A program made the position numbers and the translations under genes. This document shows, piece by piece, positions 1 through 63,385 of a stretch of 63,385 nucleotides of DNA. Positions within the stretch are counted from its first letter, which is position 1. The number at the start of each line of letters is the position of its first letter. The stretch covers positions 1 to 63,385 of IMG/VR virus record IMGVR_UViG_3300037751_000116; one strand, 5' to 3'. The stretch comes from a virus. Taxonomy: Duplodnaviria; Caudoviricetes. The notes beneath the pieces are model-generated. The model saw only the letters and a list, made by a program, of their open reading frames with translations, did no database searches and was not told where the DNA came from.

Positions 1-906
1 TACACCCCTTTGGGGGCGGAGGTTATCACCGCGTCATGGTCAAATGCTGGAGCCGCCGACGGTGCTGGTTTCACCGTGGAGTTTGATGCGCCGGTTGGTG
101 ATCTCTGGTTGCACTATCAGCTTTACCAAAGCCGGATCAGTACCGATGCCTTTTATGTCAATGGATACTACTGCCGCTTCTGGTCCGGCCCCACTCAGGT
201 GTGCCGCGTTGATCTTGACGATGGTCAGTGGTATCTGCAAACGGGAGACGATGCTACTCGTATTGCTCTGGTTCTACCAACGGCTATGACCACGGATACG
301 TGGGACTTCCAGATAACGTTTGATGGTAGCGACTATACCATGGAGTTGTTTATCAACCAGCTCTCCGCCGGTTCTCTGGGACCGTTCTCTATTGCGGGTG
401 GCGGGGCTGTCGACCGGATCACCTTTGACCATTACCATATGTTGAACAACAGCACACCGGGGGTTTGGGCGTATTCGGAAATGATCGTGACCGATGGCGA
501 ACCTACTCTCGGTTGGCGTATGGCAACCTTGGCCCCCGACGCTAATGGTGCAGACACGTCATGGGATGGCGATTTCGCGGGGGTGGTCGAGGCGGGCGAT
601 GGTCAGTCAATCTCGACCTCAGTCGTGGGCAATCGAGAGTCGTGGGATATTTCGCCGTACAACGGCCCGGCCGTCTCGGTAAGCATCCGGGCGGTGGTCA
701 ATAAGTACCGTGGGAACAAAGGAGTTACGGGTCCGCAGAACGTGACCCCCTACACCCGCCACGGAGCCACAATTGAGGACGGAACTCCGTACAGCCCTGA
801 CGGTACTGATCATCTGGCGGTACTTGATAACAACCCGGATACCGGGGTTCCGTGGGAACCAGCCGATCTTGCGACTCTTCAAGTCGGCGTAAAAGCTGAC
901 ATCTAA
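1..906 (+). CDS. Tail-associated / receptor-binding protein, 5'-truncated
   Basis: Frame is open from base 1 (YTPLGAEV...); beta-rich and acidic; C-terminal NPDTGVPW...LQVGVK; lies between baseplate and fibre genes; N-terminus probably at 63339. Confidence 0.65.
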   Translation, partial: YTPLGAEVITASWSNAGAADGAGFTVEFDAPVGDLWLHYQLYQSRISTDAFYVNGYYCRFWSGPTQVCRVDLDDGQWYLQTGDDATRIALVLPTAMTTDTWDFQITFDGSDYTMELFINQLSAGSLGPFSIAGGGAVDRITFDHYHMLNNSTPGVWAYSEMIVTDGEPTLGWRMATLAPDANGADTSWDGDFAGVVEAGDGQSISTSVVGNRESWDISPYNGPAVSVSIRAVVNKYRGNKGVTGPQNVTPYTRHGATIEDGTPYSPDGTDHLAVLDNNPDTGVPWEPADLATLQVGVKADI

Positions 907-926
907 TATCAGAAAGGACTACCACC

Positions 927-1901
927 ATGCCGGGCGTTTATCCTAATAGCGGCGTGCCCGCTGCACAGACCTCCAATGGGGTCGACGTTGACAGCGAGAA
1001 CTGCGCTGGTAACGAACTTTTCTACTCGGTCATCCGCTGCCAACCGCGGTTCGATCCCGCCGCCATGAATGCGGTCATTTCCGAAATCCTGAACCTTGCT
1101 ACCTGCGACGGTGAGGCGTACGATTGTTCCCGGCTCGACAACCTTTGCCGGGCGGTTACCGCATTGTCCGGTATTCAGCCCGCCGTCGTCGGGTTTACGG
1201 TCCGCCCCGGCGGTATGGTCTATTGCGAGGATGATCAAGTCTACTGGAACTCAACCGGCTCCGATGTAGTCCTTACCGGCACCTCGTGCGAGGACCTTGG
1301 GTCGGACGGATTGACCGCGATCAATGCGGCACCGGGGGGTCTATTCTTTTCGGCGCCTATTATAGGTGCCGGTACCGAGGGCGTCCCTTATACAGTTCGG
1401 GAAGCCACCGAGCTTTTGCGCGGCTCCGTCCGGCTCGCCTCTGCCCTAGAGGTTAACGCCGGGACCAATACGACCGCCGTTGTTACCCCGGCTGGCTTGG
1501 CGCAGTGGCTCTGCAACCTCGAACCTCTGACTGGTCCTGAGGTCGCTAGCCTAGATGGCAGTGAGTTGGCTGCGATTTGTTTTGAAGATGGACCGCGATC
1601 TTTGACTCTTGACCAACTGGCTACGGTTGTCGGTGGGGTTAGTCAGAACCCATTTGACTATCCGTTGTCGGACCCTCTTGATTGGTCTCTGTCAAACAGC
1701 AGTCATGGTGGTTCACTTCTGGGACCAGCGGCACCCGCGAACGCGCCACAACAAGGAGTCTGGGAAATACGACCCTTTGGCGAAGATGTTGAGGGTATTC
1801 CGACAATCTTTCCAACAAGGTTTGTCCTTCCGGGCGGCACCACCAGTCCTCCATTGGACGGAAATGACGCACAGCTGGTCTGGCGTCCGACCGGGCTATA
1901 A
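927..1901 (+). CDS. Tail fibre protein
   Basis: RBS aaagga; Cys-rich baseplate-attachment-like N-terminus (MNAVISEILN...DCSRLDNL); fibre repeat ATELLRGSVRLASALEVNAGTNTTAVVTPAGL. Confidence 0.75.
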   Translation: MPGVYPNSGVPAAQTSNGVDVDSENCAGNELFYSVIRCQPRFDPAAMNAVISEILNLATCDGEAYDCSRLDNLCRAVTALSGIQPAVVGFTVRPGGMVYCEDDQVYWNSTGSDVVLTGTSCEDLGSDGLTAINAAPGGLFFSAPIIGAGTEGVPYTVREATELLRGSVRLASALEVNAGTNTTAVVTPAGLAQWLCNLEPLTGPEVASLDGSELAAICFEDGPRSLTLDQLATVVGGVSQNPFDYPLSDPLDWSLSNSSHGGSLLGPAAPANAPQQGVWEIRPFGEDVEGIPTIFPTRFVLPGGTTSPPLDGNDAQLVWRPTGL

Positions 1902-1945
1902 TACTTACTACCAACCTCAACCCAACTGTACAGGAGATTTGTACT

Positions 1946-2113
1946 ATGATCAAGAAAAGCTTAATCCCCGTCGTGGTCGTTCTGGCCTTGATGCTTGCGG
2001 CGGTGTTCTTTTTGAACCCGACCGGCGGTTCCAACGTCGGCGACCCAGAGGGCGGCGGAGAGGCCGCTGGTGGGAACGATGGTTCCGGTGGCTCTGGCGG
2101 AGGGGACAAGTAA
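1946..2113 (+). CDS. 55-aa single-pass membrane protein with Gly/acidic tail (not in ORF track)
   Basis: RBS caggag; MIKKSLIPVVVVLALMLAAVFFLNPTGGSNVGDPEGGG...GDK; its stop abuts the holin start. Confidence 0.7.
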   Translation: MIKKSLIPVVVVLALMLAAVFFLNPTGGSNVGDPEGGGEAAGGNDGSGGSGGGDK

Positions 2114-2338
2114 GTGCAACAAGAGGAACTGCACCTACTGAAGTCGCGGTCCTTCTGGTTGGTGGTGGCGTCAATCGTCATCACCATCACCACAAACGCG
2201 GGCTATACTCTACCGATCAAGGATCACGAACTTGCAGCTTTGCTGCCCGAACTCGTATCTGCGATCTTGATGGTATGGGCTTACGTGGAACGCTACTTCG
2301 GTAAGAAAAAGCTGAGGGTTCGCCGTGTTCGGTCTTGA
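2114..2338 (+). CDS. Putative holin
   Basis: 74 aa, two hydrophobic segments, basic C-terminus, KSRSFW motif, located in lysis cassette. Confidence 0.7.
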   Translation: MQQEELHLLKSRSFWLVVASIVITITTNAGYTLPIKDHELAALLPELVSAILMVWAYVERYFGKKKLRVRRVRS

Positions 2339-2564
2339 TCTCGAAATCATCGGCGGCGGCATAGCCGCCCTGCTAATCCTTGTCGCATCGTGGGTGCGCC
2401 GGGGGCGAAAACTGAAACGCATCAAAGATGCCTTGAAATCGGAGGCTGCTAAAGATGAAATACTTGACGACATGGAGCGTTCTGTTCCTCAGTCTTTTCA
2501 CATTGACCGCTTGCTTGCAAAGCGAACCTCTGATACCAAAACCGACGGTGACGACGGTAGTTAA
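2325..2564 (+). CDS. Putative i-spanin (Rz-like)
   Basis: N-terminal TM followed by charged helix; overlaps a lipoprotein gene in another frame. Confidence 0.65.
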   Translation: MFGLDLEIIGGGIAALLILVASWVRRGRKLKRIKDALKSEAAKDEILDDMERSVPQSFHIDRLLAKRTSDTKTDGDDGS

Positions 2565-2721
2565 GGAAGTCTGTGCGGAGTTTCAGCCGGTCAACATCGA
2601 GCTGGCCACGAAACACCTTGATCTCGACAGCGTAGCATCCGACCCAGAGGCGGTTGATATGTTTCGTCGAATTGAGGCCAACGAGGCGCGGCGTAAGTCG
2701 TGTGCAGGGGAGTCTAAATGA
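2455..2721 (+). CDS. Putative o-spanin lipoprotein (Rz1-like)
   Basis: Signal peptide with lipobox LTAC; overlapping arrangement with i-spanin. Confidence 0.75.
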   Translation: MKYLTTWSVLFLSLFTLTACLQSEPLIPKPTVTTVVKEVCAEFQPVNIELATKHLDLDSVASDPEAVDMFRRIEANEARRKSCAGESK

Positions 2722-3455
2722 CCTATGATCTTAAGAAAGTTCAACAAGCTTTGAATGACCGCGGGTTCGAGGGCGCGAACGGCTTACCGTTGACGATCGA
2801 CGGGATAGCCGGGCCGAATACCAGTCACGCTATTCGATCCTTTAAGCGGTCGGTAGGGCTAGCCGATCGTGATTACGTCGGTCCCCTGACCTACGCGAAG
2901 CTGACCGGCGATGATGCAGATGTGCGCGCCAAAGTGCCGAACTCGAGAGCTAACCCACCTTGGTTCAACGAACTACTCGGGATGATGGGAACTCACGAGA
3001 CCAGAGACCATGCCGCACTATCCTTATGGCTGGCCTCCGATGGGGCTACCGTGGGCGATCCCTCGTCGATCCCGTGGTGTGGTGATGCAGTGGAAACCGC
3101 CATCCGGCTCGCTCTGCCCGGTATCCCGGTTCCTGAAAACCCCTACCTCGCATCCAATTGGACGAAGTGGGGTGTTCCCTGCAAACCGGCTTTAGGGTGC
3201 CTCTTGGTATTCTGGCGCGGGTCGCCTGACAGTTGGCAGGGTCACATCGGTTTCTATGCCGGGGAGTCAGACAGCAGTTATTATGTTCTGGGTGGAAACC
3301 AAAAGAACTCGGTTTCAATCGCGCCTATCAGCAAGACCCGGCTTCGTAAAGGCGGCTCACGGTGGCCAGATCATACCATGCACCCGGACGTGCCCCCACC
3401 ATCGGACCGCGTGGTCCGAATGTCGGGCGGAACCATCAGCACGAATGAAGCGTAA
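2718..3455 (+). CDS. Endolysin: peptidoglycan-binding domain plus NlpC/P60/CHAP-like (TIGR02594-type) peptidase
   Basis: VQQAL...DGIAGPNT...F...DYVGPLT PG-binding motif; PWCG, GHIGFY, LGGNQ catalytic motifs. Confidence 0.9.
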   Translation: MTYDLKKVQQALNDRGFEGANGLPLTIDGIAGPNTSHAIRSFKRSVGLADRDYVGPLTYAKLTGDDADVRAKVPNSRANPPWFNELLGMMGTHETRDHAALSLWLASDGATVGDPSSIPWCGDAVETAIRLALPGIPVPENPYLASNWTKWGVPCKPALGCLLVFWRGSPDSWQGHIGFYAGESDSSYYVLGGNQKNSVSIAPISKTRLRKGGSRWPDHTMHPDVPPPSDRVVRMSGGTISTNEA

Positions 3456-3458
3456 TAG

Positions 3459-3492
3459 AAGGGCTGACCGATGGGTCAGCCCTTTTTCTTTT
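3459..3492 (+). terminator. Intrinsic terminator at the convergence of the late (+) and replication (-) blocks
   Basis: aagggctgacc-gatg-ggtcagccctt stem followed by T-run. Confidence 0.85.
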
Positions 3493-3724
3493 GTTCAAAG
3501 CGGTCAAGGAACTCGGTGAGCGGACGGCTGAACTCAATCATCGCCGATGTGAGGGGCGCATAGCTAACGAGTGGCTCTAAATCCGACTCTCGCAGGCTGA
3601 CCGAGCGAACTACGTAGTAGCCCCCGTGAATATGCTGGTAGAGTGCACCTAGTTGCACCTTTGCCCGCGCCTTAGAGAGCATTCGTTTCAGTTCAGAGTT
3701 TGTCAATCTTTCTTCAGTAGCCAT
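3476..3724 (-). CDS. DUF1653-like protein
   Basis: YQHIHGGYYVV...LVSY...RPLTEFLDRF pattern. Confidence 0.65.
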   Translation of the reverse strand: MATEERLTNSELKRMLSKARAKVQLGALYQHIHGGYYVVRSVSLRESDLEPLVSYAPLTSAMIEFSRPLTEFLDRFEQKKKG

Positions 3725-4034
3725 TGGATTTACCTCGTATAAAGTTGAAACAATCGTTTAGGAACTCCGGGGTTACCGGGGTCCCTTGGTTCAGGTTATT
3801 GAATACTGGTAAGCCTTCAACGACCTCATAGCTGATACCACCGCCCGATCCGATACGGGTTTGCCAGAAGTCGAAAAGCTCCGATCCGATATGGCTACCC
3901 TGAATAAAGCAAAACCGTGGCTTGTGACCCATTGCCTCGCGTTGGCTCACATTGGGATGGTAGGCGTTACCCTCTCGGGTAGGGACCAGATGTATGCCGC
4001 AGAACGGGCAAGCCTTAAGCTCCGACGGGGTCAT
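3714..4034 (-). CDS. Hypothetical protein with Lar-like N-terminus
   Basis: ELKACPFCG motif. Confidence 0.55.
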   Translation of the reverse strand: MTPSELKACPFCGIHLVPTREGNAYHPNVSQREAMGHKPRFCFIQGSHIGSELFDFWQTRIGSGGGISYEVVEGLPVFNNLNQGTPVTPEFLNDCFNFIRGKSNGY

Positions 4035-4237
4035 CGCTGCACGGTCGCTAGTTCAGTTTCCAGTTTCTCGACCTTGGCAACCAGATCGTCGATAAGGTTG
4101 ATAAGGGCGCGGAGATCGTCGCCACTTATACCGTAGGTGCCTCGGTTTTGAAGTTCGATTTTTAGTCGAAAGAACTCGGAGCGATCAAACGCCCCGTCGG
4201 TCAGAAGTAAAAGGCTAGAGAGTGGAACCGCGGCCAT
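4031..4237 (-). CDS. Hypothetical protein (68 aa)
   Basis: RBS ggag before MAAVPL; overlaps the next gene by 4 nt. Confidence 0.6.
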   Translation of the reverse strand: MAAVPLSSLLLLTDGAFDRSEFFRLKIELQNRGTYGISGDDLRALINLIDDLVAKVEKLETELATVQR

Positions 4238-4343
4238 GGGGTGGGACTCCTTAAACAATGGCTGAGACTTGATATTACGGGGGTAGGAGGCGCAACTTCG
4301 CAATCTAGCTAGGGAAGGCAAGGGAAGCGCGGTAACGCGCCTC

Positions 4344-4502
4344 CTATGGCCCGTTTTTGGCGGGCGCTTTACTGCAGAACCCGAGCCACGCCGGGTCTTT
4401 GCCGGGGCAGTTGGGGCCAGTCGCAGTGGCAACCACCGTGAAGGTATAGCAGGCGGTCAATACGACGGTGAATAGCAAGGGGTAGAACAAAAACTTATCC
4501 AT
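4344..4502 (-). CDS. 52-aa putative lipoprotein / membrane peptide (not in ORF track)
   Basis: RBS gagg; MDKFLFYPLLFTVVLTAC lipobox-like; Cys pair in the mature part. Confidence 0.5.
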   Translation of the reverse strand: MDKFLFYPLLFTVVLTACYTFTVVATATGPNCPGKDPAWLGFCSKAPAKNGP

Positions 4503-4504
4503 GG

Positions 4505-4855
4505 TCATTTTACCTCGTAGGCGTATGAGTAGAGTTCACTGGCGATCAAGCAAGTATCCGATAGTCCGTAATCAAACGCTTGCAGCCGGAAAGCGCCCAC
4601 ACCCTTATCGTAGGCATTTTCCGCGAGTAAAAGTAGGGGTTCTGAAGTATCCTCTACCGCTAGAAAGAACTTGACCAGCGCGACCGCATAGTTATTAGCG
4701 ATCTTGAAATCACAATGGGCAGCGGCACCGCTGATATAACCAGCTTTGTTAGCTGCCAGTAGCGCCGACTCCATAGCAGCTACAACCTCCCGACTACCCT
4801 GTGCCGCTGCCCCCACGGGGGCCAAGAGGGCGGCGGCTAAAATGATTTTGAACAT
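4505..4855 (-). CDS. Exported protein with signal peptide
   Basis: MFKIILAAALLAPVGAAAQ signal peptide; two Cys. Confidence 0.65.
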   Translation of the reverse strand: MFKIILAAALLAPVGAAAQGSREVVAAMESALLAANKAGYISGAAAHCDFKIANNYAVALVKFFLAVEDTSEPLLLLAENAYDKGVGAFRLQAFDYGLSDTCLIASELYSYAYEVK

Positions 4856-4872
4856 CGTTCAGTTCCTTTTGT

Positions 4873-5808
4873 TCAGAGACCCAGTTTTGATGCGGTCTCG
4901 TTAAGTTTCGCTTTCGCCTCGTCCTTGGTCGGGTTCATCTGCATACCCATAAGACCCCAACGTTCGGCGCAGATAGGACCGATACCACGGGCAATGCTTT
5001 CGTCTTTGGTAAGCTCCCGACCACAGCAGGCGCAGCGACCGGTGCGGTTGCCGTAGCGGATGGCTGCGGCGGTCGGATCAAGAGCAATCGCGGCAAGCGG
5101 TTCGATGGCAAGAGAATTACCCTTGTAGCGCATATCCGGGCCGATCTTACCGAAGTAGGTTTCGCTTTCGATTTCTTTTACGTATAGAAATCCCGGGTTG
5201 TTACCGTGATCCGGCGCGCGGCTAATCAAAAGACCTTCAGCGCGGTATTTAGGGCTTTTGTACCCGCTGGCCACCGCTCGGTCAAACATTTCCTTGATCG
5301 AAAGAAGGTTGACGGTAGGAGCATCGGCGTCCCGCTTGATCTCTGCGGTTTTCCTCTCCGCCTCTTTGGCGGCGAGTTTGTCGATCATGGAGTTCAGTGA
5401 GGCGATCTGACGGTCGCTCCAATGCTTGCCGTTCTGGTGCTGTTCCATAAGGCTACCGGCGAAGGTTGACCAACCGCTGGCCTCAATCAAAATGTTCATG
5501 CGGGTTTCGCCGCCAATAGCCGCCTCATTATCCGCCATCGCTTCGGTAGCCTTGCGCCGTTTAAGATCGTAGGCGCTCTGGTTGGCTTTGGCGCGGGCCT
5601 CAGGGCTGGTTACGAGATAACCGCGTCCGTGGCAGGTATTGCATTTTGCGTTGCCGTGACGGTTGCGACCACCCCTCCAAAAACCGGAGCCGCCGCAGCT
5701 TTCGCACTTGAACTTGCGGCGCTCGAACTTAGGGTCTACCGTCTTCGTGGGTATGGCGACGGTTTCATTCAAAAGGCCGTCTACGAAGTCATCGAAAGAA
5801 TTGGTCAT
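4873..5808 (-). CDS. Zinc-finger protein with DUF6011-like C-terminus
   Basis: CESCGGSG/CNTCHGRG repeats; CACCGRELT...GIGPICA. Confidence 0.7.
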   Translation of the reverse strand: MTNSFDDFVDGLLNETVAIPTKTVDPKFERRKFKCESCGGSGFWRGGRNRHGNAKCNTCHGRGYLVTSPEARAKANQSAYDLKRRKATEAMADNEAAIGGETRMNILIEASGWSTFAGSLMEQHQNGKHWSDRQIASLNSMIDKLAAKEAERKTAEIKRDADAPTVNLLSIKEMFDRAVASGYKSPKYRAEGLLISRAPDHGNNPGFLYVKEIESETYFGKIGPDMRYKGNSLAIEPLAAIALDPTAAAIRYGNRTGRCACCGRELTKDESIARGIGPICAERWGLMGMQMNPTKDEAKAKLNETASKLGL

Positions 5809-5870
5809 TGGGTCAGGTCCTTTGCTTGCTTTCCTATTCTTTAAAGTAGTATTAGATACAAATCAAGAAT
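5809..5870 (-). promoter_or_regulatory. Sigma70-type promoter plus conserved leader
   Basis: TTGATT-17-TAAAGA then gaaagcaagcaaagga before ATG. Confidence 0.6.
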
Positions 5871-5874
5871 TATT

Positions 5875-7920
5875 TTAGTCTGCCTCACCCCAACTTGGCC
5901 CGGCGCTAATATCAATCATAACTGGAACCTTAATCTGCGGTACCGCATTTTCCATGACTCGCTTAAACTCGGCCCACCAAGGTCCGTTAGGATCATTCAC
6001 GTCATCGAAGTCAAGTTCATCGTGGACGGTCAGTAGAGGAATGCCGCAAGCATCCTCCGAAAACAGCCCTGCCTCATACGCTTCGACCATTGCTTTTTTC
6101 ATAACATCCGCCGCGCCGCCCTGCAGTTTTCGGTTCAGCGCCTTATGGGTGTTGGCTCGTTCGATCCCATAGGTACCCCATTTGTCAATCGCTGCCTCGT
6201 AGCTAAGAGAACGGCGTTCTTTATCATACCCCTTTTTACCCCAACTAGTGAAGTCAGATTTACGACCTAGGATCGTCTCTACGTATCCCATACGGTGGAC
6301 TTCTTGCACCGCAGCGTCCATGGTCTCTTTGATGTAAGGGGCTGCGGTATGATAGTTGGCGAACAGTTCCTTTCCGCCTGCCTTACTAAGACCTAGGTCG
6401 CCAATAAGCTTAAGCTCTGACATTCCGTAGATTAGACCAAAGTTGATGTTCTTAATCGGGCGTCGTTCCATTTTCATACCGGTAAGGCGGGCTACCAGAT
6501 CGGTCGTCCTTACGTGGAAGTCGGTATCGGGTCGCTGGTTATACTCCAGCCTCAATTCGTCCGCGCCCTCGCCTACGGCGTGATGCGCCAGCATACGGTA
6601 CTCGATCTGGGAGTAGTCCGCTTTTCGCCATACGCCGCCGCCCTTAAAGCAAGTTCGTACCTTCTTACCTATTTCACTTCGAACAGGAATATTCTGAAGG
6701 TTTGGGTCCGAAGAACTGAACCGGCCCGATCGTGCACCGCCTCCGTCGTTCTTAAGCGGATGGAACGAGCAGTGGACTCGTCCGTTTATATTCTTGTCCA
6801 TGATATACGATTTAACGAATACGTCACGGACCTTGGTCGTACGCTTATGCTCCAGAACCGCCGCCGCCAAAGGATGGTCAATCGCCTCCAGCCGTGGAGC
6901 GTCGAACGATACCTTACGTTCTTTGGTCTTGGTGTCGATCTTGGTCGGGATAGGTATGCCTAGTTTATTAAAGGCGGAGGTCATGCTGTCGCGGGCGTTC
7001 GGATTAACTGGTTGCCCGGCTATATCCAATAGCTGTTTTTCCATGATCACCAGGTCGTTCGATAGATCATCGTAGATATGCTGAGTGCGCTCCAGATCGA
7101 CCGGGGCACCCTTAATACGCATTGCTACTAGCAAGGGAATAAGACGGCACTCAATATCAAATAGCTCCAGCACCCCGCGTCGGTGCATAGCTTCCCATTG
7201 TTTAGCCAGTATTGCTACAGGTAGCGCGGCGTCCGCTTCAGCGTAGGGACCAGCTAGGCTAGGCGGACTAAGGTAGAGATTAGCCCGCTGACGCTCAGTG
7301 GCTCGACCACCACACCAATGGGATAACCATTCGTAGAGATCATTCGTGACCTTACCCGTCCCCAAGTATCGGTTGGATAGGCTATCCAAATCGACCTTGG
7401 GGGTCTCTGAGTTCAACAGAGCTTCAGCGAATTGAATATCGTATAGAGGACCACGAACTTTCACCCCCTCGTGAGCTAACCAACCCACATCGTATATAAG
7501 GTTCGCTCCCACCTTGGGACGGTAATCTCCTAATACATGCTGGAGATACCGTAGGACCTGCGCGGGGTCCATATTGTGCGCGACCTCCGTAGCGGGTAAA
7601 ACTTGCTCACCGTTTTCGATCCCGTGGCGCATAGGGAAATACCAACTCGTTCCATCCTCAACGGCCAGCGATGCCCCGATGATGTGACCCCTGCCCCGCC
7701 CGAAACCCGGACCCGCTGAGTTTAGTTCTGGGTCCCATGTCTCCGTGTCGAAGCCTATAACCTTCGCGGCGCTGAGATTAGGAAATTCGGTAGGGGTGCG
7801 CCATCCGGTTTCTGGTATCGGCGGTATCGACCCGCGCTCACGGGGGCCGCGTTTCGATCCAGCCTTAACCACGGGCAGGTCTTGCCAGAAAAGACCAATT
7901 GCGTCGGTTCTCTTACTCAA
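5875..7920 (-). CDS. polA: Family A DNA polymerase (3'-5' exonuclease plus polymerase)
   Basis: FDTET exo I; GRFSSSDPNLQNIP; DYSQIE motif A; KNINFGLIYG motif B; VHDE motif C. Confidence 0.97.
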   Translation of the reverse strand: MSKRTDAIGLFWQDLPVVKAGSKRGPRERGSIPPIPETGWRTPTEFPNLSAAKVIGFDTETWDPELNSAGPGFGRGRGHIIGASLAVEDGTSWYFPMRHGIENGEQVLPATEVAHNMDPAQVLRYLQHVLGDYRPKVGANLIYDVGWLAHEGVKVRGPLYDIQFAEALLNSETPKVDLDSLSNRYLGTGKVTNDLYEWLSHWCGGRATERQRANLYLSPPSLAGPYAEADAALPVAILAKQWEAMHRRGVLELFDIECRLIPLLVAMRIKGAPVDLERTQHIYDDLSNDLVIMEKQLLDIAGQPVNPNARDSMTSAFNKLGIPIPTKIDTKTKERKVSFDAPRLEAIDHPLAAAVLEHKRTTKVRDVFVKSYIMDKNINGRVHCSFHPLKNDGGGARSGRFSSSDPNLQNIPVRSEIGKKVRTCFKGGGVWRKADYSQIEYRMLAHHAVGEGADELRLEYNQRPDTDFHVRTTDLVARLTGMKMERRPIKNINFGLIYGMSELKLIGDLGLSKAGGKELFANYHTAAPYIKETMDAAVQEVHRMGYVETILGRKSDFTSWGKKGYDKERRSLSYEAAIDKWGTYGIERANTHKALNRKLQGGAADVMKKAMVEAYEAGLFSEDACGIPLLTVHDELDFDDVNDPNGPWWAEFKRVMENAVPQIKVPVMIDISAGPSWGEAD

Positions 7921-8876
7921 TGTGACAACCCGATGATAGCGCCGCGCACCCGTTCACCTTGGAACAGGGAAGGCGACGGATAAGATGAAAAATCTATATG
8001 GGTTGCAACCCCGTCTAGGAGAGCGAGCATAATCAGTTTATAAACCCCCTCGCTGTGCAGCCCTTCGACGTTGTAAGAGGCTCCTAACCCCTCCACTTGC
8101 TCGGTCTGAACCTTGCCATCCCGAAAATATACAATACCCTGTTTATTGATAAACGGTTTTATCTTTTCGAGACCTTCGAACAACTCCGTAGGCATAGGTC
8201 GCAGATCAGCGGCACCGCCTAGAACCTCGCTGAGGTCAGGCCACTCGGTACTGAAAAGTTGGGTTCGTATCCACCGGCCATTGGAGTAGTGAAAGGTTAT
8301 GCTATGCTCGGTCATTTGTGCGGATATGGGAGGTTCCTTAACCCGCGCCATTTCTTTCACCGCAGCCTGTGGAATGTTCACCGTAATGGGTATATCAACT
8401 CCTAACCAATACTCCACAAGGCAGACGTTATTTGTAGCGAACGCGCTCTGGCCTCTGAGCATAATACCGTTGGTCCATATTCTCGACGCGTCATTACCGA
8501 TAAACGGAGAGAGAACTTTGATAGCATCCATTAGAGCGGTGCCGTCGATCTCGACCACCTCACCGGCGGGCAAAAGGTGCGGTGACTCCCCCTCAATACA
8601 ATCTATATAAGCCCGAAAGGCTCCACTCTCAACCCGCAACCTACCGCTAGGAGTCATACCCAGAGACATCACGTCCTCACAGTTTCCGATTGCTGATACC
8701 AGCGGTAGAGCTTGCGGCTTGCAGTCGACGGCAAAATCTATGGGAGAGGCTAGAGCGATCATTCCGTTGTAAGCTCGAATAACCCCGCCCTCAATAGCGA
8801 AGTACTTCATTTCAGGCACCAGGTCTTTGGTGCTTACCGCTCCTCTGACGAAACGCATCGTCTCTAGCATATCCAT
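7917..8876 (-). CDS. DNA polymerase III beta-clamp-like protein
   Basis: 319 aa; AVSTKDLVPEMK N-terminus, DASRIWTNGI and ATN motifs resemble DnaN; coupled to polA. Confidence 0.7.
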   Translation of the reverse strand: MDMLETMRFVRGAVSTKDLVPEMKYFAIEGGVIRAYNGMIALASPIDFAVDCKPQALPLVSAIGNCEDVMSLGMTPSGRLRVESGAFRAYIDCIEGESPHLLPAGEVVEIDGTALMDAIKVLSPFIGNDASRIWTNGIMLRGQSAFATNNVCLVEYWLGVDIPITVNIPQAAVKEMARVKEPPISAQMTEHSITFHYSNGRWIRTQLFSTEWPDLSEVLGGAADLRPMPTELFEGLEKIKPFINKQGIVYFRDGKVQTEQVEGLGASYNVEGLHSEGVYKLIMLALLDGVATHIDFSSYPSPSLFQGERVRGAIIGLSH

Positions 8877-9806
8877 TTAAAATAACTCCCTGGTAAGAGG
8901 TTGGCGCATCCCGGCGCGTTTCTTTTCGTTTATCATTCGTTCGATCTCTTGATACGACCACAGGTTATAGGTAACCCGTCCTAGATAGCGCCGGACCAAC
9001 TCGAGATCAAATCCCTGTTCTTTCAAAATATCCACAATACGCTGTTGCTCTATCGGGGTCAAGGTATCAATGTGTTTACCCGCCGTCTGGCGACTGGGTG
9101 ACTCGTCCGATATATCAAGGTTCCCGTAGCCCGGTATGGTGATCGAACCGAACGCTGTCGATTGTATCCACGACGACGAGTCGCAAGAATACCACGGGTA
9201 CCTTTCCATAAGAGGCACGGCGGTGATCCCGAACCCGTGCACCCGGGTCTTGGGTCTGCCTGAACCGTCGAGAATGTATTTCTCGAACATTCGGTCTAGC
9301 CAAAGCTCTAGTTGCTTTTGGCTGGAGCCGACCATACCGCCCAAAGTAATGTATTCGTAGTTTGCAATATAATGTTCTAGGTACCGTTCATCCTCTCCAG
9401 CATGGAAACAGGGCAGCGGGCGAACCCCCAACGACTCCATCTGGACCTGGTTCTGGTAGGTTTTCAGAGGGTCGCCGATGCCGTCCAGCACGGAGGCCAA
9501 GAGAATACCGTTTTCTTTCCTTATCAGGTCCTCGTTCTCTTTTATGTATCTACAATAATCCTCTACATTCAACTCGACCCCCAAGGTATAGGCCGAATAA
9601 GCGCCCGAGTCAAGAAAGACCTGGGTACCGGCTGCGCGAAGCTCTCGTACCTTCTTTTCCTTCCCCACGTAGTGCCATGACTCCAGCCGATTGACTACCT
9701 GGTGAACGATTTGCTTTTCGTGGTCAAGCAGTTTATTATACTGCAACTGGCCCTCTCCTACCCCGAAGGTGAAGGTACCAGCGATATAAATCTGCAAGTC
9801 ACTCAT
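8877..9806 (-). CDS. dpdA: DpdA-type DNA guanine transglycosylase (TGT fold)
   Basis: FLDSGAYS, PCFH, LGGMV, HGFG, DSSSW motifs; adjacent to preQ0 synthesis genes and polymerase. Confidence 0.85.
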   Translation of the reverse strand: MSDLQIYIAGTFTFGVGEGQLQYNKLLDHEKQIVHQVVNRLESWHYVGKEKKVRELRAAGTQVFLDSGAYSAYTLGVELNVEDYCRYIKENEDLIRKENGILLASVLDGIGDPLKTYQNQVQMESLGVRPLPCFHAGEDERYLEHYIANYEYITLGGMVGSSQKQLELWLDRMFEKYILDGSGRPKTRVHGFGITAVPLMERYPWYSCDSSSWIQSTAFGSITIPGYGNLDISDESPSRQTAGKHIDTLTPIEQQRIVDILKEQGFDLELVRRYLGRVTYNLWSYQEIERMINEKKRAGMRQPLTRELF

Positions 9807-9908
9807 AATATCCCATAAACCCCCGATTTTAGCCCCGTGGAGCGCCCGTGCTTGGCCTCCGAAGGGGATAGGAGCGCCCGGCCCTATCCCCTATCCCTGC
9901 GCCCGCTC

Positions 9909-10481
9909 CTAGCGGCCCGCTAGAGACATAAACTCGGCTCTCGCTTCAGGCTGGTCACGCAACGCTCCGCGCAGAGCGCAGGTCACCGTATGATGGCCTT
10001 GTTGGCAGATACCGCGGCTTTCCATGCACATGTGGCGCGCTCGAATAATCACCCCCACCCCTACAGGACCAAGATGGGTGTCGATAGCATCGGCGATTTG
10101 ATTGGTCAACCGTTCCTGAACCTGAAGCCTGCGCGCGAATACATCCACCACACGCGACAGCTTGCTCAATCCTACGACCCCATTGTGGGGAATATAGGCT
10201 ACCGTGGCGGTGCCAAAAATATCAGCGAGGTGGTGTTCACATTTGCTGAATAAAGGTATATCCTTTACCATCACCATCTGGTCGTAACCGTCGGCTCCGT
10301 CATTGAATACCTTTAGGATTTCGCCCGGGTCCTCGTGGTATCCTTTGGTCCAGTATTCCCAAGCCTTAGCCACCCGGTCAGGGGTTTCGATCAATCCGCC
10401 GCGAAGCCCGGTGTTATGGTTCTGCACCTCAATGAGGTGAAGTAATTGTTTGACCAGACCAGAGACTAATTCTTTTTTCAT
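9909..10481 (-). CDS. folE: GTP cyclohydrolase I
   Basis: ETPDRVAK, CEHH, GLSKL, RRLQVQERLT, HMCMESRG. Confidence 0.97.
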   Translation of the reverse strand: MKKELVSGLVKQLLHLIEVQNHNTGLRGGLIETPDRVAKAWEYWTKGYHEDPGEILKVFNDGADGYDQMVMVKDIPLFSKCEHHLADIFGTATVAYIPHNGVVGLSKLSRVVDVFARRLQVQERLTNQIADAIDTHLGPVGVGVIIRARHMCMESRGICQQGHHTVTCALRGALRDQPEARAEFMSLAGR

Positions 10482-10933
10482 TTCTTCTTTCCTAGATATG
10501 TGGCGGAGTTGCCTTCGTGCTCGCTCACGGTGACGCTGTGCATACGAACGCGAGGTGTATAGCCTGCATCGGTCAACCAGATTTCAGCAACGCCGTAAAT
10601 CAACTCGGCGAAAGCCTCGCATCCCGTAGCGGGCACCAAGATGATTTCGGCCACCCCGATCTCTGCCAGAGAGATAAGGATGTCGCGGGCGGGGTCGTCT
10701 TCAGCTACCAACATCTTATGGTCTAAGCTATCCTCTAGCCGTCCCTTAAGAGACTTCAGTGAGCCGAAATCAACCACCCAGTTGCACTCGTCCAATTCAT
10801 CCGACTCAAACTCAAGATGAACTTTCAAGGCGTACCCGTGCAAAAGACGGCAATGACTTCTGGCCCGCCATTGACGGAAACAAACGCTCAACCCGAGATT
10901 GTGGCCGTAGGTCTTTGAGGACCGATAGGTCAT
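10478..10933 (-). CDS. queD: 6-carboxytetrahydropterin synthase
   Basis: HCRLLHGY, VVDFG, LDH, terminal EHEGNSA. Confidence 0.9.
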   Translation of the reverse strand: MTYRSSKTYGHNLGLSVCFRQWRARSHCRLLHGYALKVHLEFESDELDECNWVVDFGSLKSLKGRLEDSLDHKMLVAEDDPARDILISLAEIGVAEIILVPATGCEAFAELIYGVAEIWLTDAGYTPRVRMHSVTVSEHEGNSATYLGKKK

Positions 10934-11196
10934 TACCTAACCCTCCGTGCGTTAGCGATATGCCGCCCGGTCAACAGGACTACCTCGACGCAGAAACAGG
11001 TGTCGGGCATTTCTTTGAGGACATCGGCGGCGATTTCCTCCATGAACGCGCAGCGCATTGATGCCAGTCGACGGATCGTTCTGCGAACCTCGTAGAGTTC
11101 TGCGAACCCTTCGAAGTACGCATAAATGTAAACCACATCTGGCAAGCCGTTGACCGGGCAGATAGTTACAATAGGCAACCAGTGACTGATCCTCAT
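10933..11196 (-). CDS. QueF-like T-fold protein (87 aa)
   Basis: CPVNGLPD matches QueF catalytic Cys/Asp spacing; MEEIAADVL resembles QueF-L HEELAVDL; no NADPH-binding QueF motif; ATGA overlap with the upstream gene. Confidence 0.7.
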   Translation of the reverse strand: MRISHWLPIVTICPVNGLPDVVYIYAYFEGFAELYEVRRTIRRLASMRCAFMEEIAADVLKEMPDTCFCVEVVLLTGRHIANARRVR

Positions 11197-11609
11197 GGTA
11201 GTACTATGCTCATTATCCATCCGTAAATCCAAACAAAGGTTATGGCTAGTCCGAATAACCAGCGCTGTGAGAACCATTCCCAGTCCGGGCCATCAGGCGC
11301 GAAGCGGTGGCGGGTTAGAGGGTAGAGTAGCATCGGACCCCAGGTCTTGCCGTGGGTCGGCACATCTAGGATCAGATGAGACGCCAGAGCTAGAAAGACC
11401 AGCGGACTGCCCGTAGCAACCCACGCAGCCCCGCCCACCAATGCGAGAAAGGCTAGGGTATGGGTCAGGTCGTAAAGTATTGTCGGTTTCGATCTACGGG
11501 GGCCGATAAGAGGTAGGTCAGGCAACACCGCGACCACCGCCCCCAATAGGGGATTACCGTAGGCTAAGCCCACGGTAAAACCGGCGATAGCATGGGAGAA
11601 AACGTCCAT
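11193..11609 (-). CDS. YdjM-like membrane-bound metal-dependent hydrolase
   Basis: SH at N-terminus, LPDL, THT, SHLILD motifs; several hydrophobic segments. Confidence 0.75.
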   Translation of the reverse strand: MDVFSHAIAGFTVGLAYGNPLLGAVVAVLPDLPLIGPRRSKPTILYDLTHTLAFLALVGGAAWVATGSPLVFLALASHLILDVPTHGKTWGPMLLYPLTRHRFAPDGPDWEWFSQRWLFGLAITFVWIYGWIMSIVLP

Positions 11610-11614
11610 CGGAA

Positions 11615-12382
11615 CTAACCCTGATAACCGCGATAATTGGCGGTATCAGGTAGCGTCATAAGCCCTTCACGCCAAGCACGAAGAACCAGCGGGTCGGGAA
11701 ATCCCGCCTTTTCGAAACCGTCCGCACGCAGCACGTTTGCGTGGTTCATATCGGTGGGCGGATATTTTCCGTCGTAGCTCGTATGGGTATAAGCCATCGC
11801 TTCCCAACAGCCGGGAGTATCAAAGGCAAGGTCGACGGTCTCCGCCTTTGTGAGATACATCAACGGCGACATCAAGGTGATAGGGCGGGTGGCCCGATGA
11901 TCATTTCCAAGAGCCTTGTTAATGTAGTCCTGCGCCGCTTCAATGAATACCTTACGGCAGTCATCGTAGTTCGCGTTATCCATCTGGCAGACGCCGGTGT
12001 AGATATAGTAAACCCCTAGCGCCGCCGCCCGGTTGGCTGCGATCGTCAGGAATAGAGCGTTGCGCATCGGCACGAAAGTTTTTTCGCGGCGGTCCCCGAT
12101 CACCTCGTCCATCTGTTCGGCATTCTCATACTGTTCGAGAGGGCCACCGGTAGTAAGAGGGCTGGTACTATGAAGGATGCCGGGCACCTCGATAACTTCG
12201 TGGCTGGAGACTCCCGCCATGGCCGCAACCTTTCGAGCCGCGTCGATTTCAATTGAATGAGTCTGACCGTAGTCAAATGTGATGGCGTGAACCTCGTCGT
12301 GTTCATGCTTTGCCAAGAATAGACAGGTCGTGCTATCCTGCCCGCCCGAAAGGATTACGAGTGCGCGTCGTGCTTTTTTCAT
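11615..12382 (-). CDS. queC: 7-cyano-7-deazaguanine synthase
   Basis: SGGQDS PP-loop, FDYGQ, VPMRN, YDDCR. Confidence 0.93.
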   Translation of the reverse strand: MKKARRALVILSGGQDSTTCLFLAKHEHDEVHAITFDYGQTHSIEIDAARKVAAMAGVSSHEVIEVPGILHSTSPLTTGGPLEQYENAEQMDEVIGDRREKTFVPMRNALFLTIAANRAAALGVYYIYTGVCQMDNANYDDCRKVFIEAAQDYINKALGNDHRATRPITLMSPLMYLTKAETVDLAFDTPGCWEAMAYTHTSYDGKYPPTDMNHANVLRADGFEKAGFPDPLVLRAWREGLMTLPDTANYRGYQG

Positions 12383-12394
12383 AACTCTGGTTCC

Positions 12395-13186
12395 TTATTC
12401 CAGTTCAAGGGTTTTGTGAATTTGGAGTTGAAGCGTGTAGCCGAAATCGAGGCAAGACTTAACCGCCGCTGCCCGGTTCAGGCCGTTTTGGTATTCATCC
12501 TGAACATCGGCGGGCTGAACATAGATCGGTAAGCTCCACCCGCCGTCTCTGCCCTTCATAGGGCGCGCAAGCTGCGGGTTCGCGGTGTGCTTCAGGGCGC
12601 GGATGGGTAGCCCGTCATCGGGGTTGATATTCTCATGGTCAAGGACGTATTTGAAACAGCACGACCGCGCCTCGGTATGCTGGTGGACCTTGCCGGTCTT
12701 AGGGCTGCAAACGATATAAACCCCACGGGTGTCGCCCGCGATGCTGGTGACCGTTCGCCGTAGAAGGAACCCGATACCATCGGGCGGGGGAAGCGTGCCG
12801 TTGGTTTCAATCTGGATGTAGAACCCTTTGTCGATCAGGCACTCAACCAAGGCACGCAGCCCACCGGGTTGCCTGAATGGTTCACCGCCGGTAATCACCA
12901 CCAGCCCATTGTCGTGAATAGGAAGCGCTGAAACTTCGGTGGTCACTTCCTCTGCCGTCATGGTCCTTCGACCAAGGGTATACTCGGTATCGCAGAGAGG
13001 GCATTGAAGGTTGCACCCGGCTAGCCGAATGAAAACGGCGGGGCGACCGCTAAAGGGTCCCTCGCCTTGGATGGTATGAAAGATGGAGTGAACCTCGACA
13101 TCTTGCCGGTAAGATCGGTTGGTCTTTTCAATCGGCTGCGAGTTCAAACGGGTTCCGTCAAACGGACCGGTATAATCTTGGGTCAT
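12395..13186 (-). CDS. queE: 7-carboxy-7-deazaguanine synthase (radical SAM)
   Basis: TIQGEG, CNLQCPLCDT, ITGGEP, IETNG, LQIHK; start re-placed at MTQDY after gagg. Confidence 0.95.
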   Translation of the reverse strand: MTQDYTGPFDGTRLNSQPIEKTNRSYRQDVEVHSIFHTIQGEGPFSGRPAVFIRLAGCNLQCPLCDTEYTLGRRTMTAEEVTTEVSALPIHDNGLVVITGGEPFRQPGGLRALVECLIDKGFYIQIETNGTLPPPDGIGFLLRRTVTSIAGDTRGVYIVCSPKTGKVHQHTEARSCCFKYVLDHENINPDDGLPIRALKHTANPQLARPMKGRDGGWSLPIYVQPADVQDEYQNGLNRAAAVKSCLDFGYTLQLQIHKTLELE

Positions 13187-13274
13187 GATGCCTCGTCGGG
13201 GGTTGCCGCTTAGCGGGAGTTTCCGAAGCCCGCCCGTATTACGGGGCGGGCTGGTGGTAGTATAACGTCGAGGT

Positions 13275-13955
13275 TTATTCAGTGGCGGGTGCCGCCTCGC
13301 TGGGTGGTGCTGCGGGTTCGGTAGCAGGGGCAGCGGGTTCAGCGGCGGGCTTAGGCGCGCGGCCCACCGGGCCGATCCCGTGGAACTTCCGCCACTGGCC
13401 ATACTCAGCGCGCACATTGCCGACGCTGAGACCGGCTTTTTCAGCGAGTTCGATGCACTCCGAAATCGGGGCAGGCGCTTGCTTGGCCGCGCTGACCTGG
13501 TCGAAAATCGCCCACGCCTGCCCGCATTTGGAACCAGCGATAGGATGCAGAATGCCGTTCTGTTTCACTCGCTCGGACTTCTGCGCGGCCTTGGCCGCTT
13601 TGGCTTCCTCGCGTGCTGCCTTGGCCGCTTCTTTCATTTGCGTCTTGACAGTTTTGATGTTGTCACGAGTGGCCTTCAGCGCGACCTTGGCTGCGTCTGA
13701 GTTTTGTTTCGCGGCTTCTTCAGCGGCGTTCGCTTCGACCAGCGCGGCCTGACCTTGGGCGCGGTTCGCCGCGTTGGCCTCGTCGTCGGGGATGGCGTCG
13801 AGTGCGGTCTTGACATTCACTGTATACTGCTTCGCGGTCTTCAAGGCTGTGACGGCGGCGTCGGCTGTGGCCTTGGCCTCGGTAACGGCGGCTTCAGCGA
13901 GATCAACAGGAGACGGCGGGGTGATGGCGTCAGTGGCTTCAACGGTATCGTTCAT
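13275..13955 (-). CDS. Ala-rich coiled-coil protein with C-terminal putative DNA-binding domain
   Basis: Highly biased codon usage; own promoter; GLSVGNVRAEYGQWRK domain. Confidence 0.7.
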   Translation of the reverse strand: MNDTVEATDAITPPSPVDLAEAAVTEAKATADAAVTALKTAKQYTVNVKTALDAIPDDEANAANRAQGQAALVEANAAEEAAKQNSDAAKVALKATRDNIKTVKTQMKEAAKAAREEAKAAKAAQKSERVKQNGILHPIAGSKCGQAWAIFDQVSAAKQAPAPISECIELAEKAGLSVGNVRAEYGQWRKFHGIGPVGRAPKPAAEPAAPATEPAAPPSEAAPATE

Positions 13956-14058
13956 GGTTCATGGTCCTTTTCTACGGGTTTCTGCGTTGTGCCTATTTCG
14001 AATATCATAGCGCCTACGGAGGTGCAAGGATTATTTCAGTAGGTATAGGTCGATACCT

Positions 14059-14265
14059 TCAAAACGGTGGTTCTTCTTCATACTTGCCGCATCCCATGGC
14101 GATCACCCTAGCGGGCGGGCGCGTTCCATCTGCCAGTGCGCACCCCTCGGTGGCCTCGTCAAAATGATTACAGGTTACGCAGGATCGGTAAAGCCGGGCA
14201 CGCTCGACCAACTCGAATATAGCGCGATGTATATTTCTCGTAGTTTCATCGGCTGGCAGGGTCAT
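14059..14265 (-). CDS. Small Cys-rich protein
   Basis: SCVTC...C...RPPARVIAMGC; directly downstream of helicase. Confidence 0.7.
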   Translation of the reverse strand: MTLPADETTRNIHRAIFELVERARLYRSCVTCNHFDEATEGCALADGTRPPARVIAMGCGKYEEEPPF

Positions 14266-14277
14266 ACCGTTTAATCC

Positions 14278-16110
14278 TCAAAATGGAATATCGTCGTCAT
14301 AGTAACTGTCGCCGCCCTGATAGAACGAGGCGGTCTTGGCCTGCGCGGTTAGAGCTTCAAGGGGGTCAGGTCCGGGGTCTTCTAAAGGCGGTCCGCCTAG
14401 GTCGGGGTGAAGCTCAAAACGGGTACCCACGAAATCGTAAGCCTTGATCGTATCGTACCGCCCGCCTTTTTCGATCCGTAGAAACTTAGGTTTATTTAGT
14501 TGCGCTGAAGCTTCGACCGCACTATCAATATCGGTTGGTGCGGGTCCTTGGCCTCCGTGGGACCGCCACCAGTTTTCTGCCTGTCTGCGCGGAAACGATT
14601 TAGGCTCATGACCGAAACATACCCATGTTGAAAATCTACGATAACCGCAGAAATAATCGACCCTCATAGTATCCGGCTTGCCGCCCTTACCCTCGTGTAG
14701 AGAGGCTACCATACGGTGAACCCCTACTACCTCATACTCAGGCGGCGCGGGTTGTTGGCTTAAGTCGATAGCTTGGGTAACAACCAGCGCCGACTCGCTA
14801 GCGTCATTCTTATAGCGCTCCGGTGGCGGGAACTCGTGGCCGCACTCCTCGCAGGTCCTTCGACTTATATGGTTATATGTTTTGCACTCAGGACATTCCC
14901 GTACCATTTCATAGCTAGCCTGTTTGGTTCCCCTGCGCGCCGGGATACGCGGGTAGTTGATTGGTCCCATACGTTCGGTGTTCCCTACGAAATCCATAAC
15001 TAGACAAGTTTGCTTGGGACCGGCTAGCATCGCATTAATGCGACCGTCTCGGGTGGTGAGATCGAACCCGGGAGCATATACAGGCCGGGTGCCGCGCCCC
15101 ACGATCTGCACCCAGAGGCCGGGAGAGCGGGTTAGACGCAACGCCCCTATCATGTCAATATTCTTTTGATTATACCCGGTCGTCAGAATATCCTTATTGG
15201 TAACCCCCTGAAGTTCGCCCCGCTGGAAAGCGGCTAGTACCTCTTTCCGATCTCCGCGTTGACTATGAACCGACTCGTGGGGATACCCTTTGTAGGTAAA
15301 CATATCAGCCACCAGGTCGGCGTCCTCAATACTCTGACAGAAATGCAGCCACGCTTTGCGCCCCTGTTCGACGCCTAGCGCGATCATAAGGTCAACCGCC
15401 CGTTCAAGGATGTCTTGATCCTTCATGGCCTGCGATGCGGCCTTGTTATCGAAGTCGCCGCCGGTGATCCCTACGCCGTCGCTGTCGAGCTTGAAGCCGG
15501 GCGACTTTGGAACGGGACGGGAGAGGTAGCCTTGTTCTATAAGCCATACGAAAGCCTCTCCGTCGCTAAGATCAAAAGCCACCTCGTCGAATAGCTTACC
15601 GTCGGTAAGCATACCAGTACCCATGCGAAAGGCGGTGGCGGTATACCCGATAACAATCAGGTTGGGGTTAACCTTCTTCAGAGCGCCTAGAAGACGGTTA
15701 TAACTGGCGGTATCCTTGTCGCTAATCATATGCGCTTCGTCCACGAGAACGAAGTCAACGTGCTTGAAAAGCGCCGCCTTATCTCGCACCGACTGAATGC
15801 TGGCAAATGTTATTTGGTGGCGGTGATCCTTCAAACCCAGACCGGCGCAATATACCCCCGCTGGAGCGCCGGGCCATATCCCTAGTAGTTCTCGGTAATT
15901 GCCTGAAACCAGTTCCTCTACGTGAGCTAACGACATTATACGTAGATGCGAATACATCGCGAGTAGATGCCAAATCAACATCGCCATTTGCAGACTTTTG
16001 CCGGTGCCCGTCGGCTCGATTATCAACGGGTTCTTGTCGGGGTGGGCGTGAATGAAGTTCCACGTAAAGTTGTGGCACGCCTCTTGGTAATCTCTCGGTA
16101 CTAGGTTCAT
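14278..16110 (-). CDS. SF2 DEAH helicase (RadD/YejH-like)
   Basis: PTGTGKS, DEAH, TAT, QIVGRGTR, Zn ribbon CPEC/CEEC, acidic DDDIPF tail. Confidence 0.93.
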   Translation of the reverse strand: MNLVPRDYQEACHNFTWNFIHAHPDKNPLIIEPTGTGKSLQMAMLIWHLLAMYSHLRIMSLAHVEELVSGNYRELLGIWPGAPAGVYCAGLGLKDHRHQITFASIQSVRDKAALFKHVDFVLVDEAHMISDKDTASYNRLLGALKKVNPNLIVIGYTATAFRMGTGMLTDGKLFDEVAFDLSDGEAFVWLIEQGYLSRPVPKSPGFKLDSDGVGITGGDFDNKAASQAMKDQDILERAVDLMIALGVEQGRKAWLHFCQSIEDADLVADMFTYKGYPHESVHSQRGDRKEVLAAFQRGELQGVTNKDILTTGYNQKNIDMIGALRLTRSPGLWVQIVGRGTRPVYAPGFDLTTRDGRINAMLAGPKQTCLVMDFVGNTERMGPINYPRIPARRGTKQASYEMVRECPECKTYNHISRRTCEECGHEFPPPERYKNDASESALVVTQAIDLSQQPAPPEYEVVGVHRMVASLHEGKGGKPDTMRVDYFCGYRRFSTWVCFGHEPKSFPRRQAENWWRSHGGQGPAPTDIDSAVEASAQLNKPKFLRIEKGGRYDTIKAYDFVGTRFELHPDLGGPPLEDPGPDPLEALTAQAKTASFYQGGDSYYDDDIPF

Positions 16111-17159
16111 TTAACGGGTTCCCAGTCTCCGCAGCCTTCAGCGACGAAGTCAGGAGGTATCTGTCCATGATGACGAGAACAAAACCAATTGGCCCCTGCG
16201 ACCGCGCTAGCGTATACGCATGACCGGCAGTTCTTTTCGGGGGTCTTGCCGTAGTGGCAGATTTCCCGGTAGTCGCAGAACCGGCACTCAAACCAAGACG
16301 GGTCCTCGGTTAGCCGGGCTGGAGCTTCGTTCTGGTCAATAATCTGCATTGCCCGTTCTGGGTAGAATATACCCATTTCAGGCTTATACATAATGATCTC
16401 CGAATACAGATGGTCGTCATCCTTGCAGCTACCGATATACAGCCCCCATTTCAAACCAAAGAAGTGCATATACTGTTGCATCTGAACGTAGTGTTCCGGC
16501 TTAGATGAAAGAACCCCTTTCTTCTTCAGATCAGTGAATGATTTGAGGTTATGGGTCTTATTCTCGAACAGCCCCCACCCTAGCCCGGCGACCTCAGGAA
16601 ACCACCTTTCGATCCCTCGCACCATGCCGTCGCCTGACCCGGAGTAATGCCCCTTATCAGCGTATCCGGCTGGTAGCCCGCGATGATCAAAAATCGGTCG
16701 CGGCTCTTGGCCTACATCTATCTTGAACCCCCACTGTTTAGGGGCGCAACTGAAACCTTTGGTGTCCCATTTTTTGGCCATAGCGAGGTGGTGAGGATCA
16801 TCGTGCACATCGTCGTGACTAGCGTGAATAGGATCATCCCACGGCTGGACATAATAGGGACATAGAATGTCATCGTGGGTCATGGTCGGATCGAATATCA
16901 GACGTTCAGCATAATCACGAACCTCCGCCCCGGCTGCGCGCAACCATCGAACGACCCGGTCCTCCTCCTCGTGCCCGCGGTTGAATAGGCGCTTGATCCG
17001 CCCGGTGAATTTAACGTCCAGTACCCACCGAAACTCATACCAAGCTTTACGGGCGCAACGGGTACTTACCACCGAGGGTCCCAGATGCTTGCGCCGCTTT
17101 TCGGAAAGCACCTCTAAGCTGGCCTCGTCGAGCGCTTTAATGAACTCGTTGTTACCCAT
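16107..17159 (-). CDS. Cas4-like PD-(D/E)XK exonuclease
   Basis: N-terminal Cys (RCARK), GHEEE, DG, ENKT, QMQQY, C-terminal CRFCDYREIC. Confidence 0.85.
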   Translation of the reverse strand: MGNNEFIKALDEASLEVLSEKRRKHLGPSVVSTRCARKAWYEFRWVLDVKFTGRIKRLFNRGHEEEDRVVRWLRAAGAEVRDYAERLIFDPTMTHDDILCPYYVQPWDDPIHASHDDVHDDPHHLAMAKKWDTKGFSCAPKQWGFKIDVGQEPRPIFDHRGLPAGYADKGHYSGSGDGMVRGIERWFPEVAGLGWGLFENKTHNLKSFTDLKKKGVLSSKPEHYVQMQQYMHFFGLKWGLYIGSCKDDDHLYSEIIMYKPEMGIFYPERAMQIIDQNEAPARLTEDPSWFECRFCDYREICHYGKTPEKNCRSCVYASAVAGANWFCSRHHGQIPPDFVAEGCGDWEPVK

Positions 17160-17160
17160 T

Positions 17161-17625
17161 TCAAACCCCTAGCTTCAGTAAAGAGCGACCCTTGCGTGCT
17201 TGCATAAGTCCTTTGCGGGCGTTCATATCCGCCCAATTATTAACGTACGATGCGCGATCTCTATTCGAGGTATGCGCCTTTATCCAGCGGCTTTCTATCT
17301 TGACGATGGTTAGCCCCCACTCGGTGGCCATCGCATCACGCCAGAGCGCGACCAAATAGTCCTTGGTCATTTCGCCTTTGATCAGATGCTGTACCGCCAT
17401 ACAATCACTTCTCAATATGATCTCGGTTGCCCCGTATTGAGTAGCTATCCAGAGTCCATTTAACGCGGCCTGAACCTCGGCCTCCGTGCTATTGCGCGGA
17501 TTTCCTTTAAGGGTTCCGTAGCCCTTAAAGGGTGCAGGTAGGCAGTCTACGCGGACCCATGCCGCCCAACCGCCTACCCGCTTCCTATGATCGTATGACG
17601 CATCGGTTAGTACAGTTGACTTCAT
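17161..17625 (-). CDS. Ribonuclease HI-like
   Basis: TDAS, AEVQA, SDC, WIKAH, NNWAD. Confidence 0.88.
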   Translation of the reverse strand: MKSTVLTDASYDHRKRVGGWAAWVRVDCLPAPFKGYGTLKGNPRNSTEAEVQAALNGLWIATQYGATEIILRSDCMAVQHLIKGEMTKDYLVALWRDAMATEWGLTIVKIESRWIKAHTSNRDRASYVNNWADMNARKGLMQARKGRSLLKLGV

Positions 17626-18074
17626 CCGTTCTTACCCACGGCGGCGATAAGGCTCATGTTGATTGTGTGCGCCCCGTCATGGGTCACGAGATCAATTTGC
17701 ATTACCTCGTAGCGGGTAACATTATTGAGCGCCCGCAAAAGGGCGTCGGGATGGGTCTTGATATTTTCCGCCTCTTTGTCGCAGCGTAACCTGTCGCTCA
17801 ACTTCTCCGCCTCACTCTTAAGAGTGCGGGCAGCGACCGGGGTCGATCTGTCGCCGATTATCTCAACCACCAACCAGATTTTATACGAACGATTATCAAC
17901 CATTTTATTCGATCCTCTCTTTTTGACCACACACCTTTTGCAGAGGTTGGATTTGCGCGCGGCCATCGCCTTTTTGTTCACAACCCTACGACTTCCACAC
18001 TCCCCGCAAATAACTACGGTATCGTTCGGCGAAATATCGTCACCGATCCCGGAGTATGTAGGTTTTTCGCTCAC
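17622..18074 (-). CDS. Hypothetical Zn-ribbon protein
   Basis: CGEC...CKRC; 4-nt overlaps with neighbours. Confidence 0.6.
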   Translation of the reverse strand: MSEKPTYSGIGDDISPNDTVVICGECGSRRVVNKKAMAARKSNLCKRCVVKKRGSNKMVDNRSYKIWLVVEIIGDRSTPVAARTLKSEAEKLSDRLRCDKEAENIKTHPDALLRALNNVTRYEVMQIDLVTHDGAHTINMSLIAAVGKNG

Positions 18075-18406
18075 CCCCGCATGTCCTTGAATAGCTGACG
18101 AGCGATCACCAACCGCATGGTTTTCCGAAGTACCGCGGGGGTGCGCTGTCCATCTGCCTGTTCTTCAGCGATACCAAGAATAGCAATCAAGGCTGTAATA
18201 CAGGCCCATAGGCTGTCTATAGTATTCTTTCCCTCTATCACGTCGGTGATGCCCTTGACCAATTCAGAAACGTTCTCTTGGTTCTCCCGTAGCTGCGAAA
18301 CGAACTCGGCCTCGCAATCCGCCACCGCGGCTAGGCTGTCGATACTGATGTCGGTCCCGAGTAGGGCTTTCAGTAGCTTTCTGGCGTCGATTGCTTCTTG
18401 TGGCAT
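18071..18406 (-). CDS. Hypothetical protein
   Basis: Tightly packed in operon. Confidence 0.6.
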   Translation of the reverse strand: MPQEAIDARKLLKALLGTDISIDSLAAVADCEAEFVSQLRENQENVSELVKGITDVIEGKNTIDSLWACITALIAILGIAEEQADGQRTPAVLRKTMRLVIARQLFKDMRG

Positions 18407-19099
18407 TTAGTTGGTCCTTTCGATGCGAAGGGCGCTTTTATCGGCGCTGGTTTGGCGGTTCAGGCTGACGGTTTCAGCCTTTTTCACGGCGTTGAAATCG
18501 GTGGTAAATTTCGCCCGGCTCGGGGTCACCTTCGTGAACTCCTGGTCGATTTCCTGCTGTATCAGATCGACCGGAACGAGAGCGTTCAAGCTCGATTTTC
18601 CGTTGGTCGCTGTAACTCGGTGCTGGTTGTCACGGGTCAGCCCCTTCAGGCGAATACAAAGGGCATTGGCAAGAGCGGTGCGCGCCTTGGCTGCATTAGG
18701 GTAGCGGTGCGCGCGATGCTCTGCAAGTGCGAGAGTGGCGACCTGACGAAGTACGAACGGGAGCATCAACGAGAAGGTAGCCCGCGCGCTCAACCGACCG
18801 AATACGAAGTAGCTACGCTGGGTCCGGCCAGTCGGCTTCGTGATCAATTCAGCGCCGTAGTATCTGGCCAGATCGTAGCCGATTTTATCTTTCCAAGGAT
18901 CAGAGCTAATGTAGGTGTCACGATCGTGGCCGATAGGGTCGTCGGAGTCGAGCTTACCAAGGTCCAAAAGGCTAAGACCGTGGGCTTCCATAAGGGCGTG
19001 CGCCTTTGTCATGAAAGTGTCGGCTTCGTTCTCGCTGGTCGAGCTATCGGCCTTGGCGATGATGCGCTGAATTTTGGCGGCTATGTCTGAGTTGTTCAT
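18407..19099 (-). CDS. DUF2786-like protein
   Basis: KIQRIIAKA...ENEA...KAHALMEAHGL N-terminus. Confidence 0.75.
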   Translation of the reverse strand: MNNSDIAAKIQRIIAKADSSTSENEADTFMTKAHALMEAHGLSLLDLGKLDSDDPIGHDRDTYISSDPWKDKIGYDLARYYGAELITKPTGRTQRSYFVFGRLSARATFSLMLPFVLRQVATLALAEHRAHRYPNAAKARTALANALCIRLKGLTRDNQHRVTATNGKSSLNALVPVDLIQQEIDQEFTKVTPSRAKFTTDFNAVKKAETVSLNRQTSADKSALRIERTN

Positions 19100-19160
19100 T
19101 GGTCAGTTCCTTGGTTGCTTTCGATAATCCCTTTTCGTCGATATTACCACAAGTATCAAG
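19100..19160 (-). promoter_or_regulatory. Promoter plus conserved leader
   Basis: TTGATA-17-GAAAAG then atcgaaagcaaccaaggaac. Confidence 0.55.
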
Positions 19161-19161
19161 A

Positions 19162-19200
19162 GAAAAAATACCCCTGCCCCAAAAATACTTCAGGGCAGGG
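19162..19200 (-). terminator. Intrinsic terminator after SSB gene
   Basis: ccctgccc/gggcaggg stem followed by T-run on minus strand. Confidence 0.7.
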
Positions 19201-19213
19201 ATGGGTTCAGAGC

Positions 19214-19939
19214 TTAGCCCGCGTTCTGCCAAGGCGGAACTACGCCAGCCGTGGGAGCGGCGGGCGCAGCGGCGGCGGGAGCGCCCGCCCACGGGGGCGC
19301 AGCGCTAGCGGCGGCGGGCGCAGCGGGCGGAGCCGCAGTAGGAGCGACTGGGGCCGCAGGAGCCGCCGCAGGCGCGGCAACAGCGGCGGGCTGCGGCGCG
19401 GGGTTTCCCGCTGGAGCCGGGGGCGCAACCTGCTGTGCAGCCGGGTTCGGAGCTTGCGGGGGCTGCGGTGCTTGGGGCGGTTGCGGAGCGCCACCACCGG
19501 GGGCCGCACCACCCGCCTGACCGCGCGTCGGCGGGTTGCCGTTGGCGTCCATGTACGCCCGAATATCGTTGGTAAACTTCGTCGCATCATCCTCACGTGG
19601 CGATTTTTCCAACCGAACCTTGAACGGTTTTCCGTGCAGCTGTTGGCTATCCTGCATTTGCAGAACCCCCGTCACGTGGCAGATAGCTGACAGGTCACGA
19701 AACGCGATCTCGACCGCCGTCGGGTTCGGGTTCTGAACGTTCAGTCGGATGGTGAGGCGCTTGCGCATCTGTTCAGGATCAAGGCACTCTGCGGTGAAAA
19801 CCAGCATAGTGCCGTTCCCTGCCTTCGTGGTCTTGACCTCAGATGAGACGATGTGAAACAGGTATTCACCCGTCTCGAAAATATCGCCGCCTCCCGTAGA
19901 TGGGTCGTATTCGGTCGCATTGAATGTAATCTGAACCAT
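19214..19939 (-). CDS. DUF669-type single-stranded DNA-binding protein
   Basis: GEYLFHIVSSEVKTTKAGNG, LNVQNPN, LHGKPF; Pro/Ala tail ending PPW. Confidence 0.8.
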   Translation of the reverse strand: MVQITFNATEYDPSTGGGDIFETGEYLFHIVSSEVKTTKAGNGTMLVFTAECLDPEQMRKRLTIRLNVQNPNPTAVEIAFRDLSAICHVTGVLQMQDSQQLHGKPFKVRLEKSPREDDATKFTNDIRAYMDANGNPPTRGQAGGAAPGGGAPQPPQAPQPPQAPNPAAQQVAPPAPAGNPAPQPAAVAAPAAAPAAPVAPTAAPPAAPAAASAAPPWAGAPAAAAPAAPTAGVVPPWQNAG

Positions 19940-19968
19940 AGGGTCAGTTCCTCTCGGTTGAAGGCAGC

Positions 19969-20661
19969 TTACGCCGCCCGTTGCAGTGTCATTATCTTGT
20001 TGATAATGTTTGACGCATCGGGGTACTCGATTTCGTCGAGAACTCCGCTACGGTCTTTCGCTTCAGCGTTGAACGCTGCGTGCGTACGCAAGGCGTGGTA
20101 GGTTTCGCCTTGTGGGGTCTTATCGGTATAGGCGTGCAGTACCTCGTCAAAGAGATACGGCAACGCTGGTCCGACTTGCTGTCCCGGCGCGGTCGGTCCC
20201 GCTTTCTCGACTCCGGTAACAGGGTCTTTACCCACCGTTTGCTTGGCCGTCACGATCACGTGAAAGCCCGCTAGGTCGCGGAAAGCCTTGACCAGCTCAA
20301 TCGACTCTGTGGCCATTTCGCCGTAGGCTTGGCGAGGGTCCTTTGTCTTTTTGCGATGCGCGGTCAAGCATTTTTCCACAATCTCGCTAATAGAGTCCAG
20401 ACAGATCGTCTGAATACCATTAGCTATCCCGTTAGTGGCTAGCCAATTATGAACCTCCCATACGTCGGCGATATGCTCGACAATGGCCACCGGGATAGAC
20501 TTTGCGCGCAGAGACAGTAGACCCGCCTCCGCGCTGATAATCAAGGGACTGGGGGCGGTGCCGCAGAAAGAGGTTTTACCCGCCCCCGCGCCACCGTAGA
20601 CCAACATCTTTATCCCGTGATTGACCGACTCTTTATCCGTACTCGAATATACTACCGCCAT
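19969..20661 (-). CDS. Sak4-like AAA_24 ATPase / recombinase
   Basis: YGGAGAGKT, SAEAG, LDSISE, AKDRSG; start re-placed at MAVVY. Confidence 0.85.
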   Translation of the reverse strand: MAVVYSSTDKESVNHGIKMLVYGGAGAGKTSFCGTAPSPLIISAEAGLLSLRAKSIPVAIVEHIADVWEVHNWLATNGIANGIQTICLDSISEIVEKCLTAHRKKTKDPRQAYGEMATESIELVKAFRDLAGFHVIVTAKQTVGKDPVTGVEKAGPTAPGQQVGPALPYLFDEVLHAYTDKTPQGETYHALRTHAAFNAEAKDRSGVLDEIEYPDASNIINKIMTLQRAA

Positions 20662-20671
20662 GGCAACTCCC

Positions 20672-20935
20672 TTACAGAATTTGGGCGTCGGTGAACCGAT
20701 CCATGCCGTCGAGGTGCTTACCCCGAAAGTTGGCGAGGGACCGGATATAAACCGTAGGGTTCTCTTTGATAACCAAACGATGCAGGACGCCCCACTGATC
20801 GAGATCACCTATCCATGCGAAACCGAAGACTTCGTATCGGACTCCGGTTCGCGTGTGTAGATAGGATTTCCCGACCAGGTAGGCGCTATTTTCAGGGCTA
20901 TGCCCCGTCATGTCGAGGTAGTCAGGTTTTATCAT
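20672..20935 (-). CDS. Second DUF1653-like protein
   Basis: YLHTRTGVRYEV...YIRSLANF...RF. Confidence 0.55.
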   Translation of the reverse strand: MIKPDYLDMTGHSPENSAYLVGKSYLHTRTGVRYEVFGFAWIGDLDQWGVLHRLVIKENPTVYIRSLANFRGKHLDGMDRFTDAQIL

Positions 20936-20947
20936 TTGTACTCCTTC

Positions 20948-21475
20948 TTACTCGGGGGGTTCGATCACCTCGTCGGTTGCTCCGAGTAGGCCCGCAACCA
21001 TGGTAAACGCATTCTCGCCGACTTGATTTCGGTAGTCGTTGAGCTTGCTGGTGACTTCTGACAAGGCGAGTTGCCGGATGGCCGCAGCCTCGTTTTCCTT
21101 CACACCCTTGAAGTGATCATTGTTGACCTTGGCGACGACGTGCTTTAGGTCCTCCAAATCGCAGCCGACATCGGTGGCCAGCACATCGGGATTTACCACC
21201 CGCAAGAGGGCAAAGGTGTTCCGGGTCTCCGCGACGATCAAGTCGCCACGATGCAGATCAAGGCCGATGACATTCTTGAAGCAGTAGCCGTGGTCGCTGA
21301 ACTCCTCCTCAAAGGGGTTGGACGGAACCCTGCCCGGCATAGGCGGGGATTGGTAGCCCGCTGGAGCCGGGGCCATCGGGGCGGAGGGCGCTTCGTTGCC
21401 GGTCAGATAGAGCGCGCGGACAACCTTAGCTCCCGCTTCGAGTTGCATGATGGTAATCATTTCTTTGCTGTTCAT
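20948..21475 (-). CDS. Hypothetical protein
   Basis: Start at MNSKEM after aagga. Confidence 0.65.
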   Translation of the reverse strand: MNSKEMITIMQLEAGAKVVRALYLTGNEAPSAPMAPAPAGYQSPPMPGRVPSNPFEEEFSDHGYCFKNVIGLDLHRGDLIVAETRNTFALLRVVNPDVLATDVGCDLEDLKHVVAKVNNDHFKGVKENEAAAIRQLALSEVTSKLNDYRNQVGENAFTMVAGLLGATDEVIEPPE

Positions 21476-21486
21476 AGTCTTGGTCC

Positions 21487-21702
21487 TTATTTCACGATGA
21501 CCGCACCTGCGTGCGCCATTTGTTGATATACATCCTCCACACCGGCCGTAGACCAGATGGGGTATTCTGGGTTGCTCCGTCTTTCGATGATGCAACCCCT
21601 CGTGCCGCCACGGGGCTTTACCACTGAAATATCGTCCAGATGTAGGTACAATTCTTCAGGGTCGCCATGTTTCGTGGTGACAGGAATTATGAGGAAAGCC
21701 AC
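21487..21702 (-). CDS. Hypothetical protein
   Basis: Coupled to upstream gene. Confidence 0.6.
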   Translation of the reverse strand: MAFLIIPVTTKHGDPEELYLHLDDISVVKPRGGTRGCIIERRSNPEYPIWSTAGVEDVYQQMAHAGAVIVK

Positions 21703-22136
21703 TACGAGAGGCTTACTTCAGGAGCTTGTTCGCTAGTGATGACCGCCCGGCTGAAGGCTTTATAAGCCGGGCCGGTGAGCTTGTTGAAGTTCTTTTTGTC
21801 AAGCTCATACTTGATCCGCAAAAGCTCGTCAAATGTGCACGGAACATCGTTGAGCATCCCGTACTCTTTCTTGGCGGTCTCGAGTTCGCTGTCAGCGATC
21901 TTACGGTCAATCTTGCAGTTGATCTTAAGGACCCGGCCGTCCGTCAGAGGCCAGTTATTCATGCCCTCTTTGAACTTGTCCCCCAAGGCGGCGCGGACGC
22001 TGTCGCGCATCGCCTTACGCATGGTCATTTCCTTATCGGTCAAGACCTTAAGGGCGCGTTTTGCCGTGGCGATCTCTCCACAGAGTTGATCCCAACGGTC
22101 AACGTATTGGTCGAAGGTTTCGGTTTGTTCAGTCAT
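21702..22136 (-). CDS. Hypothetical protein, first gene of the leftward operon
   Basis: RBS aaagga; promoter upstream. Confidence 0.7.
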   Translation of the reverse strand: MTEQTETFDQYVDRWDQLCGEIATAKRALKVLTDKEMTMRKAMRDSVRAALGDKFKEGMNNWPLTDGRVLKINCKIDRKIADSELETAKKEYGMLNDVPCTFDELLRIKYELDKKNFNKLTGPAYKAFSRAVITSEQAPEVSLS

Positions 22137-22364
22137 CTATTCAGTTCCTTTCCGATGCTTGCCCTGCCCTTCTAATGGGGCTGGTTTCTGGTAGGCAAGA
22201 GCTATTTTTGGTAGGTTTTAAGGAAAATAGCGCGGACTTGGGCATACCGTTGCCTTATACCGCTAGATATTGATATACAATAGATTTTGCAAAATCGCCT
22301 TGCCTTCCCCTTATGATCCCTCCTAATATCGGGGCTGCAAATCGAGGCAAGGAACACCCCCTAT
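22137..22364. promoter_or_regulatory. Divergent promoter region with operator-like palindromes
   Basis: Back-to-back CTTGCC -35 boxes; perfect palindrome gattttgcaaaatc 22283-22296; tattg-atata-caata 22268-22282. Confidence 0.65.
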
Positions 22365-22628
22365 ATGAGAAAATCAACGACCAAGGGCCAGCTAATAGGA
22401 CCCGCCCTCGCTGACGAGGTCATACGACTTCTTGACGAGCATAACTATACAATCGAGCTGTGCCAGCGAGATTTTGGGGTAGGATATACCTGGTTCTCAA
22501 CGTTTCGGCATAAGCACCATGTAGCATCCGCCGAACGGTTGCAGATCATCTATGAGGAACTAACCGGCAAACCGCTGATTACTCCCACGGTCGTACGTAA
22601 GCCCCGATACCCCGCAAAGAAAGTTTAA
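22365..22628 (+). CDS. Small putative HTH DNA-binding protein
   Basis: 87 aa; TIELCQRDFGVGYTWFSTF HTH-like segment; precedes primase. Confidence 0.55.
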   Translation: MRKSTTKGQLIGPALADEVIRLLDEHNYTIELCQRDFGVGYTWFSTFRHKHHVASAERLQIIYEELTGKPLITPTVVRKPRYPAKKV

Positions 22629-22630
22629 CC

Positions 22631-25102
22631 ATGACCGGACTCTGTACTGGTTATGGCCAGAACGATACCCACGCCGTTATACTCAGCGACGGCAGAACCA
22701 ACCCCCACCCGAGCGCCGGGACCCCCTATCAATCCATCACTCTCGACCAGCTAGCCTACGAGGTGGCTAATCCGCCGCAGCCCGTCGATAAAGGGGCGGG
22801 CGCGTGGATGATCCCTAGCGCCTATATAGAGAGCGACGCACGCAGCCATATTCGTCAACGTCAGGACGGAGAGTTCTACGCCCTCTGGTTCGATGTCGAC
22901 GAAGGTAACCCGGAGTTATCGAATGTTATCGAAGTAACCCGGAGTATAGTAGGAAGTCACCGCTTTCTAATTTACACGACGGCGAGCTACGGCGAGATAC
23001 TGCCCGACGGGACGATCAAGAAAAAGTACCGCGGCGTGATCCCACTCGAGCCACCCGTGGCCGGGGTCGCTTATGGCTATTACGCGCAAGCTCTGAACAA
23101 CGAGCTAGCCGCAAGAGGCATTACCCCCGATCGTGGCACCGAGGGCGCGGCGCAGATACTCTACCGCCCGAACCCGGGCCGCGAATACTTCTATCACATC
23201 GAGCCGGGCGCGGTCCTCAATCCCGGCGCGCATGATCTGGGAACCAAGGCGGGCGCGATCTATCAGAAAGCCGTGCAGGACGCGCAAGAGCAAGCCGCAC
23301 GCCGCGCCGCCCACGGGGGCCATAAGGAAACCTCACGCAGCCCGATTGCCGCGTTCCGCCGCAAGCACCCGACCGAAGAGTTACTCGAGCGGCTAGGCTT
23401 CACTAGCCTCAACGGTATCGACTGGCACCATCCCGATCAGTCAACCCGCTCCTACGCAACCCGACTGCATGACGACGGCACGCTCTATACCCGAAGCGAG
23501 ACAGTCAAATCGTGGGGCGGCAATAACGGGTTCTTCTATGATATGTACGATATAGCCTGCCACTTCTGGGGCAAGGCCGAAACCGAAGCCTACGCCAAAC
23601 AATGTCTGAAGGATGAGGACGAGGCCCGCTACGGCGATGCGACCGTCGAGCATGGGGCAGCGCAGTGGGACTCCTATCTGCACCAGAGGAGTCTAGAGGT
23701 GCTGGAGCGCACCGAGGCAATCCGTAGAGAGCTAGCCGCAGCCGATACCAAGGATACGAATAACGACGAGTGGGATTTGGATTGGCCACCGGGGAAGGTC
23801 GGAGAACTGGCGCGATGGATTTACCTGTCAAGCTCACGACCAATTAAACAGTTCTCGATTGCCGCCGCGCTATTCTTCTTCACGGTTGGGGGCAGGAAGT
23901 TCAATATCAATGGTAAGGGCTTGAACCTCTACCTAATGCTGGTAGCCGGAACCGGGCGCGGCAAAGGGGTCGTCAAGGATGGGTTGGACTCGTTCATGGG
24001 GCAGATACTTCAAGAGGCGCAGAACCCCGGCCTAGCTGCCCCGTTCGGCTATGATCTGGCGGTCAGTGAGGCGGGCATTCGTAAAGCCCTCCACAATCAG
24101 AACCCCATATGCGCCTACAAGGCGGAAATGGGTGGCACGCTCGAACGTCTTAATCGGTCATCCATGAGTACCAATGATGAAGGCTTGCGCGATATGCTTA
24201 GCCTACTCTACGATACCGGCGATACGAAGTTCATCGGGACCGCGCAAGCTAGCTCCGCAGAGAACACCAAGGCGGGGGTCTATATGCCCTGCCTCTCACT
24301 GGCCGGGGATACTCAGCCCCATATCTATCGGCGACTGCTAGGCGGCGAAAGCGTGGAGAGTGGCTTTGCACCCCGCATGGTCCCGTTCTTCTATTACGGT
24401 AAGCGAAAGTATCATAACGAGGACTCCGAGAACTATCGCAAGGCACCGGCGCTATTGATCAACGAGGTCAAAGATTTCTTGGTCTACTGCCTCCAGCAAG
24501 GCGAGACGGTTGTCAATATCCAGATGACCCCAGAGGTCAAGGATAGGCTCCGTGCTCTGGATAGAGAGACCACGGACATGATCAATCGCGACGCCAAGGG
24601 CGCGGAGCTATTGAACCGAACGGTTATCACCAGCCTGAAGGTGGCAGGCGTCCTAGCCATCGGATGCAGCCACACAGCGCCGATCGTAACCCCGGAGCTT
24701 TACGATTACGCGGCGGAGATTGTCAAGCGCGGCGCGCAGGAGTCACGCCGGATCGTCGAAAGCGGTGACGCAGGTCAAGGTGACTCGGTCAGGATAGCCC
24801 GGCTCAAAGACGCCGTTAAAAGGTTCACGGGCGGACTAATCAATCCAGACGTTAAGATTAGTACCTATAAGACCCCCAAGAGCATCGTCGACAATCCCGC
24901 CCTGATAAACTATAACTTCTTCGCGTACTCTCTCAAGACCAGCGACTTCAAGAGCGAGAACGGCGGGCGCACCTATGAACAGAATATCCGCGAAACAATT
25001 GAAGAAGCTGTTAGGCAGGGGCTATTAGAAGAGGCTGCGGAATTGATTGTTCCGGGCAGGCTCAAACAGAAAGTCTATGTCATAGGGCCGCATTTTAACT
25101 AA
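22631..25102 (+). CDS. Primase-polymerase fused to P-loop (DUF3987-like) domain
   Basis: WFDVDEG, IYTTAS, KYRGVIPL prim-pol motifs; AGTGRGKG Walker A; ESGFAPR. Confidence 0.8.
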   Translation: MTGLCTGYGQNDTHAVILSDGRTNPHPSAGTPYQSITLDQLAYEVANPPQPVDKGAGAWMIPSAYIESDARSHIRQRQDGEFYALWFDVDEGNPELSNVIEVTRSIVGSHRFLIYTTASYGEILPDGTIKKKYRGVIPLEPPVAGVAYGYYAQALNNELAARGITPDRGTEGAAQILYRPNPGREYFYHIEPGAVLNPGAHDLGTKAGAIYQKAVQDAQEQAARRAAHGGHKETSRSPIAAFRRKHPTEELLERLGFTSLNGIDWHHPDQSTRSYATRLHDDGTLYTRSETVKSWGGNNGFFYDMYDIACHFWGKAETEAYAKQCLKDEDEARYGDATVEHGAAQWDSYLHQRSLEVLERTEAIRRELAAADTKDTNNDEWDLDWPPGKVGELARWIYLSSSRPIKQFSIAAALFFFTVGGRKFNINGKGLNLYLMLVAGTGRGKGVVKDGLDSFMGQILQEAQNPGLAAPFGYDLAVSEAGIRKALHNQNPICAYKAEMGGTLERLNRSSMSTNDEGLRDMLSLLYDTGDTKFIGTAQASSAENTKAGVYMPCLSLAGDTQPHIYRRLLGGESVESGFAPRMVPFFYYGKRKYHNEDSENYRKAPALLINEVKDFLVYCLQQGETVVNIQMTPEVKDRLRALDRETTDMINRDAKGAELLNRTVITSLKVAGVLAIGCSHTAPIVTPELYDYAAEIVKRGAQESRRIVESGDAGQGDSVRIARLKDAVKRFTGGLINPDVKISTYKTPKSIVDNPALINYNFFAYSLKTSDFKSENGGRTYEQNIRETIEEAVRQGLLEEAAELIVPGRLKQKVYVIGPHFN

Positions 25103-25183
25103 TGCAGCGCTGGTTTAAGGATGGCCACCGTGGATCGTAAACCAGAAATCCAAGTTCATGAAAATAAAAAGCTTCAGGTAAAT

Positions 25184-25579
25184 GGGGACCAGGTCCGTCC
25201 CCGGATAGACTCCAATGAAATCAATGGGTTAGCAGGAAAATATTTTACTAGTTTATGTGCTGGTCCCCGGTTATTATCTAGTTTTTTATCAATGATTTCA
25301 ACGGCTTACAGTATATCGTCTACGGATCAAGTGGGGACCGGGAAATATGGGGGTCTAACGGGGGGTCTAGGGGGGCGTAACAAGGGGTGGGCTAGTTTAT
25401 TCGGGGGATTTTGGCTTTTTAGGGCCACCCCCGTGATTTCTGGTCCCCAGTAGAGAAATGCGCAGCACGTGAATGTCTTAAGCCCTTGATTTATATATAT
25501 ATTATTTTTTAATACATATAGAAAAGAGGGGACTAAAGGGGGGACAGAAGTGGGGACGGAACCGCATACCGCAGTCCCC
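25184..25579. repeat. Putative replication origin: nine GGGGAC/GTCCCC repeats around an AT-rich tract
   Basis: Copies at 25184, 25197, 25263, 25333, 25443, 25528, 25540, 25552, 25574; AT tract ~25489-25525; directly downstream of primase. Confidence 0.65.
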
Positions 25580-25621
25580 AGTTGCAAATGACAGAAAACA
25601 AGGAGAAAAGGAGGTTTTTGG

Positions 25622-26248
25622 ATGGCTAGGTTACCGGGGATAAAATACCGAAGTCCCTCCTGTGCTAAGTGGCCATGGGTTTATGAGGCGGGTGCTACCT
25701 GCGCAGTAAGCCTGTACCAGAGGGTGCAGAATTACGACTGGAACGCGCACAACGTTCCGATGGTGCTCACCAAGCCCGCTCCGATCACGGTTAGAGAGAT
25801 CACGTACCGTAATGGCTGGATAACAGCCGCCATGGTTGTCGGGCATTTGATAGGGGTGGCGGTCATCTATGACGAAGGCAAACTGGTGGCAATCGGGAGC
25901 CGCCTTAGCCTCGCGTTCCTTGACGAACGGTGGCCTGTCATATCCCCCAAGAAAACCGTCGCCTATCTAACTCACGCTGACCGACTCGATCCGCCTGATA
26001 TTCCCCGTATCAAAACCCACGAGCTACGAGCGCTCCGAATTAACCTTCTAGGTATCCAGCACCGGGTCTGCGAACTGTACCCCGGCTTCAGGATACGTCG
26101 CCCCGGTGGCCAGCAACCCGGGCAGGCTGAGGTCTGGTTACAACCTAATGACGGGCAGGGCAGGCTACTAGGTGGGATAATCTGGGAAGCGGACTATTAT
26201 TACTTCGATCACTATAAAAAGGATCATCGGCGGATAGCCGCGAAATAG
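25622..26248 (+). CDS. Hypothetical protein
   Basis: RBS ggagg; 208 aa. Confidence 0.65.
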   Translation: MARLPGIKYRSPSCAKWPWVYEAGATCAVSLYQRVQNYDWNAHNVPMVLTKPAPITVREITYRNGWITAAMVVGHLIGVAVIYDEGKLVAIGSRLSLAFLDERWPVISPKKTVAYLTHADRLDPPDIPRIKTHELRALRINLLGIQHRVCELYPGFRIRRPGGQQPGQAEVWLQPNDGQGRLLGGIIWEADYYYFDHYKKDHRRIAAK

Positions 26249-26384
26249 CAGGGGGCGGCTAGGATGCCTCTGGAATGCCTGTGCTTGCCTATCGGGCGGG
26301 GGCTATGGCAGGCCGGGCAGGGTATGCGCCTCCTACGCCCTCCTATCGCCTCAAATTATTTTATACCTTCGTGCAAATAGGGGA

Positions 26385-26445
26385 TTGCAACCTACGTATA
26401 AATATGAGAAAAAGGATCATCGAAAGCAAGCAAGGAACCGAACCG
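26385..26445 (+). promoter_or_regulatory. Promoter plus conserved leader
   Basis: TTGCAA-17-GAAAAA then atcgaaagcaagcaaggaac. Confidence 0.55.
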
Positions 26446-26754
26446 ATGACCAACGTCGTAAAAGAACTGATTATCCGCATCGAGAACCGCCGCGCTGAAA
26501 CCGCGCATCCCTGCAAGTCGTACGCTACGGAGGCCAAGGCAGAGGCAGTAGCTGAAAAATACGCGACGATCTTTGCAAATTACTTCACGCGCTTTGATGC
26601 GACCAACATCAAGCCTTGCCGCTACATCGTGGCCTACAACGAGGCTTGGGGAAAATGGGTGATCGGTTTTGATTTCACCGAGCTTCTTGGGCGCAGAACC
26701 TCGACGGGTGGATATCTTGGAGTAGCCTCCGACAAGGGCTTCTACACCTACTGA
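26446..26754 (+). CDS. Hypothetical early protein
   Basis: Start re-placed at MTNVVK after aagga. Confidence 0.7.
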   Translation: MTNVVKELIIRIENRRAETAHPCKSYATEAKAEAVAEKYATIFANYFTRFDATNIKPCRYIVAYNEAWGKWVIGFDFTELLGRRTSTGGYLGVASDKGFYTY

Positions 26755-26801
26755 AACCAACGGGGGCTGCGGCCCCCAACCCAACCGAGAGGAACGAACA
26801 A

Positions 26802-27044
26802 ATGAAATCCCTGAAACTTGAAATCTGCGGCGACGAGCTTCAATTTTACCGGGCGGTAATATTGAAGCACGACGAGTCCGGCAACCGCAGGGTGCTGGAA
26901 ATAACATACGCCGACGATCTGGACACTCTTAGCGATTGGTTTTCTGAAAATCACTCTGATACCATCTATGCCTACAATGACGGCGAACTCGATCATGCAG
27001 GCGAGCTAACCGTATTTGAGGCGGCTACAGCCTTGATGTACTAA
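26802..27044 (+). CDS. Small acidic hypothetical protein
   Basis: RBS gagga; D/E-rich. Confidence 0.65.
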   Translation: MKSLKLEICGDELQFYRAVILKHDESGNRRVLEITYADDLDTLSDWFSENHSDTIYAYNDGELDHAGELTVFEAATALMY

Positions 27045-27067
27045 CCTCAACCGAAAGGAACCAGACA

Positions 27068-27289
27068 ATGACCCCCGAATATAAGAAAGGCTACCTCGCC
27101 GCCCTGAAGGACGCAGGCGACCGTTTTGCAAAACTCGCTGATGATACCCAACGGGAAATCAGCACGGGATTGGTTGCGCAGCGTAACGGCGGACCCAACT
27201 GCGACGTTCAAAAGTTGCTTGCGGTCAAAATCGGATATATTGAAGCCCTGACTCTAATCATGGCTATGGAAAAGGAAACACGGAAATGA
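27068..27289 (+). CDS. Hypothetical protein
   Basis: RBS aaagga. Confidence 0.65.
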   Translation: MTPEYKKGYLAALKDAGDRFAKLADDTQREISTGLVAQRNGGPNCDVQKLLAVKIGYIEALTLIMAMEKETRK

Positions 27290-27456
27290 CCCCCGGAATG
27301 ACCGTGAACTTGAAATCCTACTCAGGAGTCCGCGTGCGGCTCCTGACCATCGCATCCAAGACCTTTCTTGGAACCCCGATCTGGCACGTCGTAGAGGTGC
27401 AGGGCGAAGCCACAGGACAGCACTATACGGCCAGCGAGCGGCAGTTCATCCGCTAA
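27286..27456 (+). CDS. 56-aa hypothetical protein (not in ORF track)
   Basis: ATGA overlap, RBS aagga; MTPGMTVNLKS...QFIR. Confidence 0.6.
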   Translation: MTPGMTVNLKSYSGVRVRLLTIASKTFLGTPIWHVVEVQGEATGQHYTASERQFIR

Positions 27457-27460
27457 GATC

Positions 27461-27489
27461 GAAAGCCCGCCGCCTGTGCGGGCTTTTCT
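27461..27489 (+). terminator. Intrinsic terminator
   Basis: aaagcccgc-cgcctgt-gcgggctttt. Confidence 0.75.
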
Positions 27490-27574
27490 GCGTCTTGACT
27501 ATACCGAATAACCCTCTTGCCTACCAACGGCCGGGTAACCTAAGCTGCCCTCGCATCATGAAAGGACCACACCC

Positions 27575-28225
27575 ATGCTAACCGAGAATTTGACTATTGA
27601 GGAGTTGACTGTCAAGCTCCGCAAGACCCGCAAGCGCAACCGTAAGCTCGACAGGCTCGTAGCATCTTTAAGGCAACACCAAGATGACTCAGAGATCAAA
27701 GTTCGTCTAGTTGAGCGAGAGCTAGAAGGCGAGCGGTCATACCGCGACGTTTTGGCTAATGAACTAGCAGACGCGCGACGGGAAACCGGTGAGACCCGGG
27801 AACGCCTGAAGCTCGCTCGTATCGAACTGGAAAAGGCGCGGAGAGAAATACAGACTCTTCGCAACCAGATACCCGAGGTGGTGGAAAAGCCAGCGCAGTA
27901 CCCCTACCTGCGGGTGATAGAAGTCGTGACCCCCGGCGAGTTTCTCTACGGGATTGGTCTATACGACTCCTCTGACGGGCCGGGGTATTCAATCGTCAGT
28001 TGGCAAACCGGCGATCTCAACGAGGCGTTCACCAACAAGCGCCGGGCAGCGGCCAAGGCGCGGGAACTGGCTAAACGCCTCAACATTCGGTTTCACGACG
28101 AAACCCCGCCCAACCCGGGCAACTATTACTCACAACTGATAGGGGTCGAGGTCGACTATAACGGAACTCCTCACTATCACGTGGACTGGGAGGCGGTGGT
28201 CCCTGTGGTGGAGGTCGAGGAGTGA
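27575..28225 (+). CDS. Coiled-coil hypothetical protein
   Basis: RBS aaagga; heptad-rich N-terminal half. Confidence 0.7.
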   Translation: MLTENLTIEELTVKLRKTRKRNRKLDRLVASLRQHQDDSEIKVRLVERELEGERSYRDVLANELADARRETGETRERLKLARIELEKARREIQTLRNQIPEVVEKPAQYPYLRVIEVVTPGEFLYGIGLYDSSDGPGYSIVSWQTGDLNEAFTNKRRAAAKARELAKRLNIRFHDETPPNPGNYYSQLIGVEVDYNGTPHYHVDWEAVVPVVEVEE

Positions 28226-28692
28226 GCCGCTTTCGTACTCAAGGGCGGCGGGCTGCGTTCGCATTGGCAACACAGCACGACGCCGATCTCCTGTGCCCTC
28301 ATAAAGAGGCGGACGGAGGATGGTCGTGGGAAGCGCACGCCGCAGAGTGGAGGGAGGGGTTCCTAGAGCGCTCCGCCGAACTCACCGAGGCAGCTACCGC
28401 GGCGATTGTTAGCGCCGCCGATGACGAGCTAGAGGTCGTGGCCGCTGCGGTTCGATCCTGCAACCTCGTATTCACGATGCCCCGCCCCGCTAGGCACCAC
28501 CACATCTTGCACGCCATGAGTCGCGACTTCAAGCTGGACGCGATCCTGCACGGCCTTCCTGACAACCAAGGGTTCCTCTTGTCAGACGGGACCTTTGCGG
28601 ACAGGATACGAGCGGCGACGGTAGCCCTCGCCTCTGGTCAGATCGAACAGTTGAACTGGCCTCCTGAACTCTACTCGGAGGATTTGTGGTGA
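28222..28692 (+). CDS. Phage hypothetical protein
   Basis: PARHHHI...QGFLLSDG.F.DR...LYSEDLW motif recalled from other phages. Confidence 0.7.
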   Translation: MSRFRTQGRRAAFALATQHDADLLCPHKEADGGWSWEAHAAEWREGFLERSAELTEAATAAIVSAADDELEVVAAAVRSCNLVFTMPRPARHHHILHAMSRDFKLDAILHGLPDNQGFLLSDGTFADRIRAATVALASGQIEQLNWPPELYSEDLW

Positions 28693-29213
28693 CCAATACC
28701 CCTCACATCTGGAGAGACCGCAAGCTAGGGCACGGCGACAAGCAGTGCACGGTCTGCCTTGCTACCGACCGGGAGTTGCTCGCTATGGGCGAACTCGATC
28801 ACTGCCCGGCATTTGAAACAGCCAAGCCCGCCGCCGTCGAAACCCCTACTCGATGGTCAGGCCGGGGTGACCCGGACAATCCCGCCGCAGCGACCTACAC
28901 GGTGGCCCAGTACGAAAGCCTCCGCAAGTCCCGCGACCGCTTTAAGGAACTCGCTAATCAGTTCGCCACGGACGCTGGTGATCTGGAGCGGGATATTGCC
29001 CGGCTGCGCAACATGGTGCTTGAACAGACCGACGGTGAGCCTGACATCGTGGTCCATGCGCGGGCGCTGGTCGCCTATCTGACCCCACTGAGGGAAAGCA
29101 CGATTTGGGAGGTGGCACAAAATGCCATGGACAAAGAGGGGGTCGAAGCCGCTGACATTGTCATGGCGGCGCTCTACCACCTCGCCAAGCGGAATAACCC
29201 CGATGACCTTTGA
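28686..29213 (+). CDS. Hypothetical protein
   Basis: Overlap-coupled. Confidence 0.6.
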   Translation: MVTNTPHIWRDRKLGHGDKQCTVCLATDRELLAMGELDHCPAFETAKPAAVETPTRWSGRGDPDNPAAATYTVAQYESLRKSRDRFKELANQFATDAGDLERDIARLRNMVLEQTDGEPDIVVHARALVAYLTPLRESTIWEVAQNAMDKEGVEAADIVMAALYHLAKRNNPDDL

Positions 29214-29496
29214 AGAATTGAAAGCCGCTGGGTTCGTCGAGCATCATCGCTGCGGTGCGTGCGACGACCCCGTAGGGTATCTGGTGCACCCGGATATGGC
29301 TGCGGCCTGTTTCAACAGCGGATGCTCCTGTAGCGGCGGGTTCCCTAACCATCGCATCCTGACTCACGAGGAGCTAGCGGCGGTTCCCGGTGGGCGCGCT
29401 ACCCCGCCCGCTCACGAGTGCGTCGCGCAGATCGTAGGCGTAGGCGGCGCTGGTCCCTTCTACAGTTGTCAAACCTGCGGCAAGGAAATGGACTGA
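29203..29496 (+). CDS. Small Cys-rich hypothetical protein
   Basis: CGAC, GCSC, CQTC. Confidence 0.55.
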   Translation: MTFEELKAAGFVEHHRCGACDDPVGYLVHPDMAAACFNSGCSCSGGFPNHRILTHEELAAVPGGRATPPAHECVAQIVGVGGAGPFYSCQTCGKEMD

Positions 29497-29620
29497 TGTT
29501 GCCGCAGCACTGGCTAAGGACTCAGCCCCGAACCCGCTGGTGCGATCTGCACGGATGGGTGACGAAGTGGCACGAGCATCACGGACGCTGCCCGATCATC
29601 GCTATACCGAGGTTGAAGAA

Positions 29621-29788
29621 ATGACCGTATCTGAACTCATTAACATTTTGTCCAGTATGCCGCAAAGTGCTACGGTATATACTCAGGGCGGAGACCATCG
29701 TCACGACTTCAGAACCTTTGACCGGGTCGAGCTTCAGGAGCGCAATACCTTCATACCGGCGGGGGTTTATCTGAACGGTATAGACTAG
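29621..29788 (+). CDS. Hypothetical protein
   Basis: MTVSELINILSSMP start, a common phage motif. Confidence 0.55.
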   Translation: MTVSELINILSSMPQSATVYTQGGDHRHDFRTFDRVELQERNTFIPAGVYLNGID

Positions 29789-29853
29789 AATAATCCTTGT
29801 CATTCGTTTTGATACCGGCTAAAAGGGGGTATCAGAATTGAAAGGAAGACATC

Positions 29854-30312
29854 GTGAAACTGGATGACCTAAAGATTGGTATTCGCCTTGCCCTACTCGA
29901 CCTCGGTCGCGATCCACAGGAGAAATTACCAACAAGCCGGGAAGCGCTCACCGCAAAACTTGATGGACTGCGGAGCGCGCAAGTGCATCATGAGGGATCG
30001 AAACTTAAACCCGAGGTAAAAGCGCATCTAAGCCAAAATACGGGCCGGGCGTTGCGCAATCCTCTGCCCATTCCTGAGATCACCGACTATCAACCCCAAC
30101 CGCGGACTAAAACCGCCGGACAGATCGAACTCGGTGACGGCTGGAAGTTCAAGTGGTTACTGGAGGGCGATACGAAGCCCGAAATCTGGGGCAGCATTGA
30201 AGCGCCCAACGGTTCGCTGGTCATTAAGTCATCCGGCTGGTACCGCACCGATGATCCTGAAGCCGCAGCCCGCCACGCGCGATCGTATATCGGCGGCGAA
30301 ACCTACTATTGA
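29854..30312 (+). CDS. Hypothetical protein
   Basis: Promoter and RBS aaagga upstream. Confidence 0.65.
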   Translation: MKLDDLKIGIRLALLDLGRDPQEKLPTSREALTAKLDGLRSAQVHHEGSKLKPEVKAHLSQNTGRALRNPLPIPEITDYQPQPRTKTAGQIELGDGWKFKWLLEGDTKPEIWGSIEAPNGSLVIKSSGWYRTDDPEAAARHARSYIGGETYY

Positions 30313-30326
30313 AAGGAAACTGAGAT

Positions 30327-30596
30327 ATGACTGACAGTATGGTGGCATTAACGTACAGCTACAAATGCGTCGTGGATGAACGGCAATCCGACGGAGGCGG
30401 CGGGATGGAACGAACCGGTCGAACCTTTGGGACTGTCATAGAACGGACCATCGTCGTACCGAAAGGGATGGTCGACGCCTTTTTCGAAATCGACTGGCAA
30501 CAGCGACAGCGGGTATCAAAAAACGCGGTATTGGTGGAGGGGGTCGAGAAACGCGACATTTCCCTGACATACCCCGCTCCTCATTACTGGGGCTGA
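30327..30596 (+). CDS. Hypothetical protein
   Basis: RBS aaagga. Confidence 0.65.
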   Translation: MTDSMVALTYSYKCVVDERQSDGGGGMERTGRTFGTVIERTIVVPKGMVDAFFEIDWQQRQRVSKNAVLVEGVEKRDISLTYPAPHYWG

Positions 30597-30615
30597 CCCT
30601 GAAAGGAACAAACCC

Positions 30616-30825
30616 ATGAACAATACTATCGAGAACCTACTGGTGGTCTTATTCGTATTTGGAGTAGGATTAGCGGTCCTTGTCGGTCCGGCGGCGCTAT
30701 ACACCTTGACGGTCTACGCCGCTACCGGCGGATGGCAGGACTTCGCAACCCTTGCCCGGATTACCGCCGGATGGTTTTGCATCTGCGTTATGATCCTTGC
30801 TCTGTCGCTAGGGGGTTCACGATGA
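30616..30825 (+). CDS. Small two-TM membrane protein
   Basis: Two hydrophobic segments; RBS aaagga. Confidence 0.65.
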   Translation: MNNTIENLLVVLFVFGVGLAVLVGPAALYTLTVYAATGGWQDFATLARITAGWFCICVMILALSLGGSR

Positions 30826-30998
30826 AAACCCGATTTCTCGACTCCCTCACTCCCGCTGTCATCGTCGCGCTTTCCGGTCTCGATATGTCCCGTGAAGTTC
30901 GTACGCAAAGGTACCAACTTAAAAAGGCTTTGCCTAACCCCGCCAAGCGGGCTAAGATCAAGGCTGCACGCAAGCAACGAAAGGCAACCAAGAAATGA
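30822..30998 (+). CDS. Small basic protein
   Basis: ATGA coupling; KRAKIKAARKQRK tail. Confidence 0.6.
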   Translation: MKTRFLDSLTPAVIVALSGLDMSREVRTQRYQLKKALPNPAKRAKIKAARKQRKATKK

Positions 30999-31249
30999 TT
31001 TCTCTCGAAAGTCACAACGAGAAGTTGGAGGCAAACGACGCCATCAAAGCCAACCTCTCAGAGATCAACCGGCACATGGGCGCTATCTGTGACCGGCTAT
31101 ATCTCGAACCGGGGGCGACCGCCGCCATGACCAAGAACTTTGAGTCGGTCAAGGAACAGCTTTCCTCGTTCGCCAAAGCGCTCTACGAGCGGTCGCAGGA
31201 ATTGAGCAACGAGTACAAGGTGCTCCGTGAAGCGGGGTTCGACGAATGA
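30995..31249 (+). CDS. Hypothetical protein
   Basis: ATGA coupling. Confidence 0.6.
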   Translation: MISLESHNEKLEANDAIKANLSEINRHMGAICDRLYLEPGATAAMTKNFESVKEQLSSFAKALYERSQELSNEYKVLREAGFDE

Positions 31250-31743
31250 TCCCCGGTATTCTGGCCACCGTCGGCACAATGAAGCCCGACCGCGCCCCCG
31301 ACTTCGTCATCGGCCCACCTGATAACCCCTACATGCAGCGCTGGTGGGTTATCCCCCGGAACTACCAGTTCAACATCTACTACCACCGCATCCTTCGTGA
31401 CGACGACGACAGCGCTCTGCACGATCACCCTTGGCCTAGCTTTTCGATCATGACCAAGGGCGCGCTTCGTGAGATCACGAACGGCGGCTCACATACGATC
31501 ATGGCGGGCGACTGCGTATTCCGCGAACCGGAAATGGCGCACCGGCTGGAGCTAATCAGAAACGAACCCGCTGAGACCCTATTCATCACGGGGGCCGCGT
31601 GCCGCGACTGGGGTTTCCACTGCCCGAAAGGGTGGCGGCATTGGCGCGACTTCGTTGCACAGAACGAGGGGGAAATCGGGCGCGGCTGCGGCGAAATGGA
31701 CGAAACCGAAAGCTACCTGTATAACAAGGAACCTGACAAATGA
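31246..31743 (+). CDS. Cupin-fold protein
   Basis: LHDHPW, E, AHRL, TLFITG, WGF motifs. Confidence 0.75.
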   Translation: MIPGILATVGTMKPDRAPDFVIGPPDNPYMQRWWVIPRNYQFNIYYHRILRDDDDSALHDHPWPSFSIMTKGALREITNGGSHTIMAGDCVFREPEMAHRLELIRNEPAETLFITGAACRDWGFHCPKGWRHWRDFVAQNEGEIGRGCGEMDETESYLYNKEPDK

Positions 31744-32333
31744 CCTCGGACAAGGACCGCAACTGGCCGGGCGATGCCAGCCAAGAGAACGGCAACTACA
31801 ACTGCACTTGTTGCCAGTGCGGGTTGGTATTCATCGGGCACAAGCGCCGCGTTCAATGCCGTGCGTGCACCAAACCAGAGGATCAGTTGGTTGAAGCTAC
31901 AGTCGAACTGAAGCGGATCAAGGCTCAACTCGCGATCAAGGGCGGCGACGCCACTTGGCCTACGAAGTGGGCTTATGAGAGCGCGTGCGCGGCTCTGGAT
32001 AAACATCGCAAGCGGGCGGACGATGCAGAGGCGGCTTTGCGCACCATCGCTGAGACCCCCGCGCATCATGCCGGGCAGACGCCTAACGAGTTTCACTTTC
32101 AACAGTTGGCGCGGCAAACTCTTGGCGTCCCGAAACAATACCAGCCCCGCCTGTGTGAGATTGACGATCCTATCACCCAGAGCGAGCTAGGCGCCGCCTT
32201 TGGTGAAAGTATGCCTGTCAGCGTCGCGGAGGTGCTATATCATAGCGGTATGACCCTTGCGACTTCTATGGAACTTCGCAAGGCCGTTAACGCGGCGCTC
32301 GTCAAACTGGAAAAGGGGGACCAAGATGGTTGA
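31740..32333 (+). CDS. Hypothetical protein with N-terminal Zn ribbon
   Basis: ENGNYNCTCCQCG..FIGHKRRVQCRAC. Confidence 0.7.
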   Translation: MTSDKDRNWPGDASQENGNYNCTCCQCGLVFIGHKRRVQCRACTKPEDQLVEATVELKRIKAQLAIKGGDATWPTKWAYESACAALDKHRKRADDAEAALRTIAETPAHHAGQTPNEFHFQQLARQTLGVPKQYQPRLCEIDDPITQSELGAAFGESMPVSVAEVLYHSGMTLATSMELRKAVNAALVKLEKGDQDG

Positions 32334-32487
32334 TTTCTTGCTGGCGGTATTCGATACCGTAGCTTCGCGACCTGCGGCGCTATTCTTCATTGTGATAGCA
32401 ATGTACCTGATTGTTGTCCCATGCCGCTACGACCCTGCCATCCGCCTAAAAGAGCGGCTTGACAAGAGAAAGGACAAACGGAAATGA
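32326..32487 (+). CDS. Small membrane protein
   Basis: One TM; YDPAIRLKE. Confidence 0.55.
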   Translation: MVDFLLAVFDTVASRPAALFFIVIAMYLIVVPCRYDPAIRLKERLDKRKDKRK

Positions 32488-32840
32488 GCGTCGATTACAA
32501 CGTGGCATACGCCATCGTGAAAACCATGAACGAGGTACTGGCCCTTGACTCCGCTCTGGTTGAGTTGATGGTAAATACCCGCATTCCGTGCGACAAGCCT
32601 TTGGCGGATCACTCGAGTGTTCAGGTCAGTGTACAGACCTATGAGGATGGCGCGATTGTCTATTATCGGGTCGGCTTGCTCGGTATCCTGAACGGTATCG
32701 CCGGATCGTTCGACGAAGGTGATCGAAAGGGCCACGGCCCTATTGTCGCCACAATGAACCTTGAAGACGGGACCATATCCAGTTTTCACGTTCAGAATGA
32801 TAACGGCGACGTGGTCTATAGGGATGAGGTACAGAAATGA
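32484..32840 (+). CDS. Hypothetical protein
   Basis: ATGA coupling; VGLLGILNG motif. Confidence 0.65.
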   Translation: MSVDYNVAYAIVKTMNEVLALDSALVELMVNTRIPCDKPLADHSSVQVSVQTYEDGAIVYYRVGLLGILNGIAGSFDEGDRKGHGPIVATMNLEDGTISSFHVQNDNGDVVYRDEVQK

Positions 32841-33247
32841 TCTGCCACCTCCGCGATCTCGACGGAACGGGTAGCTTGCATGTTTGTTCGCAAGAGGACC
32901 CGGGCGCTATCGCGCACATGCCAGTGAAAGCCGCCCTCGCCATGCCAGCACAGGCGTTCGCCGATGCTGCGACCTATCTTGGCGATCTACTGATGACCGG
33001 AACCAACTTGCCGGTGGAACAGGTGGTGACCTTGCAAGAGGCCGTTCGTAATAGGCCGTCCCGGCTAATCTCCGCCCGTCTGGAGCGCCTACTTGCTGAG
33101 GAGCGGGAGGCAGAGCGCCAAAGGATCGACGCGCTCCTAGAGGCGCGGCTAGCGGTGCTCCAGCAAGCCGTAAATGAAGGCGACGAGCCTAGAGGGGTCG
33201 AAACCCTGACCGGCGAGTATCAACATATAAGAGGACTACTCAAATGA
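32837..33247 (+). CDS. Hypothetical protein
   Basis: ATGA coupling. Confidence 0.6.
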   Translation: MICHLRDLDGTGSLHVCSQEDPGAIAHMPVKAALAMPAQAFADAATYLGDLLMTGTNLPVEQVVTLQEAVRNRPSRLISARLERLLAEEREAERQRIDALLEARLAVLQQAVNEGDEPRGVETLTGEYQHIRGLLK

Positions 33248-33675
33248 AACCCGGAAATGTAAGATGTATGGACTGCCGGTGCGACGGCAAGGGTGAATGC
33301 CCCGGCGAAAGCCCCGCCGACCAAGCGCGGTTTCAGTCGCAGATGGAACGAGAAATGCGGCCCTCTCTGGTCGGAACCACGAGCCGCGGTCCTACCCCGC
33401 CGATATACGACAACGCGGAAATCCGCCCGCCCGCGCCGATCATCCCCACGGAGGCCGCACCCGAGACTCGGGAAATCGTACCGGTGACCAGGTATCGAGG
33501 TCGAGACGGTGGTACCTACGGCACCCCTGAACTGGCTGCGGCTTCGTATCTTTACGATATAATCGGCGACAACCTTCAGCACGCGGAGGCGCTGACAATA
33601 ATCAAAAAGCGTCGTGAGCTTCAAGCTGTGTTTGATAGTTTGGACCTCGCCTTGAAGCTGGAGCCGGGACAATGA
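33244..33675 (+). CDS. Hypothetical protein
   Basis: ATGA coupling. Confidence 0.6.
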   Translation: MKPGNVRCMDCRCDGKGECPGESPADQARFQSQMEREMRPSLVGTTSRGPTPPIYDNAEIRPPAPIIPTEAAPETREIVPVTRYRGRDGGTYGTPELAAASYLYDIIGDNLQHAEALTIIKKRRELQAVFDSLDLALKLEPGQ

Positions 33676-33902
33676 CCCGCGTATATCGGGTCAGACAGGC
33701 TCGGGTTCAAGATGCAACCGCAGCGGGGCATAGGCACCGACTGTGGATTGCGGAGTATCAGGTGACCCTGTTCGGTTTTCGCTTGTGGTAGTGGCCGGTG
33801 ACAGGTGTCTGGCGGTCACGAGATACCGCGGCCAAGCGCGACGTTGAACGGGAGCTAGAAGTAGACGAGCCTCTTGAACCCGCTTGGTATCTCGAAAATT
33901 AA
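33672..33902 (+). pseudogene. 76-codon ORF interrupted by one in-frame TAG at codon 40
   Basis: ATGA-coupled start; ...FRLW-TAG-WPVTGVW... stays open to TAA 33900-33902. Confidence 0.55.
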
Positions 33903-33926
33903 TTTGCCGTTGGTGCAAAATAGTTC

Positions 33927-33955
33927 TTGATGTTGGTATAAACCTACTTTAAGAA
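33927..33955 (+). promoter_or_regulatory. Sigma70-type promoter
   Basis: TTGATG-17-TAAGAA; spacer ends ctactt, as in the promoter at 5809-5870. Confidence 0.6.
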
Positions 33956-34009
33956 GGATGGTAGAGGGGCGGCGCAGGGCCATCCCCACCAACTGAAGGA
34001 CTAAATCAA

Positions 34010-34396
34010 ATGAGCATCAAAGTTTATACCGCCAAATCCTCCGCAGCCCGCGCAGCCAAGAAACTCGCAAGCGCCGCACCCGAGGGAACCAACTTCACGG
34101 TCGACCCCACAGACGGCGGATGGAAAGTTACGGAGCACGCCCCGGTCGCCGCACCGCAGGTCGAAGCACCCGCAGAGATTGAAACCACCGAAGAAGTTGC
34201 AGGTCCCGGCGCGGTCGAGTTCGGACTTCTTTTTGCCCAACACGGCGGAACGCAGCCCCGCGGTATCTGCAAAGCGCTCCGCGCCATTGCAACGGAGTGG
34301 ACCGGGAGCCGCAAAGAGTTCTTGGAAGCGGCTTCCATCTGCGGCCTGAATGTCGCCAACGCAGCGGCGGAGTGGCAGGTCGCCCGCAAGAAATGA
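34010..34396 (+). CDS. Hypothetical protein; C-terminal domain similar to 13275-13955
   Basis: GLNVANAAAEWQVARK. Confidence 0.7.
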   Translation: MSIKVYTAKSSAARAAKKLASAAPEGTNFTVDPTDGGWKVTEHAPVAAPQVEAPAEIETTEEVAGPGAVEFGLLFAQHGGTQPRGICKALRAIATEWTGSRKEFLEAASICGLNVANAAAEWQVARKK

Positions 34397-34458
34397 TTTG
34401 CCTACTAGCCCTCTGAGACGCTATCAGAGGGCTATCGCATCCACAAGGGGGACAGCCT

Positions 34459-34644
34459 ATGACAGACAGCACTACCAACCACGAAGAACAGAGAGCCGCG
34501 AAACTCGCGGCTCTAGCGGCGTTGCCTACGGAAGCCGTCAAGCGTGAGCTTATGGATTATGAGTACCGCGACATCGTGGGACATGAAGGCCGATTGCGTC
34601 AGGACGAGCTTACGCAAGAATTGAGGCGACGCAATGGCGCTTAA
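34459..34644 (+). CDS. Hypothetical protein
   Basis: RBS gggga. Confidence 0.6.
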   Translation: MTDSTTNHEEQRAAKLAALAALPTEAVKRELMDYEYRDIVGHEGRLRQDELTQELRRRNGA

Positions 34645-35038
34645 GCCGGGCGGAGCCAAACAGAAAGGCGCTGACGGCGAGCGAGAGCTAGCCAACCTTT
34701 TGGTTGGCATAGCGGCCACCGTTGGCGTCAAGCTGGACCTGAACCGCAATCTGGAACAGACCCGTGGAGGCGGGCACGATCTGGTCGGGCTGGAGATAGA
34801 CTACGGCCTAGCGGTCGAGGTCAAGAGGGTTGAGGCTATGGCCCTGAACTCATGGTGGGCGCAAGCTGTAAGGCAAGCTAAGGTCGCTGGTTGTGACCCC
34901 GTGCTCGCTTGGCGGCAAAACCGTCAGCCATGGCGCTTTCGCATCCGGGGTTACGTCTGGCCGTGCGGCCACGAGCTAGACATCGACCTAGAGCTAGCGC
35001 AATTCACCGTTTGGTTCAAATCGAGGTTAGGAAAATGA
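34634..35038 (+). CDS. Holliday junction resolvase-like PD-(D/E)XK nuclease
   Basis: KQKGADGERE, HDL, VEVKR, WWAQA. Confidence 0.8.
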   Translation: MALKPGGAKQKGADGERELANLLVGIAATVGVKLDLNRNLEQTRGGGHDLVGLEIDYGLAVEVKRVEAMALNSWWAQAVRQAKVAGCDPVLAWRQNRQPWRFRIRGYVWPCGHELDIDLELAQFTVWFKSRLGK

Positions 35039-35355
35039 AGTATATCATGTTCAAAGATATGACGTCAGGGCAGCGACTACCGGTCACCTTCCCCGACGCA
35101 TTGACTCACTCCGCAATGGCGGAGGCTATCGCTAGGGCGCGACCCGATGACAGATTGTTATCGGTCCTGTCAGCCGGGTTCGTCGTTATGGAAAATGGGT
35201 ACCTGATAACCCACGGACGCAGCGAGAGCTTGGGGCTATCTTGCGACCCCGCCGACGGGGCTTACCTATCCCTTGGCGACTCAGTCAGTTTTATGGACCC
35301 CTCCGCCGCGGTCCATATGTTTCAGATGTGGTTGTCTCATGCCAATGAGGGTTGA
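35035..35355 (+). CDS. Hypothetical protein
   Basis: MKYIMF...FP..LTH...SAGF...GRSESL. Confidence 0.65.
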   Translation: MKYIMFKDMTSGQRLPVTFPDALTHSAMAEAIARARPDDRLLSVLSAGFVVMENGYLITHGRSESLGLSCDPADGAYLSLGDSVSFMDPSAAVHMFQMWLSHANEG

Positions 35356-35731
35356 AGTTCGCGGCGTCATCTATGGGTCGGTCAAAGAATGCGCCGATGC
35401 CTTGGGGGTCAGCATCAAGACCGTCTATAGCGCTCTGGACCGCGGTTCCATTGACAATGTAGGCTCGGGGGTCTACCGAGGCGGACGCGCCCGCTGCCCC
35501 GTCGAGATTTGCGGCCATCGGTGGCCATCCTACAGCGCCTGTGCCAGAGACCTCGGTGAAACCCCGGCCATGGTACGCCACGCGATCACCAAGGGAAGTA
35601 TAAAAGGCAGGGCTAGACTTGAATATCTTACGTCTCAAATCAATTTTGGCTTGCATACCGAAACCGTACGCGGCTATGAAGGGGATGCAAGCTTAGAGAA
35701 AGGAACGCAAGTTGCGAATGTGGATGATTGA
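35345..35731 (+). CDS. Tandem HTH (NUMOD-like) DNA-binding protein
   Basis: Two repeats: YGSVKECADALGVS and WPSYSACARDLGET. Confidence 0.65.
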   Translation: MRVEVRGVIYGSVKECADALGVSIKTVYSALDRGSIDNVGSGVYRGGRARCPVEICGHRWPSYSACARDLGETPAMVRHAITKGSIKGRARLEYLTSQINFGLHTETVRGYEGDASLEKGTQVANVDD

Positions 35732-36068
35732 CCCGAAGCTCATGTGCAACCAGCATTTGGTTGGTGAGCATGTCGAGTTGCATATGCTTTACGGCTGTAT
35801 GGAAAAAGGTCGCAGCATTGCGGGCTACGCCAAGAACGGCGTAGTCGAAATGGCCAAGCTGTCAGAGCGCCACGACGATCTGGTCGAGGAAATGCTGTCA
35901 AGGGATATGCGGCACAAGTCACCGATGGACCCGGTCAAGGCGGCGACGATGGTTAGCTATCTTGCGCCGTTCGAGCGGGAGGCGACCGTAGACCGCCAAG
36001 CCTCATTGGCGGAGCTTCACCGCCGTTGCCCGGCTTGCTGCAAACGAGCGGGGGTATCATGGACCTGA
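35712..36068 (+). CDS. Pyrimidine-dimer DNA glycosylase / endonuclease V-like protein
   Basis: MRMWMIDP..MC.QHL.GEH.ELHM, RHDDLVEEM..R...HKSP. Confidence 0.75.
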   Translation: MRMWMIDPKLMCNQHLVGEHVELHMLYGCMEKGRSIAGYAKNGVVEMAKLSERHDDLVEEMLSRDMRHKSPMDPVKAATMVSYLAPFEREATVDRQASLAELHRRCPACCKRAGVSWT

Positions 36069-36232
36069 AGTCTATGAGCAAGGCGGGTATCATTACCCGC
36101 GCCGAACTCCGGGCGATCTCTCACGGTAAGAAGGCCATCAAGAACGGTCATATCTGCCACCGCGACACCAAGATGGTTGACGGCAAGTTGATCGTTCGCC
36201 ATCGCCAAATCAGGAGGCTAAAGGATGGCTAA
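36059..36232 (+). CDS. Small basic protein
   Basis: Overlap-coupled. Confidence 0.5.
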   Translation: MDLKSMSKAGIITRAELRAISHGKKAIKNGHICHRDTKMVDGKLIVRHRQIRRLKDG

Positions 36233-36512
36233 CCCAGTTGGATTTCAGGGCGCTAACTTCATCTTTGGTGCGCCTGCGGGTCGAGAGGATACCGTACGCG
36301 ATCTGGAGGTAGCGATATTCCCGGATCACTCGGTCAGCTGTTGGCGGCTTTCAGAGGAGGAACTCGCAGAGGTCCAGCGAACAGGCGTCGTATGGCTGCG
36401 AATTGAGGGGACCCGAATGTTCCCCGTCTACGTGAGCGGTGAAGCCCTCGTACTTATTGGGGACGAACCCGCTAAAGCTGAACCGTATATACCTTTGAAA
36501 GGACGGTCATGA
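36225..36512 (+). CDS. Hypothetical protein
   Basis: SCWRLSEEELAEVQRTGVVWL. Confidence 0.65.
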   Translation: MANPVGFQGANFIFGAPAGREDTVRDLEVAIFPDHSVSCWRLSEEELAEVQRTGVVWLRIEGTRMFPVYVSGEALVLIGDEPAKAEPYIPLKGRS

Positions 36513-36748
36513 CTAGCAGAGCATCAACAGAAATCGACATTCGGGTAGGGCGGAACCTCCGCCGTGCCCGTCAGCATAGGGGCTATACTCAAGACGAGCT
36601 AGCCCGGCGCATCGGGGTACGGTCGCAGCAAGTCCAGAAATACGAGAGCGGCGAAAATCGCATCACCGCCGGGCGGCTCTGGCAAGCGTCGCACCACCTG
36701 CGGGTACCGATCACCGATCTATTTGATGAGGTGTTCACATGCCTGTAG
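36509..36748 (+). CDS. XRE-family HTH transcriptional regulator
   Basis: VGRNLRRAR...TQDELA..IGV..QQVQKYESGENRI. Confidence 0.9.
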   Translation: MTSRASTEIDIRVGRNLRRARQHRGYTQDELARRIGVRSQQVQKYESGENRITAGRLWQASHHLRVPITDLFDEVFTCL

Positions 36749-36960
36749 CGATTAAGCTGGAGCCGCACCAAGAGAAAACGGTATACCCCGAAGTCGAGCA
36801 GTGGGCGTCGGAAAACTTCCATCTGGTCGACAGCGTCGATCTGTTCAAGGGCAGATTGACAATCACTACCCGGTCTATAATCCATGACCGGGAAACCCTT
36901 GACCTCATGATCGAGGACGGTATACTTGACCCGACCGAGATTGATTACGAAATCGAATAG
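36739..36960 (+). CDS. Small acidic protein
   Basis: RBS gaggtg. Confidence 0.6.
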   Translation: MPVAIKLEPHQEKTVYPEVEQWASENFHLVDSVDLFKGRLTITTRSIIHDRETLDLMIEDGILDPTEIDYEIE

Positions 36961-36973
36961 GAGCATCAAAAAC

Positions 36974-37555
36974 ATGATTACGAATACCGATGAACGCGCA
37001 AAGGCTATCCATGCCGCCAACGTCTCCGTTGGTTGGTGGGATGAGTGGCCGAACAAGCTCGACCGCCATGACACGGCGATGATGCTGACGGTCACCGAAC
37101 TCGCGGAGGCCGCAGAGGGCGCACGCAAGAGCCTCATGGATGATCACCTACCGCAATACGACATGTTTGCGGTGGAGTTGGCTGACGCATCAATCCGGTT
37201 GCTCGACCTCGCCGGGGCTTACTTTGAACTGGGTATTATGCCTGTCGGCGCTGACCACGGACACCCGTCCTTACAAGCGTATATCAACGCTTATACGGAA
37301 GCCCCGTGGTTAGAGGCTTCTATGCGCAAGCTGCCTAACCCTCTCGCACAGTTATACCAGGTCGTTAAAAGTATAACGGAGTATGACATGGGAGAGGCCG
37401 TCCAGGTTGCCGATGGCTTGGGGATGCTCGCCGTTCTGGCAGAGGTGCACGGGATTGATCTGGACCCGATCATCGACGCGAAGCTAGCCTACAACGCTGA
37501 ACGACTGGATCACAAGCGCGAAAGCCGGGCCGCGAAAGGGGGTAAGAAATGGTGA
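36974..37555 (+). CDS. MazG-like nucleotide pyrophosphohydrolase
   Basis: ELAEAAEGARK, VELADASIRLLDLAG, KLAYNAER. Confidence 0.8.
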   Translation: MITNTDERAKAIHAANVSVGWWDEWPNKLDRHDTAMMLTVTELAEAAEGARKSLMDDHLPQYDMFAVELADASIRLLDLAGAYFELGIMPVGADHGHPSLQAYINAYTEAPWLEASMRKLPNPLAQLYQVVKSITEYDMGEAVQVADGLGMLAVLAEVHGIDLDPIIDAKLAYNAERLDHKRESRAAKGGKKW

Positions 37556-37914
37556 AGTTCGATCTCACCAAACCCGTAGAGCTTGCTAATGGGACACCCG
37601 CCCGGATCATCTGTACTGACCGGAAACATCCTGACGAACCGATCATCGCGTTGATTAGCGATAGTCACGGAAAGGAAACCGTAAAAACATACACAGCCGA
37701 AGGTCATAGCCCCTATCCCGGGTATGACGATCTTGTCAATGTTCGGGAGGAGTTCGCCTACCGTGTCAACATCTACCGTTACAAAGACGGTCGGGTATGG
37801 GCGGGCACCCCGGTACCATCCGGTCGAGCTTTGCCGTTCGAAACCAGTAGCGGAGCCGAATGTATCGCAATTGCATCTTTCACCGTTAAAGAGGGCGATG
37901 GCCTGAAGGAGTGA
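37549..37914 (+). CDS. Hypothetical protein
   Basis: KPVE..NG..ARIICTDR motif. Confidence 0.65.
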   Translation: MVKFDLTKPVELANGTPARIICTDRKHPDEPIIALISDSHGKETVKTYTAEGHSPYPGYDDLVNVREEFAYRVNIYRYKDGRVWAGTPVPSGRALPFETSSGAECIAIASFTVKEGDGLKE

Positions 37915-38318
37915 CGACCATGGAAAATCTACTCGAAATGCTGAACCCCAATACGAGGCTACTGAAACCCGAGATCATGCGCCGTCACAACGCGCTGGTC
38001 GTCGAGAACAAGACCTTGATCGAACAAATGGCCAACCGCAGCCGGGCTATTGACGATCACAAAGCGGTCATAGCGGCCATGAAGAAAGACTACGACGAAC
38101 AGACGGCGCACTTGAACGACCTGACGATCAAGTGCGCCGGGCTGGAACAGGAATGTGCCGCCCTACTCAGGGAACAAAGCAAAGACAGCGTCTATATGGT
38201 GGAAAGCGACGAGCTTTTCAGGCAGCGGGTTGCAGATGCTCGCCGTAGCTCCAGAACTTGGTTCTTCGTATCCATCGCCCTGTCGGCCTTTGCTTTGATC
38301 ATGGTGCTTATACTCTAA
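37911..38318 (+). CDS. Coiled-coil protein with C-terminal TM anchor
   Basis: Heptad pattern; WFFVSIALSAFALIMVLIL. Confidence 0.65.
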   Translation: MTTMENLLEMLNPNTRLLKPEIMRRHNALVVENKTLIEQMANRSRAIDDHKAVIAAMKKDYDEQTAHLNDLTIKCAGLEQECAALLREQSKDSVYMVESDELFRQRVADARRSSRTWFFVSIALSAFALIMVLIL

Positions 38319-38381
38319 TACCTCTTGCACGAGGCGCTGCGGTGGGCTAGCATCGCAGCGCATCAACCGGAGATAAACGAA

Positions 38382-38711
38382 ATGACCTACTACCATAAGT
38401 CTCGTGAACTAGCTCTAGCGGCGGGTCAGCCCTACGAGCAATACTGGACCTCCCGTGCCGAACTCGAACCCGACAACGGTTGGGTTCTTATCCTTCAGCC
38501 CAAGACCACAGAGGTCTTTAATTGGGCGATCCTGCCTATTCTCGAAACCGCTGAGATCGACCTTAGCGGATGCCCCCGGCTCCGCAAGCGGCCACCGGAG
38601 TACCGCGCAGCAACGCCGCCCGAACGTCCCAAGCGCCCCGCCCCGACCTCGGTGGCCGCTGATACCCCGCCGCCTACTTGGCAACCCGGCAACAAACTTC
38701 CTTGGGAGTAA
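38382..38711 (+). CDS. Hypothetical protein
   Basis: RBS ggag; own promoter at ~38325. Confidence 0.65.
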   Translation: MTYYHKSRELALAAGQPYEQYWTSRAELEPDNGWVLILQPKTTEVFNWAILPILETAEIDLSGCPRLRKRPPEYRAATPPERPKRPAPTSVAADTPPPTWQPGNKLPWE

Positions 38712-38713
38712 TA

Positions 38714-39205
38714 ATGGATTACATCGTACTTGAATGCACGCAGACCATGGAGTTTTGTCGATGGGGGCATAAACCCTATGGTCTGTGGGTGCCGGTAGAG
38801 GCGATCAGGCGGACGAAGCGTAGAGGGAATAACTTGGTGGTGGAAATAGTGTATCTAGCCGCCATGCCGGGATACGCTTTTGTTCCCCGATCTAACTGGG
38901 TCGAATGTCGGCGTCACGTTCCGTCTCAGTATAGGGTGTCGGTAATGGAGTACGATTATGTGGGTCGTCCTAAGACTGTCTCTCTGGATGATCTCACCCG
39001 GATGCAAGAGTTTATTCAGGGCGAACGGCTGGAGTCTTTGGCCCTTGAGGACGCCCCGCTCGTTATCGGCGATAAGGTCACCATCATGGTCGCCCCTTTC
39101 GAGGGGATGCGTGGAACAATCCAAAAGATTAGGAATGACAGCGTTCGTCTTTTGGTAGGCACTAAGTACATCAGCCTAAACCCCCGCTTTTTGCAAAAAG
39201 TATAA
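38714..39205 (+). CDS. NusG-family transcription antiterminator (NGN plus KOW)
   Basis: AMPGYAFV (NGN); GDKVTIMVAPFEGMRGTI (KOW); last gene before the late operon. Confidence 0.8.
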   Translation: MDYIVLECTQTMEFCRWGHKPYGLWVPVEAIRRTKRRGNNLVVEIVYLAAMPGYAFVPRSNWVECRRHVPSQYRVSVMEYDYVGRPKTVSLDDLTRMQEFIQGERLESLALEDAPLVIGDKVTIMVAPFEGMRGTIQKIRNDSVRLLVGTKYISLNPRFLQKV

Positions 39206-39330
39206 AGATTACGCTTGCGTGCACCGCGCCTCTATGCCTTGGCTTGGGGGCTTCCCGCCCTCTACGGGCTGGAATGTGGCCTCTCCCACCGAAATGGTGA
39301 CGAGCGGCGACCACGGGAACGGAAAGGCGT

Positions 39331-39849
39331 ATGAACTATCAGCATCTTAAACTACGACGTCAAAAAGGCCGAAAGATATATCTAACGGCTGAAGAGTTCC
39401 TGTCTGACGCAATCGAATACTTTGAGTGGGCACGCGACAACCCGCTAGAAGAAGAAAAACTCTTTGCGCACCAAGGCGAGGTTACTCGTGCCGTAGTCGA
39501 TAAGCCGCGCCCCTTCACCAAGCAAGCGTTGGCCCTATATCTCGGGGTTCCGGTCAGTCGCTTCGACTGCTACAAATCTCGCACAGGTAGTGACTCGGAG
39601 CCATGGCGCGAAGTCATGGAAATAATCGAACAGGTAATCTATACCCAGAAGTTCGAAAACGCAGTCGCGGGTCTCATGAACGCCGGAATTATAACCCGCG
39701 ATCTGGGATTGACCGACAAGCAAGAAATCGGTGGTATAAAAGATGCCCCGCCAGTTGCGTTCAACATCGTACCAATAGCGAGCGGCACTTTCTTGCCGCC
39801 TGAAGAACCTGACGAACCGGCTGTGATGCGGGCTAGTTCGTCAGGCTAG
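39331..39849 (+). CDS. terS: Terminase small subunit (P22 gp3-like)
   Basis: YFEWARDNPL, RPFT, YTQKFE.A..GLMN..II.RDLGL.DK. Confidence 0.85.
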   Translation: MNYQHLKLRRQKGRKIYLTAEEFLSDAIEYFEWARDNPLEEEKLFAHQGEVTRAVVDKPRPFTKQALALYLGVPVSRFDCYKSRTGSDSEPWREVMEIIEQVIYTQKFENAVAGLMNAGIITRDLGLTDKQEIGGIKDAPPVAFNIVPIASGTFLPPEEPDEPAVMRASSSG

Positions 39850-39926
39850 CGGACGGACTCCCCGAAATGTCCCCCAAGGCTAACCCGGGTTGAGACCGTC
39901 CGCGATATAACACCGGGGGATAGAGT

Positions 39927-40157
39927 ATGAGAATAACAGTCCTGTTAATCATCGCCTACGGGCTGAGAATGACGGCGGCTGTTCTGCGCGGGTGGGCTGG
40001 TTCCTTTCATGCTTGCAAATCTGATAGCCCAAGCCCGCCTGCGCGCCCTCCTGAGCCTCTTAAGCTCGATTTGGCTAGCTGCCCCTATTGCGGGGGCTTG
40101 CATAGCCCCCACGGCCGCTGCAATGGCTGCGGCGCACCAGCACTAGGAGTCACCTGA
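39927..40157 (+). CDS. Small protein with hydrophobic N-terminus and CxxC/CxxC ribbon
   Basis: CPYCGG...RCNGCGAP. Confidence 0.55.
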   Translation: MRITVLLIIAYGLRMTAAVLRGWAGSFHACKSDSPSPPARPPEPLKLDLASCPYCGGLHSPHGRCNGCGAPALGVT

Positions 40158-40158
40158 C

Positions 40159-40260
40159 ATGGCCGATCTCACCTGCCGTCCCGGATGCACCGAAAATGAA
40201 CCCGGCGACCTCCCAACCGCCCCGCCGACTGCCGGACCACCGGCGGCTCCGGTCGAGTAA
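40159..40260 (+). CDS. 33-aa Cys peptide (not in ORF track)
   Basis: RBS aggag; MADLTCRPGCTENEPGDLPTAPPTAGPPAAPVE; aligns with 47567-47668. Confidence 0.7.
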   Translation: MADLTCRPGCTENEPGDLPTAPPTAGPPAAPVE

Positions 40261-40294
40261 GGTTTAAATACTTCATACGTGAGGTAATCTGAGC

Positions 40295-40537
40295 ATGACC
40301 TTAGATCAGCTTATATCCGACAACATGGCTACCTTGATCATGGGGTCATTTGGTCTGGTGGCCACCGTGGTCACCATCCGCCTTACCATGCGTCAGGTGG
40401 TCCGTGATGTCGCATCCTTGACCGGCCGTCTCAACAATCACAGCGACCGCATCAAAGACCTTGAGGTCAAACAGGCGGAGCGACTAGGGTACGAGCGAGC
40501 CATGACCGAACTCAAGCAAAGGATTAAGGTGGCGTAA
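40295..40537 (+). CDS. Small membrane protein with coiled coil
   Basis: RBS gaggt; one TM then heptads. Confidence 0.7.
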   Translation: MTLDQLISDNMATLIMGSFGLVATVVTIRLTMRQVVRDVASLTGRLNNHSDRIKDLEVKQAERLGYERAMTELKQRIKVA

Positions 40538-40887
40538 TGTCTCCAGATAACAACCCTTACTCCAACTTCTTTTCGGGTATGCCATCATGGGTCAGAGGGA
40601 TTGTATTAGCGATGTCGGTTGTACCGCTATCGTTTGCCGTCAGCGGGCAGTTCTTGGGGGTCAGAGTTGGGGATTATCTCGACCGCTACGTTGAAATCCA
40701 GTTCGAGCAAATGCAGCGCGTTACCGATAATTCCGCCGACAAGGTAATAGAGGCTGTCAGCGAACAAGTCGGCGAAATTGAGGAACGCTTAGCGGATACC
40801 TCGAACCGCGTCGAAAGACTTGAGGGGTGGGCTTGTTCGGGAGGCAGAACCGGCCGTCCTGACTTTTGTAAGGGAATAAAGCAATGA
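40537..40887 (+). CDS. Membrane protein with coiled coil and C-terminal Cys pair
   Basis: TM segment; WACSGGRTGRPDFC. Confidence 0.7.
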   Translation: MSPDNNPYSNFFSGMPSWVRGIVLAMSVVPLSFAVSGQFLGVRVGDYLDRYVEIQFEQMQRVTDNSADKVIEAVSEQVGEIEERLADTSNRVERLEGWACSGGRTGRPDFCKGIKQ

Positions 40888-41132
40888 CCCCTTTTGATTA
40901 TCGCCCCGAGTCGTCAGAGGACGAGGACTGGGCCGACAATTGGTTGAGCAACAGCCTTGCTTACCTGAGCGACCGTTTCATCCCCAAGTGGTGCCAGAAC
41001 GGCGACCATTGGACCGTGCGGATTACGCTCTATCTGTGGGCCGACTGCGCCTGCTGTCTATTCTTTCGCGGAGTCACCGCGGGGGTTTCGCTTGCGGCCT
41101 CGGTGGCCGCTCTAATCTACCTCGTATCATAA
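40884..41132 (+). CDS. 82-aa membrane protein with CxxCxxxR motif
   Basis: ATGA coupling; WC...WADCACCLFFRG followed by C-terminal TM. Confidence 0.7.
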   Translation: MTPFDYRPESSEDEDWADNWLSNSLAYLSDRFIPKWCQNGDHWTVRITLYLWADCACCLFFRGVTAGVSLAASVAALIYLVS

Positions 41133-41146
41133 TAGGAGTCCCACAA

Positions 41147-41317
41147 ATGGCTTGTGGTTGCGGTAAAAAGGCGGCTCGTCCGTCCATCAACAAAACTACG
41201 GTAGCTCGCGTCGGTTCGACCACCTCACGGGTCGATACTGCCAAGACCTACCAATCGGCTACGATCAAGAGCGCGCCGACCGCCCCGGTATCTGGTACGA
41301 CCCGGAAAACGGTTTAA
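41147..41317 (+). CDS. 56-aa basic peptide with N-terminal MACGCG
   Basis: RBS aggag; start re-placed from ORF 40940. Confidence 0.7.
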   Translation: MACGCGKKAARPSINKTTVARVGSTTSRVDTAKTYQSATIKSAPTAPVSGTTRKTV

Positions 41318-41323
41318 TGATCC

Positions 41324-42553
41324 GTGGACCTGAATATCCCAGAAGTCTACATGCCTCTGTGGCATGGGGGCTATGAACATTACGCATTCTTTGGCGGTCG
41401 CGGCGGGGCGAAATCCCACGGGGTAGGCGAGGCCACCGTTGCGCTGTCATGCCGATCTGAAGAACGGGTCGTTTGCGGACGTCAATATCAGAACTCTATC
41501 AAGGACTCTGTTAAAGAGCTACTTGAAAAGAAAATCTACTCGATGGGTATGGCGGCTTACTTCAAGTCGACAGACCGTGAGTTGATCAACGTAAGCACGG
41601 GTAGCCGGTTCAGTTTCTTGGGTATGGACCGCAACCCGGAAAGCGCTAAATCGTTAGAGGGTGCTACGTTCTTCTGGGGCGAGGAGGCGCAGACCTTTAC
41701 GAGACGCAGCGTCGAGCTTATCGTTCCTACCATCCGGGCCGCTGGTTCGCGGATGGCTTGGACTTGGAACCCTCGGTTTCGTACGGACGAGGTCGACTCG
41801 ATGTTCCGGGGTCCGCACCCGCCTGAAAACTCCTATATCCGTAACGTAAGTTGGCGAGATAATCCTTGGTTCTATCGAACACGGATGCCTAGCGAGTTCC
41901 GGCGCAGCAAGCTCGCCAAGCCTAAACGTCATGCCCATATCTGGGAAGGCGGATACGACGAGAACCCCGACGCGGCGATCTTTGATAACTGGGCCATCGG
42001 ACGGCCTTATGTCATCCCTGATAAGTGCATCCCGCGCTACGGTATGGATTTCGGCTTTGGTTCCGATCCGAACGCGGTCGTCAAGGTCTATGTCATCGAA
42101 CCAGAGGATTTGGGTCTTGACCCTGACTTCTATATCGGTTTCATTTATATAGCCGCTGAGTCGGTTGGTTATAAGGTTGCAAATAAAGACCTGCCCGCCT
42201 TGATGGACGCTGTGCCCGGCATTCGTGAGTGGAATATTACGGCCGACAGCGCCCGACCTGAAACGATCGACTATGTGAACTCAAAAGGGTTCAATGTATT
42301 CGGTTCGATCAAGGGCGCGGGTTCCGTTAAAAACGGTATCAACTTCATGCAGGGGTACCAAATCCTAGTTGATCCTGACTGCCCCGTTACGGCGGAGGAG
42401 ATCAAAAACTATATGTGGAAGTTGGACCCCAACGACAAGCCGCTGCCTATGCCCGCCGAATATCAGCAAGATCACTGTATTGATGGCGTTCGTTACGCTA
42501 TTGAGGATTTGACTCGCGATGACTACCAAGGCGGTGGCGTCGATTACGTATAA
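41324..42553 (+). CDS. terL: Terminase large subunit (PBSX family)
   Basis: GGRGGAKS, GEEA, TWNP, GMDFGF, ADSARP, DHCIDGVRYA. Confidence 0.95.
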   Translation: MDLNIPEVYMPLWHGGYEHYAFFGGRGGAKSHGVGEATVALSCRSEERVVCGRQYQNSIKDSVKELLEKKIYSMGMAAYFKSTDRELINVSTGSRFSFLGMDRNPESAKSLEGATFFWGEEAQTFTRRSVELIVPTIRAAGSRMAWTWNPRFRTDEVDSMFRGPHPPENSYIRNVSWRDNPWFYRTRMPSEFRRSKLAKPKRHAHIWEGGYDENPDAAIFDNWAIGRPYVIPDKCIPRYGMDFGFGSDPNAVVKVYVIEPEDLGLDPDFYIGFIYIAAESVGYKVANKDLPALMDAVPGIREWNITADSARPETIDYVNSKGFNVFGSIKGAGSVKNGINFMQGYQILVDPDCPVTAEEIKNYMWKLDPNDKPLPMPAEYQQDHCIDGVRYAIEDLTRDDYQGGGVDYV

Positions 42554-42565
42554 AGGACACGACCA

Positions 42566-43867
42566 ATGGCGCTTAGTATCTGGCCGTTCCAGAAAGCCGC
42601 CCCAAACAGGGGGTCTGCTGACGGCCCCAAACAACCGGACGTTTTCTACCTTAATAACGGCGTAGGGGTTGCCGTCGTCACGTGGTCTGACAGCATCGCC
42701 GCGCAACAGGCTATGTCGCATCCGATCGTATACCGGGCATTGCATAAGCTCGCCTCGTCGGTGCAACAAGTCAAGTGGTTCGCTGAGATCGACCCGGATA
42801 CAGCAACAGAAGACCAGGCCGGAAAGGTTGCAATTATTCGCAAGCTGAACGCTGTACTCAATTCGCCAAACGATGACATGACCCCGGAAATGCTCCGGTA
42901 CTGGTTGGCGCTCAACTATGCAGTCTACGGACGCGCCCCGCTTCGCGTTACTCATGGCGCGCTTGACCCCACGGTGGCCAATGGTATCTACACTCTGGAA
43001 ACCAAGCAAATGGTCGCGCATTATAACCAGCGCGGTTCTGTCACCAAGTACGATTATGGCATGGGTGAAACCAAAGAGTCATATCCGTCGTTCTTGACGT
43101 GGAAAAACGAACGCCTGACCAAAGGCTTTGCTGATATGATCTGGCGACCCGGCCTGAAGGGGTACCAGCATCGCACCGATTATAATACGCCAATGCACTC
43201 GCTTGGTTTGCCTGCGCAGGTCATTCGTTCCCTCTTGGTCCGGGCAATCAACACGGCTGAGGGTCACCCGAACGTTCGCTACCTCGTCACCTGTTCTAAA
43301 ACTCTTCAAGAGGAACAGAAAAAGGCACTCAAGCGGTACCTGAACGAAGACCACGGACCTGACGGCCCGGAAAGCGGCAAGGTGCCTATTCTTCAGAACG
43401 CCGCCGATGTGGTAATTCACAAGCTCGACAACGATCTGTCGGACATTCACAGTAAGATGCCTTCTGACGACATGGCACGATTGATTTTTGGCGCTTTCGG
43501 TATCCCTATCGCCCTTGCGGGCATGGGGGCAGCGGATGGCGCTAAGTTCGCTGGTAACTTCATCGAAAGTCGCGCTTCGTTCTGGCAGGATACGGTGGTT
43601 CCTGATTATGTGAGTCCGATCTTTAAGGGCTTGACTCGGGTGCTCTGTCCTATCGGGGTTCGGATCAGTCCTGACCTCGACTCCATCCCGGCGATGGTCG
43701 ATGGTCGCGTTAGCTCGATGTCTAAAGCAAGCGCCGTCAACTTCTTGACCACTGACGAAAAGCGCGAATTGTTCGGGTGGGCCGCGACCACCTTGATACC
43801 TCAGGTACAAGGGGCAACCACAACCCCCGCCGCCGCGCCAACCACGGAGAACCCCCCAAATGAATAA
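42566..43867 (+). CDS. Portal protein (HK97 type)
   Basis: Position after terL; LNSPND, IFGAFGIP, LTTDEKRE. Confidence 0.88.
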   Translation: MALSIWPFQKAAPNRGSADGPKQPDVFYLNNGVGVAVVTWSDSIAAQQAMSHPIVYRALHKLASSVQQVKWFAEIDPDTATEDQAGKVAIIRKLNAVLNSPNDDMTPEMLRYWLALNYAVYGRAPLRVTHGALDPTVANGIYTLETKQMVAHYNQRGSVTKYDYGMGETKESYPSFLTWKNERLTKGFADMIWRPGLKGYQHRTDYNTPMHSLGLPAQVIRSLLVRAINTAEGHPNVRYLVTCSKTLQEEQKKALKRYLNEDHGPDGPESGKVPILQNAADVVIHKLDNDLSDIHSKMPSDDMARLIFGAFGIPIALAGMGAADGAKFAGNFIESRASFWQDTVVPDYVSPIFKGLTRVLCPIGVRISPDLDSIPAMVDGRVSSMSKASAVNFLTTDEKRELFGWAATTLIPQVQGATTTPAAAPTTENPPNE

Positions 43868-44639
43868 CCGTATTTTCTTGACAAAGAAAGAACCTGACCT
43901 GACGCAGCGCGAAACGCTCCAGATCAAGTTCACCCCGGCCACTGACGACGAAATCCGCAAGGCGTTGGGCGACGGTACCGATATTCCAGAGGGATACATT
44001 GCGGGTTGGGCTTCAACGCCCGATCTCGACCACTATCGGCACCGCGTTATGCCGGGAGCCTTTGACGACTCGATTGCTGAAAAGGGTCTTACTGGACCCG
44101 CCGGTATCAAGCTGCTAATCCAGCACGACGCGGGCAAGCCCGCCGGTTTGATCGTGGTTCTAGAGAACCGCAACAACCGGCTCTGGATTGAAGCGCAATT
44201 GAACCTGAAAATCGGGTACGTGCGCGACTATTACGAAGCCGCCAAGATGACCGGCGGTATGAACTTCTCGGTCGGGTTCTACCTTCAGGACTATGAGTTC
44301 AAAACCGACAACGACGATGTGGAGTATCTCCAGATCAACCGAGGCGAGCTTGAAGAAGTTTCCGTTGTCACCTTCCCCGGCAACGCACAAGCTCAAATGA
44401 CTTTTATCAAGAGCGCCCCCGAACAGGACGGCGTCTTTGAAACCCTTTCCGACCTGGAAAAAGCGCTGGTCGCCTCCGGTATCGTGAAGAGCCGGAACAT
44501 CTCGGCGATGATCACCTTGACGGTGAAGAAGAACATCAAATTGTTCCAGCCCAAAGAGACGCCCCGGGTGGTGTCTGACGAAACCCTTGATACGATGCAA
44601 AAGAGTATTTCTGAACTCCTTGCTTTGGTCAAGACTTAA
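43860..44639 (+). CDS. HK97-family prohead protease
   Basis: GWAST, PGAF, LLIQHD, FSVGF, EVSVVTFP. Confidence 0.92.
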   Translation: MNNRIFLTKKEPDLTQRETLQIKFTPATDDEIRKALGDGTDIPEGYIAGWASTPDLDHYRHRVMPGAFDDSIAEKGLTGPAGIKLLIQHDAGKPAGLIVVLENRNNRLWIEAQLNLKIGYVRDYYEAAKMTGGMNFSVGFYLQDYEFKTDNDDVEYLQINRGELEEVSVVTFPGNAQAQMTFIKSAPEQDGVFETLSDLEKALVASGIVKSRNISAMITLTVKKNIKLFQPKETPRVVSDETLDTMQKSISELLALVKT

Positions 44640-44665
44640 CGCAGCGCTTAACGGGAGTAATAACC

Positions 44666-46108
44666 ATGCGCGATACCACAATTCTGAGCCGGGGCGCTTT
44701 CCTCACCAAAGAGGCACCGCCCATTGACGACAAGATCAAAGAGGCCGGGCTTGAAAAGCTCGCCAAGGATATGTCGGATGCGGTCACCCATATGACCAAA
44801 TTCAAGACCGACTACGAGGCGGACGCAAAGGTTCTCAAAGAACTGCGCGACAAAGTCGAAAGCCTCGGTTCGGTGGACGCTGAGACCAAGGCCGCTCTGC
44901 AAAAGACCGGGACTGATCTGGCAGAGTCTTTGACCAAGCTTCAGGCTTGCGAACAGGCGATTGAAACCCTCAAAAAGGAAATGGATCAACCCATTTTCCG
45001 GGGCGACAAGGACCTGAAGGACCATGACCGGGAAAATGCGATTGCACTGCAGCGCCGCGCCCATATCCATAAGGGCGGCACCCAGCACGATTTCGTTGCC
45101 GATCTGGACAACCTCGTCAATCCGGCTGATTACCGCTCTGCGGTCCACAAGCTTATGAGTGTTGGAACCGAGACCAAGGCGGGTATCATGCGTCAGTTCT
45201 CCGAAGCTGAACGCAAGGCGTTTGACGCGGCCTCGCTCGACAGCGGCTTCTTCAGCCCGGAACTTCTCGGTATCGAGGTTGACTGCGAAATCGAGTGCGC
45301 CTCGTTGCTTGATCTGTACCAGCAAATCTCGGTCAGCCGTTCGACGTTCATGTTCCCCCACGTGGAGAGCTACGGCGACATCGGCCAGTATGACTGCGAT
45401 GCGAAGTGCGACGCTGAGTACGGCCCTGAAGGCAACATTACCTGGAAAAACGGTCAGACCTACGACTTCCGTGGCGTCTTCTGTTTCCAGCGTGACACGC
45501 TGCGCGAAGCCAACTACGACTTGCTCGGCTTCATGATGCGGGCAGCGGCCCGGTCCTACCGGATCAACCGCAACCAAGCCTTGATCACCGGCGACGGTGT
45601 CAACGAACCGATGGGTTGGTTGACCGCAGATTGTTTCACCAAGCTGCAAACGCCCGCCGCCAACCCGACGCACCAAGACCTGCGTCAGTTCTTGGCGTCG
45701 GCTCCGGTTGAGTATGGCCCGGTCACGGCGACGATGCACCAGAATGTGTTTGCGTACTTCGCTTCCATGGTCGACAATACCGGTCGGTTCATCTTTGGCG
45801 ACGGTTTGATGGGCTTCAGCCCCAATGACGTGCGGGACTCCATCCGCATCAGCAACTGTCTGCCCGATGCGACCGCTGGCGGTACCCTCGGTTCGGCTGA
45901 CGATCCTTTCGTCGCTGGCGACTTCATTCTCGCCGCCGGTGTTTGGGAACGAGCCTACGCCGCCGTGAACCATCGCCCGATGTTCATGGAACAGTACGAA
46001 GGCGGCTCCAGTGCATGGTGCGTCAAGTACCAGTTCGGCGCGAAAGACGGCGGCTTTGTCGCTTGCTGCCCCGCCGCTCGCACACTGACCGCCGGTGCCG
46101 GGGGCTAA
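44666..46108 (+). CDS. Major capsid protein (HK97 fold with delta domain), Cys-rich
   Basis: N-terminal coiled coil; ITGDGVNEPMG, DNTGRFIF; strong codon bias. Confidence 0.92.
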   Translation: MRDTTILSRGAFLTKEAPPIDDKIKEAGLEKLAKDMSDAVTHMTKFKTDYEADAKVLKELRDKVESLGSVDAETKAALQKTGTDLAESLTKLQACEQAIETLKKEMDQPIFRGDKDLKDHDRENAIALQRRAHIHKGGTQHDFVADLDNLVNPADYRSAVHKLMSVGTETKAGIMRQFSEAERKAFDAASLDSGFFSPELLGIEVDCEIECASLLDLYQQISVSRSTFMFPHVESYGDIGQYDCDAKCDAEYGPEGNITWKNGQTYDFRGVFCFQRDTLREANYDLLGFMMRAAARSYRINRNQALITGDGVNEPMGWLTADCFTKLQTPAANPTHQDLRQFLASAPVEYGPVTATMHQNVFAYFASMVDNTGRFIFGDGLMGFSPNDVRDSIRISNCLPDATAGGTLGSADDPFVAGDFILAAGVWERAYAAVNHRPMFMEQYEGGSSAWCVKYQFGAKDGGFVACCPAARTLTAGAGG

Positions 46109-46181
46109 TCGCTCCCGTTGACCTTCTACGGTGGCCGATGCTGGCCACCGTTCAACCCCTCTAACTCAGGAGAGTTAAGAC

Positions 46182-46589
46182 ATGCCTGTTCAATCTAACA
46201 TCGCCGTCGGCACGGTTGGCACCGTGGCTTGGGATGGTACCACGGCACGCCCGATGGATATTCGTAAGCATATCCGGTTCGGTTGGTCGTTCGAGGTCAT
46301 CGGAGCAATCGCGGTTGACGCTGTGTTCAATATTCGGTCGGCCCCGCCGTCCGCTGAAGACCCCTGTGTTCCCGGCGCTTTCGCCGCGGTGCCTGAGGTC
46401 TCGATTTGCGACAGCCCTGCGGAGCCGAGTGCGCAAGCAACCGTGACGATCCCCGCCGGTACCCCTATCGGCACAATCTGCGGCGGCACTATTCCTTGTC
46501 GCCCGAACGCTTTTGTGCAACTCGTTTCGGCGTCGGGCACAACCGCCAATGTTCTCGTCGTGGGGCTGCGCCAAGGGCCGACCATGTAA
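46182..46589 (+). CDS. Putative capsid decoration protein
   Basis: Follows MCP; beta-rich; 4 Cys. Confidence 0.6.
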   Translation: MPVQSNIAVGTVGTVAWDGTTARPMDIRKHIRFGWSFEVIGAIAVDAVFNIRSAPPSAEDPCVPGAFAAVPEVSICDSPAEPSAQATVTIPAGTPIGTICGGTIPCRPNAFVQLVSASGTTANVLVVGLRQGPTM

Positions 46590-46975
46590 TGAGAAAGCTG
46601 GTAGCAGGACCCATTAATGCGCGCCGTGGCCATACGGTGCGCATTACTACCCGACTGACACGCGGGCTGGATTATGCGCACCTGTCAGTATATTCTTCTA
46701 TTCCGCCGTTTGAGCCATCGCCGCATGTACCGATGTTCAAACTGGGGTTGCTCAAATCCGGTCGACCGGCGATGACCAATCCCACAACCTTGCGGTTGAC
46801 CAGAGCTATGAGGCCGCATCAAACAATAGAGCTTACAGCCGACGAGGACTGCCGCTTTCTGTTGTATCAAGAAACCGACACCGCTGACGATAAGCTCGTT
46901 AAAGCAAGGATCATAACCCATGGAAACTCAAGAATTGCTCGACTCATTGCATCTGCGTTCGGATGGCTTCGTTGA
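46589..46975 (+). CDS. Hypothetical virion-module protein
   Basis: TAATG coupling; start MRKLVAG. Confidence 0.6.
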   Translation: MRKLVAGPINARRGHTVRITTRLTRGLDYAHLSVYSSIPPFEPSPHVPMFKLGLLKSGRPAMTNPTTLRLTRAMRPHQTIELTADEDCRFLLYQETDTADDKLVKARIITHGNSRIARLIASAFGWLR

Positions 46976-47492
46976 AAACGCCGAAGGTGATTTCGCGGTC
47001 GTCATGAAAAACAAAACAGGCGTCAAGCCCGACGGGCGTCGCTGGTTCCGTTTCAAAACCTCGTTTCAGGCTGACCCGATCGTGGTCACTTGGGAACGCC
47101 CCGACAATCTGGCGCTGTTCCCTGAGGTCGTCGCGCGGGCTTTGATCGGTAAAGGTTACGGCGCTAGCCCTACCCCCGAGTTTTTCGCCTCGTTGTTGAT
47201 GGAACCGCTTGATGTCGTCGAACCGGTTGAGCCGTCAGCGCCTGTCGAACCCGCAGCGCCGACCACGCCGACGGATGTGTCAAAGCCGCCCGAACCGAGC
47301 GAGCCGAAAGATGCCGCCGCGCCTATCGCCCCGCCATCCCCGGAAAATGCCCCGCCTAGCGCGGAGCCGATCATTTCCGCCCCTTGGGCCGCTGGAGCTA
47401 ATACCGCGCCTCCAGCCCCCGTTCCAGCGAGCGACGAAAAGGCTGAAGCGCCTAAGAAGAAAGCGCCGCCCTCCACAGCGGACAAGAAATAG
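46920..47492 (+). CDS. Hypothetical protein with Pro/Ala-rich tail
   Basis: RBS aagga. Confidence 0.65.
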   Translation: METQELLDSLHLRSDGFVENAEGDFAVVMKNKTGVKPDGRRWFRFKTSFQADPIVVTWERPDNLALFPEVVARALIGKGYGASPTPEFFASLLMEPLDVVEPVEPSAPVEPAAPTTPTDVSKPPEPSEPKDAAAPIAPPSPENAPPSAEPIISAPWAAGANTAPPAPVPASDEKAEAPKKKAPPSTADKK

Positions 47493-47566
47493 CGCCGCCG
47501 CGCTAGAACGGTGCCCCGGTTCGGCGCGATGATGGCCGGGGTTCCTCAAACCTAGGAGGTGACCTA

Positions 47567-47668
47567 ATGGGTACTCTGACCTGCCGTACAGCTTGCGCGC
47601 AGAACACGGCAACAGTCCTTGTTTCTGCGCCTTGCTTCACTTGTGTAGCGCCCGCTGAGGTGGTCTAA
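47567..47668 (+). CDS. 33-aa Cys peptide, candidate capsid linking protein (not in ORF track)
   Basis: Strong RBS aggaggtg; MGTLTCRTACAQNTATVLVSAPCFTCVAPAEVV. Confidence 0.75.
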   Translation: MGTLTCRTACAQNTATVLVSAPCFTCVAPAEVV

Positions 47669-47745
47669 GCACAATTAACAACCATCGCCCCGCCTAGCGG
47701 ATAACAGGTAGGCGGGGCTTCAACTCAAGCAAGAGGGCTACAGCC

Positions 47746-48513
47746 GTGCTTTATTTTACCGCAGATGCTCGTGACGGTGCTCCGTCTGGTGCGGCTTGTG
47801 ACACCTGTTGCTGCAAGTCAGTCGCCATGCAACCCGGCGAAATCAACCTGATTGAAATCAACTACGCCCCGTGGACACTCCCCCTCGGTGGCCCGGGTCT
47901 CATTAACGGAGGCTTTGAACATTATGTCACCCACGATGAAAGCGGGTGCGCGTCGGGGGTGATCAATGGGTTTGCCGCGCCAAGCAATACAAATTACCAG
48001 TTGGTTCTTGATCCTGACGAGGCAGCTTTTCTTGTCATTGATTTGACCACCAACGAGGGGCCGATTGATCCCCTGAACACGATGACCTACAGTATCGTTC
48101 CGCTGAGTGGGCCGCTCTATGGCACCCTGTCGGACTTCGATGCAAATGGACAGGTCACCTATACGCCGGGTTCCAACTACCGCGGCGCAGATTATTTCGC
48201 CTACCAGATGTGTGACCCCGAGGGGCGGTGTATTATTCGCACGGTTCAGGTCACCACGACAACGACGGTCGGCGATGCAAACCAGAACGCGAACCAAGAC
48301 CCCGGTCGCCTATCTCTGGTCCCGTACGTCTACTCTGATAAGGCGATGGTTGACTCACGCCTGCAAACGGTTCGCTTCCCGGTGTATATGCCGCTGAGTT
48401 GCCGCCCGTGCGATCAGTATCGCCTGACCATTCGTATGCGAGCGCGGGACTGCGATGCGATCGTATACCAGCACCTTTCGTGCTACGATTTCCGTTGCCG
48501 CAACTGCGGCTAA
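47746..48513 (+). CDS. Cys-rich collar/neck-sheath-like protein with Ig-like domain
   Basis: CDTCCC; GPLYGTL...VTYTP...GADYFAY Ig-like signature; ~13 Cys. Confidence 0.65.
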   Translation: MLYFTADARDGAPSGAACDTCCCKSVAMQPGEINLIEINYAPWTLPLGGPGLINGGFEHYVTHDESGCASGVINGFAAPSNTNYQLVLDPDEAAFLVIDLTTNEGPIDPLNTMTYSIVPLSGPLYGTLSDFDANGQVTYTPGSNYRGADYFAYQMCDPEGRCIIRTVQVTTTTTVGDANQNANQDPGRLSLVPYVYSDKAMVDSRLQTVRFPVYMPLSCRPCDQYRLTIRMRARDCDAIVYQHLSCYDFRCRNCG

Positions 48514-48527
48514 TACGAGGGCTGAAA

Positions 48528-49214
48528 ATGCTTACGACGGTTCACCATGACATCCACGAGGCAGCGGCGCAGCAAAAAGCCGACCCTTACGATCTCGAAA
48601 AGTGGCTGTCGATTTCACTCATACGCTCCCATACCAAGACCGACGATATTCCGTCGGTCACCGACGAACTACTCGAGGTCTATCGGGCGGCGGCACTTCA
48701 AGCCGCCGCCGATTATACAGGCTTGCGCCTGACCGAGCGGATGACGGTTGTAGAGGACGTATTCCCTCCGGTTGGTACATCGGCTGCGGCGCGGGCCGGA
48801 TACTTCATCCACGATCTGCAATACCCGACGGCGCAGCCCGATGTGTGGTATTACGGTCATAAGAACAATTCACCGATGAAACTGACGGTTAAGATCAACA
48901 GCCGCCGCCTGAGGTTGCCAATCGACCGTGCAGACTTCGGTCTGGGGTGCTGCAACCCCTGCGGCCCGACTGCATTCTCTAAGGTCCAATACGTCGCGGG
49001 TTACGACTGCCTGAGCAAAGCACCGGTAGCGATTAAACTGGGCGCTCTGAAGTATATCGCCCATGCAATCGAAAACCCCGGCGACCTCGTGCGGGTATCG
49101 AATGAAGCGGGCAACATAGAGAGCGGCAGTGTCGGAGCGGCGAACGCGAATAACCCTGCGGTCGCCTCTGGTGCGATTGAAATCTGGCGTTCGGTAGTGG
49201 CGGATGCGATATGA
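48528..49214 (+). CDS. Head-tail adaptor (neck 1)
   Basis: IRSHTK.D...D.LL..Y..AA....ADYTG, YVAGY; synteny. Confidence 0.75.
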   Translation: MLTTVHHDIHEAAAQQKADPYDLEKWLSISLIRSHTKTDDIPSVTDELLEVYRAAALQAAADYTGLRLTERMTVVEDVFPPVGTSAAARAGYFIHDLQYPTAQPDVWYYGHKNNSPMKLTVKINSRRLRLPIDRADFGLGCCNPCGPTAFSKVQYVAGYDCLSKAPVAIKLGALKYIAHAIENPGDLVRVSNEAGNIESGSVGAANANNPAVASGAIEIWRSVVADAI

Positions 49215-49633
49215 TTGCGAAACTTCGTCACCGCGTGGTTCTGTGCCGTCAGCATGACATCGTAGAGGTGGCTGGCGAAATGACTCTCAAACGCGAGGGT
49301 ATAACTTTCGGGTGGGCGGAGATCGTCGCTAAGAAAGCAAGCGCTTTCAGTCCCCATGGCGCAGCGATCAAAGACAGCCGCAACACCCGCTCTCATATAA
49401 TCACGATGCGCTACCGCACCGACCTCAACATTTCGATTATGGCATGGGTCTACGAGGAGCGGCTTAAGAGTTCGCCCCGCTGGTTCAAAGTTCTGTCGTA
49501 TACCGAAACCGAAAGCGGCGGTTCCCCTTGTTGGAAATTGGACTGCCGACTGGTTGAACGCGGCGATGATCTCGCAACCCCCACGGAGGCCGATGCGGTT
49601 CAGAAAGGGTTACCCAAGGGGGTAGTGCTGTGA
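49211..49633 (+). CDS. Head closure / stopper (neck 2)
   Basis: KLRHRV, WAEI, HIITMRYR. Confidence 0.8.
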   Translation: MIAKLRHRVVLCRQHDIVEVAGEMTLKREGITFGWAEIVAKKASAFSPHGAAIKDSRNTRSHIITMRYRTDLNISIMAWVYEERLKSSPRWFKVLSYTETESGGSPCWKLDCRLVERGDDLATPTEADAVQKGLPKGVVL

Positions 49634-50046
49634 GCTTTTTAGAGTTTAAACCTTGGCCTAGCTTCAGGGCGCGCAAGAGTTCAAAAGTCATCCGATCGTG
49701 GTTGCGTAAAGTTAAAGACGAGGCCACCGACGTATTCAAGGCCGGGATGACGGGAAGCCATACGGGGCGTATTTATCGCAGACGAGGTAGAACCCATCAA
49801 GCGTCTGCGCCTGACGAATATCCAGCTACGGATACCGGGCGACTGCTAGCTAGCCTGCGCGGCTCCAGCGATCTAAGGGAAGCCAAAGTCGGTACCGGAA
49901 TGTATTACGCAAAGTTTTTGAGGCAGGGTACCAAAAAGATGGCACGCCGTCGAATGTCTGATAATGCAATACGGGAAGGCGCGGCTATAGCGCGTCCTAG
50001 TTCGAGGGGGTGGGTCGCATGGCTGAAGACGAAAAGCAACCGGTAG
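49630..50046 (+). CDS. HK97 gp10-like tail completion protein
   Basis: HQASAP.EYPATDTGRL..S, YAKFL..GT.KMA.R. Confidence 0.75.
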   Translation: MSFLEFKPWPSFRARKSSKVIRSWLRKVKDEATDVFKAGMTGSHTGRIYRRRGRTHQASAPDEYPATDTGRLLASLRGSSDLREAKVGTGMYYAKFLRQGTKKMARRRMSDNAIREGAAIARPSSRGWVAWLKTKSNR

Positions 50047-50624
50047 AGCCTACCTTGATGGCTCTAGCCCGCGATATAGCCGTTTGGTTTCCTGAACTTC
50101 ACGGCCGGGCAATCGCGGTTAGCGAAATCGACATTATCCGCGATAAAACCAATCTGCCTAGCCTGCCTCTCGCTGCCATTGCTTTGGTTAGCGAGGTTGC
50201 GGAGCAAAGCGAGAACGGTAGCGGTCAGATTATCATTCGTGATGACATCCTTATCCACTTCGTGTTTGAGCCGGTCAAGTATACTAGGGCGGACGGCAAG
50301 GAAACCCCGTTCTACGCCTTTTACGATTACGAGACCCTGCGCGACCGCCTGCTAGAACGCCTTAAGAACTGGCGGACCCCACGGGGCGGCGGGCTGGCGT
50401 ATATCTCGCTCGATGTGGAGAGCGACGAGTATGCGGTTTATATCGCGTTCCGATTTCGTGCCAAGGAAACTTGGTGCAACCCTAACCCGGATATACCGGA
50501 AAATGAACTACCGCACGAAGTGGTTATTCTTAGCCGCATTCTGCAACCGGCTGGAAGTCGTAAAGATTGCTGCGACCCTTGCCCCGACGAGCCGAACCCG
50601 TGCGACTTCGCACAGGATCAATGA
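50019..50624 (+). CDS. Putative tail terminator
   Basis: Synteny before sheath; Cys-rich C-terminus. Confidence 0.6.
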   Translation: MAEDEKQPVEPTLMALARDIAVWFPELHGRAIAVSEIDIIRDKTNLPSLPLAAIALVSEVAEQSENGSGQIIIRDDILIHFVFEPVKYTRADGKETPFYAFYDYETLRDRLLERLKNWRTPRGGGLAYISLDVESDEYAVYIAFRFRAKETWCNPNPDIPENELPHEVVILSRILQPAGSRKDCCDPCPDEPNPCDFAQDQ

Positions 50625-50651
50625 CCCACTTAAGAGACCGGGAGTGATACG

Positions 50652-50894
50652 ATGCTAAGTAAATCAGTTCGGGTACGGGCCAAGGCGGGGCGCGTTGCGC
50701 GTACTGCGCCTGACGGGCCGTTCATCCCCGACGACCATTTTGTGTCCGTCGAAAATACGCGATACATCCAGCGTCTAATCAATGTTCACAAGGACATTGA
50801 GGTAGAGCCGCCTGTTGCCAAGGCTCCGCCCAAAGCCGCAAAACAACCCGAGACGGTTCCTTTCGCCGTCGACAACACCCCTAAGAAGGAGTAA
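50652..50894 (+). CDS. Small protein preceding the sheath gene
   Basis: RBS ggag; synteny with Mu-like tails. Confidence 0.6.
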   Translation: MLSKSVRVRAKAGRVARTAPDGPFIPDDHFVSVENTRYIQRLINVHKDIEVEPPVAKAPPKAAKQPETVPFAVDNTPKKE

Positions 50895-50900
50895 TGACTG

Positions 50901-52403
50901 ATGGCAATTGACAGCCTTAGAGACGGTTTCGTCCGCCTCTGTTTTGATCCGAACGCCAATGTGCTCGGTGAAAGATGCCGGTTGGTACTGGAGGGGCAAA
51001 TGACTGCCACCGGTACTGCAACCGCCGACCAACTGGTCAAGGTCACTTCGGCGCGCGATCTGGACGCCATGTTTGGCGAGGGTTCGGTCATCGGCGAGTC
51101 GCTGAAGGTCGCAATCAACTGCTGCGGAAACGACGCGGTTGAAATCTTTGCAGTACCACGCGACGATGCCGCCACCGCGGTGGCCGCTGAATATACCCTG
51201 ACAATCGTCGGTCCTGCGACTACCGACGGGCGGCTCGATTTCTACTGGGGTGACTCTCAGTGGAACATTTCGGTTCGGGTTGCGGATGGTGACGACGAAA
51301 CTACCATCGCCGCTGCGATCGTGGCCGCGCTGCCTACTGGGTTCCCTTATACCGCAGTAGCCCTTGCCGGTGTGATCACCTTGACCGCTCGCAATGCGGG
51401 CACCGCTGGCAACTTCCTTAACGGGATTGTCAACTGGCACCAGCGCAACGACTATATGCCTGAAGGCGTTACGGCGACTTTTGCGCAAACCGTTGACGGT
51501 GAAACTGATCCGGCCCCGCTCGACTATAGCGCGGTATTCGGTGATTGCTGCCTATGCTGTTGGGCGCTTCTGACCGGCGACGAGGTTTGGCAGGACGGTA
51601 TGGTCGATTTCCTGAACGAGGCGTGGTCCTGTGACAAGCCTCAATGTTTCGGTCACGGCTACACCTACAACAGTGGTTCGCTTGGCGAAATTCTCGCCTC
51701 CGATACCAATTCGGCTACCATTAGCCGCTTGGCCCATTGCGATACCGACTCGAACTTCCCGTGGCTGAAGGTCGCCGCCTATGCAGCCAAGTCGTGCTGC
51801 CTGACGGTCGACAATCCTGAGATCAGTATTCAGGGTCCGAACTACGGGGTTCTGGATTGTATCCGCGCCCCTGAGTCGTGCAGTTCCTGTTTCACCTTCG
51901 ACGAGCAAGAGCAGTTGCGCGACAGCGGCTTTGTGGTTACCGTGCCGGTAAGTGGCGGCTCGGGTGGTTTGACTTCCCCGATGATCACCAACGATATTAC
52001 CAACAACCGGTTCGATGCTGAAGGCCGCGAAAACCTGACTTTCCAGTCGGTTTCTTCCCGCCGCTTGGCCACTGAGACCGCAACCTTGATTGCAGAGCAA
52101 CTGCAACAGTTCAATGGTCTCGGTTACTACACCGACGGCACCAACATCCGCGAAGGCGCACTCGGCGTCAACCGCCGGATGATGCTTGGTACCATGCGGG
52201 CGTGGGTTAAGACGCAGGTCGGAGCGCTGTTCAGTCAGTTCGATGATCTGGACCGCGACTTGACCTTTACGGATGACTTCGAGGTCGCGCCGCGCTGTCA
52301 GGGCGTTCCCGGCAAGCTGTACATGAACCTGATTTATCGGCCTCCGGTTCGCATTCGTCAGGTGGTTGTCAATGCTGTTCCGAAGCTGTTGAACAACTGC
52401 TAA
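50901..52403 (+). CDS. Contractile tail sheath protein, Cys-rich
   Basis: MFGEGS, ITLTARNAGTAGN, EQEQLRDSG; 500 aa, before tube. Confidence 0.88.
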   Translation: MAIDSLRDGFVRLCFDPNANVLGERCRLVLEGQMTATGTATADQLVKVTSARDLDAMFGEGSVIGESLKVAINCCGNDAVEIFAVPRDDAATAVAAEYTLTIVGPATTDGRLDFYWGDSQWNISVRVADGDDETTIAAAIVAALPTGFPYTAVALAGVITLTARNAGTAGNFLNGIVNWHQRNDYMPEGVTATFAQTVDGETDPAPLDYSAVFGDCCLCCWALLTGDEVWQDGMVDFLNEAWSCDKPQCFGHGYTYNSGSLGEILASDTNSATISRLAHCDTDSNFPWLKVAAYAAKSCCLTVDNPEISIQGPNYGVLDCIRAPESCSSCFTFDEQEQLRDSGFVVTVPVSGGSGGLTSPMITNDITNNRFDAEGRENLTFQSVSSRRLATETATLIAEQLQQFNGLGYYTDGTNIREGALGVNRRMMLGTMRAWVKTQVGALFSQFDDLDRDLTFTDDFEVAPRCQGVPGKLYMNLIYRPPVRIRQVVVNAVPKLLNNC

Positions 52404-52473
52404 TGCAATAGGGCCGGACGGGACGATCTCGCCCGGCCTATATCAACGCCACGCTAATCAGGAGTACTGAGAA

Positions 52474-52890
52474 ATGGCAGAGTGTCCAAATCAGGTGGGT
52501 ATTCGAAACATCCTTATCAAGTTCGTCGACTGCGATAATGATGTGACCTATGGCCCTGTGTCGCACGAGCTTTCCGGCGACGAGCAACCAGCCTATCGGC
52601 TGTGCGAATACAGCAACGAACCCTTGCCGGGCGGCTACGTTCGCCGGACCAAGGGCAACAACGAAATCAGTCTGGCGGTTATCCGTAACCTCGGTATCCC
52701 GCTTGCGCTCTATCAGGGCTGTTCGTCCATGGACATCACGATCGAGCATTTCAACGGGCTGGTCGTTACCGGGCTTTCCGGCACCTCGACCGGCGACGAG
52801 TCGAGCGATGGCCACGAAGTGACCATCACGGCCACGTTCCAAGAGGTCGACGAACTGTTGCCGCAGCGACTTGAGCCACAGGCCGCGTAA
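52474..52890 (+). CDS. Tail tube protein
   Basis: 138 aa, acidic, beta-rich, follows sheath. Confidence 0.8.
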   Translation: MAECPNQVGIRNILIKFVDCDNDVTYGPVSHELSGDEQPAYRLCEYSNEPLPGGYVRRTKGNNEISLAVIRNLGIPLALYQGCSSMDITIEHFNGLVVTGLSGTSTGDESSDGHEVTITATFQEVDELLPQRLEPQAA

Positions 52891-52995
52891 CACCGCTGTC
52901 GGGATGGTCCCCCGATAGAGGTCTAGTCCCCGCCCGTTATTGTCCTGCGCGACGGGCGGGGGCGACCATTGCAGCGTAGGATAAGGACAAAGCAA

Positions 52996-53592
52996 ATGAC
53001 CAAAATCACCCTTGACCAAGTGGTCAAATTCGGCGACACCGTGGTTGATAGCATCACAGTAAAGCCTCTTTATTTCACGGAACTCGTTGCCCTCTGGCAG
53101 GCCGCATCTGACAAACCCAAACCAGAGGCAGCATTACAACGACTGCGGATGATCAAACAGGTTGAATACAAATCAGTCGACCAGGTATTCACACCGGAAT
53201 ACGAGCAAGTCGGACAGTTGCCTATCGCCGTCGCAAAGGCGATCATCGCAGCCCTTGAAGTCGGTCAGGGCGTTATGGGCAAGCTCGTCAGCGAAGGTGG
53301 CGACGGCACAACCACCCCGATCGTATACAAGCTCGGTACCCCTATCGAAATGAAAGGGGCAGACGGGAAATCGAAAGCCATCAGCGAGCTTGAGTTCATG
53401 GCCAAGACCTATTCAGAGGTTGAGGATGTTTTGGCCGCTGATACCGAACTGGGTCGTGCCCTAGCATTGATCCGCGATGTCGCCACCCCGCTTGGAGTCG
53501 ACGGATTGATGCGCCTGCCCGGGTGGGCGCTTGACCGCTTCACGGTGGCCGATGGCTTGGGGATTATGCGTAGCGTATCACCGGTTTTTTAA
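52996..53592 (+). CDS. Tail assembly chaperone
   Basis: Between tube and tape measure; ends at slippery GGTTTTTTAA. Confidence 0.75.
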   Translation: MTKITLDQVVKFGDTVVDSITVKPLYFTELVALWQAASDKPKPEAALQRLRMIKQVEYKSVDQVFTPEYEQVGQLPIAVAKAIIAALEVGQGVMGKLVSEGGDGTTTPIVYKLGTPIEMKGADGKSKAISELEFMAKTYSEVEDVLAADTELGRALALIRDVATPLGVDGLMRLPGWALDRFTVADGLGIMRSVSPVF

Positions 53593-53783
53593 AAGCCGCC
53601 ACTAGGATCATCGAACGCGTAGAGGAATATCGGTACTATACCGGCTCTATAGATGATCCTAGAACCTTGACCTTGACGCAGTTGGCGCTGCGGCTCCTAG
53701 CCTTTTACAAGGTGCGTCAGGCTGATATTAAAGCCAACAAGGGTAAGCCGCAGACCAGAAAATCGAAACGGAGACGTAGGTAA
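53583..53783 (+). CDS. -1 frameshift extension of tail assembly chaperone
   Basis: -1 frame open from the T6 run to TAA 53781-53783, abutting the tape-measure ATG; no ATG in this frame. Confidence 0.75.
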   Translation, partial: GFLKAATRIIERVEEYRYYTGSIDDPRTLTLTQLALRLLAFYKVRQADIKANKGKPQTRKSKRRRR

Positions 53784-56399
53784 ATGGCGGTATCATATGT
53801 CGAACAAGCGATACTAAGGGTCAAGGATCAGTCTACGAAGCCGATCAAAAAGATCAACCGTGAACTGACAAAAATGTTTAGAGTGGCTAAACAGGGCCGC
53901 TCTATCCCGATAAAATTTACTGGTCTGGAGTCGGCGGAACGACGTTTGAAAAGCATCACGGCGACTATCCGTAAGATGCCTCGTAGCAAGGTTATTTCGG
54001 TTCGCCTCAGTGATACCAACGTCAAGAGCTTCAACGCAACTCTTAAGCGCCTAGCCGCGCGCAAACCTATTGTTATTAGGATTAGCGCCACCGGCACCCA
54101 AGGGGTCATTGATAAGCTATCCCGGATTGACCGCCTAATGACTAAGCTCCGTATGGGGGTCAGAGTTCCGGTTGGTTCAGTAGGCGGGGTTGCAGGACTT
54201 CGCGGGGGCGGGGTAGGTCCACGGGCTGGTGGTCCGGGCGGCGCTCTGGGTGCTTTGAGTACCACCCCCTTCCCCGGTAATATCCCGACAGCGTTTAATA
54301 TCGCTGCGGCTTATATGACCGTGCGGGCGGCGGAGATCACCGCTAGAACCGCAGTCAGGGCAGCGGTTACCGCGCAGTCGACAGAGACCAAAACGGAGCT
54401 TATTGTTAGCGATCCGGGGGTCCGCGAAGAGTTGCAGAACCTGGCCAAAGAAACGGTGAAACTGAATGACCAAATCACCATTTCCCGCGCTGAAGAAATT
54501 GGTCGCGATCTATATATCACTGGTTTCCGTGGCAATGTTCTGACCGGGTTGACCCCGACCATTGCGGGTCTGGAGTCAGCGGCGATTGGTATCAATCCAG
54601 AGCGGGCGTCAGACATCACCTTGTTGGCTAACAAGATGGGTAACCTCGCCGCGGTTACCGAGGACTTAGAGCGCGCCCAAATACTTGCCACTGGTATCTA
54701 TAAGGCTGCGATTGTGCAGGGCGAAACTTTCAGCGCCCCCAGTCTTATCAGCGCCTTGCGTATTGGCGGGGTAGCTCAAACAATCGACGATAACGCAACC
54801 GTGAGAATTGCGGCCTCAGTCGACGAGCTAGGCCGTAGTACCGGCGTTGGACTACAGCGTCTTAACAAAATTCTGACTATTCCCCTAGACCAAGCTGGTG
54901 CGGGCGGCGGGGTTGCTAAAGGGGTCGTGGAGAGCCTTATAAAAGCCGGTATACGTGGCGAAAATGGCCTGACCCGAGAGAACCAAGAACTTCTCTCTCT
55001 GGACCCGCTACGGTTCGTAGAGGAAGTCATTGGTGGAATAGTTCGAGCGCAAGGTCTTGACCCTAGAACCGTAGAGGATCGGTCCGAGGTATCCAAACTA
55101 CTTACCCAAATGGGTTTTTCTACTACCTCTCTCAGGTTGGTTCTTAACGAACTAGCCGCTGGCAGCGAACGTGACCGCGCTCTTGAATTGGTATCAACTG
55201 TTGATCCGGCTGCGGTTGCTATAGCCGCGGTGGATGATCTCGGGTTTCAACTAAAGAACCTGACGAAGCAGTTTCAATCGTTCAGCGCTGAAGCTCTGAC
55301 TCCTACGTTTGAAGCGTTGGCACCAGTAGCTAAAAGACTAGCCGACATCCTTAAGGAGTTGGCACTCGCTGAAGGTCCCGGCGCGCAGCTTAAGCGGCTA
55401 GGGTTCGCCGCCGGTGTAGCTGCGTCGGCTCTGGCCTTGATCAAAGGTACAGGGAGCCTTCTTAACCGCCTAAATCCTCTCAACCGATCCGCCATAGCCC
55501 TAACGGGGGCCGCTACCCAACTCGATCTAGCCGCCGCAGCATTGCAGCGGTCAGCGGGGGCGGGCATAGCCGGGGGTCAGGTCGGCCCCCGTAGGGGCGG
55601 CGCTCCTCTTGGTGGAACCCGTGGTCTTGGGGTTACCGGTATGATGGGTTTCACCGCTGTCGGTGCCGCGGTTGGGCTAGCGACCACTGATCCCAATAAT
55701 ACCAACGCCGCATTTGCTGCGGCCACCGCGAAGCTGGATACTGCCGCAGATAAGTTTATTGGTTCCGACTTTTTCGGTGGCGCTGCTAAAAGTCGCGCCG
55801 ATCTGGAACAGAGGGCACGGGAGGGCGAGGTATCTAGCTTCACCCGTATCTTGCACTCGTTCTTGGGAGCTACGCCGGGAGGGCTACCCGCTGACCAAAG
55901 CGTTGGTGCGAAAGTGGCTAGTATAGAGGCTGGTCAGGATCGTAATAACAAGCAAATCCAAACCCTAGTAGCGGCGCTAACCGCTGCGGAACAGAGGGTG
56001 TCAGATTTCGGGTTGAACGATCCCCGACGGAAAGGGGCGGTCGAAGAACGCGACGAGCTTACCGATCGTCTGTCAGCGTTTGGCGATCCTGTTAGACTTA
56101 CTGCGGCTCTATCGGAGTCAGCCCCCGGTCTAACCGATCCTCTTAAGCTCACTTTCGCCGACGCTGGTACCAACCTCTTGCAAACGTTCTCTGACGGTGG
56201 AGTGGAGCTAGGGGCGGCGGTTGACGATAGCGCTGCCCGGTTCGGTCCTCTGGTTGGTGAGACCCTTTTGGGCTTTGCCGATCTTATGGGTCAACGTATT
56301 GGACAGATGGCGGCTCAATCCCTGTCAGGGGTTACCGTCAACGCCCGCGCCCCCGACGTGGGGCCACGCCTAGAAACCGGCACCCAGTTGCCGCGCTAA
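53784..56399 (+). CDS. Tape measure protein
   Basis: 871 aa, Ala/Gly/Leu-rich, helical; synteny. Confidence 0.85.
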   Translation: MAVSYVEQAILRVKDQSTKPIKKINRELTKMFRVAKQGRSIPIKFTGLESAERRLKSITATIRKMPRSKVISVRLSDTNVKSFNATLKRLAARKPIVIRISATGTQGVIDKLSRIDRLMTKLRMGVRVPVGSVGGVAGLRGGGVGPRAGGPGGALGALSTTPFPGNIPTAFNIAAAYMTVRAAEITARTAVRAAVTAQSTETKTELIVSDPGVREELQNLAKETVKLNDQITISRAEEIGRDLYITGFRGNVLTGLTPTIAGLESAAIGINPERASDITLLANKMGNLAAVTEDLERAQILATGIYKAAIVQGETFSAPSLISALRIGGVAQTIDDNATVRIAASVDELGRSTGVGLQRLNKILTIPLDQAGAGGGVAKGVVESLIKAGIRGENGLTRENQELLSLDPLRFVEEVIGGIVRAQGLDPRTVEDRSEVSKLLTQMGFSTTSLRLVLNELAAGSERDRALELVSTVDPAAVAIAAVDDLGFQLKNLTKQFQSFSAEALTPTFEALAPVAKRLADILKELALAEGPGAQLKRLGFAAGVAASALALIKGTGSLLNRLNPLNRSAIALTGAATQLDLAAAALQRSAGAGIAGGQVGPRRGGAPLGGTRGLGVTGMMGFTAVGAAVGLATTDPNNTNAAFAAATAKLDTAADKFIGSDFFGGAAKSRADLEQRAREGEVSSFTRILHSFLGATPGGLPADQSVGAKVASIEAGQDRNNKQIQTLVAALTAAEQRVSDFGLNDPRRKGAVEERDELTDRLSAFGDPVRLTAALSESAPGLTDPLKLTFADAGTNLLQTFSDGGVELGAAVDDSAARFGPLVGETLLGFADLMGQRIGQMAAQSLSGVTVNARAPDVGPRLETGTQLPR

Positions 56400-56412
56400 G
56401 GATCACTTAACC

Positions 56413-57600
56413 ATGGCTGAGTCCTGCTACCAACCGCAATACCTGCCCGGCAGTTTCAAGCTTGTTCCGTTCAAAGCGATTGAAGCTACGTCAGAGCATG
56501 GACGGCGCGGGGCTGAGGGTGAGTTTCCGTTCGGCGAACAAACCGGATATGCTGACCTCGGTCGGCGTATCCGCACCTATACGATTTCCGCTCGCTTCGA
56601 CAGTAACGACCATATACTGGAGGCTGCGGCGCTTATCGCTGCGGTGGAATTGCCGGGAGCCGGGCCGCTGGTGCATCCCACGCGAGGGGTCATCCTTTCC
56701 GCCGCTTGCCGCTCGCTGCGGGTCCGTGATCGTGTTGAGGACGAGCAAGGCGTAACCTACGTCGATATGGAGTTCGTGGAGGCTAACAACTGGCCTAATG
56801 GGCTTTCCCTCGTGGGGCAGTTGCTCGGTCTCTTGATCAACCCTGTTATCGCGAGTTCTGAGGCTTCGTTCAGTAGCCGCTACCGCCCTGAGACTATCCA
56901 GTCATTTCGTGAGGTGGCGGTTGTGGATGCTGCACAGGTTCAGGTCCAAGCCGTCACTGACGCCTACTCGCTGGCGACGACCGACAAGCCGAACGATACC
57001 ACCCGGAACAGGATCATAAGCGATCTGCAAGCAGTCGTCGTGAACGATGATCTAGCGCGGGATACCGATACGATGCGCCGTGCCCTGACTCTAGGCATGA
57101 CCGCGGTTTCGAGAGAACTCGACGCCCCGGATCAGTACTCGGTATTTCGTTCAATCGCTAACGGGGCGGCTCGTTCAAGCACATTCAGAGCGCCCGCGTC
57201 GGATGCTGAAAACGCTATCTACAGTCACGTCCGCACGGTGGCCGCTGCCTATATGGCTAGGGGGGTTCTCGATACCGATGATCTGAACACTGGCGAAATC
57301 TTTGCGCGTGGCGATGTGATCGAAACCGTAATACAAGGGGAAATGGACTATGCCCGACAAGCGTGTGAAAATGATCTATACTACCAACTCTCAGGTTTCA
57401 GGATTGAAGTTGCCGCGCAGCTTGCTCGCAAAGCATACGCTTCACCTGGTCTTATCCAGTACGATTTCGGCGGGGGAGTCCACCCGCTCGTCGCGGCGTA
57501 TTCAGTCTACGGCGACGCGAAAAGGCACCGGGAACTCGAAAACCTGAACGCGATTGATCGTTACGGGCGGTTCCGCAGAGAAGTGGTAGCGAGAGCATGA
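56413..57600 (+). CDS. Mu N-like DNA circularization / tube initiator protein
   Basis: GSFKLVPF, GRR...EFPF, DLGR, GPLVHPTRG, FVEA. Confidence 0.85.
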   Translation: MAESCYQPQYLPGSFKLVPFKAIEATSEHGRRGAEGEFPFGEQTGYADLGRRIRTYTISARFDSNDHILEAAALIAAVELPGAGPLVHPTRGVILSAACRSLRVRDRVEDEQGVTYVDMEFVEANNWPNGLSLVGQLLGLLINPVIASSEASFSSRYRPETIQSFREVAVVDAAQVQVQAVTDAYSLATTDKPNDTTRNRIISDLQAVVVNDDLARDTDTMRRALTLGMTAVSRELDAPDQYSVFRSIANGAARSSTFRAPASDAENAIYSHVRTVAAAYMARGVLDTDDLNTGEIFARGDVIETVIQGEMDYARQACENDLYYQLSGFRIEVAAQLARKAYASPGLIQYDFGGGVHPLVAAYSVYGDAKRHRELENLNAIDRYGRFRREVVARA

Positions 57601-58904
57601 GTGTAGCCGTTTTCATAGACCGTCAGGAGCTAATCGGTTATACCGACCTGCGGCTCACCCGTTCCAAAAACGAGACCACAGGAGAACTGTCGATTTCGAT
57701 TTTCATGGGCTGGTTTCCTTCAGAACCAGTAATGGGTGAGGTGGTGCGGGGCCAAGAGGTTTTAGTTTACTTTGGCCGTCAGTTGGCGTTCAGCGGCATA
57801 ATCGACCGTAGGAGGGATACGGGCGACCGTTCAGGAGAGCCGGGCACTCAGAGAGGCCAGCAAGGAAACGTGAGTGATCCTAGCATAGGTCCCAACCAAT
57901 ATACCGTCCGCCTGACCTGCCGTGGCAAGACCAAGTTTCTGGTCGATAGTAGTCACCAGCACACCACAGCTACGATCTTGAATACCACCAACCGGGAAGT
58001 TTTCGAGGAACTAATAAAGCCGTGGGATATTCCGCTGCAGTGGGAAGCGGCGGTAACCAAACTGGAGCGGGTCCGCCTTCGTGATGGTGCAATGGTAACC
58101 GACGAGTTACAGCGGGTTGCTGAAATGACCGGCCTCTATTTCTACGAGACCCGCGACGGCAGTCTTAAGGTCGTCGATGGCCCCGAAACCGAACAGGGTG
58201 AGGCGCTGGTACTGGGTACGAATATCCTGAGCTTTAGCACTGACCAAGCGGGCGATAAAGAACGCAGCGAGGTGAAAGTTAAGGGTCAGAAAAATAAACC
58301 CACAGACTGGGGTGAGGCTGCGGTTCTACCGACTTTCAAAAATGCGGCGGATACCTCGGTTCCAAATTATAGCCCGATCAACGTCCAGCTATACGGCGAC
58401 GCCACCGACGAGCTTTTGACCAAGAGAATTGACTACGAGGTTAATAAGCGTTCATCTGACAGCAAGAAAATATCTCTTGAAGTATTCAACGTTTTGCAAA
58501 CCGACGGCACTCACTGGGATATAGGGAAGGTTCATTACGTGGAAATCCCCCCGGCTGGAGTCGTGGGTAATTTCGAGGTAGAACAGATCACCTATACCGT
58601 CGACAATGATAAAACTTTGAAAACCTCTCTGACCCTATCGCCCTTGCCGATCAAAACGGCCGCTCCAGCGGCGCAAGGCGGCGCTCTGGGCGCGCTAGAG
58701 GCTCTTGGCGGGGGGATGCCCACGGGGGCCGGTAGGGCGGCTTCCTTGGGCGTCGGAGCGCTTGCGCAAAGCTGGAGCGGACCCACTCTAGGGGCGGTGC
58801 TTTCTCGGGTGGTAGATTTTCTGGGTGGCGAGGGCTTGGACTCCGTCGAGGACGCCGCTAAGACCTCGCCGCCTCTGACACTGCCAAGGGATATAAACCG
58901 ATGA
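57597..58904 (+). CDS. Baseplate hub (Mu gp44-like)
   Basis: GIID, RGKTKFLVDSS, LVLGTNILS, RSEVKVKGQ. Confidence 0.82.
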   Translation: MSVAVFIDRQELIGYTDLRLTRSKNETTGELSISIFMGWFPSEPVMGEVVRGQEVLVYFGRQLAFSGIIDRRRDTGDRSGEPGTQRGQQGNVSDPSIGPNQYTVRLTCRGKTKFLVDSSHQHTTATILNTTNREVFEELIKPWDIPLQWEAAVTKLERVRLRDGAMVTDELQRVAEMTGLYFYETRDGSLKVVDGPETEQGEALVLGTNILSFSTDQAGDKERSEVKVKGQKNKPTDWGEAAVLPTFKNAADTSVPNYSPINVQLYGDATDELLTKRIDYEVNKRSSDSKKISLEVFNVLQTDGTHWDIGKVHYVEIPPAGVVGNFEVEQITYTVDNDKTLKTSLTLSPLPIKTAAPAAQGGALGALEALGGGMPTGAGRAASLGVGALAQSWSGPTLGAVLSRVVDFLGGEGLDSVEDAAKTSPPLTLPRDINR

Positions 58905-59497
58905 CCGACTTCGCCACCTTTCGTTCGCGCACCCGCGACCTTCAAGACCAGAACGAGCGTGGCGTGTGGGGCGTCCGTCAGGAAGTTCCCGGCGCTGGTG
59001 CCATGATGAGTGTGCGTGGTACCGAAACCTTGGACGAAGAACTACCAATCATGAATTTTGGTTATAGCTTCAATCTGGCCGCTAACAGCAACGCTGAAGT
59101 GATCATGATGAGTCTTGGTAGCGACGTCGACGCCAAGGTGGCAATCCCTACCCTTCCCCGCGATATACAGCACCAATGGGCTGAGGGTACCGGCGGGGTT
59201 CAATCACCTACTGATCCTGAACGACGACTCGAATACAACGACAATGAAACTTGGCTTAAGGACGGGAACTATAAGCTAGGTAACAACAAAGAAGTCGAGG
59301 TTACCGTTGATGGCGGCACCGTGACCATCAACATCACCGGCGGCGCGAATATCAACAGTAGCGGCGACATGGTGATTTCAGCGCCTAGCGTCGAGATCAC
59401 CAGCGCGGCGCTTACGCATAACGGGACCAACGTGGGCGACACCCATGTTCACGGCGGCGTTGAAAGTGGACCCTCAAATACGACAGGACCTCAGTAA
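58901..59497 (+). CDS. Baseplate spike (Mu gp45-like)
   Basis: C-terminal HNGTNVGDTHVHGGV (HxH metal tip). Confidence 0.88.
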   Translation: MTDFATFRSRTRDLQDQNERGVWGVRQEVPGAGAMMSVRGTETLDEELPIMNFGYSFNLAANSNAEVIMMSLGSDVDAKVAIPTLPRDIQHQWAEGTGGVQSPTDPERRLEYNDNETWLKDGNYKLGNNKEVEVTVDGGTVTINITGGANINSSGDMVISAPSVEITSAALTHNGTNVGDTHVHGGVESGPSNTTGPQ

Positions 59498-60636
59498 TGC
59501 CTATTATTTGCGAAGACCTGCCAGATGGAGTTACCGCTTCATGGGGAACATGGACTGGAGCGCTGATCAATAGTATATCTCAGTTCGCCTCTAAAGGCAT
59601 AACCGTAGAGCCGCAGGTAAATCGGTACTTGACACAGGTGATGTTTCAAAGGTCGGGGTCAGCGTCTCTAGGACATGCGATCTCTCTCGTAGTGGTTGAG
59701 CTGTCAGAGGTAAACCCGGGAACAATAATCGACGTAATCGTACCGATTAATGTTGTCTCTGTAATTGATCCACCCGACGGGCAGATATATACTTTGCCGG
59801 TTCCGGTTCTTATGGAGTCGGGAAAGATTTACGGAGTTATATTCGTTAGAACCGACGGCGCTAATAACAGCGCTTTGGTTATATCCTTTCCGGGCGGCAT
59901 AACCCCCAACCCCGACCCTAATGGATACTTTATCCTAAGTGGCGCAATCCGGTATTTGTCTAACAATCCATCCCTTGGTCAAAACGTATTCTTCTCTCCG
60001 GCGGAAACCGATACCGTCGATCTGGTAATCTATAGTGAGGGAGTGGACGAGGTATGCGAAAATACTGACCCCGACCCTTCTAACCCCGACCCGGTATCTG
60101 TTTGCGGAGTTCCCCCTGTAGGACGTCGGCGGCTGTTCTGGTCGACTCAGTCCGAAAGCTGCGGCCTCCGTAGGTCTTGCGGCGCGGAGTGCGGTGAACC
60201 CGGCTTGGGGGTGGAGGCGGGTACCGAAGGCGCAACCATCAGTACCGATAACTGGCTTCGCGGGTTGATGGCAAATATGCTAATGACCGACGCTCGCCTG
60301 CCCGATAATCCATGCGGCTACCGCCCCGGCTCGCAAGGCGGTCATTGGTCGGAAAGCTACATCGACAATGGCCCGCAGGTCGTCGGTACCTTGATGCGGA
60401 CAGTCGAACCGCAAGCCCGGGTTCAAGATGTGGTAAATCTGCTAAAGCAGTACGCACAGATCACCTTACAGAGATTGGTGGCTAGAGGGGCCGCGTTGGC
60501 GGTTGACGTTGACGCTTTCTACGAGGGTAGCAACATTTTCAGGATCGACGCCACAATCACCGGCGTCGATAATCAACAAACCAATGTGTCGGTATCCGGC
60601 GCGCGGTTGTCAAACTCGTGGGTATGGGAACAATAA
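59497..60636 (+). CDS. Baseplate wedge / sheath initiator (Mu gp46-like) with extra N-terminal domain
   Basis: LMTDAR, GGHWSESY, GTLM in the C-terminal half. Confidence 0.7.
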   Translation: MPIICEDLPDGVTASWGTWTGALINSISQFASKGITVEPQVNRYLTQVMFQRSGSASLGHAISLVVVELSEVNPGTIIDVIVPINVVSVIDPPDGQIYTLPVPVLMESGKIYGVIFVRTDGANNSALVISFPGGITPNPDPNGYFILSGAIRYLSNNPSLGQNVFFSPAETDTVDLVIYSEGVDEVCENTDPDPSNPDPVSVCGVPPVGRRRLFWSTQSESCGLRRSCGAECGEPGLGVEAGTEGATISTDNWLRGLMANMLMTDARLPDNPCGYRPGSQGGHWSESYIDNGPQVVGTLMRTVEPQARVQDVVNLLKQYAQITLQRLVARGAALAVDVDAFYEGSNIFRIDATITGVDNQQTNVSVSGARLSNSWVWEQ

Positions 60637-60638
60637 AA

Positions 60639-61910
60639 ATGGCTTGCAATATAGAACGTCCGACCCCGCAAGAGCTATTCGACCGCTACCGGAACCTGTT
60701 TCAAAATACTGTGCTTGGTGGCGCTAGCGTGATCCCGGAAAGCAACGAGTGGTACGCTATCAGCGTTAACTATGCGATGGCTGAAGAGTTCTACGCTATC
60801 TCAGAACAGGCATGGAAAGAACGCGACCCTCGTCAGGCGTGCTGTGACAACCTGATTGCTATGGGCGCTCGTGACGGGGTCTATCCACTCCCGGCGCAGC
60901 CCGCGCAAGGTTACATCAAGTTAACCGGTGTTGCTAATACCATCCTGCCTACCCCTCTGGAGTTCACAGTGGGCGATCTGCAATACGTGACCGCTCTTGA
61001 CGAAACTCAGCCCGGTTCGCTAGACGATAACGGTTCGGCGGTTATCCGGGTCCGGGCGGTTGTTCCGGGCGAGGCGGGCAACATCACCAACGAGACCACC
61101 GGGACCCTCAATACCGTCGTAGAGGGGGTGGATAGCGAAGTGGAGGTTTGCGGAGGCACCTTCTGTAACGGCTCCGACTCTGAAGAGTGCGAGATTTTCC
61201 GTCAACGGTACCTGCGTCGGTTGCAGGTTCAGCCCCGCGCGACCAACCGCTGGTTACAGGACAAAATGCTTGAATGGCCTTGCGCCACTCGAGCCATCAC
61301 CCGTGGCGGCAACTGCCTTACCTGCAACTGCGAAAGCCCGGCTCCAGTCACCGGTAGCGCAAACGGTTCCTGTCAGGATTGCGGATGCGTCGAGGGTGGC
61401 GGGTCCATGCACTTCTACCTGATGTTTGACAACTCGTTCCCTAATGGGATAGCGCCGCGAAGCGTGCTTGACGAGGTCGAAGAGTGGCTGTTCGGTTCGC
61501 CGCAAGGCTTTGGTCTGGGTCAAGTCGAAATCGGGGTTTGCGGACGGCTGTATTCAGTTACCGGAGTTCCTACCAATGTCCGGGTCGACATTGGGGATTG
61601 CGTATCCTCGGTGGCCCTCTCAAATGCCCGCGCGACCGTTGAAGAGTTCTTTACAACAATGGTACCATCGCAGCCTATTGAGGCGGCGGTTCTGGCAACC
61701 AGCCTGCAACGGGTTTTGGGCGTATCGGATGTCAGCGTCAGCCTTGAACTTGTCGACCCAGAGGATGGTTACGGGCAACCCGACTGCCCGGAATGTGACG
61801 GCAACGTATTCGTATCGCCGTGCGGTATAGAGCCGGATTGTGATTATGTCCTGACCTTGAATGACGTGATCATAACCAGCGCCGTAGCCAGTCAGGGGGG
61901 ATGCCCGTAA
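60639..61910 (+). CDS. Baseplate J-like wedge protein (Mu gp47-like)
   Basis: RPTPQEL, AQGYIKLTG, PGEAGN, GSDSE..E.FRQR. Confidence 0.88.
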   Translation: MACNIERPTPQELFDRYRNLFQNTVLGGASVIPESNEWYAISVNYAMAEEFYAISEQAWKERDPRQACCDNLIAMGARDGVYPLPAQPAQGYIKLTGVANTILPTPLEFTVGDLQYVTALDETQPGSLDDNGSAVIRVRAVVPGEAGNITNETTGTLNTVVEGVDSEVEVCGGTFCNGSDSEECEIFRQRYLRRLQVQPRATNRWLQDKMLEWPCATRAITRGGNCLTCNCESPAPVTGSANGSCQDCGCVEGGGSMHFYLMFDNSFPNGIAPRSVLDEVEEWLFGSPQGFGLGQVEIGVCGRLYSVTGVPTNVRVDIGDCVSSVALSNARATVEEFFTTMVPSQPIEAAVLATSLQRVLGVSDVSVSLELVDPEDGYGQPDCPECDGNVFVSPCGIEPDCDYVLTLNDVIITSAVASQGGCP

Positions 61911-63316
61911 TGTCGACTGCCGAATTTCTATACGTTGGGCAAACGGTCACTCCGGGATTAGATGGCCCGGTACCGGTTGGTACCGTCGCTGACGATGGAT
62001 GTTGCACCGATCCGCTCTGCCTTGATCCGGTCGCAGCGGGTTGCGCTTATATGTCTCTACTACCCGAAGGGCCGATGTGGGATAAGCCACGAGCCAAGCT
62101 GACAGCGCGGCTAGGCGAGTGCGGTGGGTTTCCTGACCCCGACGATCCTTGCTGGCAAGACCCAGACTGCGCCACCATGGCCAGTTATGCGCTCTATATC
62201 GCGCAGGTTCTTGACGATGCGATAACAAATATAATCCAACCTTCAATTCGTGAAGCCTATCCCCATACCGCCGTTTCTACAATGAACGACTGGCTGGAGC
62301 GGTTTGACTGGATTGATTGTTATCGTAGCGCTTGCCGCAGTCGGTACCTTGCTCAATATTCGCCCTACGAAACCCCCGACCCGGAATGTGGCCCCAACGC
62401 CACCCAGTATACCCCGGTGGAGTTTCCCGCTGATTTCGAGAACGCGCTTAAGCACGCTACTCTAATCGCGCTTACCCGGGTGCAGCGCGGGGTCATCCGA
62501 AACCTAGATGGTTTCAACTGGATCATCGCGCCGCTAGGCGCGGTTATGACTCCGATCTATATCGACGAGGTTCAAGATTACCTAGACGGCGACTGCGAGG
62601 TTGCCCCTGATAACAACCCGCCATGCTGGTGCGAGGAAGTGCTGTTCGAGATTTGCCCCGACAATATTGAGGGCACGTTGCCGATGGCTCCCACGGAGGC
62701 CGACTTTTGTGCGGGCAGGCCAACCAGCGCTTTGGTACCGGCGGCACAGGATAACAATGGGGTTCTGATTTTCCCCGGCGTTGCAGTTGCTGAATGTATT
62801 GTGCGGGCGCTCCTGAACCGGAACAGTCCGAATATACTACAGTCCTGCGTGGTAGTAGAACCCGGCGAACCTGTGGTATATGATTTCGCTGAAACCGCGG
62901 TTCTTATTACAGGCGCTGCCACTGGTATCAATGAACAGTTTGCCATTAGCTCGGTTATTCTATCGGGCCGCAGCGATGGCCCTGTGGTTCAGTTCTCTGA
63001 GACCTACTCAATCCTTTATTCCGTCGCTGCGGGTATGGATTTCTCAGAAACGGTTGTCGTTATCGACGATCCTGACGTCCCCGACGAACCTCTTGATTTC
63101 GACTATTCAATATCGTCGTTTATCATAGGCGGCTCACTGGTGGCCACTGGGGTAGGGTATTCGGAGACCTTGGTGGTTATCGACGATCCTGACGTCCCCC
63201 CGCCCGCCGACCCTGTCGATACGGACTTCAGTATTTCGGCGGTGATCATCGGAGGGGCTGAAGGCGGTACCGCTTTCGGCTATACCGAAACCCTCGTGAT
63301 CGTAATTCCCTCTTGA
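61910..63316 (+). CDS. Baseplate wedge protein (Mu gp48-like) with C-terminal strand repeats
   Basis: SLLPEGPMW, EAYP.TA....DW; TAATG coupling to J. Confidence 0.75.
   Translation: MSTAEFLYVGQTVTPGLDGPVPVGTVADDGCCTDPLCLDPVAAGCAYMSLLPEGPMWDKPRAKLTARLGECGGFPDPDDPCWQDPDCATMASYALYIAQVLDDAITNIIQPSIREAYPHTAVSTMNDWLERFDWIDCYRSACRSRYLAQYSPYETPDPECGPNATQYTPVEFPADFENALKHATLIALTRVQRGVIRNLDGFNWIIAPLGAVMTPIYIDEVQDYLDGDCEVAPDNNPPCWCEEVLFEICPDNIEGTLPMAPTEADFCAGRPTSALVPAAQDNNGVLIFPGVAVAECIVRALLNRNSPNILQSCVVVEPGEPVVYDFAETAVLITGAATGINEQFAISSVILSGRSDGPVVQFSETYSILYSVAAGMDFSETVVVIDDPDVPDEPLDFDYSISSFIIGGSLVATGVGYSETLVVIDDPDVPPPADPVDTDFSISAVIIGGAEGGTAFGYTETLVIVIPS
63059..63199 (+). repeat. 24-nt exact direct repeat
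   Basis: gttatcgacgatcctgacgtcccc at 63059-63082 and 63176-63199. Confidence 0.9.
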
Positions 63317-63338
63317 CCCAAAGCTAGGAGCTTAAACA

Positions 63339-63385
63339 ATGTCTATCCTTTTCGTCGGCAGTACCCCGAGTAGCCTTGGCGGCGC
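63339..63385 (+). CDS. 3'-truncated ORF (MSILFVGSTPSSLGG...), probable N-terminus of the 1-906 gene
   Basis: RBS aggag; runs off the window end. Confidence 0.65.
   Translation, partial: MSILFVGSTPSSLGG

Follow-up and report, generated by a model that had tools for sequence, protein, structure and literature searches.

A YdjM-like membrane protein whose gene is flanked by queC and a QueF-L-like gene within phage 7-deazaguanine DNA-modification clusters is a candidate accessory of a step after preQ0

The modification of phage DNA with 7-deazaguanines is actively studied because it protects against restriction enzymes and certain CRISPR nucleases. To our knowledge, the components published for it leave out the small membrane protein, here called Y, whose gene lies in the middle of one such cluster. 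The question raised by this locus is whether Y is a component of the pathway and, if so, what it could contribute. The gene is carried by a 63,385-nucleotide stretch of DNA from a virus of the Caudoviricetes (IMG/VR record IMGVR_UViG_3300037751_000116, positions 1 to 63,385), which was analysed as a whole and is referred to below as the window. In the window, DpdA, FolE, QueD, QueE and QueC are encoded together (Table 1) and form a phage 7-deazaguanine DNA-modification cluster, the DpdA sharing 53% identity with the protein annotated as DpdA in phage Iggy. The listed reading frame of the QueE-like enzyme extends to 13417, and its start is probably an ATG near 13159, since homology begins near residue 101. 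Neither a GATase_6/7 domain nor, above the cut-off, a canonical QueF was detected in the window. Additionally, the YhhQ transporter family (Vut_1, PF02592) gave no match in it at E<=0.01, the same search having matched 9 of 14 control genomes, and Y itself had no PF02592 match in Pfam. The preliminary description of the locus had named YhhQ as the usual membrane member of such pathways, which agrees with passages of the literature.

Table 1. Genes of the que/dpd cluster in the window, in order of position
Feature	Coordinates	Strand	Details
DpdA-type DNA guanine transglycosylase	8877..9806	minus	phrog_887 E 9e-77; no Pfam match
FolE, GTP cyclohydrolase I	9909..10481	minus	PF01227 E 9.9e-64
QueD, 6-carboxytetrahydropterin synthase, PTPS family	10478..10933	minus	PF01242 E 1.8e-18
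F, QueF-L-like T-fold protein	10933..11196	minus	87 aa; no Pfam match
Y, YdjM-like membrane metallo-hydrolase candidate	11193..11609	minus	138 aa, ATG start
QueC	11615..12382	minus	PF06508 E 4.1e-48; TIGR00364 158.1 bits, above cut-off
QueE-like radical SAM enzyme	12395..13159	minus	phrog_2076 E 1.3e-55, residues 101-337

It had been described earlier that Y follows queC after 5 nt and that its end overlaps the start of a QueF-like gene, here called F, in the sequence ATGA, and both statements were confirmed on the minus strand. The queC reading frame, including its stop, ends at 11615 and the ATG of Y lies at 11609, with 11610-11614 between them, and the letters at 11193-11196, tcat on the plus strand and thus ATGA on the minus strand, hold both the TGA of Y and the ATG of F. 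For the latter gene, the start at 11196 was preferred to an upstream ATG at 11277, because the homologues of F align from residue 2-3 on. QueC, Y and F would be made from the same operon, probably by translational coupling. The dN/dS ratio of Y was 0.12-0.33 in three close pairs, comparable to that of queC (0.11-0.36), and such low values, together with a confident AlphaFold2 model (mean pLDDT 96.9), indicate that Y is not a chance open reading frame. Y is a real and conserved gene under purifying selection. A holin or lysis role was considered and rejected, since Y belongs to the early replication/nucleotide module and the lysozyme-like gene is distant (2718-3455).

The gene neighbourhood of Y was surveyed in IMG/VR, where a query with the single protein matched nothing and the loci were found with alignment queries. 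The survey comprised 27 Y-bearing loci outside the window, that is, all placeable relatives of the subfamily to which Y belongs. The nearest gene upstream of Y was queC in 27/27 loci, the gene directly downstream was F in all 26 with enough DNA, and starts and stops abut or overlap across most of them, which strongly supports the earlier suggestion that Y is a candidate pathway component. The order queC-Y-F was kept in five architectures, namely a PolA/clamp lineage and contigs characterized by a GpA terminase, by a split PolA with UDG, by ParB with a T4 terminase, and by RNR with PolB. Because most loci represent one phage lineage, the synteny reflects in part shared ancestry, and independent support for the linkage comes from about four rearranged contigs, in which the other que genes are permuted and the replication or packaging genes belong to different families. 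Even on phage backbones that are unrelated to one another, Y keeps strictly to its place beside queC and the QueF-L-like gene.

An unrelated passenger, with a role of its own in superinfection exclusion, envelope remodelling or a generic YdjM function and with a merely inherited position, would fit the single replication-module synteny that is common to most of the 27 loci. It would also fit an exceptional 6,391-nt fragment (L040, 11% complete), which has the order DpdA-F-QueC-QueD-QueE-FolE and no match to Y anywhere, F thus being able to adjoin queC without an adjacent Y. However, the retention of queC-Y-F in the four permuted contigs speaks against a passenger, as does the joint presence or joint absence of Y and F in the cultured phages searched: among 50,697 phage records, each of them matched one and the same phage, MMDA13. 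The preliminary description had regarded homologues independent of que/dpd genes as evidence against a pathway role, and on this point the two levels of the family differ. No member of the Y subfamily was found away from such genes among the placed loci, whereas generic YdjM proteins are common in bacteria without que genes, an occurrence that would suit a passenger. On the whole, a passenger role is considered quite improbable.

The one cultured homologue of Y is gp34 (QHB80467.1) of Sphingomonas phage vB_StuS_MMDA13, annotated as 'hypothetical protein' and 48.5% identical to Y over 96% of its length. As in the window, it is encoded between QueC (gp35) and gp33, putatively an archaeosine synthase of the QueF-like kind, and the two phages share the same synteny over the whole replication and que module, although MMDA13 is described as a siphovirus and the window encodes a tail sheath. 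In passages of the MMDA13 paper, gp34 is a protein of unassigned function placed outside a six-gene modification cluster, and archaeosine in the phage DNA is presented as a prediction only. Sister phages fill the same place differently. In JG054, with the synteny QueE-[ ]-QueD-FolE-DpdA-clamp, the slot is taken by a 466-aa fusion of GATase and QueC, and in Iggy, which has the same synteny, by a plain QueC; neither phage has Y or F. According to the abstract of the Iggy study, the modification reported for that phage is dPreQ0. Gat-QueC of the Nipunavirus/9g-type phages occupies the slot in which the window has QueC-Y-F, and a passage of PMC6884629 counts it as one of three routes by which preQ0 is known to become archaeosine. 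The GATase domain of Gat-QueC is soluble and unrelated to Y, the likeness being one of function and position only.

With regard to its family, Y had been called YdjM-like, which was borne out at two levels. The protein itself matched Pfam PF04307 (YdjM) with E 3.8e-6, and its score of 26.9 bits fell slightly short of the gathering cut-off of 29 bits, which was exceeded by 12 of 20 subfamily members scanned singly (top score 45.4 bits), and all 59 members of the subfamily matched YdjM at E<=1. When the 59-member profile was compared with 36 generic YdjM proteins by hhalign, a probability of 99.9% (E 3.4e-31) was obtained, and the motifs M-D-x3-H, P-D, H-S and S-H-x3-D-x2-T-H paired column by column. 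Y shares with YdjM / YbcI / DUF457 these motifs, the H-S within Y-x3-H-S, as well as Y-P and a helical membrane architecture. Residues D2, H6, D31, H50, H78 and D82 are invariant in the 59 relatives, with identity down to about 26%, and are kept in all 28 locus-derived copies wherever covered, and H86 and E111 are nearly invariant, so that the His/Asp motifs noted earlier as intact proved to be conserved throughout. On the other hand, the Y subfamily is shorter (124-159 aa) than generic YdjM matches (about 150-340 aa), is without the insertion, some 30 residues long, that these have in the first cytoplasmic loop, and carries in a conserved cytoplasmic loop an E-W-E-F-F-N motif that generic YdjM does not have. 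It has been seen only on phage or phage-like contigs, with each placed copy in the queC/QueF-L context. Y belongs to a YdjM subfamily that is compact and apparently confined to phages.

The PF04307 family is described in Pfam as 'LexA-binding, inner membrane-associated putative hydrolase', and neither a YdjM member with demonstrated activity nor a link between YdjM and deazaguanines was found in the literature. NCBIfam held no family matching Y or F, and the sole PHROGs match of Y covered 28 residues of a family of no assigned function. In E. coli, ydjM is under SOS control. Two apparent literature leads were discarded, since a match for 'DUF457' was the prefix of DUF4579 in a CRISPR Cap1 preprint, irrelevant to Y, and 'metal-dependent hydrolase' denotes proteins unrelated to Y in passages from deazaguanine and phage papers. 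No fused form of Y was found among proteins of 280-2000 aa, a range that begins above lengths of 243-279 aa, and this speaks only weakly against fusions.

In the AlphaFold2 model, Y has five hydrophobic helices (residues 2-16, 20-34, 52-66, 70-85 and 115-136) with mean Kyte-Doolittle values of 1.25-1.95, consistent with the multi-helix membrane architecture of YdjM. The conserved positions D2, H6, D31, H50, H78, D82, H86, (D/E)109, W110 and E111 fall at helix ends and in loops predicted to be cytoplasmic; the loops with conserved residues contain on average 3.4 and 2.9 K+R, against 0.17 and 0.03 in the opposite loops. On this basis, the conserved site is predicted to lie on the cytoplasmic side. 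Its Asp/His/Glu cluster is probably a divalent-metal site of the zinc type, which would make Y a five-helix inner-membrane protein with an invariant metal-type cluster at its cytoplasmic face. In structure searches, YdjM clusters were recovered in the ESM Atlas at TM 0.65-0.71, one of them, of phage-rich YdjM proteins, bearing PF00882 on 22% of its members, and BFVD contained one clear relative, the uncharacterised A0A8S5S4F3 (39% identity, TM 0.89), and no other informative match. Against the PDB, Foldseek gave 0 matches to the Y model at E<=0.001, and a sequence search with the Y profile gave chance-level matches only. In VIA-align over 48,161 chains, the best match (Z 5.0) was to designed helical proteins, which is the noise level for helical bundles, and no phospholipase C or P1 nuclease fold was among the best 50 matches.

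Y could also be a transporter or channel, probably oligomeric, that imports ammonium, preQ0 or another precursor as a counterpart of YhhQ/QueT. Membrane transporters appear in other phage clusters (legend of Fig. 4 in PMC7472734), transmembrane proteins are mentioned in the legend of Fig. 3 in PMC6884629, and the window has no YhhQ of its own. However, the whole preQ0 pathway is phage-encoded and preQ0 import is not needed, the conserved polar residues of Y all lie at one membrane face instead of lining a path, and the consensus of the family looks like the site of a metallo-enzyme, which makes transport the least credible of the roles considered and very improbable.

It is also conceivable that Y is a scaffold or anchor that holds the F oligomer, possibly along with QueC, at the inner membrane, for instance close to phage DNA during its replication or entry, with the conserved polar cluster binding a structural metal or a partner and no catalysis taking place. 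The very small size of the protein, the tight gene coupling through ATGA overlaps and abutting reading frames in most loci, and the subfamily-specific E-W-E-F-F-N loop as a possible docking surface are all compatible with this role. Nevertheless, it is considered unlikely, since the invariant residues of Y are exactly those common to all of YdjM, a family that otherwise has no QueF-L to pair with, and conserved chemistry fits such residues better than a lineage-specific docking function does.

The best PDB fold for F was the archaeosine synthase QueF-Like (5k0p/5jyx; E 1.1e-4, TM 0.67-0.76), and a PDB search with the single F sequence gave chance-level matches only. The Cys-Pro...Asp motif of F aligns with that of QueF-L and is followed by an acidic pair; C13 and D20 are invariant in 28/28 copies, and so is E53. 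The NADPH motif E[SL]K[SA]xK[LIY][YFW], which separates QueF reductases from QueF-L (as stated in a passage of PMC10516641), was found in 0/28 copies, as was the looser ExKxxK. By fold and motifs, F is a QueF-L-like protein rather than a reductase. A point of caution is that earlier phage 'QueF-L' candidates proved to be QueF reductases, as passages of PMC6884629 and PMC10516641 report. F differs from the archaeal enzyme in several respects: it is merely 14-17% identical to Pyrobaculum calidifontis QueF-L (profile-to-sequence E 0.9), it is shorter (82-92 aa across phages, against chains of 99-109 residues), and its predicted substrate is DNA or the free base, whereas that of archaeal QueF-L is tRNA. 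A complex prediction for Y and F (score 0.00, mark 0.32) spoke neither for nor against binding.

Taken together with the neighbourhood of Y, these features favour, on balance, a catalytic accessory, a metallo-hydrolase serving a QueF-L-like step after preQ0, which we consider moderately probable. In the proposed mechanism, Y would act with QueC and F after preQ0 synthesis in 7-deazaguanine DNA modification. F would capture the preQ0 nitrile as a thioimide on Cys13, and Y would generate or hand over a nitrogen nucleophile, ammonia or an amine, by which the thioimide would be converted to the amidine (dG+). Y would thereby take over the task for which sister phages have the glutamine-amidotransferase domain of Gat-QueC. 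Taken alone, the nitrogen-donor role is put forward tentatively and with a low probability. The preliminary description had proposed an amine or ammonia donor, precursor salvage, or hydrolysis of the nitrile or amidine as candidate chemistries, and of these the ammonia donor gains indirect support because a GATase domain fused to QueC fills the slot in JG054, and because the QueF-L literature leaves room for such a partner: in passages of PMC5485725, QueF-L in vitro uses only free NH4+ as nitrogen source, and an NH4+-generating partner in vivo is not excluded by the authors. In a more specific version, Y would be the partner that supplies nitrogen to QueF-L-type amidinotransferases, a zinc hydrolase embedded in the membrane; ammonia, or else a primary amine (for instance a piece of a phospholipid head group), would be set free at the cytoplasmic face and passed to the thioimide of F. 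This version is rather doubtful.

Other observations speak against the accessory role. Archaeal QueF-L works unaided in vitro (PMC5485725). Neither an amidase nor a glutaminase signature could be recognised in Y, and its sole cross-family similarity is to zinc phosphodiesterases (phospholipase C), which suggests that the substrate is a phosphoester and not an amide. In detail, 27 of the 59 subfamily members matched Zn_dep_PLPC (PF00882) at E<=1 (best E 2.4e-6), the match being confined to the S-H-x3-D-x2-T-H helix (H78-x3-D82-x3-H86) except in one relative, where it spans residues 20-88, and all members scanned individually stayed under the gathering score (best 24.3 vs 26.8 bits). The phospholipase C positions aligned with the H78/D82/H86 helix are presumably zinc ligands. 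The zinc-dependent phospholipase C and P1 nuclease enzymes are soluble and secreted, whereas Y is membrane-embedded.

This similarity would also suit a metallo-hydrolase of the same pathway whose substrate is a deazaguanine-pathway molecule instead of a nitrogen donor, to which the same queC-Y-F linkage applies. Y could then convert the enzyme-bound thioimide or nitrile to the amide (dADG), free the base by cleaving a phosphoester of a precursor or of a salvaged nucleotide or nucleoside, or remove a by-product; a passage of PMC6884629 invokes an unidentified protein for the unexplained dADG of some phages. However, it is not obvious why an enzyme with a soluble substrate would be embedded in the membrane, and no similarity of Y to nitrilase, nitrile hydratase or DpdC was found in Pfam at E<=1. 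Moreover, Y pairs strictly with F and not just with DpdA or QueC, as would be expected if it acted in the reaction of F. For these reasons, such other chemistry seems rather unlikely.

The strict conservation of Y as a third member of the QueC/QueF-L module suggests that an extra component is needed for the final base. If Y is the accessory proposed here, the in vivo nitrogen source of QueF-L becomes a testable question, with MMDA13 on Sphingomonas turrisvirgatae as a cultivable system, and the large YdjM/DUF457 family would obtain its first functional foothold. The donor hypothesis, if true, would provide this widespread family with its first assigned activity, and, were the donor an amine, the phage DNA would carry an undescribed N-substituted archaeosine-like base. 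Should the product differ from plain dG+, the locus may also be a lead to a new base.

As to the occurrence of this phage, a search of sequencing runs for a stretch of the window returned no RNA run among the matches listed. That stretch was present in DNA runs labelled as soil and sediment metagenomes, three of which contained at least half of its words.

The window holds a phage genome rated 94% complete in a single 63,385-nt record, which encodes terminase, portal, tail sheath, baseplate and a replication module. Its 7-deazaguanine operon occupies the minus strand from about 8.9 to 13.2 kb in the order QueE, QueC, Y (the YdjM-like membrane protein), F (the QueF-L-like protein), QueD, FolE and DpdA, followed by the sliding clamp and DNA polymerase A. 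The preliminary description had placed Y 5 nt after queC and in ATGA overlap with F, and both junctions proved exact, with 5 nt between the queC stop and the ATG of Y, and the TGA of Y sharing bases with the ATG of F. In the window phage, no GATase_6/7 domain, no QueF above cut-off and no YhhQ was found. The QueE ORF as listed carries a Pro/Arg-rich N-terminal extension of ~100 residues that overlaps a 226-aa ORF upstream; since QueE homology starts near residue 101, translation probably begins at the ATG near 13159. The upstream ORF is Ala/Lys-rich, matches PHROGs of unknown function and is kept 5' of QueE in most related loci.

Positions of the features discussed, and gene order in the rearranged contigs
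Feature	Record	Positions	Strand	Gene order
QueC	window	11615-12382	minus	
Y, 138-aa ORF	window	11193-11609	minus	
F, 87-aa ORF	window	10933-11196	minus	
QueE ORF as listed	window	12395-13417		
226-aa ORF upstream of QueE	window	13275-13955		
'Cysteine dioxygenase'-PHROG protein and MazG-like pyrophosphatase	window	31246-31743 and 36926-37555		
Tail sheath, baseplate hub and wedge proteins	window	50901-52403 and 56413-61910		
Extended F	L005	6411-6776		
F between DpdA and QueC	L040	1-3143		
Rearranged contig	L020			QueC-Y-F-FolE-QueD-QueE, then GpA-type terminase
Rearranged contig	L021			QueC-Y-F-FolE-DpdA, then UDG/exonuclease and split PolA
Rearranged contig	L022			ParB-like, DpdA-like, QueC-Y-F, an ORF, QueD-QueE-FolE, then T4-type terminase
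Rearranged contig	L024			ribonucleotide reductase, QueE, ..., FolE-QueC-Y-F, then PolB

Y was assigned to the Pfam family YdjM (PF04307) at E 3.8e-6, 2 bits short of the gathering cut-off. An HMM built from six close relatives and run against 1.84 billion representative proteins gave 117 matches at E<=1e-3, 57 at E<=1e-10 and 26 at E<=1e-30; the relatives form a tight group of 124-159 aa, and generic YdjM proteins appear only after a drop, at E>1e-7. YdjM was matched by all 59 subfamily members at E<=1, its cut-off being passed by 12 of the 20 scanned individually, and DUF4184 was touched by 22 of the 59. When the subfamily profile was aligned with that of 36 generic YdjM proteins (99.9%, E 3.4e-31), the family motifs paired one to one, and a ~30-residue insertion of the generic proteins was absent from the phage subfamily. 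The His/Asp motifs are intact as described: D2, H6, D31, H50, H78 and D82 were invariant in the 59-member alignment, in which pairwise identity to the window copy goes down to 26%, and M1, G10, P30, R38, P42, Y46, T85, H86, P97, E109, W110, E111 and G120 were at least 90% conserved. Residue 109 is Asp in the window copy (D-W-E) versus Glu in all 26 other covering copies (E-W-E).

The AlphaFold2 model of Y from this alignment (pLDDT 96.9, pTM 0.90) predicts helices at 2-16, 20-34, 44-49, 52-66, 70-85 and 115-136, five of them hydrophobic, with residues 86-114 as a long ordered loop. Mean Lys+Arg content over the 59 sequences was 3.4 in loop 35-51 and 2.9 in loop 86-114, compared with 0.17 in loop 17-19 and 0.03 in loop 67-69; by the positive-inside rule, this bias suggests a cytoplasmic location for the N-terminus and the two long loops. 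The model puts all conserved Asp, His and Glu residues on this predicted cytoplasmic side, either in loops or at the ends of helices. Of the four rival explanations, that of Y as a pure anchor ranks second and that of Y as a transporter fourth, the least favoured. An uncultured Caudovirales phage protein annotated 'QueC' (BFVD A0A6J5N497, 252 aa) matches 97 columns of the Y model at 23% identity (probability 0.97, but E 0.33). It may be a QueC-Y frame, mis-called or fused, or the similarity may be due to chance; at 252 aa it sits in the 243-279-aa size range that the two homologue searches skip.

F had no match in Pfam, NCBIfam or PHROG. Its model is a T-fold (pLDDT 96.5) whose top PDB matches were two QueF-Like archaeosine synthase structures, 5k0p and 5jyx (E 1.1e-4 to 9e-4, TM 0.64-0.76), followed by PTPS/QueD and GTP cyclohydrolase I folds. 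In a profile of 16 homologues, C-P-x4-P-D aligned to the Cys-Pro...Asp of QueF-L, at only E 0.9, and W6, P8, T11, C13, P14, D20, R38, M52 and E53 were invariant in 28 of 28 copies, none of which carries the NADPH motif of true QueF reductases, as given in PMC10516641. Thus, by predicted fold and active-site pattern, F is QueF-L-like. One copy, in viral contig L005, has a C-terminal extension of ~36 residues, reaching 122 aa versus 82-92 aa elsewhere.

Of the 50,697 deposited phage genomes searched, only Sphingomonas phage vB_StuS_MMDA13 (two records of one phage) was matched by Y, and likewise by F; there the Y homologue gp34 lies between QueC (gp35) and a 'QueF-like' gp33. Scans were extended to IMG/VR, with Y alignments and an F alignment, to metagenomes and to species-representative genomes, the last giving a single match, on a phage-like contig of 57.5 kb that had been binned into a MAG. 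When 401 genomes from that MAG's class were sampled, the subfamily-level match (E 2.8e-47) was confined to this contig; four others held generic YdjM matches at ~1e-9, the open frames there measuring 167-413 aa, and the remaining 396 had no match at E<=1e-8. Within the genomes searched, no subfamily member was thus detected beyond phage-like DNA.

The neighbourhood survey proposed for Y covered 27 loci outside the window, after removal of re-fetched contigs and one 100%-identical pair, near-identical viruses being otherwise kept, with genes identified by tblastn with the window's proteins. It was verified that queC is the nearest recognisable upstream gene in all 27, and that F follows immediately in 26 of 26, the remaining locus ending inside Y; in most loci the ORFs touch or overlap, while three have gaps that reach ~280 nt. 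Most loci share the window's layout, from helicase through QueE-QueC-Y-F-QueD-FolE-DpdA to the clamp, and the synteny therefore partly reflects shared ancestry, which speaks for the third-ranked rival, that Y is a passenger gene. Speaking against the same rival, four contigs are rearranged on different backbones, with QueC only 26-55% identical to that of the window, and the sole constant across them is the QueC-Y-F triad. For Y, dN/dS came to 0.12-0.33 over three moderately diverged pairs of loci, the same range as for QueC (0.11-0.36) and F (0.10-0.18). Of the 27 contigs outside the window that bear F, the single exception is L040 (6,391 nt, GC-rich, rated 11% complete), arranged DpdA-F-QueC-QueD-QueE-FolE, in which no Y match at E<=1 was detected anywhere in the record; in this virus, Y may lie elsewhere in the genome or may be dispensable. 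On the strength of comparative genomics, the proposed membership of Y in the deazaguanine pathway is well supported.

Cultured sister phages hold other contents in the same slot. Pseudomonas phage JG054 (Nipunavirus) has the window's QueE-[slot]-QueD-FolE-DpdA-clamp order, but its slot is one 466-aa protein with GATase_6/7 and QueC domains instead of QueC, Y and F. Iggy, whose DNA is reported in an abstract to contain dPreQ0, has a 353-aa QueC without GATase domain and, unlike the window, neither Y nor F. The comparison thus shows three solutions at one position: QueC alone, QueC fused to a glutaminase, or the pair Y and F, the last representing a variant form of the known phage 7-deazaguanine DNA-modification system. 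According to PMC5485725, QueF-L binds preQ0 as a Cys thioimide, and free NH4+ is the only source from which it finishes the amidine, neither glutamine nor asparagine being usable; an in vivo partner making NH4+ was not excluded by its authors. Considering this need, the strict pairing of Y and F, the metal-type site predicted to face the cytoplasm and the GATase displacement, the most economical model would be that F receives the nitrogen nucleophile through Y, which would either provide it or hand it over.

The first-ranked rival places Y in the same pathway with different chemistry. Zn_dep_PLPC was touched by 27 of the 59 members (best E 2.4e-6) over the S-H-x3-D-x2-T-H helix, and this local similarity to zinc phospholipase C would point, if anything, to a phosphoester substrate. 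Y may accordingly act on a lipid head-group or a nucleotide, and the product may be other than plain dG+. An ESM Atlas cluster of 87 actinobacterial proteins of ~327 aa joins a YdjM domain to a staphylococcal-nuclease (SNase) domain, which hints that some YdjM proteins act on nucleic acids.

As the preliminary description had held, the family is without a known preQ0-pathway role: in the portions of the literature searched, nothing linked YdjM to deazaguanines, and the only mention found of gp34, in the available text of the MMDA13 paper (PMC7472734), is as a protein of unknown function. The word 'hydrolase' is absent from the accessible text of the Hutinet papers (PMC6884629, 2019, and PMC10516641), as is 'DUF457' from that of the former. 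In those deazaguanine and phage papers whose passages on a 'metal-dependent hydrolase' were examined, the phrase denotes unrelated proteins.

Outside the que operon, the window also encodes a protein matching a PHROG labelled 'cysteine dioxygenase' (E 1.1e-49) and a MazG-like pyrophosphatase (E 4.4e-44). The sheath and baseplate genes indicate that the window phage has a contractile tail; MMDA13, its closest cultured relative in the replication/que module, was described as a siphovirus, and this module seems to move between virion types.

Follow-up and report, generated by a model that had tools for sequence, protein, structure and literature searches.

The window analysed here, a stretch of 63,385 nucleotides of viral DNA, carries six small genes (g1-g6) between its small and large terminase genes, most of them with clustered cysteine residues. 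The question that this locus raises is whether these genes serve to form the disulfide bonds of the particle, as an earlier note on this DNA proposed in the form of a six-gene thiol-oxidation relay, or whether they encode parts and accessories of the particle itself.

Lineage of the window and layout of the interval

Judged from its proteins, the window is a relative of the Agrobacterium phages Milano and 7-7-1, within a lineage of Milano/7-7-1-like myoviruses of Alphaproteobacteria and Cyanobacteria. Its TerL, capsid and sheath share 38-50% identity with their counterparts in Milano and 7-7-1, and 44-68% with those of Synechococcus phage Yong-L2-223. The outer virion proteins are Cys-rich, as had been noticed earlier (11 Cys in 480 residues of the major capsid protein, 4 in 135 of the minor capsid protein and 18 in 500 of the sheath), and the Baseplate_J protein (20 in 430) and the protein that follows it (17 in 471) are comparable. 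By contrast, the portal (2 in 433), the protease (none in 259) and the likely tape measure protein (none in 871) are Cys-poor. All 10 cysteines of the Milano capsid protein gp9 align with cysteines in the major capsid protein of the window, as do all four of Milano gp10 (Cys60, 74, 99 and 105) with the minor capsid protein and 12 of the 16 in the Milano sheath, Cys244 and Cys467 among them. According to the structural accounts excerpted from PMC10491603, PMC12796354 and PMC10811340, the aligned capsid, minor capsid and sheath cysteines are disulfide-bonded in Milano and 7-7-1. The Cys-rich virion proteins of the window are therefore already explained by kinship with these two phages, whose disulfide network is solved; the particle, as shown by homology, is predicted to be of the Milano type, with the cysteines of the solved capsid, minor-capsid and sheath network.

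Table 1. Terminase genes, the six genes between them, and virion genes of the window that bear on their interpretation
Feature	Coordinates	Strand	Characteristics or best match
terS, small terminase subunit	39331..39849	+	PF16677 GP3_package 2.2e-16; phrog_606 7.4e-35
g1, 76 aa	39927..40157	+	N-terminal hydrophobic anchor, Pro-rich linker, CxxC-x9-CxxC
g2, 33 aa	40159..40260	+	predicted linking-protein-type capsid anchor peptide, without display domain
g3, 80 aa	40295..40537	+	one membrane helix and coiled coil, no Cys
g4, 116 aa	40537..40887	+	membrane helix, coiled coil, C-terminal WAC...FC Cys pair
g5, 82 aa	40884..41132	+	small membrane protein, four Cys, Milano gp4 family
g6, 56 aa	41147..41317	+	small basic protein, family of 7-7-1 gp111 / Milano gp5
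terL, large terminase subunit	41324..42553	+	Terminase_3 9.6e-24; Terminase_3C 7.6e-13
Major capsid protein, 11 Cys	44666..46108	+	PF05065 2.3e-10
Minor capsid (decoration) protein	46182..46589	+	PDB 9hz8_G 3e-21; 8fwg 'Minor capsid protein, gp10' 5.2e-20
LP2 orthologue, 33 aa, Cys6/10/23/26	47567..47668	+	8fwg 'Linking protein 2, gp128' E 3.7e-4; 9hz8_R 7.8e-4
Tail sheath, 18 Cys	50901..52403	+	phrog_165 1.8e-54

All six ORFs were confirmed to be present on the + strand of the interval (39927-41317), which they tile with gaps of 1-37 nt or overlaps; the stop codon of g6 lies 6 nt from the terL start (Table 1). A Shine-Dalgarno-like purine run, read by eye, stands 5-11 nt upstream of each of them. 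The stop and start codons overlap at g3/g4 and again at g4/g5, so that g3, g4 and g5 may be translationally coupled. The region 38600-42000 holds no promoter-like or terminator-like sites above shuffle expectation, which is consistent with co-transcription of g1-g6 with the packaging genes. The terS-terL gap is about 1.5 kb in the window, about 1.1 kb in the related locus L010 and about 5 kb in three further relatives (L002, L005 and L008). In 7-7-1 it reaches 7.5 kb, annotated mostly as virion structural proteins, and the excerpted text of the 7-7-1 paper remarks that the two terminase genes of that phage are separated.

It is most unlikely that any of the six is a chance ORF or the remnant of a dead gene. 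Such a reading could draw on g2, which at 33 aa has no counterpart of the same length in the relatives searched, on the single homologue of g1, and on a 125-aa ORF (40940-41317) which shares the frame of g6 and overlaps g5. Against it stand the Shine-Dalgarno-like sites and the tiling of the interval, the homologues of g3, g4, g5 and g6 that precede terL in the same order in the relative L046, and the conservation of g5 and g6 as families. In addition, the short form of g6 matches a 4.3-kDa protein of 7-7-1 which appears in the mass-spectrometry data excerpted for that phage.

Five of the six small ORFs contain clustered cysteines, g3 alone having none, in agreement with the earlier note. These cysteines occupy positions 30, 52, 55, 65 and 68 in g1, 6 and 10 in g2, 100 and 111 in g4, 37, 55, 57 and 58 in g5, and 3 and 5 in g6. 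Together they amount to 15 Cys in 443 residues (3.4%), compared with 1.7% for the crude ORF set of the window; the binomial tail of this excess is P = 0.01 against a background of 1.7% and 5.5e-5 against one of 1%. We regard the conservation of the g5 and g6 cysteines, as it emerges from the family alignments, as more telling than these counts. The note had also counted three or four membrane-anchored products, and four (g1, g3, g4 and g5) indeed contain a 19-residue stretch with a mean Kyte-Doolittle hydropathy of 1.70-1.96 (1.70 at residues 3-21 of g1, 1.75 at residues 14-32 of g3 and 1.89 at residues 22-40 of g4).

Putative particle components and membrane proteins among g1-g6

The g2 peptide was compared with proteins encoded at the same slot in relatives, in which the same N-terminus heads products of 261, 370, 834, 1024 and 1092 aa. 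The profile built from g2 and the N-termini of these 261-1092 aa proteins matches the linking protein 2 (LP2) family profile (hhalign probability 94.4%, E 8.7e-8), and the connection of g2 to the Milano linking proteins thus passes via the LP2 family profile and over 21 columns only (residues 1-21). The LP2 orthologue of the window itself, detected by a motif scan, is separate from g2 and sits in the head-neck module. Like LP1 (gp16) and LP2 (gp128) of Milano and their 7-7-1 counterparts, g2 has an N-terminal strand with Cys6 and Cys10. In the Milano linking strand, these two residues are described as bonded to Cys99 and Cys60, respectively, of the minor capsid protein (passages of PMC10491603 and PMC12796354; PDB 8fwg and 9hz8), and the equivalent acceptors in the minor capsid protein of the window, Cys100 and Cys62, align with them. 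From this alignment, the linking peptides would be expected to form their disulfides with the minor capsid protein.

On the other hand, g2 lacks both the second Cys pair of LP2 and any display domain. An Ig-type domain follows the strand in LP1, and the g2-slot proteins of the relatives likewise attach large display domains. All 20 of the LP2 family members aligned, that of the window included, keep the missing pair (PCFxC) unchanged, and in 7-7-1 it forms the ring at the capsomer centre. Neither g2 alone nor the g2-slot profile found a PDB chain at E <= 10. We conclude that g2 corresponds, as shown by homology, to the N-terminal CxxxC anchor strand of a Milano-type linking protein without its display domain, and it is best read as a putative piece of the cross-linked particle, i.e., a substrate. 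Since a 33-aa g2 was seen only in the window among the loci searched, it could also be a functionless leftover of a large gene that was deleted.

A similar reading applies to g6. In the alignment of its family (29 sequences), M1, C3, C5 and G6 are invariant, and R53 and V56 are conserved in at least 90%, giving an N-terminal M-x-C-x-C-G, a basic body and a C-terminal R-x-x-V. The g6 HMM matches a 42-aa 'structural protein' encoded upstream of terL in 7-7-1 at 1.2e-8, and the virion mass-spectrometry table in the excerpted part of the 7-7-1 paper includes gp111 (4,295 Da, 2 peptides; PMC3517404). Milano gp5 is annotated in GenBank as virion-associated. Both gp111 and gp5 share with g6 the M-G/A-C-x-C-G start, the basic R-x-x-V end and the position beside terL, and g6, with 56 aa, differs from the 42-aa gp111 in its longer middle part. 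Of the 93 loci scanned, 43 have ORFs of the g6 type, arranged as g5-g6-terL, terL-g6-portal or g5-g6-portal, the gene of distant relatives lying after terL or before the portal gene. A search of PDB with the g6 profile gave no chain match beyond noise. By homology, g6 is thus shown to be a predicted member of a 4-7 kDa family found in 7-7-1 virions and always coded beside terL or the portal gene. Like g2, it is best read as a putative piece of the cross-linked particle and hence as a substrate.

Homologues of the other members of the interval are few in the loci searched: one for g1, one for g3 and two for g4. The g1 homologue, in L010, has the same build of anchor, linker and CxxC..CxxC without Cys30, and the loci fetched contained no further ones; the match of g1 to Ribosomal_L32p is weak and sub-threshold (E 0.026). 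From architecture only, we infer that g1 is a membrane-tethered zinc ribbon, an accessory gene in few relatives, and the roles of g3 and g4 are likewise inferred from architecture only. The homologues of g4 lie directly upstream of g5 in both L046 and L032, and its C-terminal motif recurs in a 66-aa ORF of L010.

The membrane segments allow another reading, in which g1, g3, g4 and g5 are host-directed or lysis proteins (superinfection exclusion, lysis timing, or holin/spanin accessories) parked in the late operon, the cysteines of g1, g4 and g5 being periplasmic and oxidised by the Dsb system of the host. The single hydrophobic helix in each of the four, the coiled coils of g3 and g4 and the sub-threshold match of g3 to XhlA (E 4e-4; 20.9 bits against a cut-off of 34.7) would fit, as would the other small coiled-coil membrane proteins which relatives carry at the same place and the T7 spanin genes 18.5 and 18.7, which lie between the two terminase genes of that phage. 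The window, however, already has a lysis cassette at 2114-3455, composed of a holin-like gene, an overlapping i-spanin/o-spanin-like pair (2325-2721) with a clear lipobox, and an endolysin (2718-3455). Moreover, the sole lipobox-like Cys of g1 (Cys30) is missing in its one homologue, and g5 stays beside terL or the portal gene down to a terL identity of about 41%, a constancy that exclusion or moron genes seldom show. We therefore consider a lysis or host-directed role improbable. A two-component spanin in the interval was rejected, as Cys30 is not kept and the interval contains no endolysin.

In our view, the interval is probably the compact version of a slot which this lineage has between its terminase genes and which holds virion accessory genes and small membrane proteins, and not a dedicated thiol-oxidation relay. 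With g2 and g6 as parts of the particle and g1 zinc-ribbon-like, most of the Cys clusters would be cross-link partners or metal ligands rather than catalysts. Searches of g1-g6 against Pfam and PHROGs gave no thioredoxin, DsbA, DsbB, VKOR or Erv match at E <= 0.1. The six-gene relay is consequently not supported, since g2 and g6 look like substrates, g1 like a zinc ribbon, g3 is devoid of Cys and no thiol-oxidoreductase family was matched. The link to virion cross-linking that the note drew appears real, mostly in the opposite sense, with g2 and g6 on the receiving side. As part of the compact slot, g3, g4 and g5 may cooperate in the inner membrane while the head is being formed, and the disulfides would most likely arise between neighbouring cysteines of the assembled particle when it reaches an oxidising environment.

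Poxviruses possess a cytoplasmic disulfide pathway of their own, E10R-A2.5L-G4L. It shares with g1-g6 only the concept of small viral Cys proteins serving a disulfide-rich particle. In contrast to that pathway, g1-g6 contain no Erv/ALR, glutaredoxin or thioredoxin domain at E <= 0.1, and at least two of the six are, unlike the poxvirus enzymes, best read as particle parts. The statement that no phage equivalent has been described agrees with our literature searches; the words cytoplasm and oxidiz- are absent from the Milano papers, and oxidoreductase is absent from the tail paper. The compact-slot reading leaves two observations unexplained, namely that the conserved g5 residues at the membrane helix are exactly CxxCxxxR and that g5 is present in 48 of 48 members of the stapled lineage examined. 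The relay idea would survive only in a form narrowed to g5.

The g5 family and its resemblance to DsbB

The g5 family comprises 102 representatives at E <= 0.001, with CxxCxxxR in 97 of them. Among 65 aligned members Cys55, Cys58 and Arg62 are invariant, within a motif C-[PA]-C-C-L-x-x-R with which the C-terminal membrane helix begins (most commonly CPCCLLFR, in 6 of the 65), and Cys37 and Cys57 are also conserved. The AlphaFold2 model (mean pLDDT 79.8) contains a helix at residues 56-81, with the CxxC at its N-terminal end. The proteins have one hydrophobic segment, any extra one occurring in only 5 of the 102 representatives, and at least 97 of the 102 are without a signal peptide. The family HMM matches Milano gp4 (2e-15) and the one-transmembrane ORF upstream of 7-7-1 gp111 (5e-16); both are annotated as hypothetical, agree with g5 in size, position and a Cys motif before the C-terminal membrane helix, and show no difference in kind. 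No Pfam or PHROG model covers the family, and none of the 65 members matches any shared Pfam family; at E <= 0.001 Foldseek matched nothing in PDB or BFVD, and the best VIA-align Z score was 4.1.

The phrase 'membrane, quinone-linked' in the earlier note finds a counterpart here, in that the CxxCxxxR before a membrane helix fits it, and the fit extends to a short motif only. In DsbB (PF02600) a CxxC likewise opens a membrane helix, an Arg lies four residues after the second Cys, and the pattern occurs in all five of the host DsbB homologues; those of the prophage hosts have CPLCLEQR or CPLCLLQR, and a membrane helix comes next. In E. coli DsbB, as described in a passage of PMC11205269, Cys44 enters a charge-transfer complex with the quinone and Arg48 stacks under its ring. 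The invariant residues of g5 correspond to the ones that engage the quinone in DsbB.

On these grounds g5 could be conceived as a minimal DsbB-like, quinone-coupled thiol oxidase of the inner membrane, with its CxxC on the cytoplasmic side, which would start or speed stapling before lysis, either directly or by way of small virion peptides with Cys, for example g6 or the linking peptides; we hold this to be unlikely. The invariant C55, C58 and R62, the prevalence of the full motif and the placement of the CxxC in the model argue for it. So does the topology suggested by charge, K+R being higher before the helix (median 2) than in the tail after it (mean 0.3), and the member P0122, which has one more helix and a tail that is basic, also puts the motif on the cytoplasmic side; the signal-like N-termini of P0098 and P0108, on the other hand, favour the opposite topology. 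The g5 homologue is missing from the excerpted 7-7-1 virion table, which does hold its 4.3-kDa neighbour. As regards co-occurrence, g5 adjoins terL in 48 of 48 evaluable relatives with capsid proteins of 10-15 Cys, is also present in Milano, 7-7-1 and Yong-L2-223, and was not found in the fetched parts of five Cys-poor outgroups (PBR31, Tedan, MW202613, phiAP1 and SfV). Against a strict association, g5 is found in L032 and L036 as well, where the capsid proteins contain 0 and 1 Cys and the neighbours of g5 contain 16 and 53. All of this lies inside one lineage, and the search patterns used to collect the loci were Cys-containing capsid peptides, so that the co-occurrence is not independent evidence.

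Several observations weigh against an oxidase. The g5 family and the five host DsbB homologues align in hhalign with a probability of 5.5% over 12 columns, and none of the 65 members matches PF02600 at E <= 1. Unlike DsbB with its four hydrophobic helices, g5 has one, and no counterpart was seen in g5 for the second DsbB Cys pair, His91 or Met142; Cys37 and Cys57 are conserved, yet there is no loop equivalent to the second periplasmic loop of DsbB. The fold searches described above likewise returned no match. Four cytoplasmic cysteines, furthermore, form a zinc site more commonly than a redox site. Thus, g5 may work like DsbB and is not a member of the DsbB family, the likeness being at the level of a motif only.

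If the orientation were reversed, g5 would face the periplasm, mimic the active-site helix of DsbB and engage the DsbA/DsbB of the host, thereby altering disulfide formation in the envelope. With the N-terminus outside, the g5 helix would run like DsbB helix 2 in the alignment, its outer end carrying the motif; the domain that precedes it is acidic (median net charge -4), two members have signal-like starts, and the hosts of the prophage copies encode DsbB in 3 of 3 genomes. Nevertheless, signal peptides are scarce (missing in at least 97 of 102 representatives), the K+R bias favours the opposite orientation, and the motif likeness is short. We consider such mimicry very improbable. Our leading guess is that g5 is a Cys- or metal-bearing membrane module which works with g6 in head assembly.

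Significance for disulfide-stapled phages

Disulfide-stapled phage particles (Milano, 7-7-1 and Pam3) are a current structural topic, and the passages of this literature consulted are silent on when, where and how the bonds form inside a reducing host. The present analysis extends the Milano-type network well past the Agrobacterium phages, to a cyanophage, more than 80 metagenomic contigs and prophages of Chelativorans and Bradyrhizobium. Among its parts are small unannotated peptides, namely the LP2 orthologue and those of the g2 and g6 types, which annotation easily overlooks.

A g5-type protein with a DsbB-like motif, not among the virion proteins listed in the excerpted table, travels with the whole lineage and is found in at least 102 metagenome clusters, and it is the single cheap, testable candidate for how the disulfides form. 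It is doubtful that the family represents a new minimal class of single-helix membrane thiol oxidase, passing electrons from virion cysteines to quinone at the cytoplasmic face. Should this oxidase idea fail, g5 would still be a conserved, uncharacterised companion of the packaging and portal genes. Should it hold, g5 would make covalent stapling of the particle possible within a reducing cell, where the small peptides with CxC or CxxxC (g6 and the linking peptides) would serve first as acceptors or carriers.

Packaging region and particle type

The window is an entire IMG/VR record of 63,385 bases with a completeness rating of 94%. It represents a myovirus in which terL is followed, on the + strand, by genes for the portal, the prohead protease, the major capsid protein, the sheath, two baseplate hub proteins and a Baseplate_J protein. 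The six small open reading frames (ORFs) that the earlier note had described between terS and terL, here termed g1 to g6, were all located, and a Shine-Dalgarno-like run can be read upstream of each. Stop and start codons overlap at g3/g4 and g4/g5, and no promoter-like or terminator-like sites above shuffle expectation were found between 38600 and 42000. Cysteine accounts for 15 of the 443 residues of g1 to g6, compared with 1.7% in the crude ORF set of the window (binomial P = 0.01). The suggestion that three or four of the ORFs are membrane-anchored agrees with the single hydrophobic 19-mer carried by each of g1, g3, g4 and g5 (mean hydropathy 1.70-1.96). Searches of Pfam and PHROGs gave no confident family for any of the six, and a nucleotide search of cultured phages with 39300-42600 gave no match. 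The coordinates of these and other features are collected in the table.

Features of the packaging region, the neck region and the lysis cassette
Feature	Position	Strand	Evidence or remark
One-helix ORF, 55 aa	within lysis cassette 1946-3455	+	
Holin-like two-helix ORF, 74 aa	2114-2338	+	phrog_297, E 0.011
i-spanin-like ORF	2325-2564	+	overlaps o-spanin-like ORF
Lipoprotein o-spanin-like ORF	2455-2721	+	clear lipobox
Endolysin	2718-3455	+	PG_binding_1 domain
Pyrophosphatase	36926-37555	+	phrog_5658, 4.4e-44; among genes 5' of packaging module
phrog_6386 'transcription antiterminator'	38678-39205	+	just 5' of terS
terS	39331-39849	+	Pfam/PHROG
g1	39927-40157	+	
g2	40159-40260	+	
g3	40295-40537	+	
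g4	40537-40887	+	
g5	40884-41132	+	
g6	41147-41317	+	
terL	41324-42553	+	Pfam/PHROG
LP2 orthologue, 33 aa, four Cys	47567-47668	+	window motif scan

An antiterminator-like ORF was also recognized by eye 5' of terS or g5 in three distant relatives (L020, L023 and L030; L numbers denote the related phage, prophage and metagenomic loci), which suggests that the phrog_6386-type ORF is a conserved late-operon regulator.

The particle of the window is of the Milano type. As the earlier note had observed, its outer proteins are rich in cysteine (11 in the capsid protein, 4 in the minor capsid protein, 18 in the sheath, 20 in the Baseplate_J protein and 17 in the protein that follows it), as opposed to the inner ones (2 in the portal, none in the protease or the 871-residue likely tape measure protein). 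In the protein search, cultured phages with this type of capsid protein formed one group only, of six records: the Synechococcus phages Yong-L2-223 and Ssp-JY38 (63% capsid protein identity) and the Agrobacterium phages Milano, 7-7-1 (two records) and OLIVR4 (49-51%), with sheath identities of 48-68%. In the solved structures of Milano and 7-7-1, an extensive network of disulfides runs through capsid, neck, sheath and baseplate (PMC10491603; PMC10811340; PMC12796354). The Milano cysteines align with cysteines of the window at 10 of 10 positions in the capsid protein, 4 of 4 in the minor capsid protein gp10 and 12 of 16 in the sheath, and the minor capsid protein of the window matches solved chains at 3e-21 and 5e-20. 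Yong-L2-223 likewise combines Cys-rich outer with Cys-poor inner proteins. Among complete ORFs of 80 related IMG/VR loci, the capsid protein has 10-15 cysteines (n=64), the sheath 12-23 (n=39), the minor capsid protein always 4 (n=65) and the portal 1-7 (n=63), in a search that could not find relatives with a Cys-poor capsid because its peptides contained cysteine.

The terS-terL slot and its putative particle components

The authors of the 7-7-1 genome report call the distance of about 7.5 kb between its terS and terL unusual (PMC3517404), and the intervening genes are annotated largely as virion structural proteins. In Milano, the genes 5' of terL are annotated as gp1 and gp2 (virion-associated), gp3, gp4 (hypothetical, 81 aa) and gp5 (virion-associated, 42 aa). 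In the closer relatives of the window the gap is about 5 kb; proteins of 261-1092 aa are encoded first, followed by small membrane proteins with coiled coils and finally by g5 and g6. Among these relatives a short gap is confined to L010 and the window, and the window therefore represents a compact form of a slot that is variable and typical of the lineage. Very large slot proteins, with up to 53 Cys, lie 5' of g5 in L005 (834 aa, 2111-4615), L008 (1092 aa, 1256-4534), L046 (1024 aa, 1559-4633) and L036 (1550 aa, 910-5562); that of L005 shows, by eye, repeat and GDS-type hydrolase-like stretches.

The first 20 or so residues of g2, including two cysteines four residues apart, are shared with large slot proteins. 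A second 33-residue ORF, in the neck region, matches Milano 'Linking protein 2, gp128' (LP2; 8fwg) at 3.7e-4, as well as 7-7-1 chains in 9hz8, and lies between two head-neck genes in the same setting as gp128. ORFs as short as this one are easily overlooked by gene callers. Most related loci contain an LP2 counterpart of 27-50 aa, at least 40 distinct forms of which were recorded, and the LP2 family profile aligns with A7, the profile of g2 and the N-termini of the large slot proteins, over residues 1-21 (probability 94.4%, E 8.7e-8); g2 alone and the A7 profile found no chain in the PDB. As described in the neck-capsid paper (PMC10491603), the resolved LP2 residues 1-10 and residues 1-13 of linking protein 1 (LP1, gp16) lie on the minor capsid protein of Milano, with LP2 Cys6 and Cys10 bonded to its Cys99 and Cys60, respectively, and LP1 carries an additional, protruding Ig-type domain. 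On the basis of the profile match and the Milano structures, g2 is read as a putative LP1-type anchor without the display domain. This reading is weakened by the missing PDB match and by the lack of the second Cys pair of Milano-type LP2. It is further weakened by the failure to find a g2 counterpart of equal size among the loci searched, so that g2 may be a remnant. The same anchor strand begins the large proteins of L005, L008 and L046, those that were aligned, which may for this reason be capsid-displayed fibres or enzymes.

The family of g6 is defined by its two ends, M-G/A-C-x-C-G at the start and R-x-x-V at the C-terminus (29 sequences). Of the 17 clusters returned by a word-based profile search, whose contigs reach 65 kb, three are labelled 'hypothetical protein' and not one is named informatively. 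Against PDB sequences the profile gave only noise (best 0.056, a chemokine tail). The g6 HMM matches, at 1.2e-8, the 42-residue 'structural protein' encoded directly 5' of terL in 7-7-1, with a computed mass of 4,313 Da; gp111 is listed at 4,295 Da with 2 peptides in the virion mass-spectrometry table of the 7-7-1 report (PMC3517404). Milano gp5 is a further member, as is an unannotated ORF of Yong-L2-223 (3190-3375 of its record) that starts with M-G-C-G-C-G and is flanked by the annotated g5 homologue (2920-3174) and terL (3396-4682). Of the 93 loci scanned, 43 contain a similar ORF, in the g5/terL gap, just 3' of terL or in the g5/portal gap; in L013 (2774-4486) the portal gene directly follows g5 and g6 with no terL between them. 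Both g2 and g6 belong to families of particle components, and none of g1 to g6 matches a thiol-oxidoreductase family of Pfam or PHROGs at E <= 0.1. The six-gene thiol-oxidation relay that the earlier note had proposed is thus not supported.

A single homologue of g1 was found, in L010, with a common build of hydrophobic start, Pro-rich linker and CxxC-x8/9-CxxC; to judge from the basic residues that follow the anchor in L010, the zinc-ribbon-like part would be cytoplasmic. L046 has homologues of g3 and g4 in the order g3-g4-g5-g6-terL, and a g4 homologue also lies directly 5' of g5 in L032. The WAC...FC pair at the C-terminus of g4 is retained in L046 and also in a short L010 ORF.

A role of g1, g3 and g4 as spanins or in lysis, for which the 18.5/18.7 genes of phage T7 offer a precedent, was prompted by the proline-rich tail of g1 behind a possible lipobox and by the coiled coils of g3 and g4. 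This reading was dropped in view of the cassette at 2114-3455, at the end of the tail module, and of the L010 homologue of g1, which lacks the lipobox-like Cys30 and so argues against a lipoprotein.

The g5 family

g5 codes for a conserved membrane protein without annotation and accompanies the packaging and portal genes. When 1.84 billion representative proteins were searched with a profile, 102 members were recovered at E <= 0.001 (57 at <=1e-10), nearly all of 50-130 aa; a word-indexed search found only 4 clusters. There is no Pfam or PHROG model for g5, and none of 65 members shares any family. In the alignment of these 65, Cys55, Cys58 and Arg62 never vary, and conservation is at least 90% at Cys37, Cys57 and Gly67; CxxCxxxR occurs in 97 of the 102 representatives. 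Of 25 loci retrieved with g5 as the query, 20 have the gene next to terL; in the other five it precedes the portal gene or belongs to a different head module. It also adjoins terL in all 48 capsid-related loci that retain at least 600 nt upstream of terL. The family includes Milano gp4, the one-helix ORF before gp111 of 7-7-1 and prophage copies in three Chelativorans species and Bradyrhizobium lablabi.

The AlphaFold2 model of g5 (mean pLDDT 79.8) consists of short helices followed by a long helix, 56-81, that begins at the motif. Fold searches with it returned best values of E 7.2 (Foldseek, PDB), E 7.2 (BFVD) and Z 4.1 (VIA-align wide), none of which supports a fold assignment. ESM Atlas look-alikes reached at most 0.82 by features and, by structure, TM <= 0.45, and the profile found no PDB sequence at E <= 1. 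No fused or longer form (168-2000 aa) was recovered at E <= 0.001, which is weak evidence given the type of search, and no known domain was seen by eye in twelve longer representatives. Predicted as a complex with g6, both as alignments and without controls, g5 scored 0.02 (mark 0.32), which counts neither for nor against binding. The topology signals are conflicting: the lysine and arginine count and one member with an extra helix would favour a cytoplasmic N-terminal domain, and two members with signal-like starts would favour the opposite.

Disulfide formation and the oxidase reading

The motif invites comparison with DsbB, the quinone-linked bacterial membrane thiol oxidase. DsbB homologues in the genomes with g5 prophages contain C-P/K-L-C-L/I-x-Q-R, and the commonest g5 motif is C-P-C-C-L-L-F-R; in both cases a membrane helix follows. 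For the E. coli enzyme, Cys44 is described as forming a charge-transfer complex with the quinone, with Arg48 stacked beneath the ring (PMC11205269). The likeness is nevertheless limited to the motif (12 columns in hhalign, probability 5.5%), and DsbB has four helices whereas g5 has one.

The distribution of g5 bears on the same question. The 48 capsid-related loci, all with g5, come from the set gathered with Cys-containing peptides. In the fetched parts of five phages that are poor in Cys and have a related terL or sheath (PBR31, Tedan, MW202613, phiAP1 and SfV), g5 was absent. It is present in L032 and L036, whose capsid proteins hold 0 and 1 Cys; its neighbours there are a g6-like ORF and proteins that contain 16 and 53 Cys. 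In L032 and in the Chelativorans prophages L034-L036, g5 and a g6-like ORF lie directly 5' of a different, Cys-poor head module (0-1 Cys each in portal and capsid protein), so that the g4-g5-g6 set can travel apart from a Cys-rich capsid. We regard an oxidase function of g5 as unlikely. The membrane, quinone-linked role in virion disulfide formation proposed earlier is not supported for the six-gene cluster and may still apply to g5 alone.

In the working scheme that we favour, Cys6 and Cys10 of g2 and Cys3 and Cys5 of g6 would serve as cross-link partners, the four CxxC cysteines of g1 would be zinc ligands, and g3, g4 and g5 might act together at the membrane during head morphogenesis. The disulfides would close by proximity once particles meet oxidising conditions. 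The Milano tail paper discusses only a possible reduction of the bonds at infection and does not contain the words cytoplasm, periplasm, oxidoreductase or oxidiz- (PMC10811340); cytoplasm and oxidiz- are likewise absent from the neck-capsid paper (PMC10491603), and viral sulfhydryl oxidases appear in a 2026 siphovirus tail paper only in the reference list. Our literature search turned up no report of an enzyme, encoded by a phage, that acts on virion disulfides, in line with the earlier statement that no described phage equivalent is known. The finding falls within the already known phages of the Milano/7-7-1 type and their terS-terL slot, and g5 stands out as one uncharacterised family within that phage type that deserves a bench test.

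Follow-up and report, generated by a model that had tools for sequence, protein, structure and literature searches.

A conserved tail-anchored CxxC-Arg membrane protein in Milano-like myoviruses and its possible role in virion disulfide formation

The virions of the phages Milano, 7-7-1 and OLIVR4 contain extensive, DTT-sensitive disulfide networks (PMC10491603, PMC12796354, PMC10811340), and cryo-EM of Milano and 7-7-1 describes virions cross-linked by disulfide bonds of dozens of classes. The Parabacteroides phage PD491P1 is another phage with a disulfide-rich virion. According to a 2026 paper, no dedicated disulfide machinery is known in phages, and the disulfides of virions could arise spontaneously once the cell has lysed (PMC13576161). 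The passages of the Milano and 7-7-1 cryo-EM papers that match term searches give no account of how the bonds form in the reducing cytoplasm, and the gp4 protein of Milano goes unmentioned in the matching passages of PMC10811340 and PMC10491603. In DsbB, a protein of four membrane helices with a periplasm-facing active site, the quinone pocket is built from several helices (PMC4555120), and R48 of the E. coli protein, located at CXXC+4, stabilises the Cys44-quinone charge-transfer complex (PMC11208910). The CXXC+4 residue of VKOR is also functionally important, being Y139 in the human protein and W146 in that of M. tuberculosis (PMC11208910). Among the entries listed by a full-text literature search, none concerned tail-anchored CxxC proteins or DsbB-like proteins of phages.

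Here we describe a small gene in a window of 63,385 nucleotides, positions 1 to 63,385 of the IMG/VR virus record IMGVR_UViG_3300037751_000116, which is a near-complete myovirus related to the Agrobacterium phages Milano and 7-7-1. Its virion proteins are as rich in cysteine as theirs (Table 1). [quoted passage not shown] The 18 of the tail sheath compare with 16 in 7-7-1 and 2–4 in seven homologues from other phages, and homologues of the baseplate wedge protein in three distant relatives (G001, G002 and G004) have 14–16. The window protein p471, with 17 cysteines, is counted among the cysteine-rich virion proteins as well.

Table 1. Positions of the 82-aa gene, its parts, its neighbours and the cysteine-rich virion genes in the window
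Feature	Position	Strand	Remarks
116-aa protein	40537-40887	+	N-terminal membrane helix, coiled coil, two C-terminal Cys; translationally coupled to the 82-aa gene
Shine-Dalgarno-like AAGGGA 5′ of the 82-aa ORF start	40870-40875	+	Read from sequence
82-aa ORF (P0001)	40884-41132	+	ATG at 40884, TAA at 41130-41132
N-terminal acidic cap domain, residues 1-54	40884-41045	+	Alignment and AF2 model
C37 codon	40992-40994	+	Accessory cysteine covarying with C57 (family cores)
C55-A-C57-C58-L-F-F-R62	41046-41069	+	Invariant CxxC and Arg at CxxC+4, start of long helix
C-terminal membrane helix, residues 63-82	41070-41129	+	G63-x3-G67-x3-small; no tail after
56-aa 'MACGCGKK...' protein	41147-41317	+	MGC[GN]CG small-protein family; travels with the 82-aa gene and TerL
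Terminase large subunit (TerL)	41324-42553	+	Pfam Terminase_3, Terminase_3C
Major capsid protein (MCP), 11 Cys	44666-46108	+	~50% identity to Milano, 7-7-1 and OLIVR4 capsid proteins
Tail sheath, 18 Cys (3.6%)	50901-52403	+	
Baseplate wedge protein, 20 Cys (4.7%)	60618-61910	+	

The 82-aa ORF is a real, conserved, single-pass, tail-anchored inner-membrane protein, and the family to which it belongs was previously undescribed. Its start shares an ATGA (40884-40887) with the stop of the preceding gene. The features that the initial annotation had picked out, CACCLFFR at the start of a C-terminal hydrophobic helix and one cysteine upstream (C37), are both present in the ORF. As that annotation had proposed, there is no sign of a signal peptide: the acidic N-terminus contains no hydrophobic stretch of the signal type, while residues 63–82 form a 20-residue uncharged stretch that is also the end of the protein. 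The charge pattern fits its further proposal of a tail anchor with the cysteine motif on the N-terminal, probably cytoplasmic side, and the cap domain of ~55 residues therefore most likely lies in the cytoplasm. Across the family a median of 24 residues follows R62, with 0.14 charged residues among the first 18, and a single TM is annotated in the 7-7-1 homologue (TMHMM and Phobius). Residues conserved in the cap domain alignment are P3, Y6, P8, W16, N19, S22-N23, A26, P34, C37 and H42-W43-T44. The protein shows every feature of the unnamed, Milano_004-like family: a length of ~50–120 aa, an upstream cysteine, CxxC-x3-R-G, and a G-x3-G membrane helix as the last element. The family HMM matches the window copy with an E of 6.7e-37.

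The initial annotation had cautioned that its short motif could be a product of chance, and for a single sequence this caution stands. The pattern C..C...R arises in 134 of 20000 composition-preserving shuffles of the 82-aa protein, and the 95 ORFs of the window contain two further instances where 0.45 would be expected, so the motif alone is weak evidence. A profile search of 1.84 billion representatives returned 81 proteins at E≤1e-3, five of which are long repetitive proteins and not family members. The other 76, together with P0001–P0005, gave 81 short sequences for inspection; C..C...R is present in 77, and the remaining four diverge or stop short of the motif. In the alignment of 74 homologues (A3), by contrast, three columns alone are invariant, C55, C58 and R62, position 62 being Arg and never Lys in 74/74 rows; the conservation of C37, C57, G63 and G67 is 90% or higher. 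The proposal of the initial annotation had been staked on the CxxC and the Arg not varying among homologues, and neither varies in these 74 rows. Among 117 distinct family cores, G63 is found in 109, G67 in 114 and G, A or S at position 71 in 97, and the first x of CxxC is Pro in 76 (mostly C-P-C-C). Redox-active dithiols are arranged in this way, as a CPxC at the N-terminal end of a helix.

All testable relatives carry the family gene, mostly just 5′ of the large terminase; in the Milano/7-7-1-like myovirus lineage it belongs to the core genes and is situated among morphogenesis genes. It is present in 23/23 IMG/VR loci in which TerL is complete and sequence 5′ of it is available, and among 50,697 phage records the six with this type of MCP are the same six that have a family member. 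TerL lies downstream in 32 of 49 loci, being the commonest gene directly downstream, and linkage to the portal is seen in 25 of 49. The MGC[GN]CG gene is found in 27 of the 32 TerL-linked loci; its members in Milano and 7-7-1 are annotated as virion or structural proteins. Milano gp4 (Milano_004, 55.6 bits on the family HMM) and 7-7-1 gene 110 belong to the same family and occupy the same place before an MGCGCG protein and TerL, but have a shorter N-terminus, without the NPF-x-YRP / DWEDNW part of the window protein. Their annotations go no further than 'hypothetical' or 'putative membrane protein'; the neighbours in 7-7-1 are labelled 'structural protein', and members of the 82-aa family are not annotated as virion proteins. 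The distant relatives G001–G004 keep the gene away from TerL and also keep cysteine-rich sheath and wedge proteins. A match in a Bacteroidaceae locus (L054) was rejected as an out-of-frame chance match.

Since the protein is conserved and membrane-anchored, has an invariant CxxC-Arg and is encoded among the morphogenesis genes in all testable relatives of a disulfide-rich lineage, it is a concrete candidate for a factor in virion disulfide formation. Our preferred reading, to which we assign a probability of roughly one in three (0.35), is that it may act as a cytoplasm-facing, membrane-anchored thiol-disulfide factor for virion disulfides. The CxxC thiol/disulfide would lie at the membrane face, with R62 stabilising the C58 thiolate, and the C37-C57 pair would relay oxidising equivalents to the cysteine-rich virion proteins as they assemble in the cytoplasm. 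The electrons would be handed to an acceptor in the membrane, for which the quinone pool that serves DsbB and VKOR is the simplest candidate. The full form of this proposal, that the protein would be the first phage-encoded disulfide-making machinery, single-pass, cytoplasm-facing and oligomeric, using convergent DsbB CxxC+4-Arg chemistry and the host quinone pool to oxidise the cysteines of capsid, sheath and baseplate, is doubtful. Against a disulfide factor it can be argued that one helix alone cannot form the multi-helix quinone pocket of DsbB (PMC4555120), that shared ancestry confounds the association with cysteine-rich virions, which amounts to one lineage, and that the virion disulfides could arise after lysis with no catalyst, as PMC13576161 allows.

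The four cysteines could also bind metal, which likewise speaks against a disulfide factor. C37 and C57 are a second cysteine pair that is kept or lost as a unit: both are present in 111 of the 117 cores and both absent in five, with C57 alone in one. On a quick tree their joint loss amounts to 2–3 events, throughout which CxxC and the Arg are retained. Only slightly less probable than the preferred reading is that the four cysteines are structural, binding Zn, Cu or an Fe-S cluster or forming permanent disulfides and so fastening the cap domain to the membrane helix, and that the protein does another membrane job late in infection (anchoring or regulation of head assembly and packaging, or modulation of a host membrane complex) with no role in virion disulfides. 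The conservation of four cysteines alongside a frequent H42 and D54 is consistent with this, as is the tight linkage to TerL and portal, and a cytoplasmic location would favour metal sites over disulfides. A PDB sequence search gave two non-significant matches only (E ~2), a GH127 enzyme with the same C-x17-C-x-C-C spacing as the 82-aa protein and the zinc ribbon of eIF2-beta; the matched sites in both are zinc sites. However, a single four-ligand site should lose all of its ligands jointly, whereas here CxxC and Arg stay when C37 and C57 go. In addition, so strict an Arg exceeds what a topology signal would need, and G001–G004 retain the gene outside the TerL neighbourhood.

Copies of the gene are also found apart from the cysteine-rich virion. 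In a Nitratireductor prophage (L045) and an IMG/VR locus (L030), the family gene and an MGCNCG gene lie beside an HK97-type capsid protein with no cysteine, and homologues of the 116-aa protein, which is not conserved in Milano, are encoded upstream; two large upstream ORFs at these loci are cysteine-rich. Nine alphaproteobacterial loci, mostly from Paracoccus, carry intact copies with no phage genes nearby. These orphan copies are under purifying selection (median dN/dS 0.13 over the 30 computable pairs of 36), which indicates that the protein also works outside virion assembly. Both the capsid proteins without cysteine and the selection on the orphans count against a virion-disulfide factor, and the Paracoccus copies and the L045 and L030 capsids fit the structural-cysteine alternative, in which the role is unrelated to virion disulfides. 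An NDH-2-like gene 5′ of one Paracoccus copy (L043) was considered as a link to quinone and set aside, as it is not conserved in the other eight orphan loci.

The Paracoccus orphans share an upstream GCAACTT-N16-CGTT element, which we take to resemble ECF-sigma promoters. This element, and the succession of a short cytoplasmic helical domain and one membrane helix, would suit a protein that holds a cytoplasmic partner at the membrane or regulates it there, in the manner of a short membrane-anchored anti-sigma factor, its cysteines serving as a redox sensor. We consider such a role quite improbable: the 74 members have no anti-sigma family match in Pfam or NCBIfam, and no sigma-factor gene was evident by eye, with no family scan, among the ORFs of at least 100 aa listed near the orphans. 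The zinc anti-sigma domain motif is H-x3-C-x2-C, and the cysteine spacing of the 82-aa protein differs from it.

A small membrane protein with G-x3-G-x3-small could instead form a glycine-zipper oligomer in lysis timing, as a holin-like protein, an antiholin or a partner of these, and its cysteines would then be a switch that responds to redox state or membrane potential. In five of the 49 loci (L007, L008, L024, L025 and L028) the gene follows an amidase-type endolysin and small membrane proteins, and the window copy comes after coiled-coil proteins anchored in the membrane, one of which has a sub-threshold XhlA match. We nevertheless think a lysis function unlikely. The window has a separate and complete lysis cassette at 2114-3455 (a holin-like protein, an overlapping spanin pair and an endolysin), and once this was found the idea that the TerS-TerL gene block was a lysis cassette was dropped. 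The window protein has neither the charged C-terminal tail nor the place beside the endolysin that would mark a holin, and the gene is kept as a core gene alongside structural genes only. Holins are usually less conserved than the cap domain of this family, which is conserved far better than a lysis role would lead one to expect.

Comparisons with known families and folds gave no kinship. Scans of the 82-aa protein and all 74 aligned members with Pfam, PHROGs and NCBIfam assigned no family, the sole match at E≤0.01 in each library coming from a single member (in Pfam, to UL45). A near-length search returned only 'hypothetical protein' names, and a search for fused, longer forms of the family, in itself weak evidence, found none. 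An AF2 model built from 74 sequences (pLDDT 92.5) has helices at 20–32, 43–51 and 56–81 and a loop at 52–55, placing the CxxC at the N-terminal end of the long helix and R62 one turn further on; an earlier model from 4 sequences was poor (pLDDT 63.6), and Foldseek found nothing with it. The structural comparison with DsbB and VKOR that the initial annotation had suggested went against it, in that the 74-sequence model had no match in the PDB (Foldseek); nor had it one in BFVD. The ESM Atlas gave nothing above 0.82. The best match in a VIA-align fold search had a Z of 3.2, with none of those listed reaching Z 5, and DsbB, VKOR and Erv/ALR were not among the 50 matches listed.

Six-frame searches of the window likewise returned nothing for the Pfam models of DsbB (controls positive in 6/14 genomes), thioredoxin (PF00085) and glutaredoxin (PF00462; controls positive in 13/14 genomes for each of the two). 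The window had no match to VKOR, for which controls were positive in 3 genomes, or to Erv1/ALR (PF04777), for which the control matched nowhere; none of the 74 members matched DsbB or VKOR at E≤0.01 or Erv1/ALR in Pfam. Pfam scans of 71 ORFs found no thiol-oxidoreductase family, so these searches reveal no rival gene for a disulfide factor in the phage, which favours our preferred reading. That the protein is a true, highly reduced DsbB or VKOR homologue, a reading for which one could cite the CxxC and the Arg at +4, spaced identically and placed where a membrane helix begins, is thus hardly credible: the shared stretch is only 8 residues, there is one helix in place of four, and the family models and the fold matches listed show no such link. 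The DsbB-like reading of the initial annotation holds for the spacing, which equals that of DsbB, whereas kinship with DsbB or VKOR finds no support.

The candidate can be tested in culturable systems, namely Agrobacterium phages and phages of Synechococcus PCC 7002. If the full form of the proposal, with its use of host quinone, is true, the way in which Milano-type phages construct their disulfide networks would be explained, and the protein would be by far the smallest known disulfide-generating catalyst. An oxidase of this kind would mean that DsbB-like chemistry can run on a one-helix protein, and could provide a compact tool for cytoplasmic disulfide formation in bacteria. If the protein is not an oxidase, the family still marks a conserved and unexplained membrane step late in the cycle of this lineage.

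With DsbB (PF02600) the 82-aa family shares a CxxC that opens a membrane helix, an Arg at CXXC+4 in every aligned row, a second cysteine pair and a position in the membrane beside the quinone pool. It differs from DsbB in having one helix and not four, in a motif that, judging from the charge pattern, is probably cytoplasmic where that of DsbB is periplasmic, and in the second pair, which has one cysteine (C57) inside the CxxC whereas the second pair of DsbB is in a separate periplasmic loop. With VKOR (PF07884) it shares a membrane CxxC at a helix start and an important CXXC+4 position, but VKOR is a four-helix bundle with an aromatic residue at +4 in place of the Arg. The poxvirus pathway consists of an Erv1/ALR-type oxidase, E10R, which has an FAD fold, and small partners. 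As in this cytoplasmic pathway of poxviruses and other large DNA viruses, the proposal here is of a small, virus-encoded CxxC protein at the membrane that forms virion disulfides in the cytoplasm of the host; a comparison between phage and poxvirus cytoplasmic disulfides is drawn in a passage of PMC13576161. Unlike that pathway, the host is a bacterium, and no FAD-binding helical bundle is recognisable in the 82-aa protein from the matches listed. In function the protein would thus be an inverted, minimal analogue of DsbB and a counterpart of the poxvirus cytoplasmic pathway, while being a relative of neither.

The cysteine layout and the hydrophobic C-terminal stretch described in the initial annotation were confirmed in the 82-aa ORF: C37 is followed by C55-A-C57-C58-L-F-F-R62, and the protein, which has an acidic N-terminus without a signal peptide, ends in an uncharged 20-residue stretch with nothing after it. 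Its ATG overlaps the stop codon of the upstream gene (ATGA), with AAGGGA located nine bases 5′ of the start. As a single-sequence pattern C..C...R is weak, being present in 134 of 20,000 shuffles of the protein and found twice more in 95 window ORFs versus 0.45 instances expected. We take the motif as real because it is conserved across homologues. A word-based search returned only three relatives, but 81 proteins were recovered at E ≤ 1e-3 when 1.84 billion representatives were searched with a profile; five of these are long, repetitive and unrelated to the family. The motif is present in 77 of 81 short sequences, with the remaining four either diverging or ending ahead of it. In an alignment of 74 members C55, C58 and R62, the residues on which the comparison with DsbB had been built, are the only invariant columns, and C37, C57, G63 and G67 are each at least 90% conserved. 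Of 117 distinct family cores (proteins and translated loci selected because they contain the motif), 111 have both C37 and C57, five have neither and one has only C57; the joint loss of the pair requires three changes on a quick tree, at least two of which are forced by well-supported branches. Pro directly follows C55 in 76 of these cores, G63 is found in 109, G67 in 114, and G, A or S at position 71 in 97. Three features thus characterise the family: an invariant CxxC-x3-R motif, a second (accessory) pair of cysteines, and a membrane helix with a glycine-zipper-like pattern. That the cysteines form a metal site is a fair alternative to a redox function.

The AlphaFold2 model built from the 74-sequence alignment is confident (pLDDT 92.5, pTM 0.62) and contains helices at 20–32 and 43–51, a loop at 52–55 and one long helix at 56–81, thus placing the CxxC where the membrane helix starts. 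Helix periodicity would put C55, C58 and R62 on one helix face and C57 on the opposite one, towards the C37-bearing cap domain, i.e. the acidic part preceding the CxxC. Across the 74 members R62 is followed by a median of 24 residues with hardly any charge; Lys or Arg is found at the extreme C-terminus in only 20, and R62 on the N-terminal side is invariant. The phage 7-7-1 homologue is annotated with one TM. Both the positive-inside rule and the lack of any tail after the helix point to a cap domain that probably faces the cytoplasm. The proposed lack of a signal peptide and the C-terminal helix both stand, and the cytoplasmic orientation of the Cys motif is the most likely one, judging from the charge pattern and the terminal helix.

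Pfam, NCBIfam and PHROG contain no fitting family for the protein or its 74 relatives, no fused forms of the family were found, and the best matches of a PDB sequence search were non-significant (E about 2). DsbB and VKOR models gave no match in the window, while the controls gave matches, and Foldseek and VIA-align searches with the model detected no similar structure (best Z 3.2). We therefore reject membership of DsbB or VKOR. A DsbB-like way of working, although unproven, is more plausible than could be known from the single sequence, given the conserved CxxC-Arg and the disulfide-rich phage lineage. A DsbB-type quinone pocket cannot be formed by a single helix alone. Profile searches of the window phage genome also found no thioredoxin or glutaredoxin, and Pfam scans of 71 window ORFs detected no thiol-oxidoreductase families; the Erv1/ALR model gave no match in the window, yet its control gave none either. 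A cupin protein (31246–31743) matches a PHROG family named cysteine dioxygenase (E 1e-49), and is another thiol-related gene in this cysteine-rich phage.

The window is a 94%-complete record of a myovirus, and the gene is located within a run of small genes between those for the terminase subunits TerS and TerL. Since a complete lysis cassette (2114–3455) stands far from it, we do not regard the protein as the phage's holin. The 7-deazaguanine synthesis and insertion genes suggest modified DNA.

Features of the window discussed in the text
Feature	Position	Strand	Remarks
Holin-like gene	2114–2338		two-helix
i-spanin-like gene	2325–2564
o-spanin-like lipoprotein gene	2455–2721		LTAC lipobox; overlaps i-spanin-like gene out of frame
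Endolysin	2718–3455		PG_binding_1 domain
7-deazaguanine gene set	8877–13417	-	Tgt-like, GTP cyclohydrolase, QueD, QueC, QueE
TerS	39331–39849
CxxC-Arg protein	40884–41132	+	82 aa
MACGCG gene	41147–41317		MGC[GN]CG family member
TerL	41324–42553
Portal	42566–43867
Protease	43860–44639
Major capsid protein (MCP)	44666–46108
Sheath	50901–52403
Baseplate genes	56413–61910
DNA polymerase, helicase, primase	other parts of window

In 32 of the 49 gene-carrying loci TerL lies directly 3′, followed by the portal gene in 25 of the 49. Of the 32 loci with TerL, 27 also encode a small MGC[GN]CG protein (42–70 aa), between the gene and TerL in nine and between TerL and portal in 18; four of the remaining five are truncated by contig ends. 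These proteins end in a basic ...RK.V tail, and those of Milano (Milano_005, L093:4159-4287) and 7-7-1 are annotated as virion proteins. A 125-aa ORF of the window (40940–41317) runs out of frame across the gene for the CxxC-Arg protein; the part that looks real is confined to the final 56 codons, which make up the MACGCG gene. Upstream (39927–40887) are three more single-pass membrane proteins: one of 76 aa with a CxxC...CxxC ribbon, one of 80 aa with a coiled coil and a sub-threshold XhlA match, and one of 116 aa that combines a coiled coil with C-x10-C in its C-terminal part, the only one with relatives at some other loci.

The window virion proteins are rich in cysteine (MCP 11/480 residues, sheath 18/500, tube 4/138, wedge 20/430 and the 471-aa protein p471 17/471). 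The 7-7-1 sheath has 16 cysteines, and seven sheath homologues of similar length (phiAP1, SfV, EPP-1, phiP27, PG1, a Vibrio phage and a Ralstonia phage) have 2–4. According to the cryo-EM papers, the Milano and 7-7-1 virions contain extensive disulfide networks that confer DTT-sensitive robustness (PMC10491603, PMC12796354, PMC10811340, the title of the last naming a tail network), and other myophages are reported without such cysteine content (PMC10491603, PMC12796354). The trait extends to the window phage (44666–63316) and to four complete, uncultured distant relatives (G001–G004; L107–L122).

Among 50,697 phage records the window MCP matches only six, with 63% identity to those of two Synechococcus phages and about 50% to those of the Agrobacterium phages Milano, 7-7-1 and OLIVR4. 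Milano_004, an 81-aa 'hypothetical protein', is a family member (55.6 bits), and the genes directly 3′ of it encode a 42-aa MGCGCG 'virion-associated protein' and then TerL. The homologues in 7-7-1 and OLIVR4 share 92–94% identity with it; that of 7-7-1 is annotated as 'putative membrane protein' next to 'structural protein' neighbours. Thus, the six phage records with this MCP type are exactly the six that carry the gene. The near kin of the window phage are the Synechococcus phages (sheath 68% identical), and the cysteine-rich trait is therefore not tied to an Agrobacterium host, as one paper suggested. The MCP also identified 38 IMG/VR loci (54–76% identity; 10–13 Cys in full-length MCPs); the gene is present in all 23 that hold DNA 5′ of a complete TerL, the remaining 15 having no room for it. 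In G001–G004 the gene is retained at other positions, either behind a different TerL or where an endolysin cluster ends, and these phages have 10–15 sheath, 14–16 wedge and 7–8 MCP cysteines; the other window genes common to three or four of them are all virion or morphogenesis genes (phmmer E ≤ 1e-5).

The best-supported reading, to which we assign a probability of roughly one in three, is that the phages of this lineage encode in it a thiol-disulfide factor of their own. Anchored in the membrane, it would expose a dithiol/disulfide to the cytoplasm, with R62 stabilising the thiolate and C37-C57 acting as a relay pair; its substrates would be the cysteine-rich proteins of the virion, and the electrons would go to an acceptor in the membrane, quinone for example. 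What we observe is a CxxC-Arg membrane protein that is conserved in disulfide-rich phages; that it is an oxidase, and that it uses quinone, we infer. Term searches of the Milano (PMC10811340, PMC10491603) and 7-7-1 (PMC12796354) papers gave no passage on the source of oxidising power, and PMC13576161 (2026) reports that no dedicated disulfide machinery has been described in phages. Alternatively, the disulfides of the virion may arise spontaneously once the cell has lysed.

The co-occurrence of the gene with cysteine-rich virions represents one lineage and is confounded by descent. In a Nitratireductor prophage (L045) and an IMG/VR element (L030) the gene and an MGCNCG gene stand beside an HK97-type MCP with no cysteine, a mosaic in which the gene is uncoupled from a cysteine-rich capsid; two large cysteine-rich ORFs (14/476 and 21/800 Cys) lie upstream. 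The arrangement (L045:96-8793, L030:16-7904) constitutes a prophage type with a cysteine-free head module downstream. Moreover, nine alphaproteobacterial loci, mostly from Paracoccus (within L043–L053), carry an intact copy in surroundings free of phage genes. The orphans are found at chromosomal positions unrelated to one another, and some genomes have two or three of them; homology is confined to the ORF and roughly 100 bases upstream (longer between a few pairs). They are under purifying selection (median dN/dS 0.13; 30 computable of 36 pairs) and share an upstream GCAACTT-N16-CGTT element, which we take to resemble ECF-sigma promoters. The intact, selected orphans indicate that the protein can work without virions.

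The resemblance to DsbB is local. The protein reproduces the position that a 2024 paper (PMC11208910) terms the 'CXXC+4 residue'; in E. coli DsbB this is R48, described there as stabilising the Cys44-quinone charge-transfer complex. VKORs have an aromatic residue at this position, whereas the 82-aa protein, like E. coli DsbB, has Arg.
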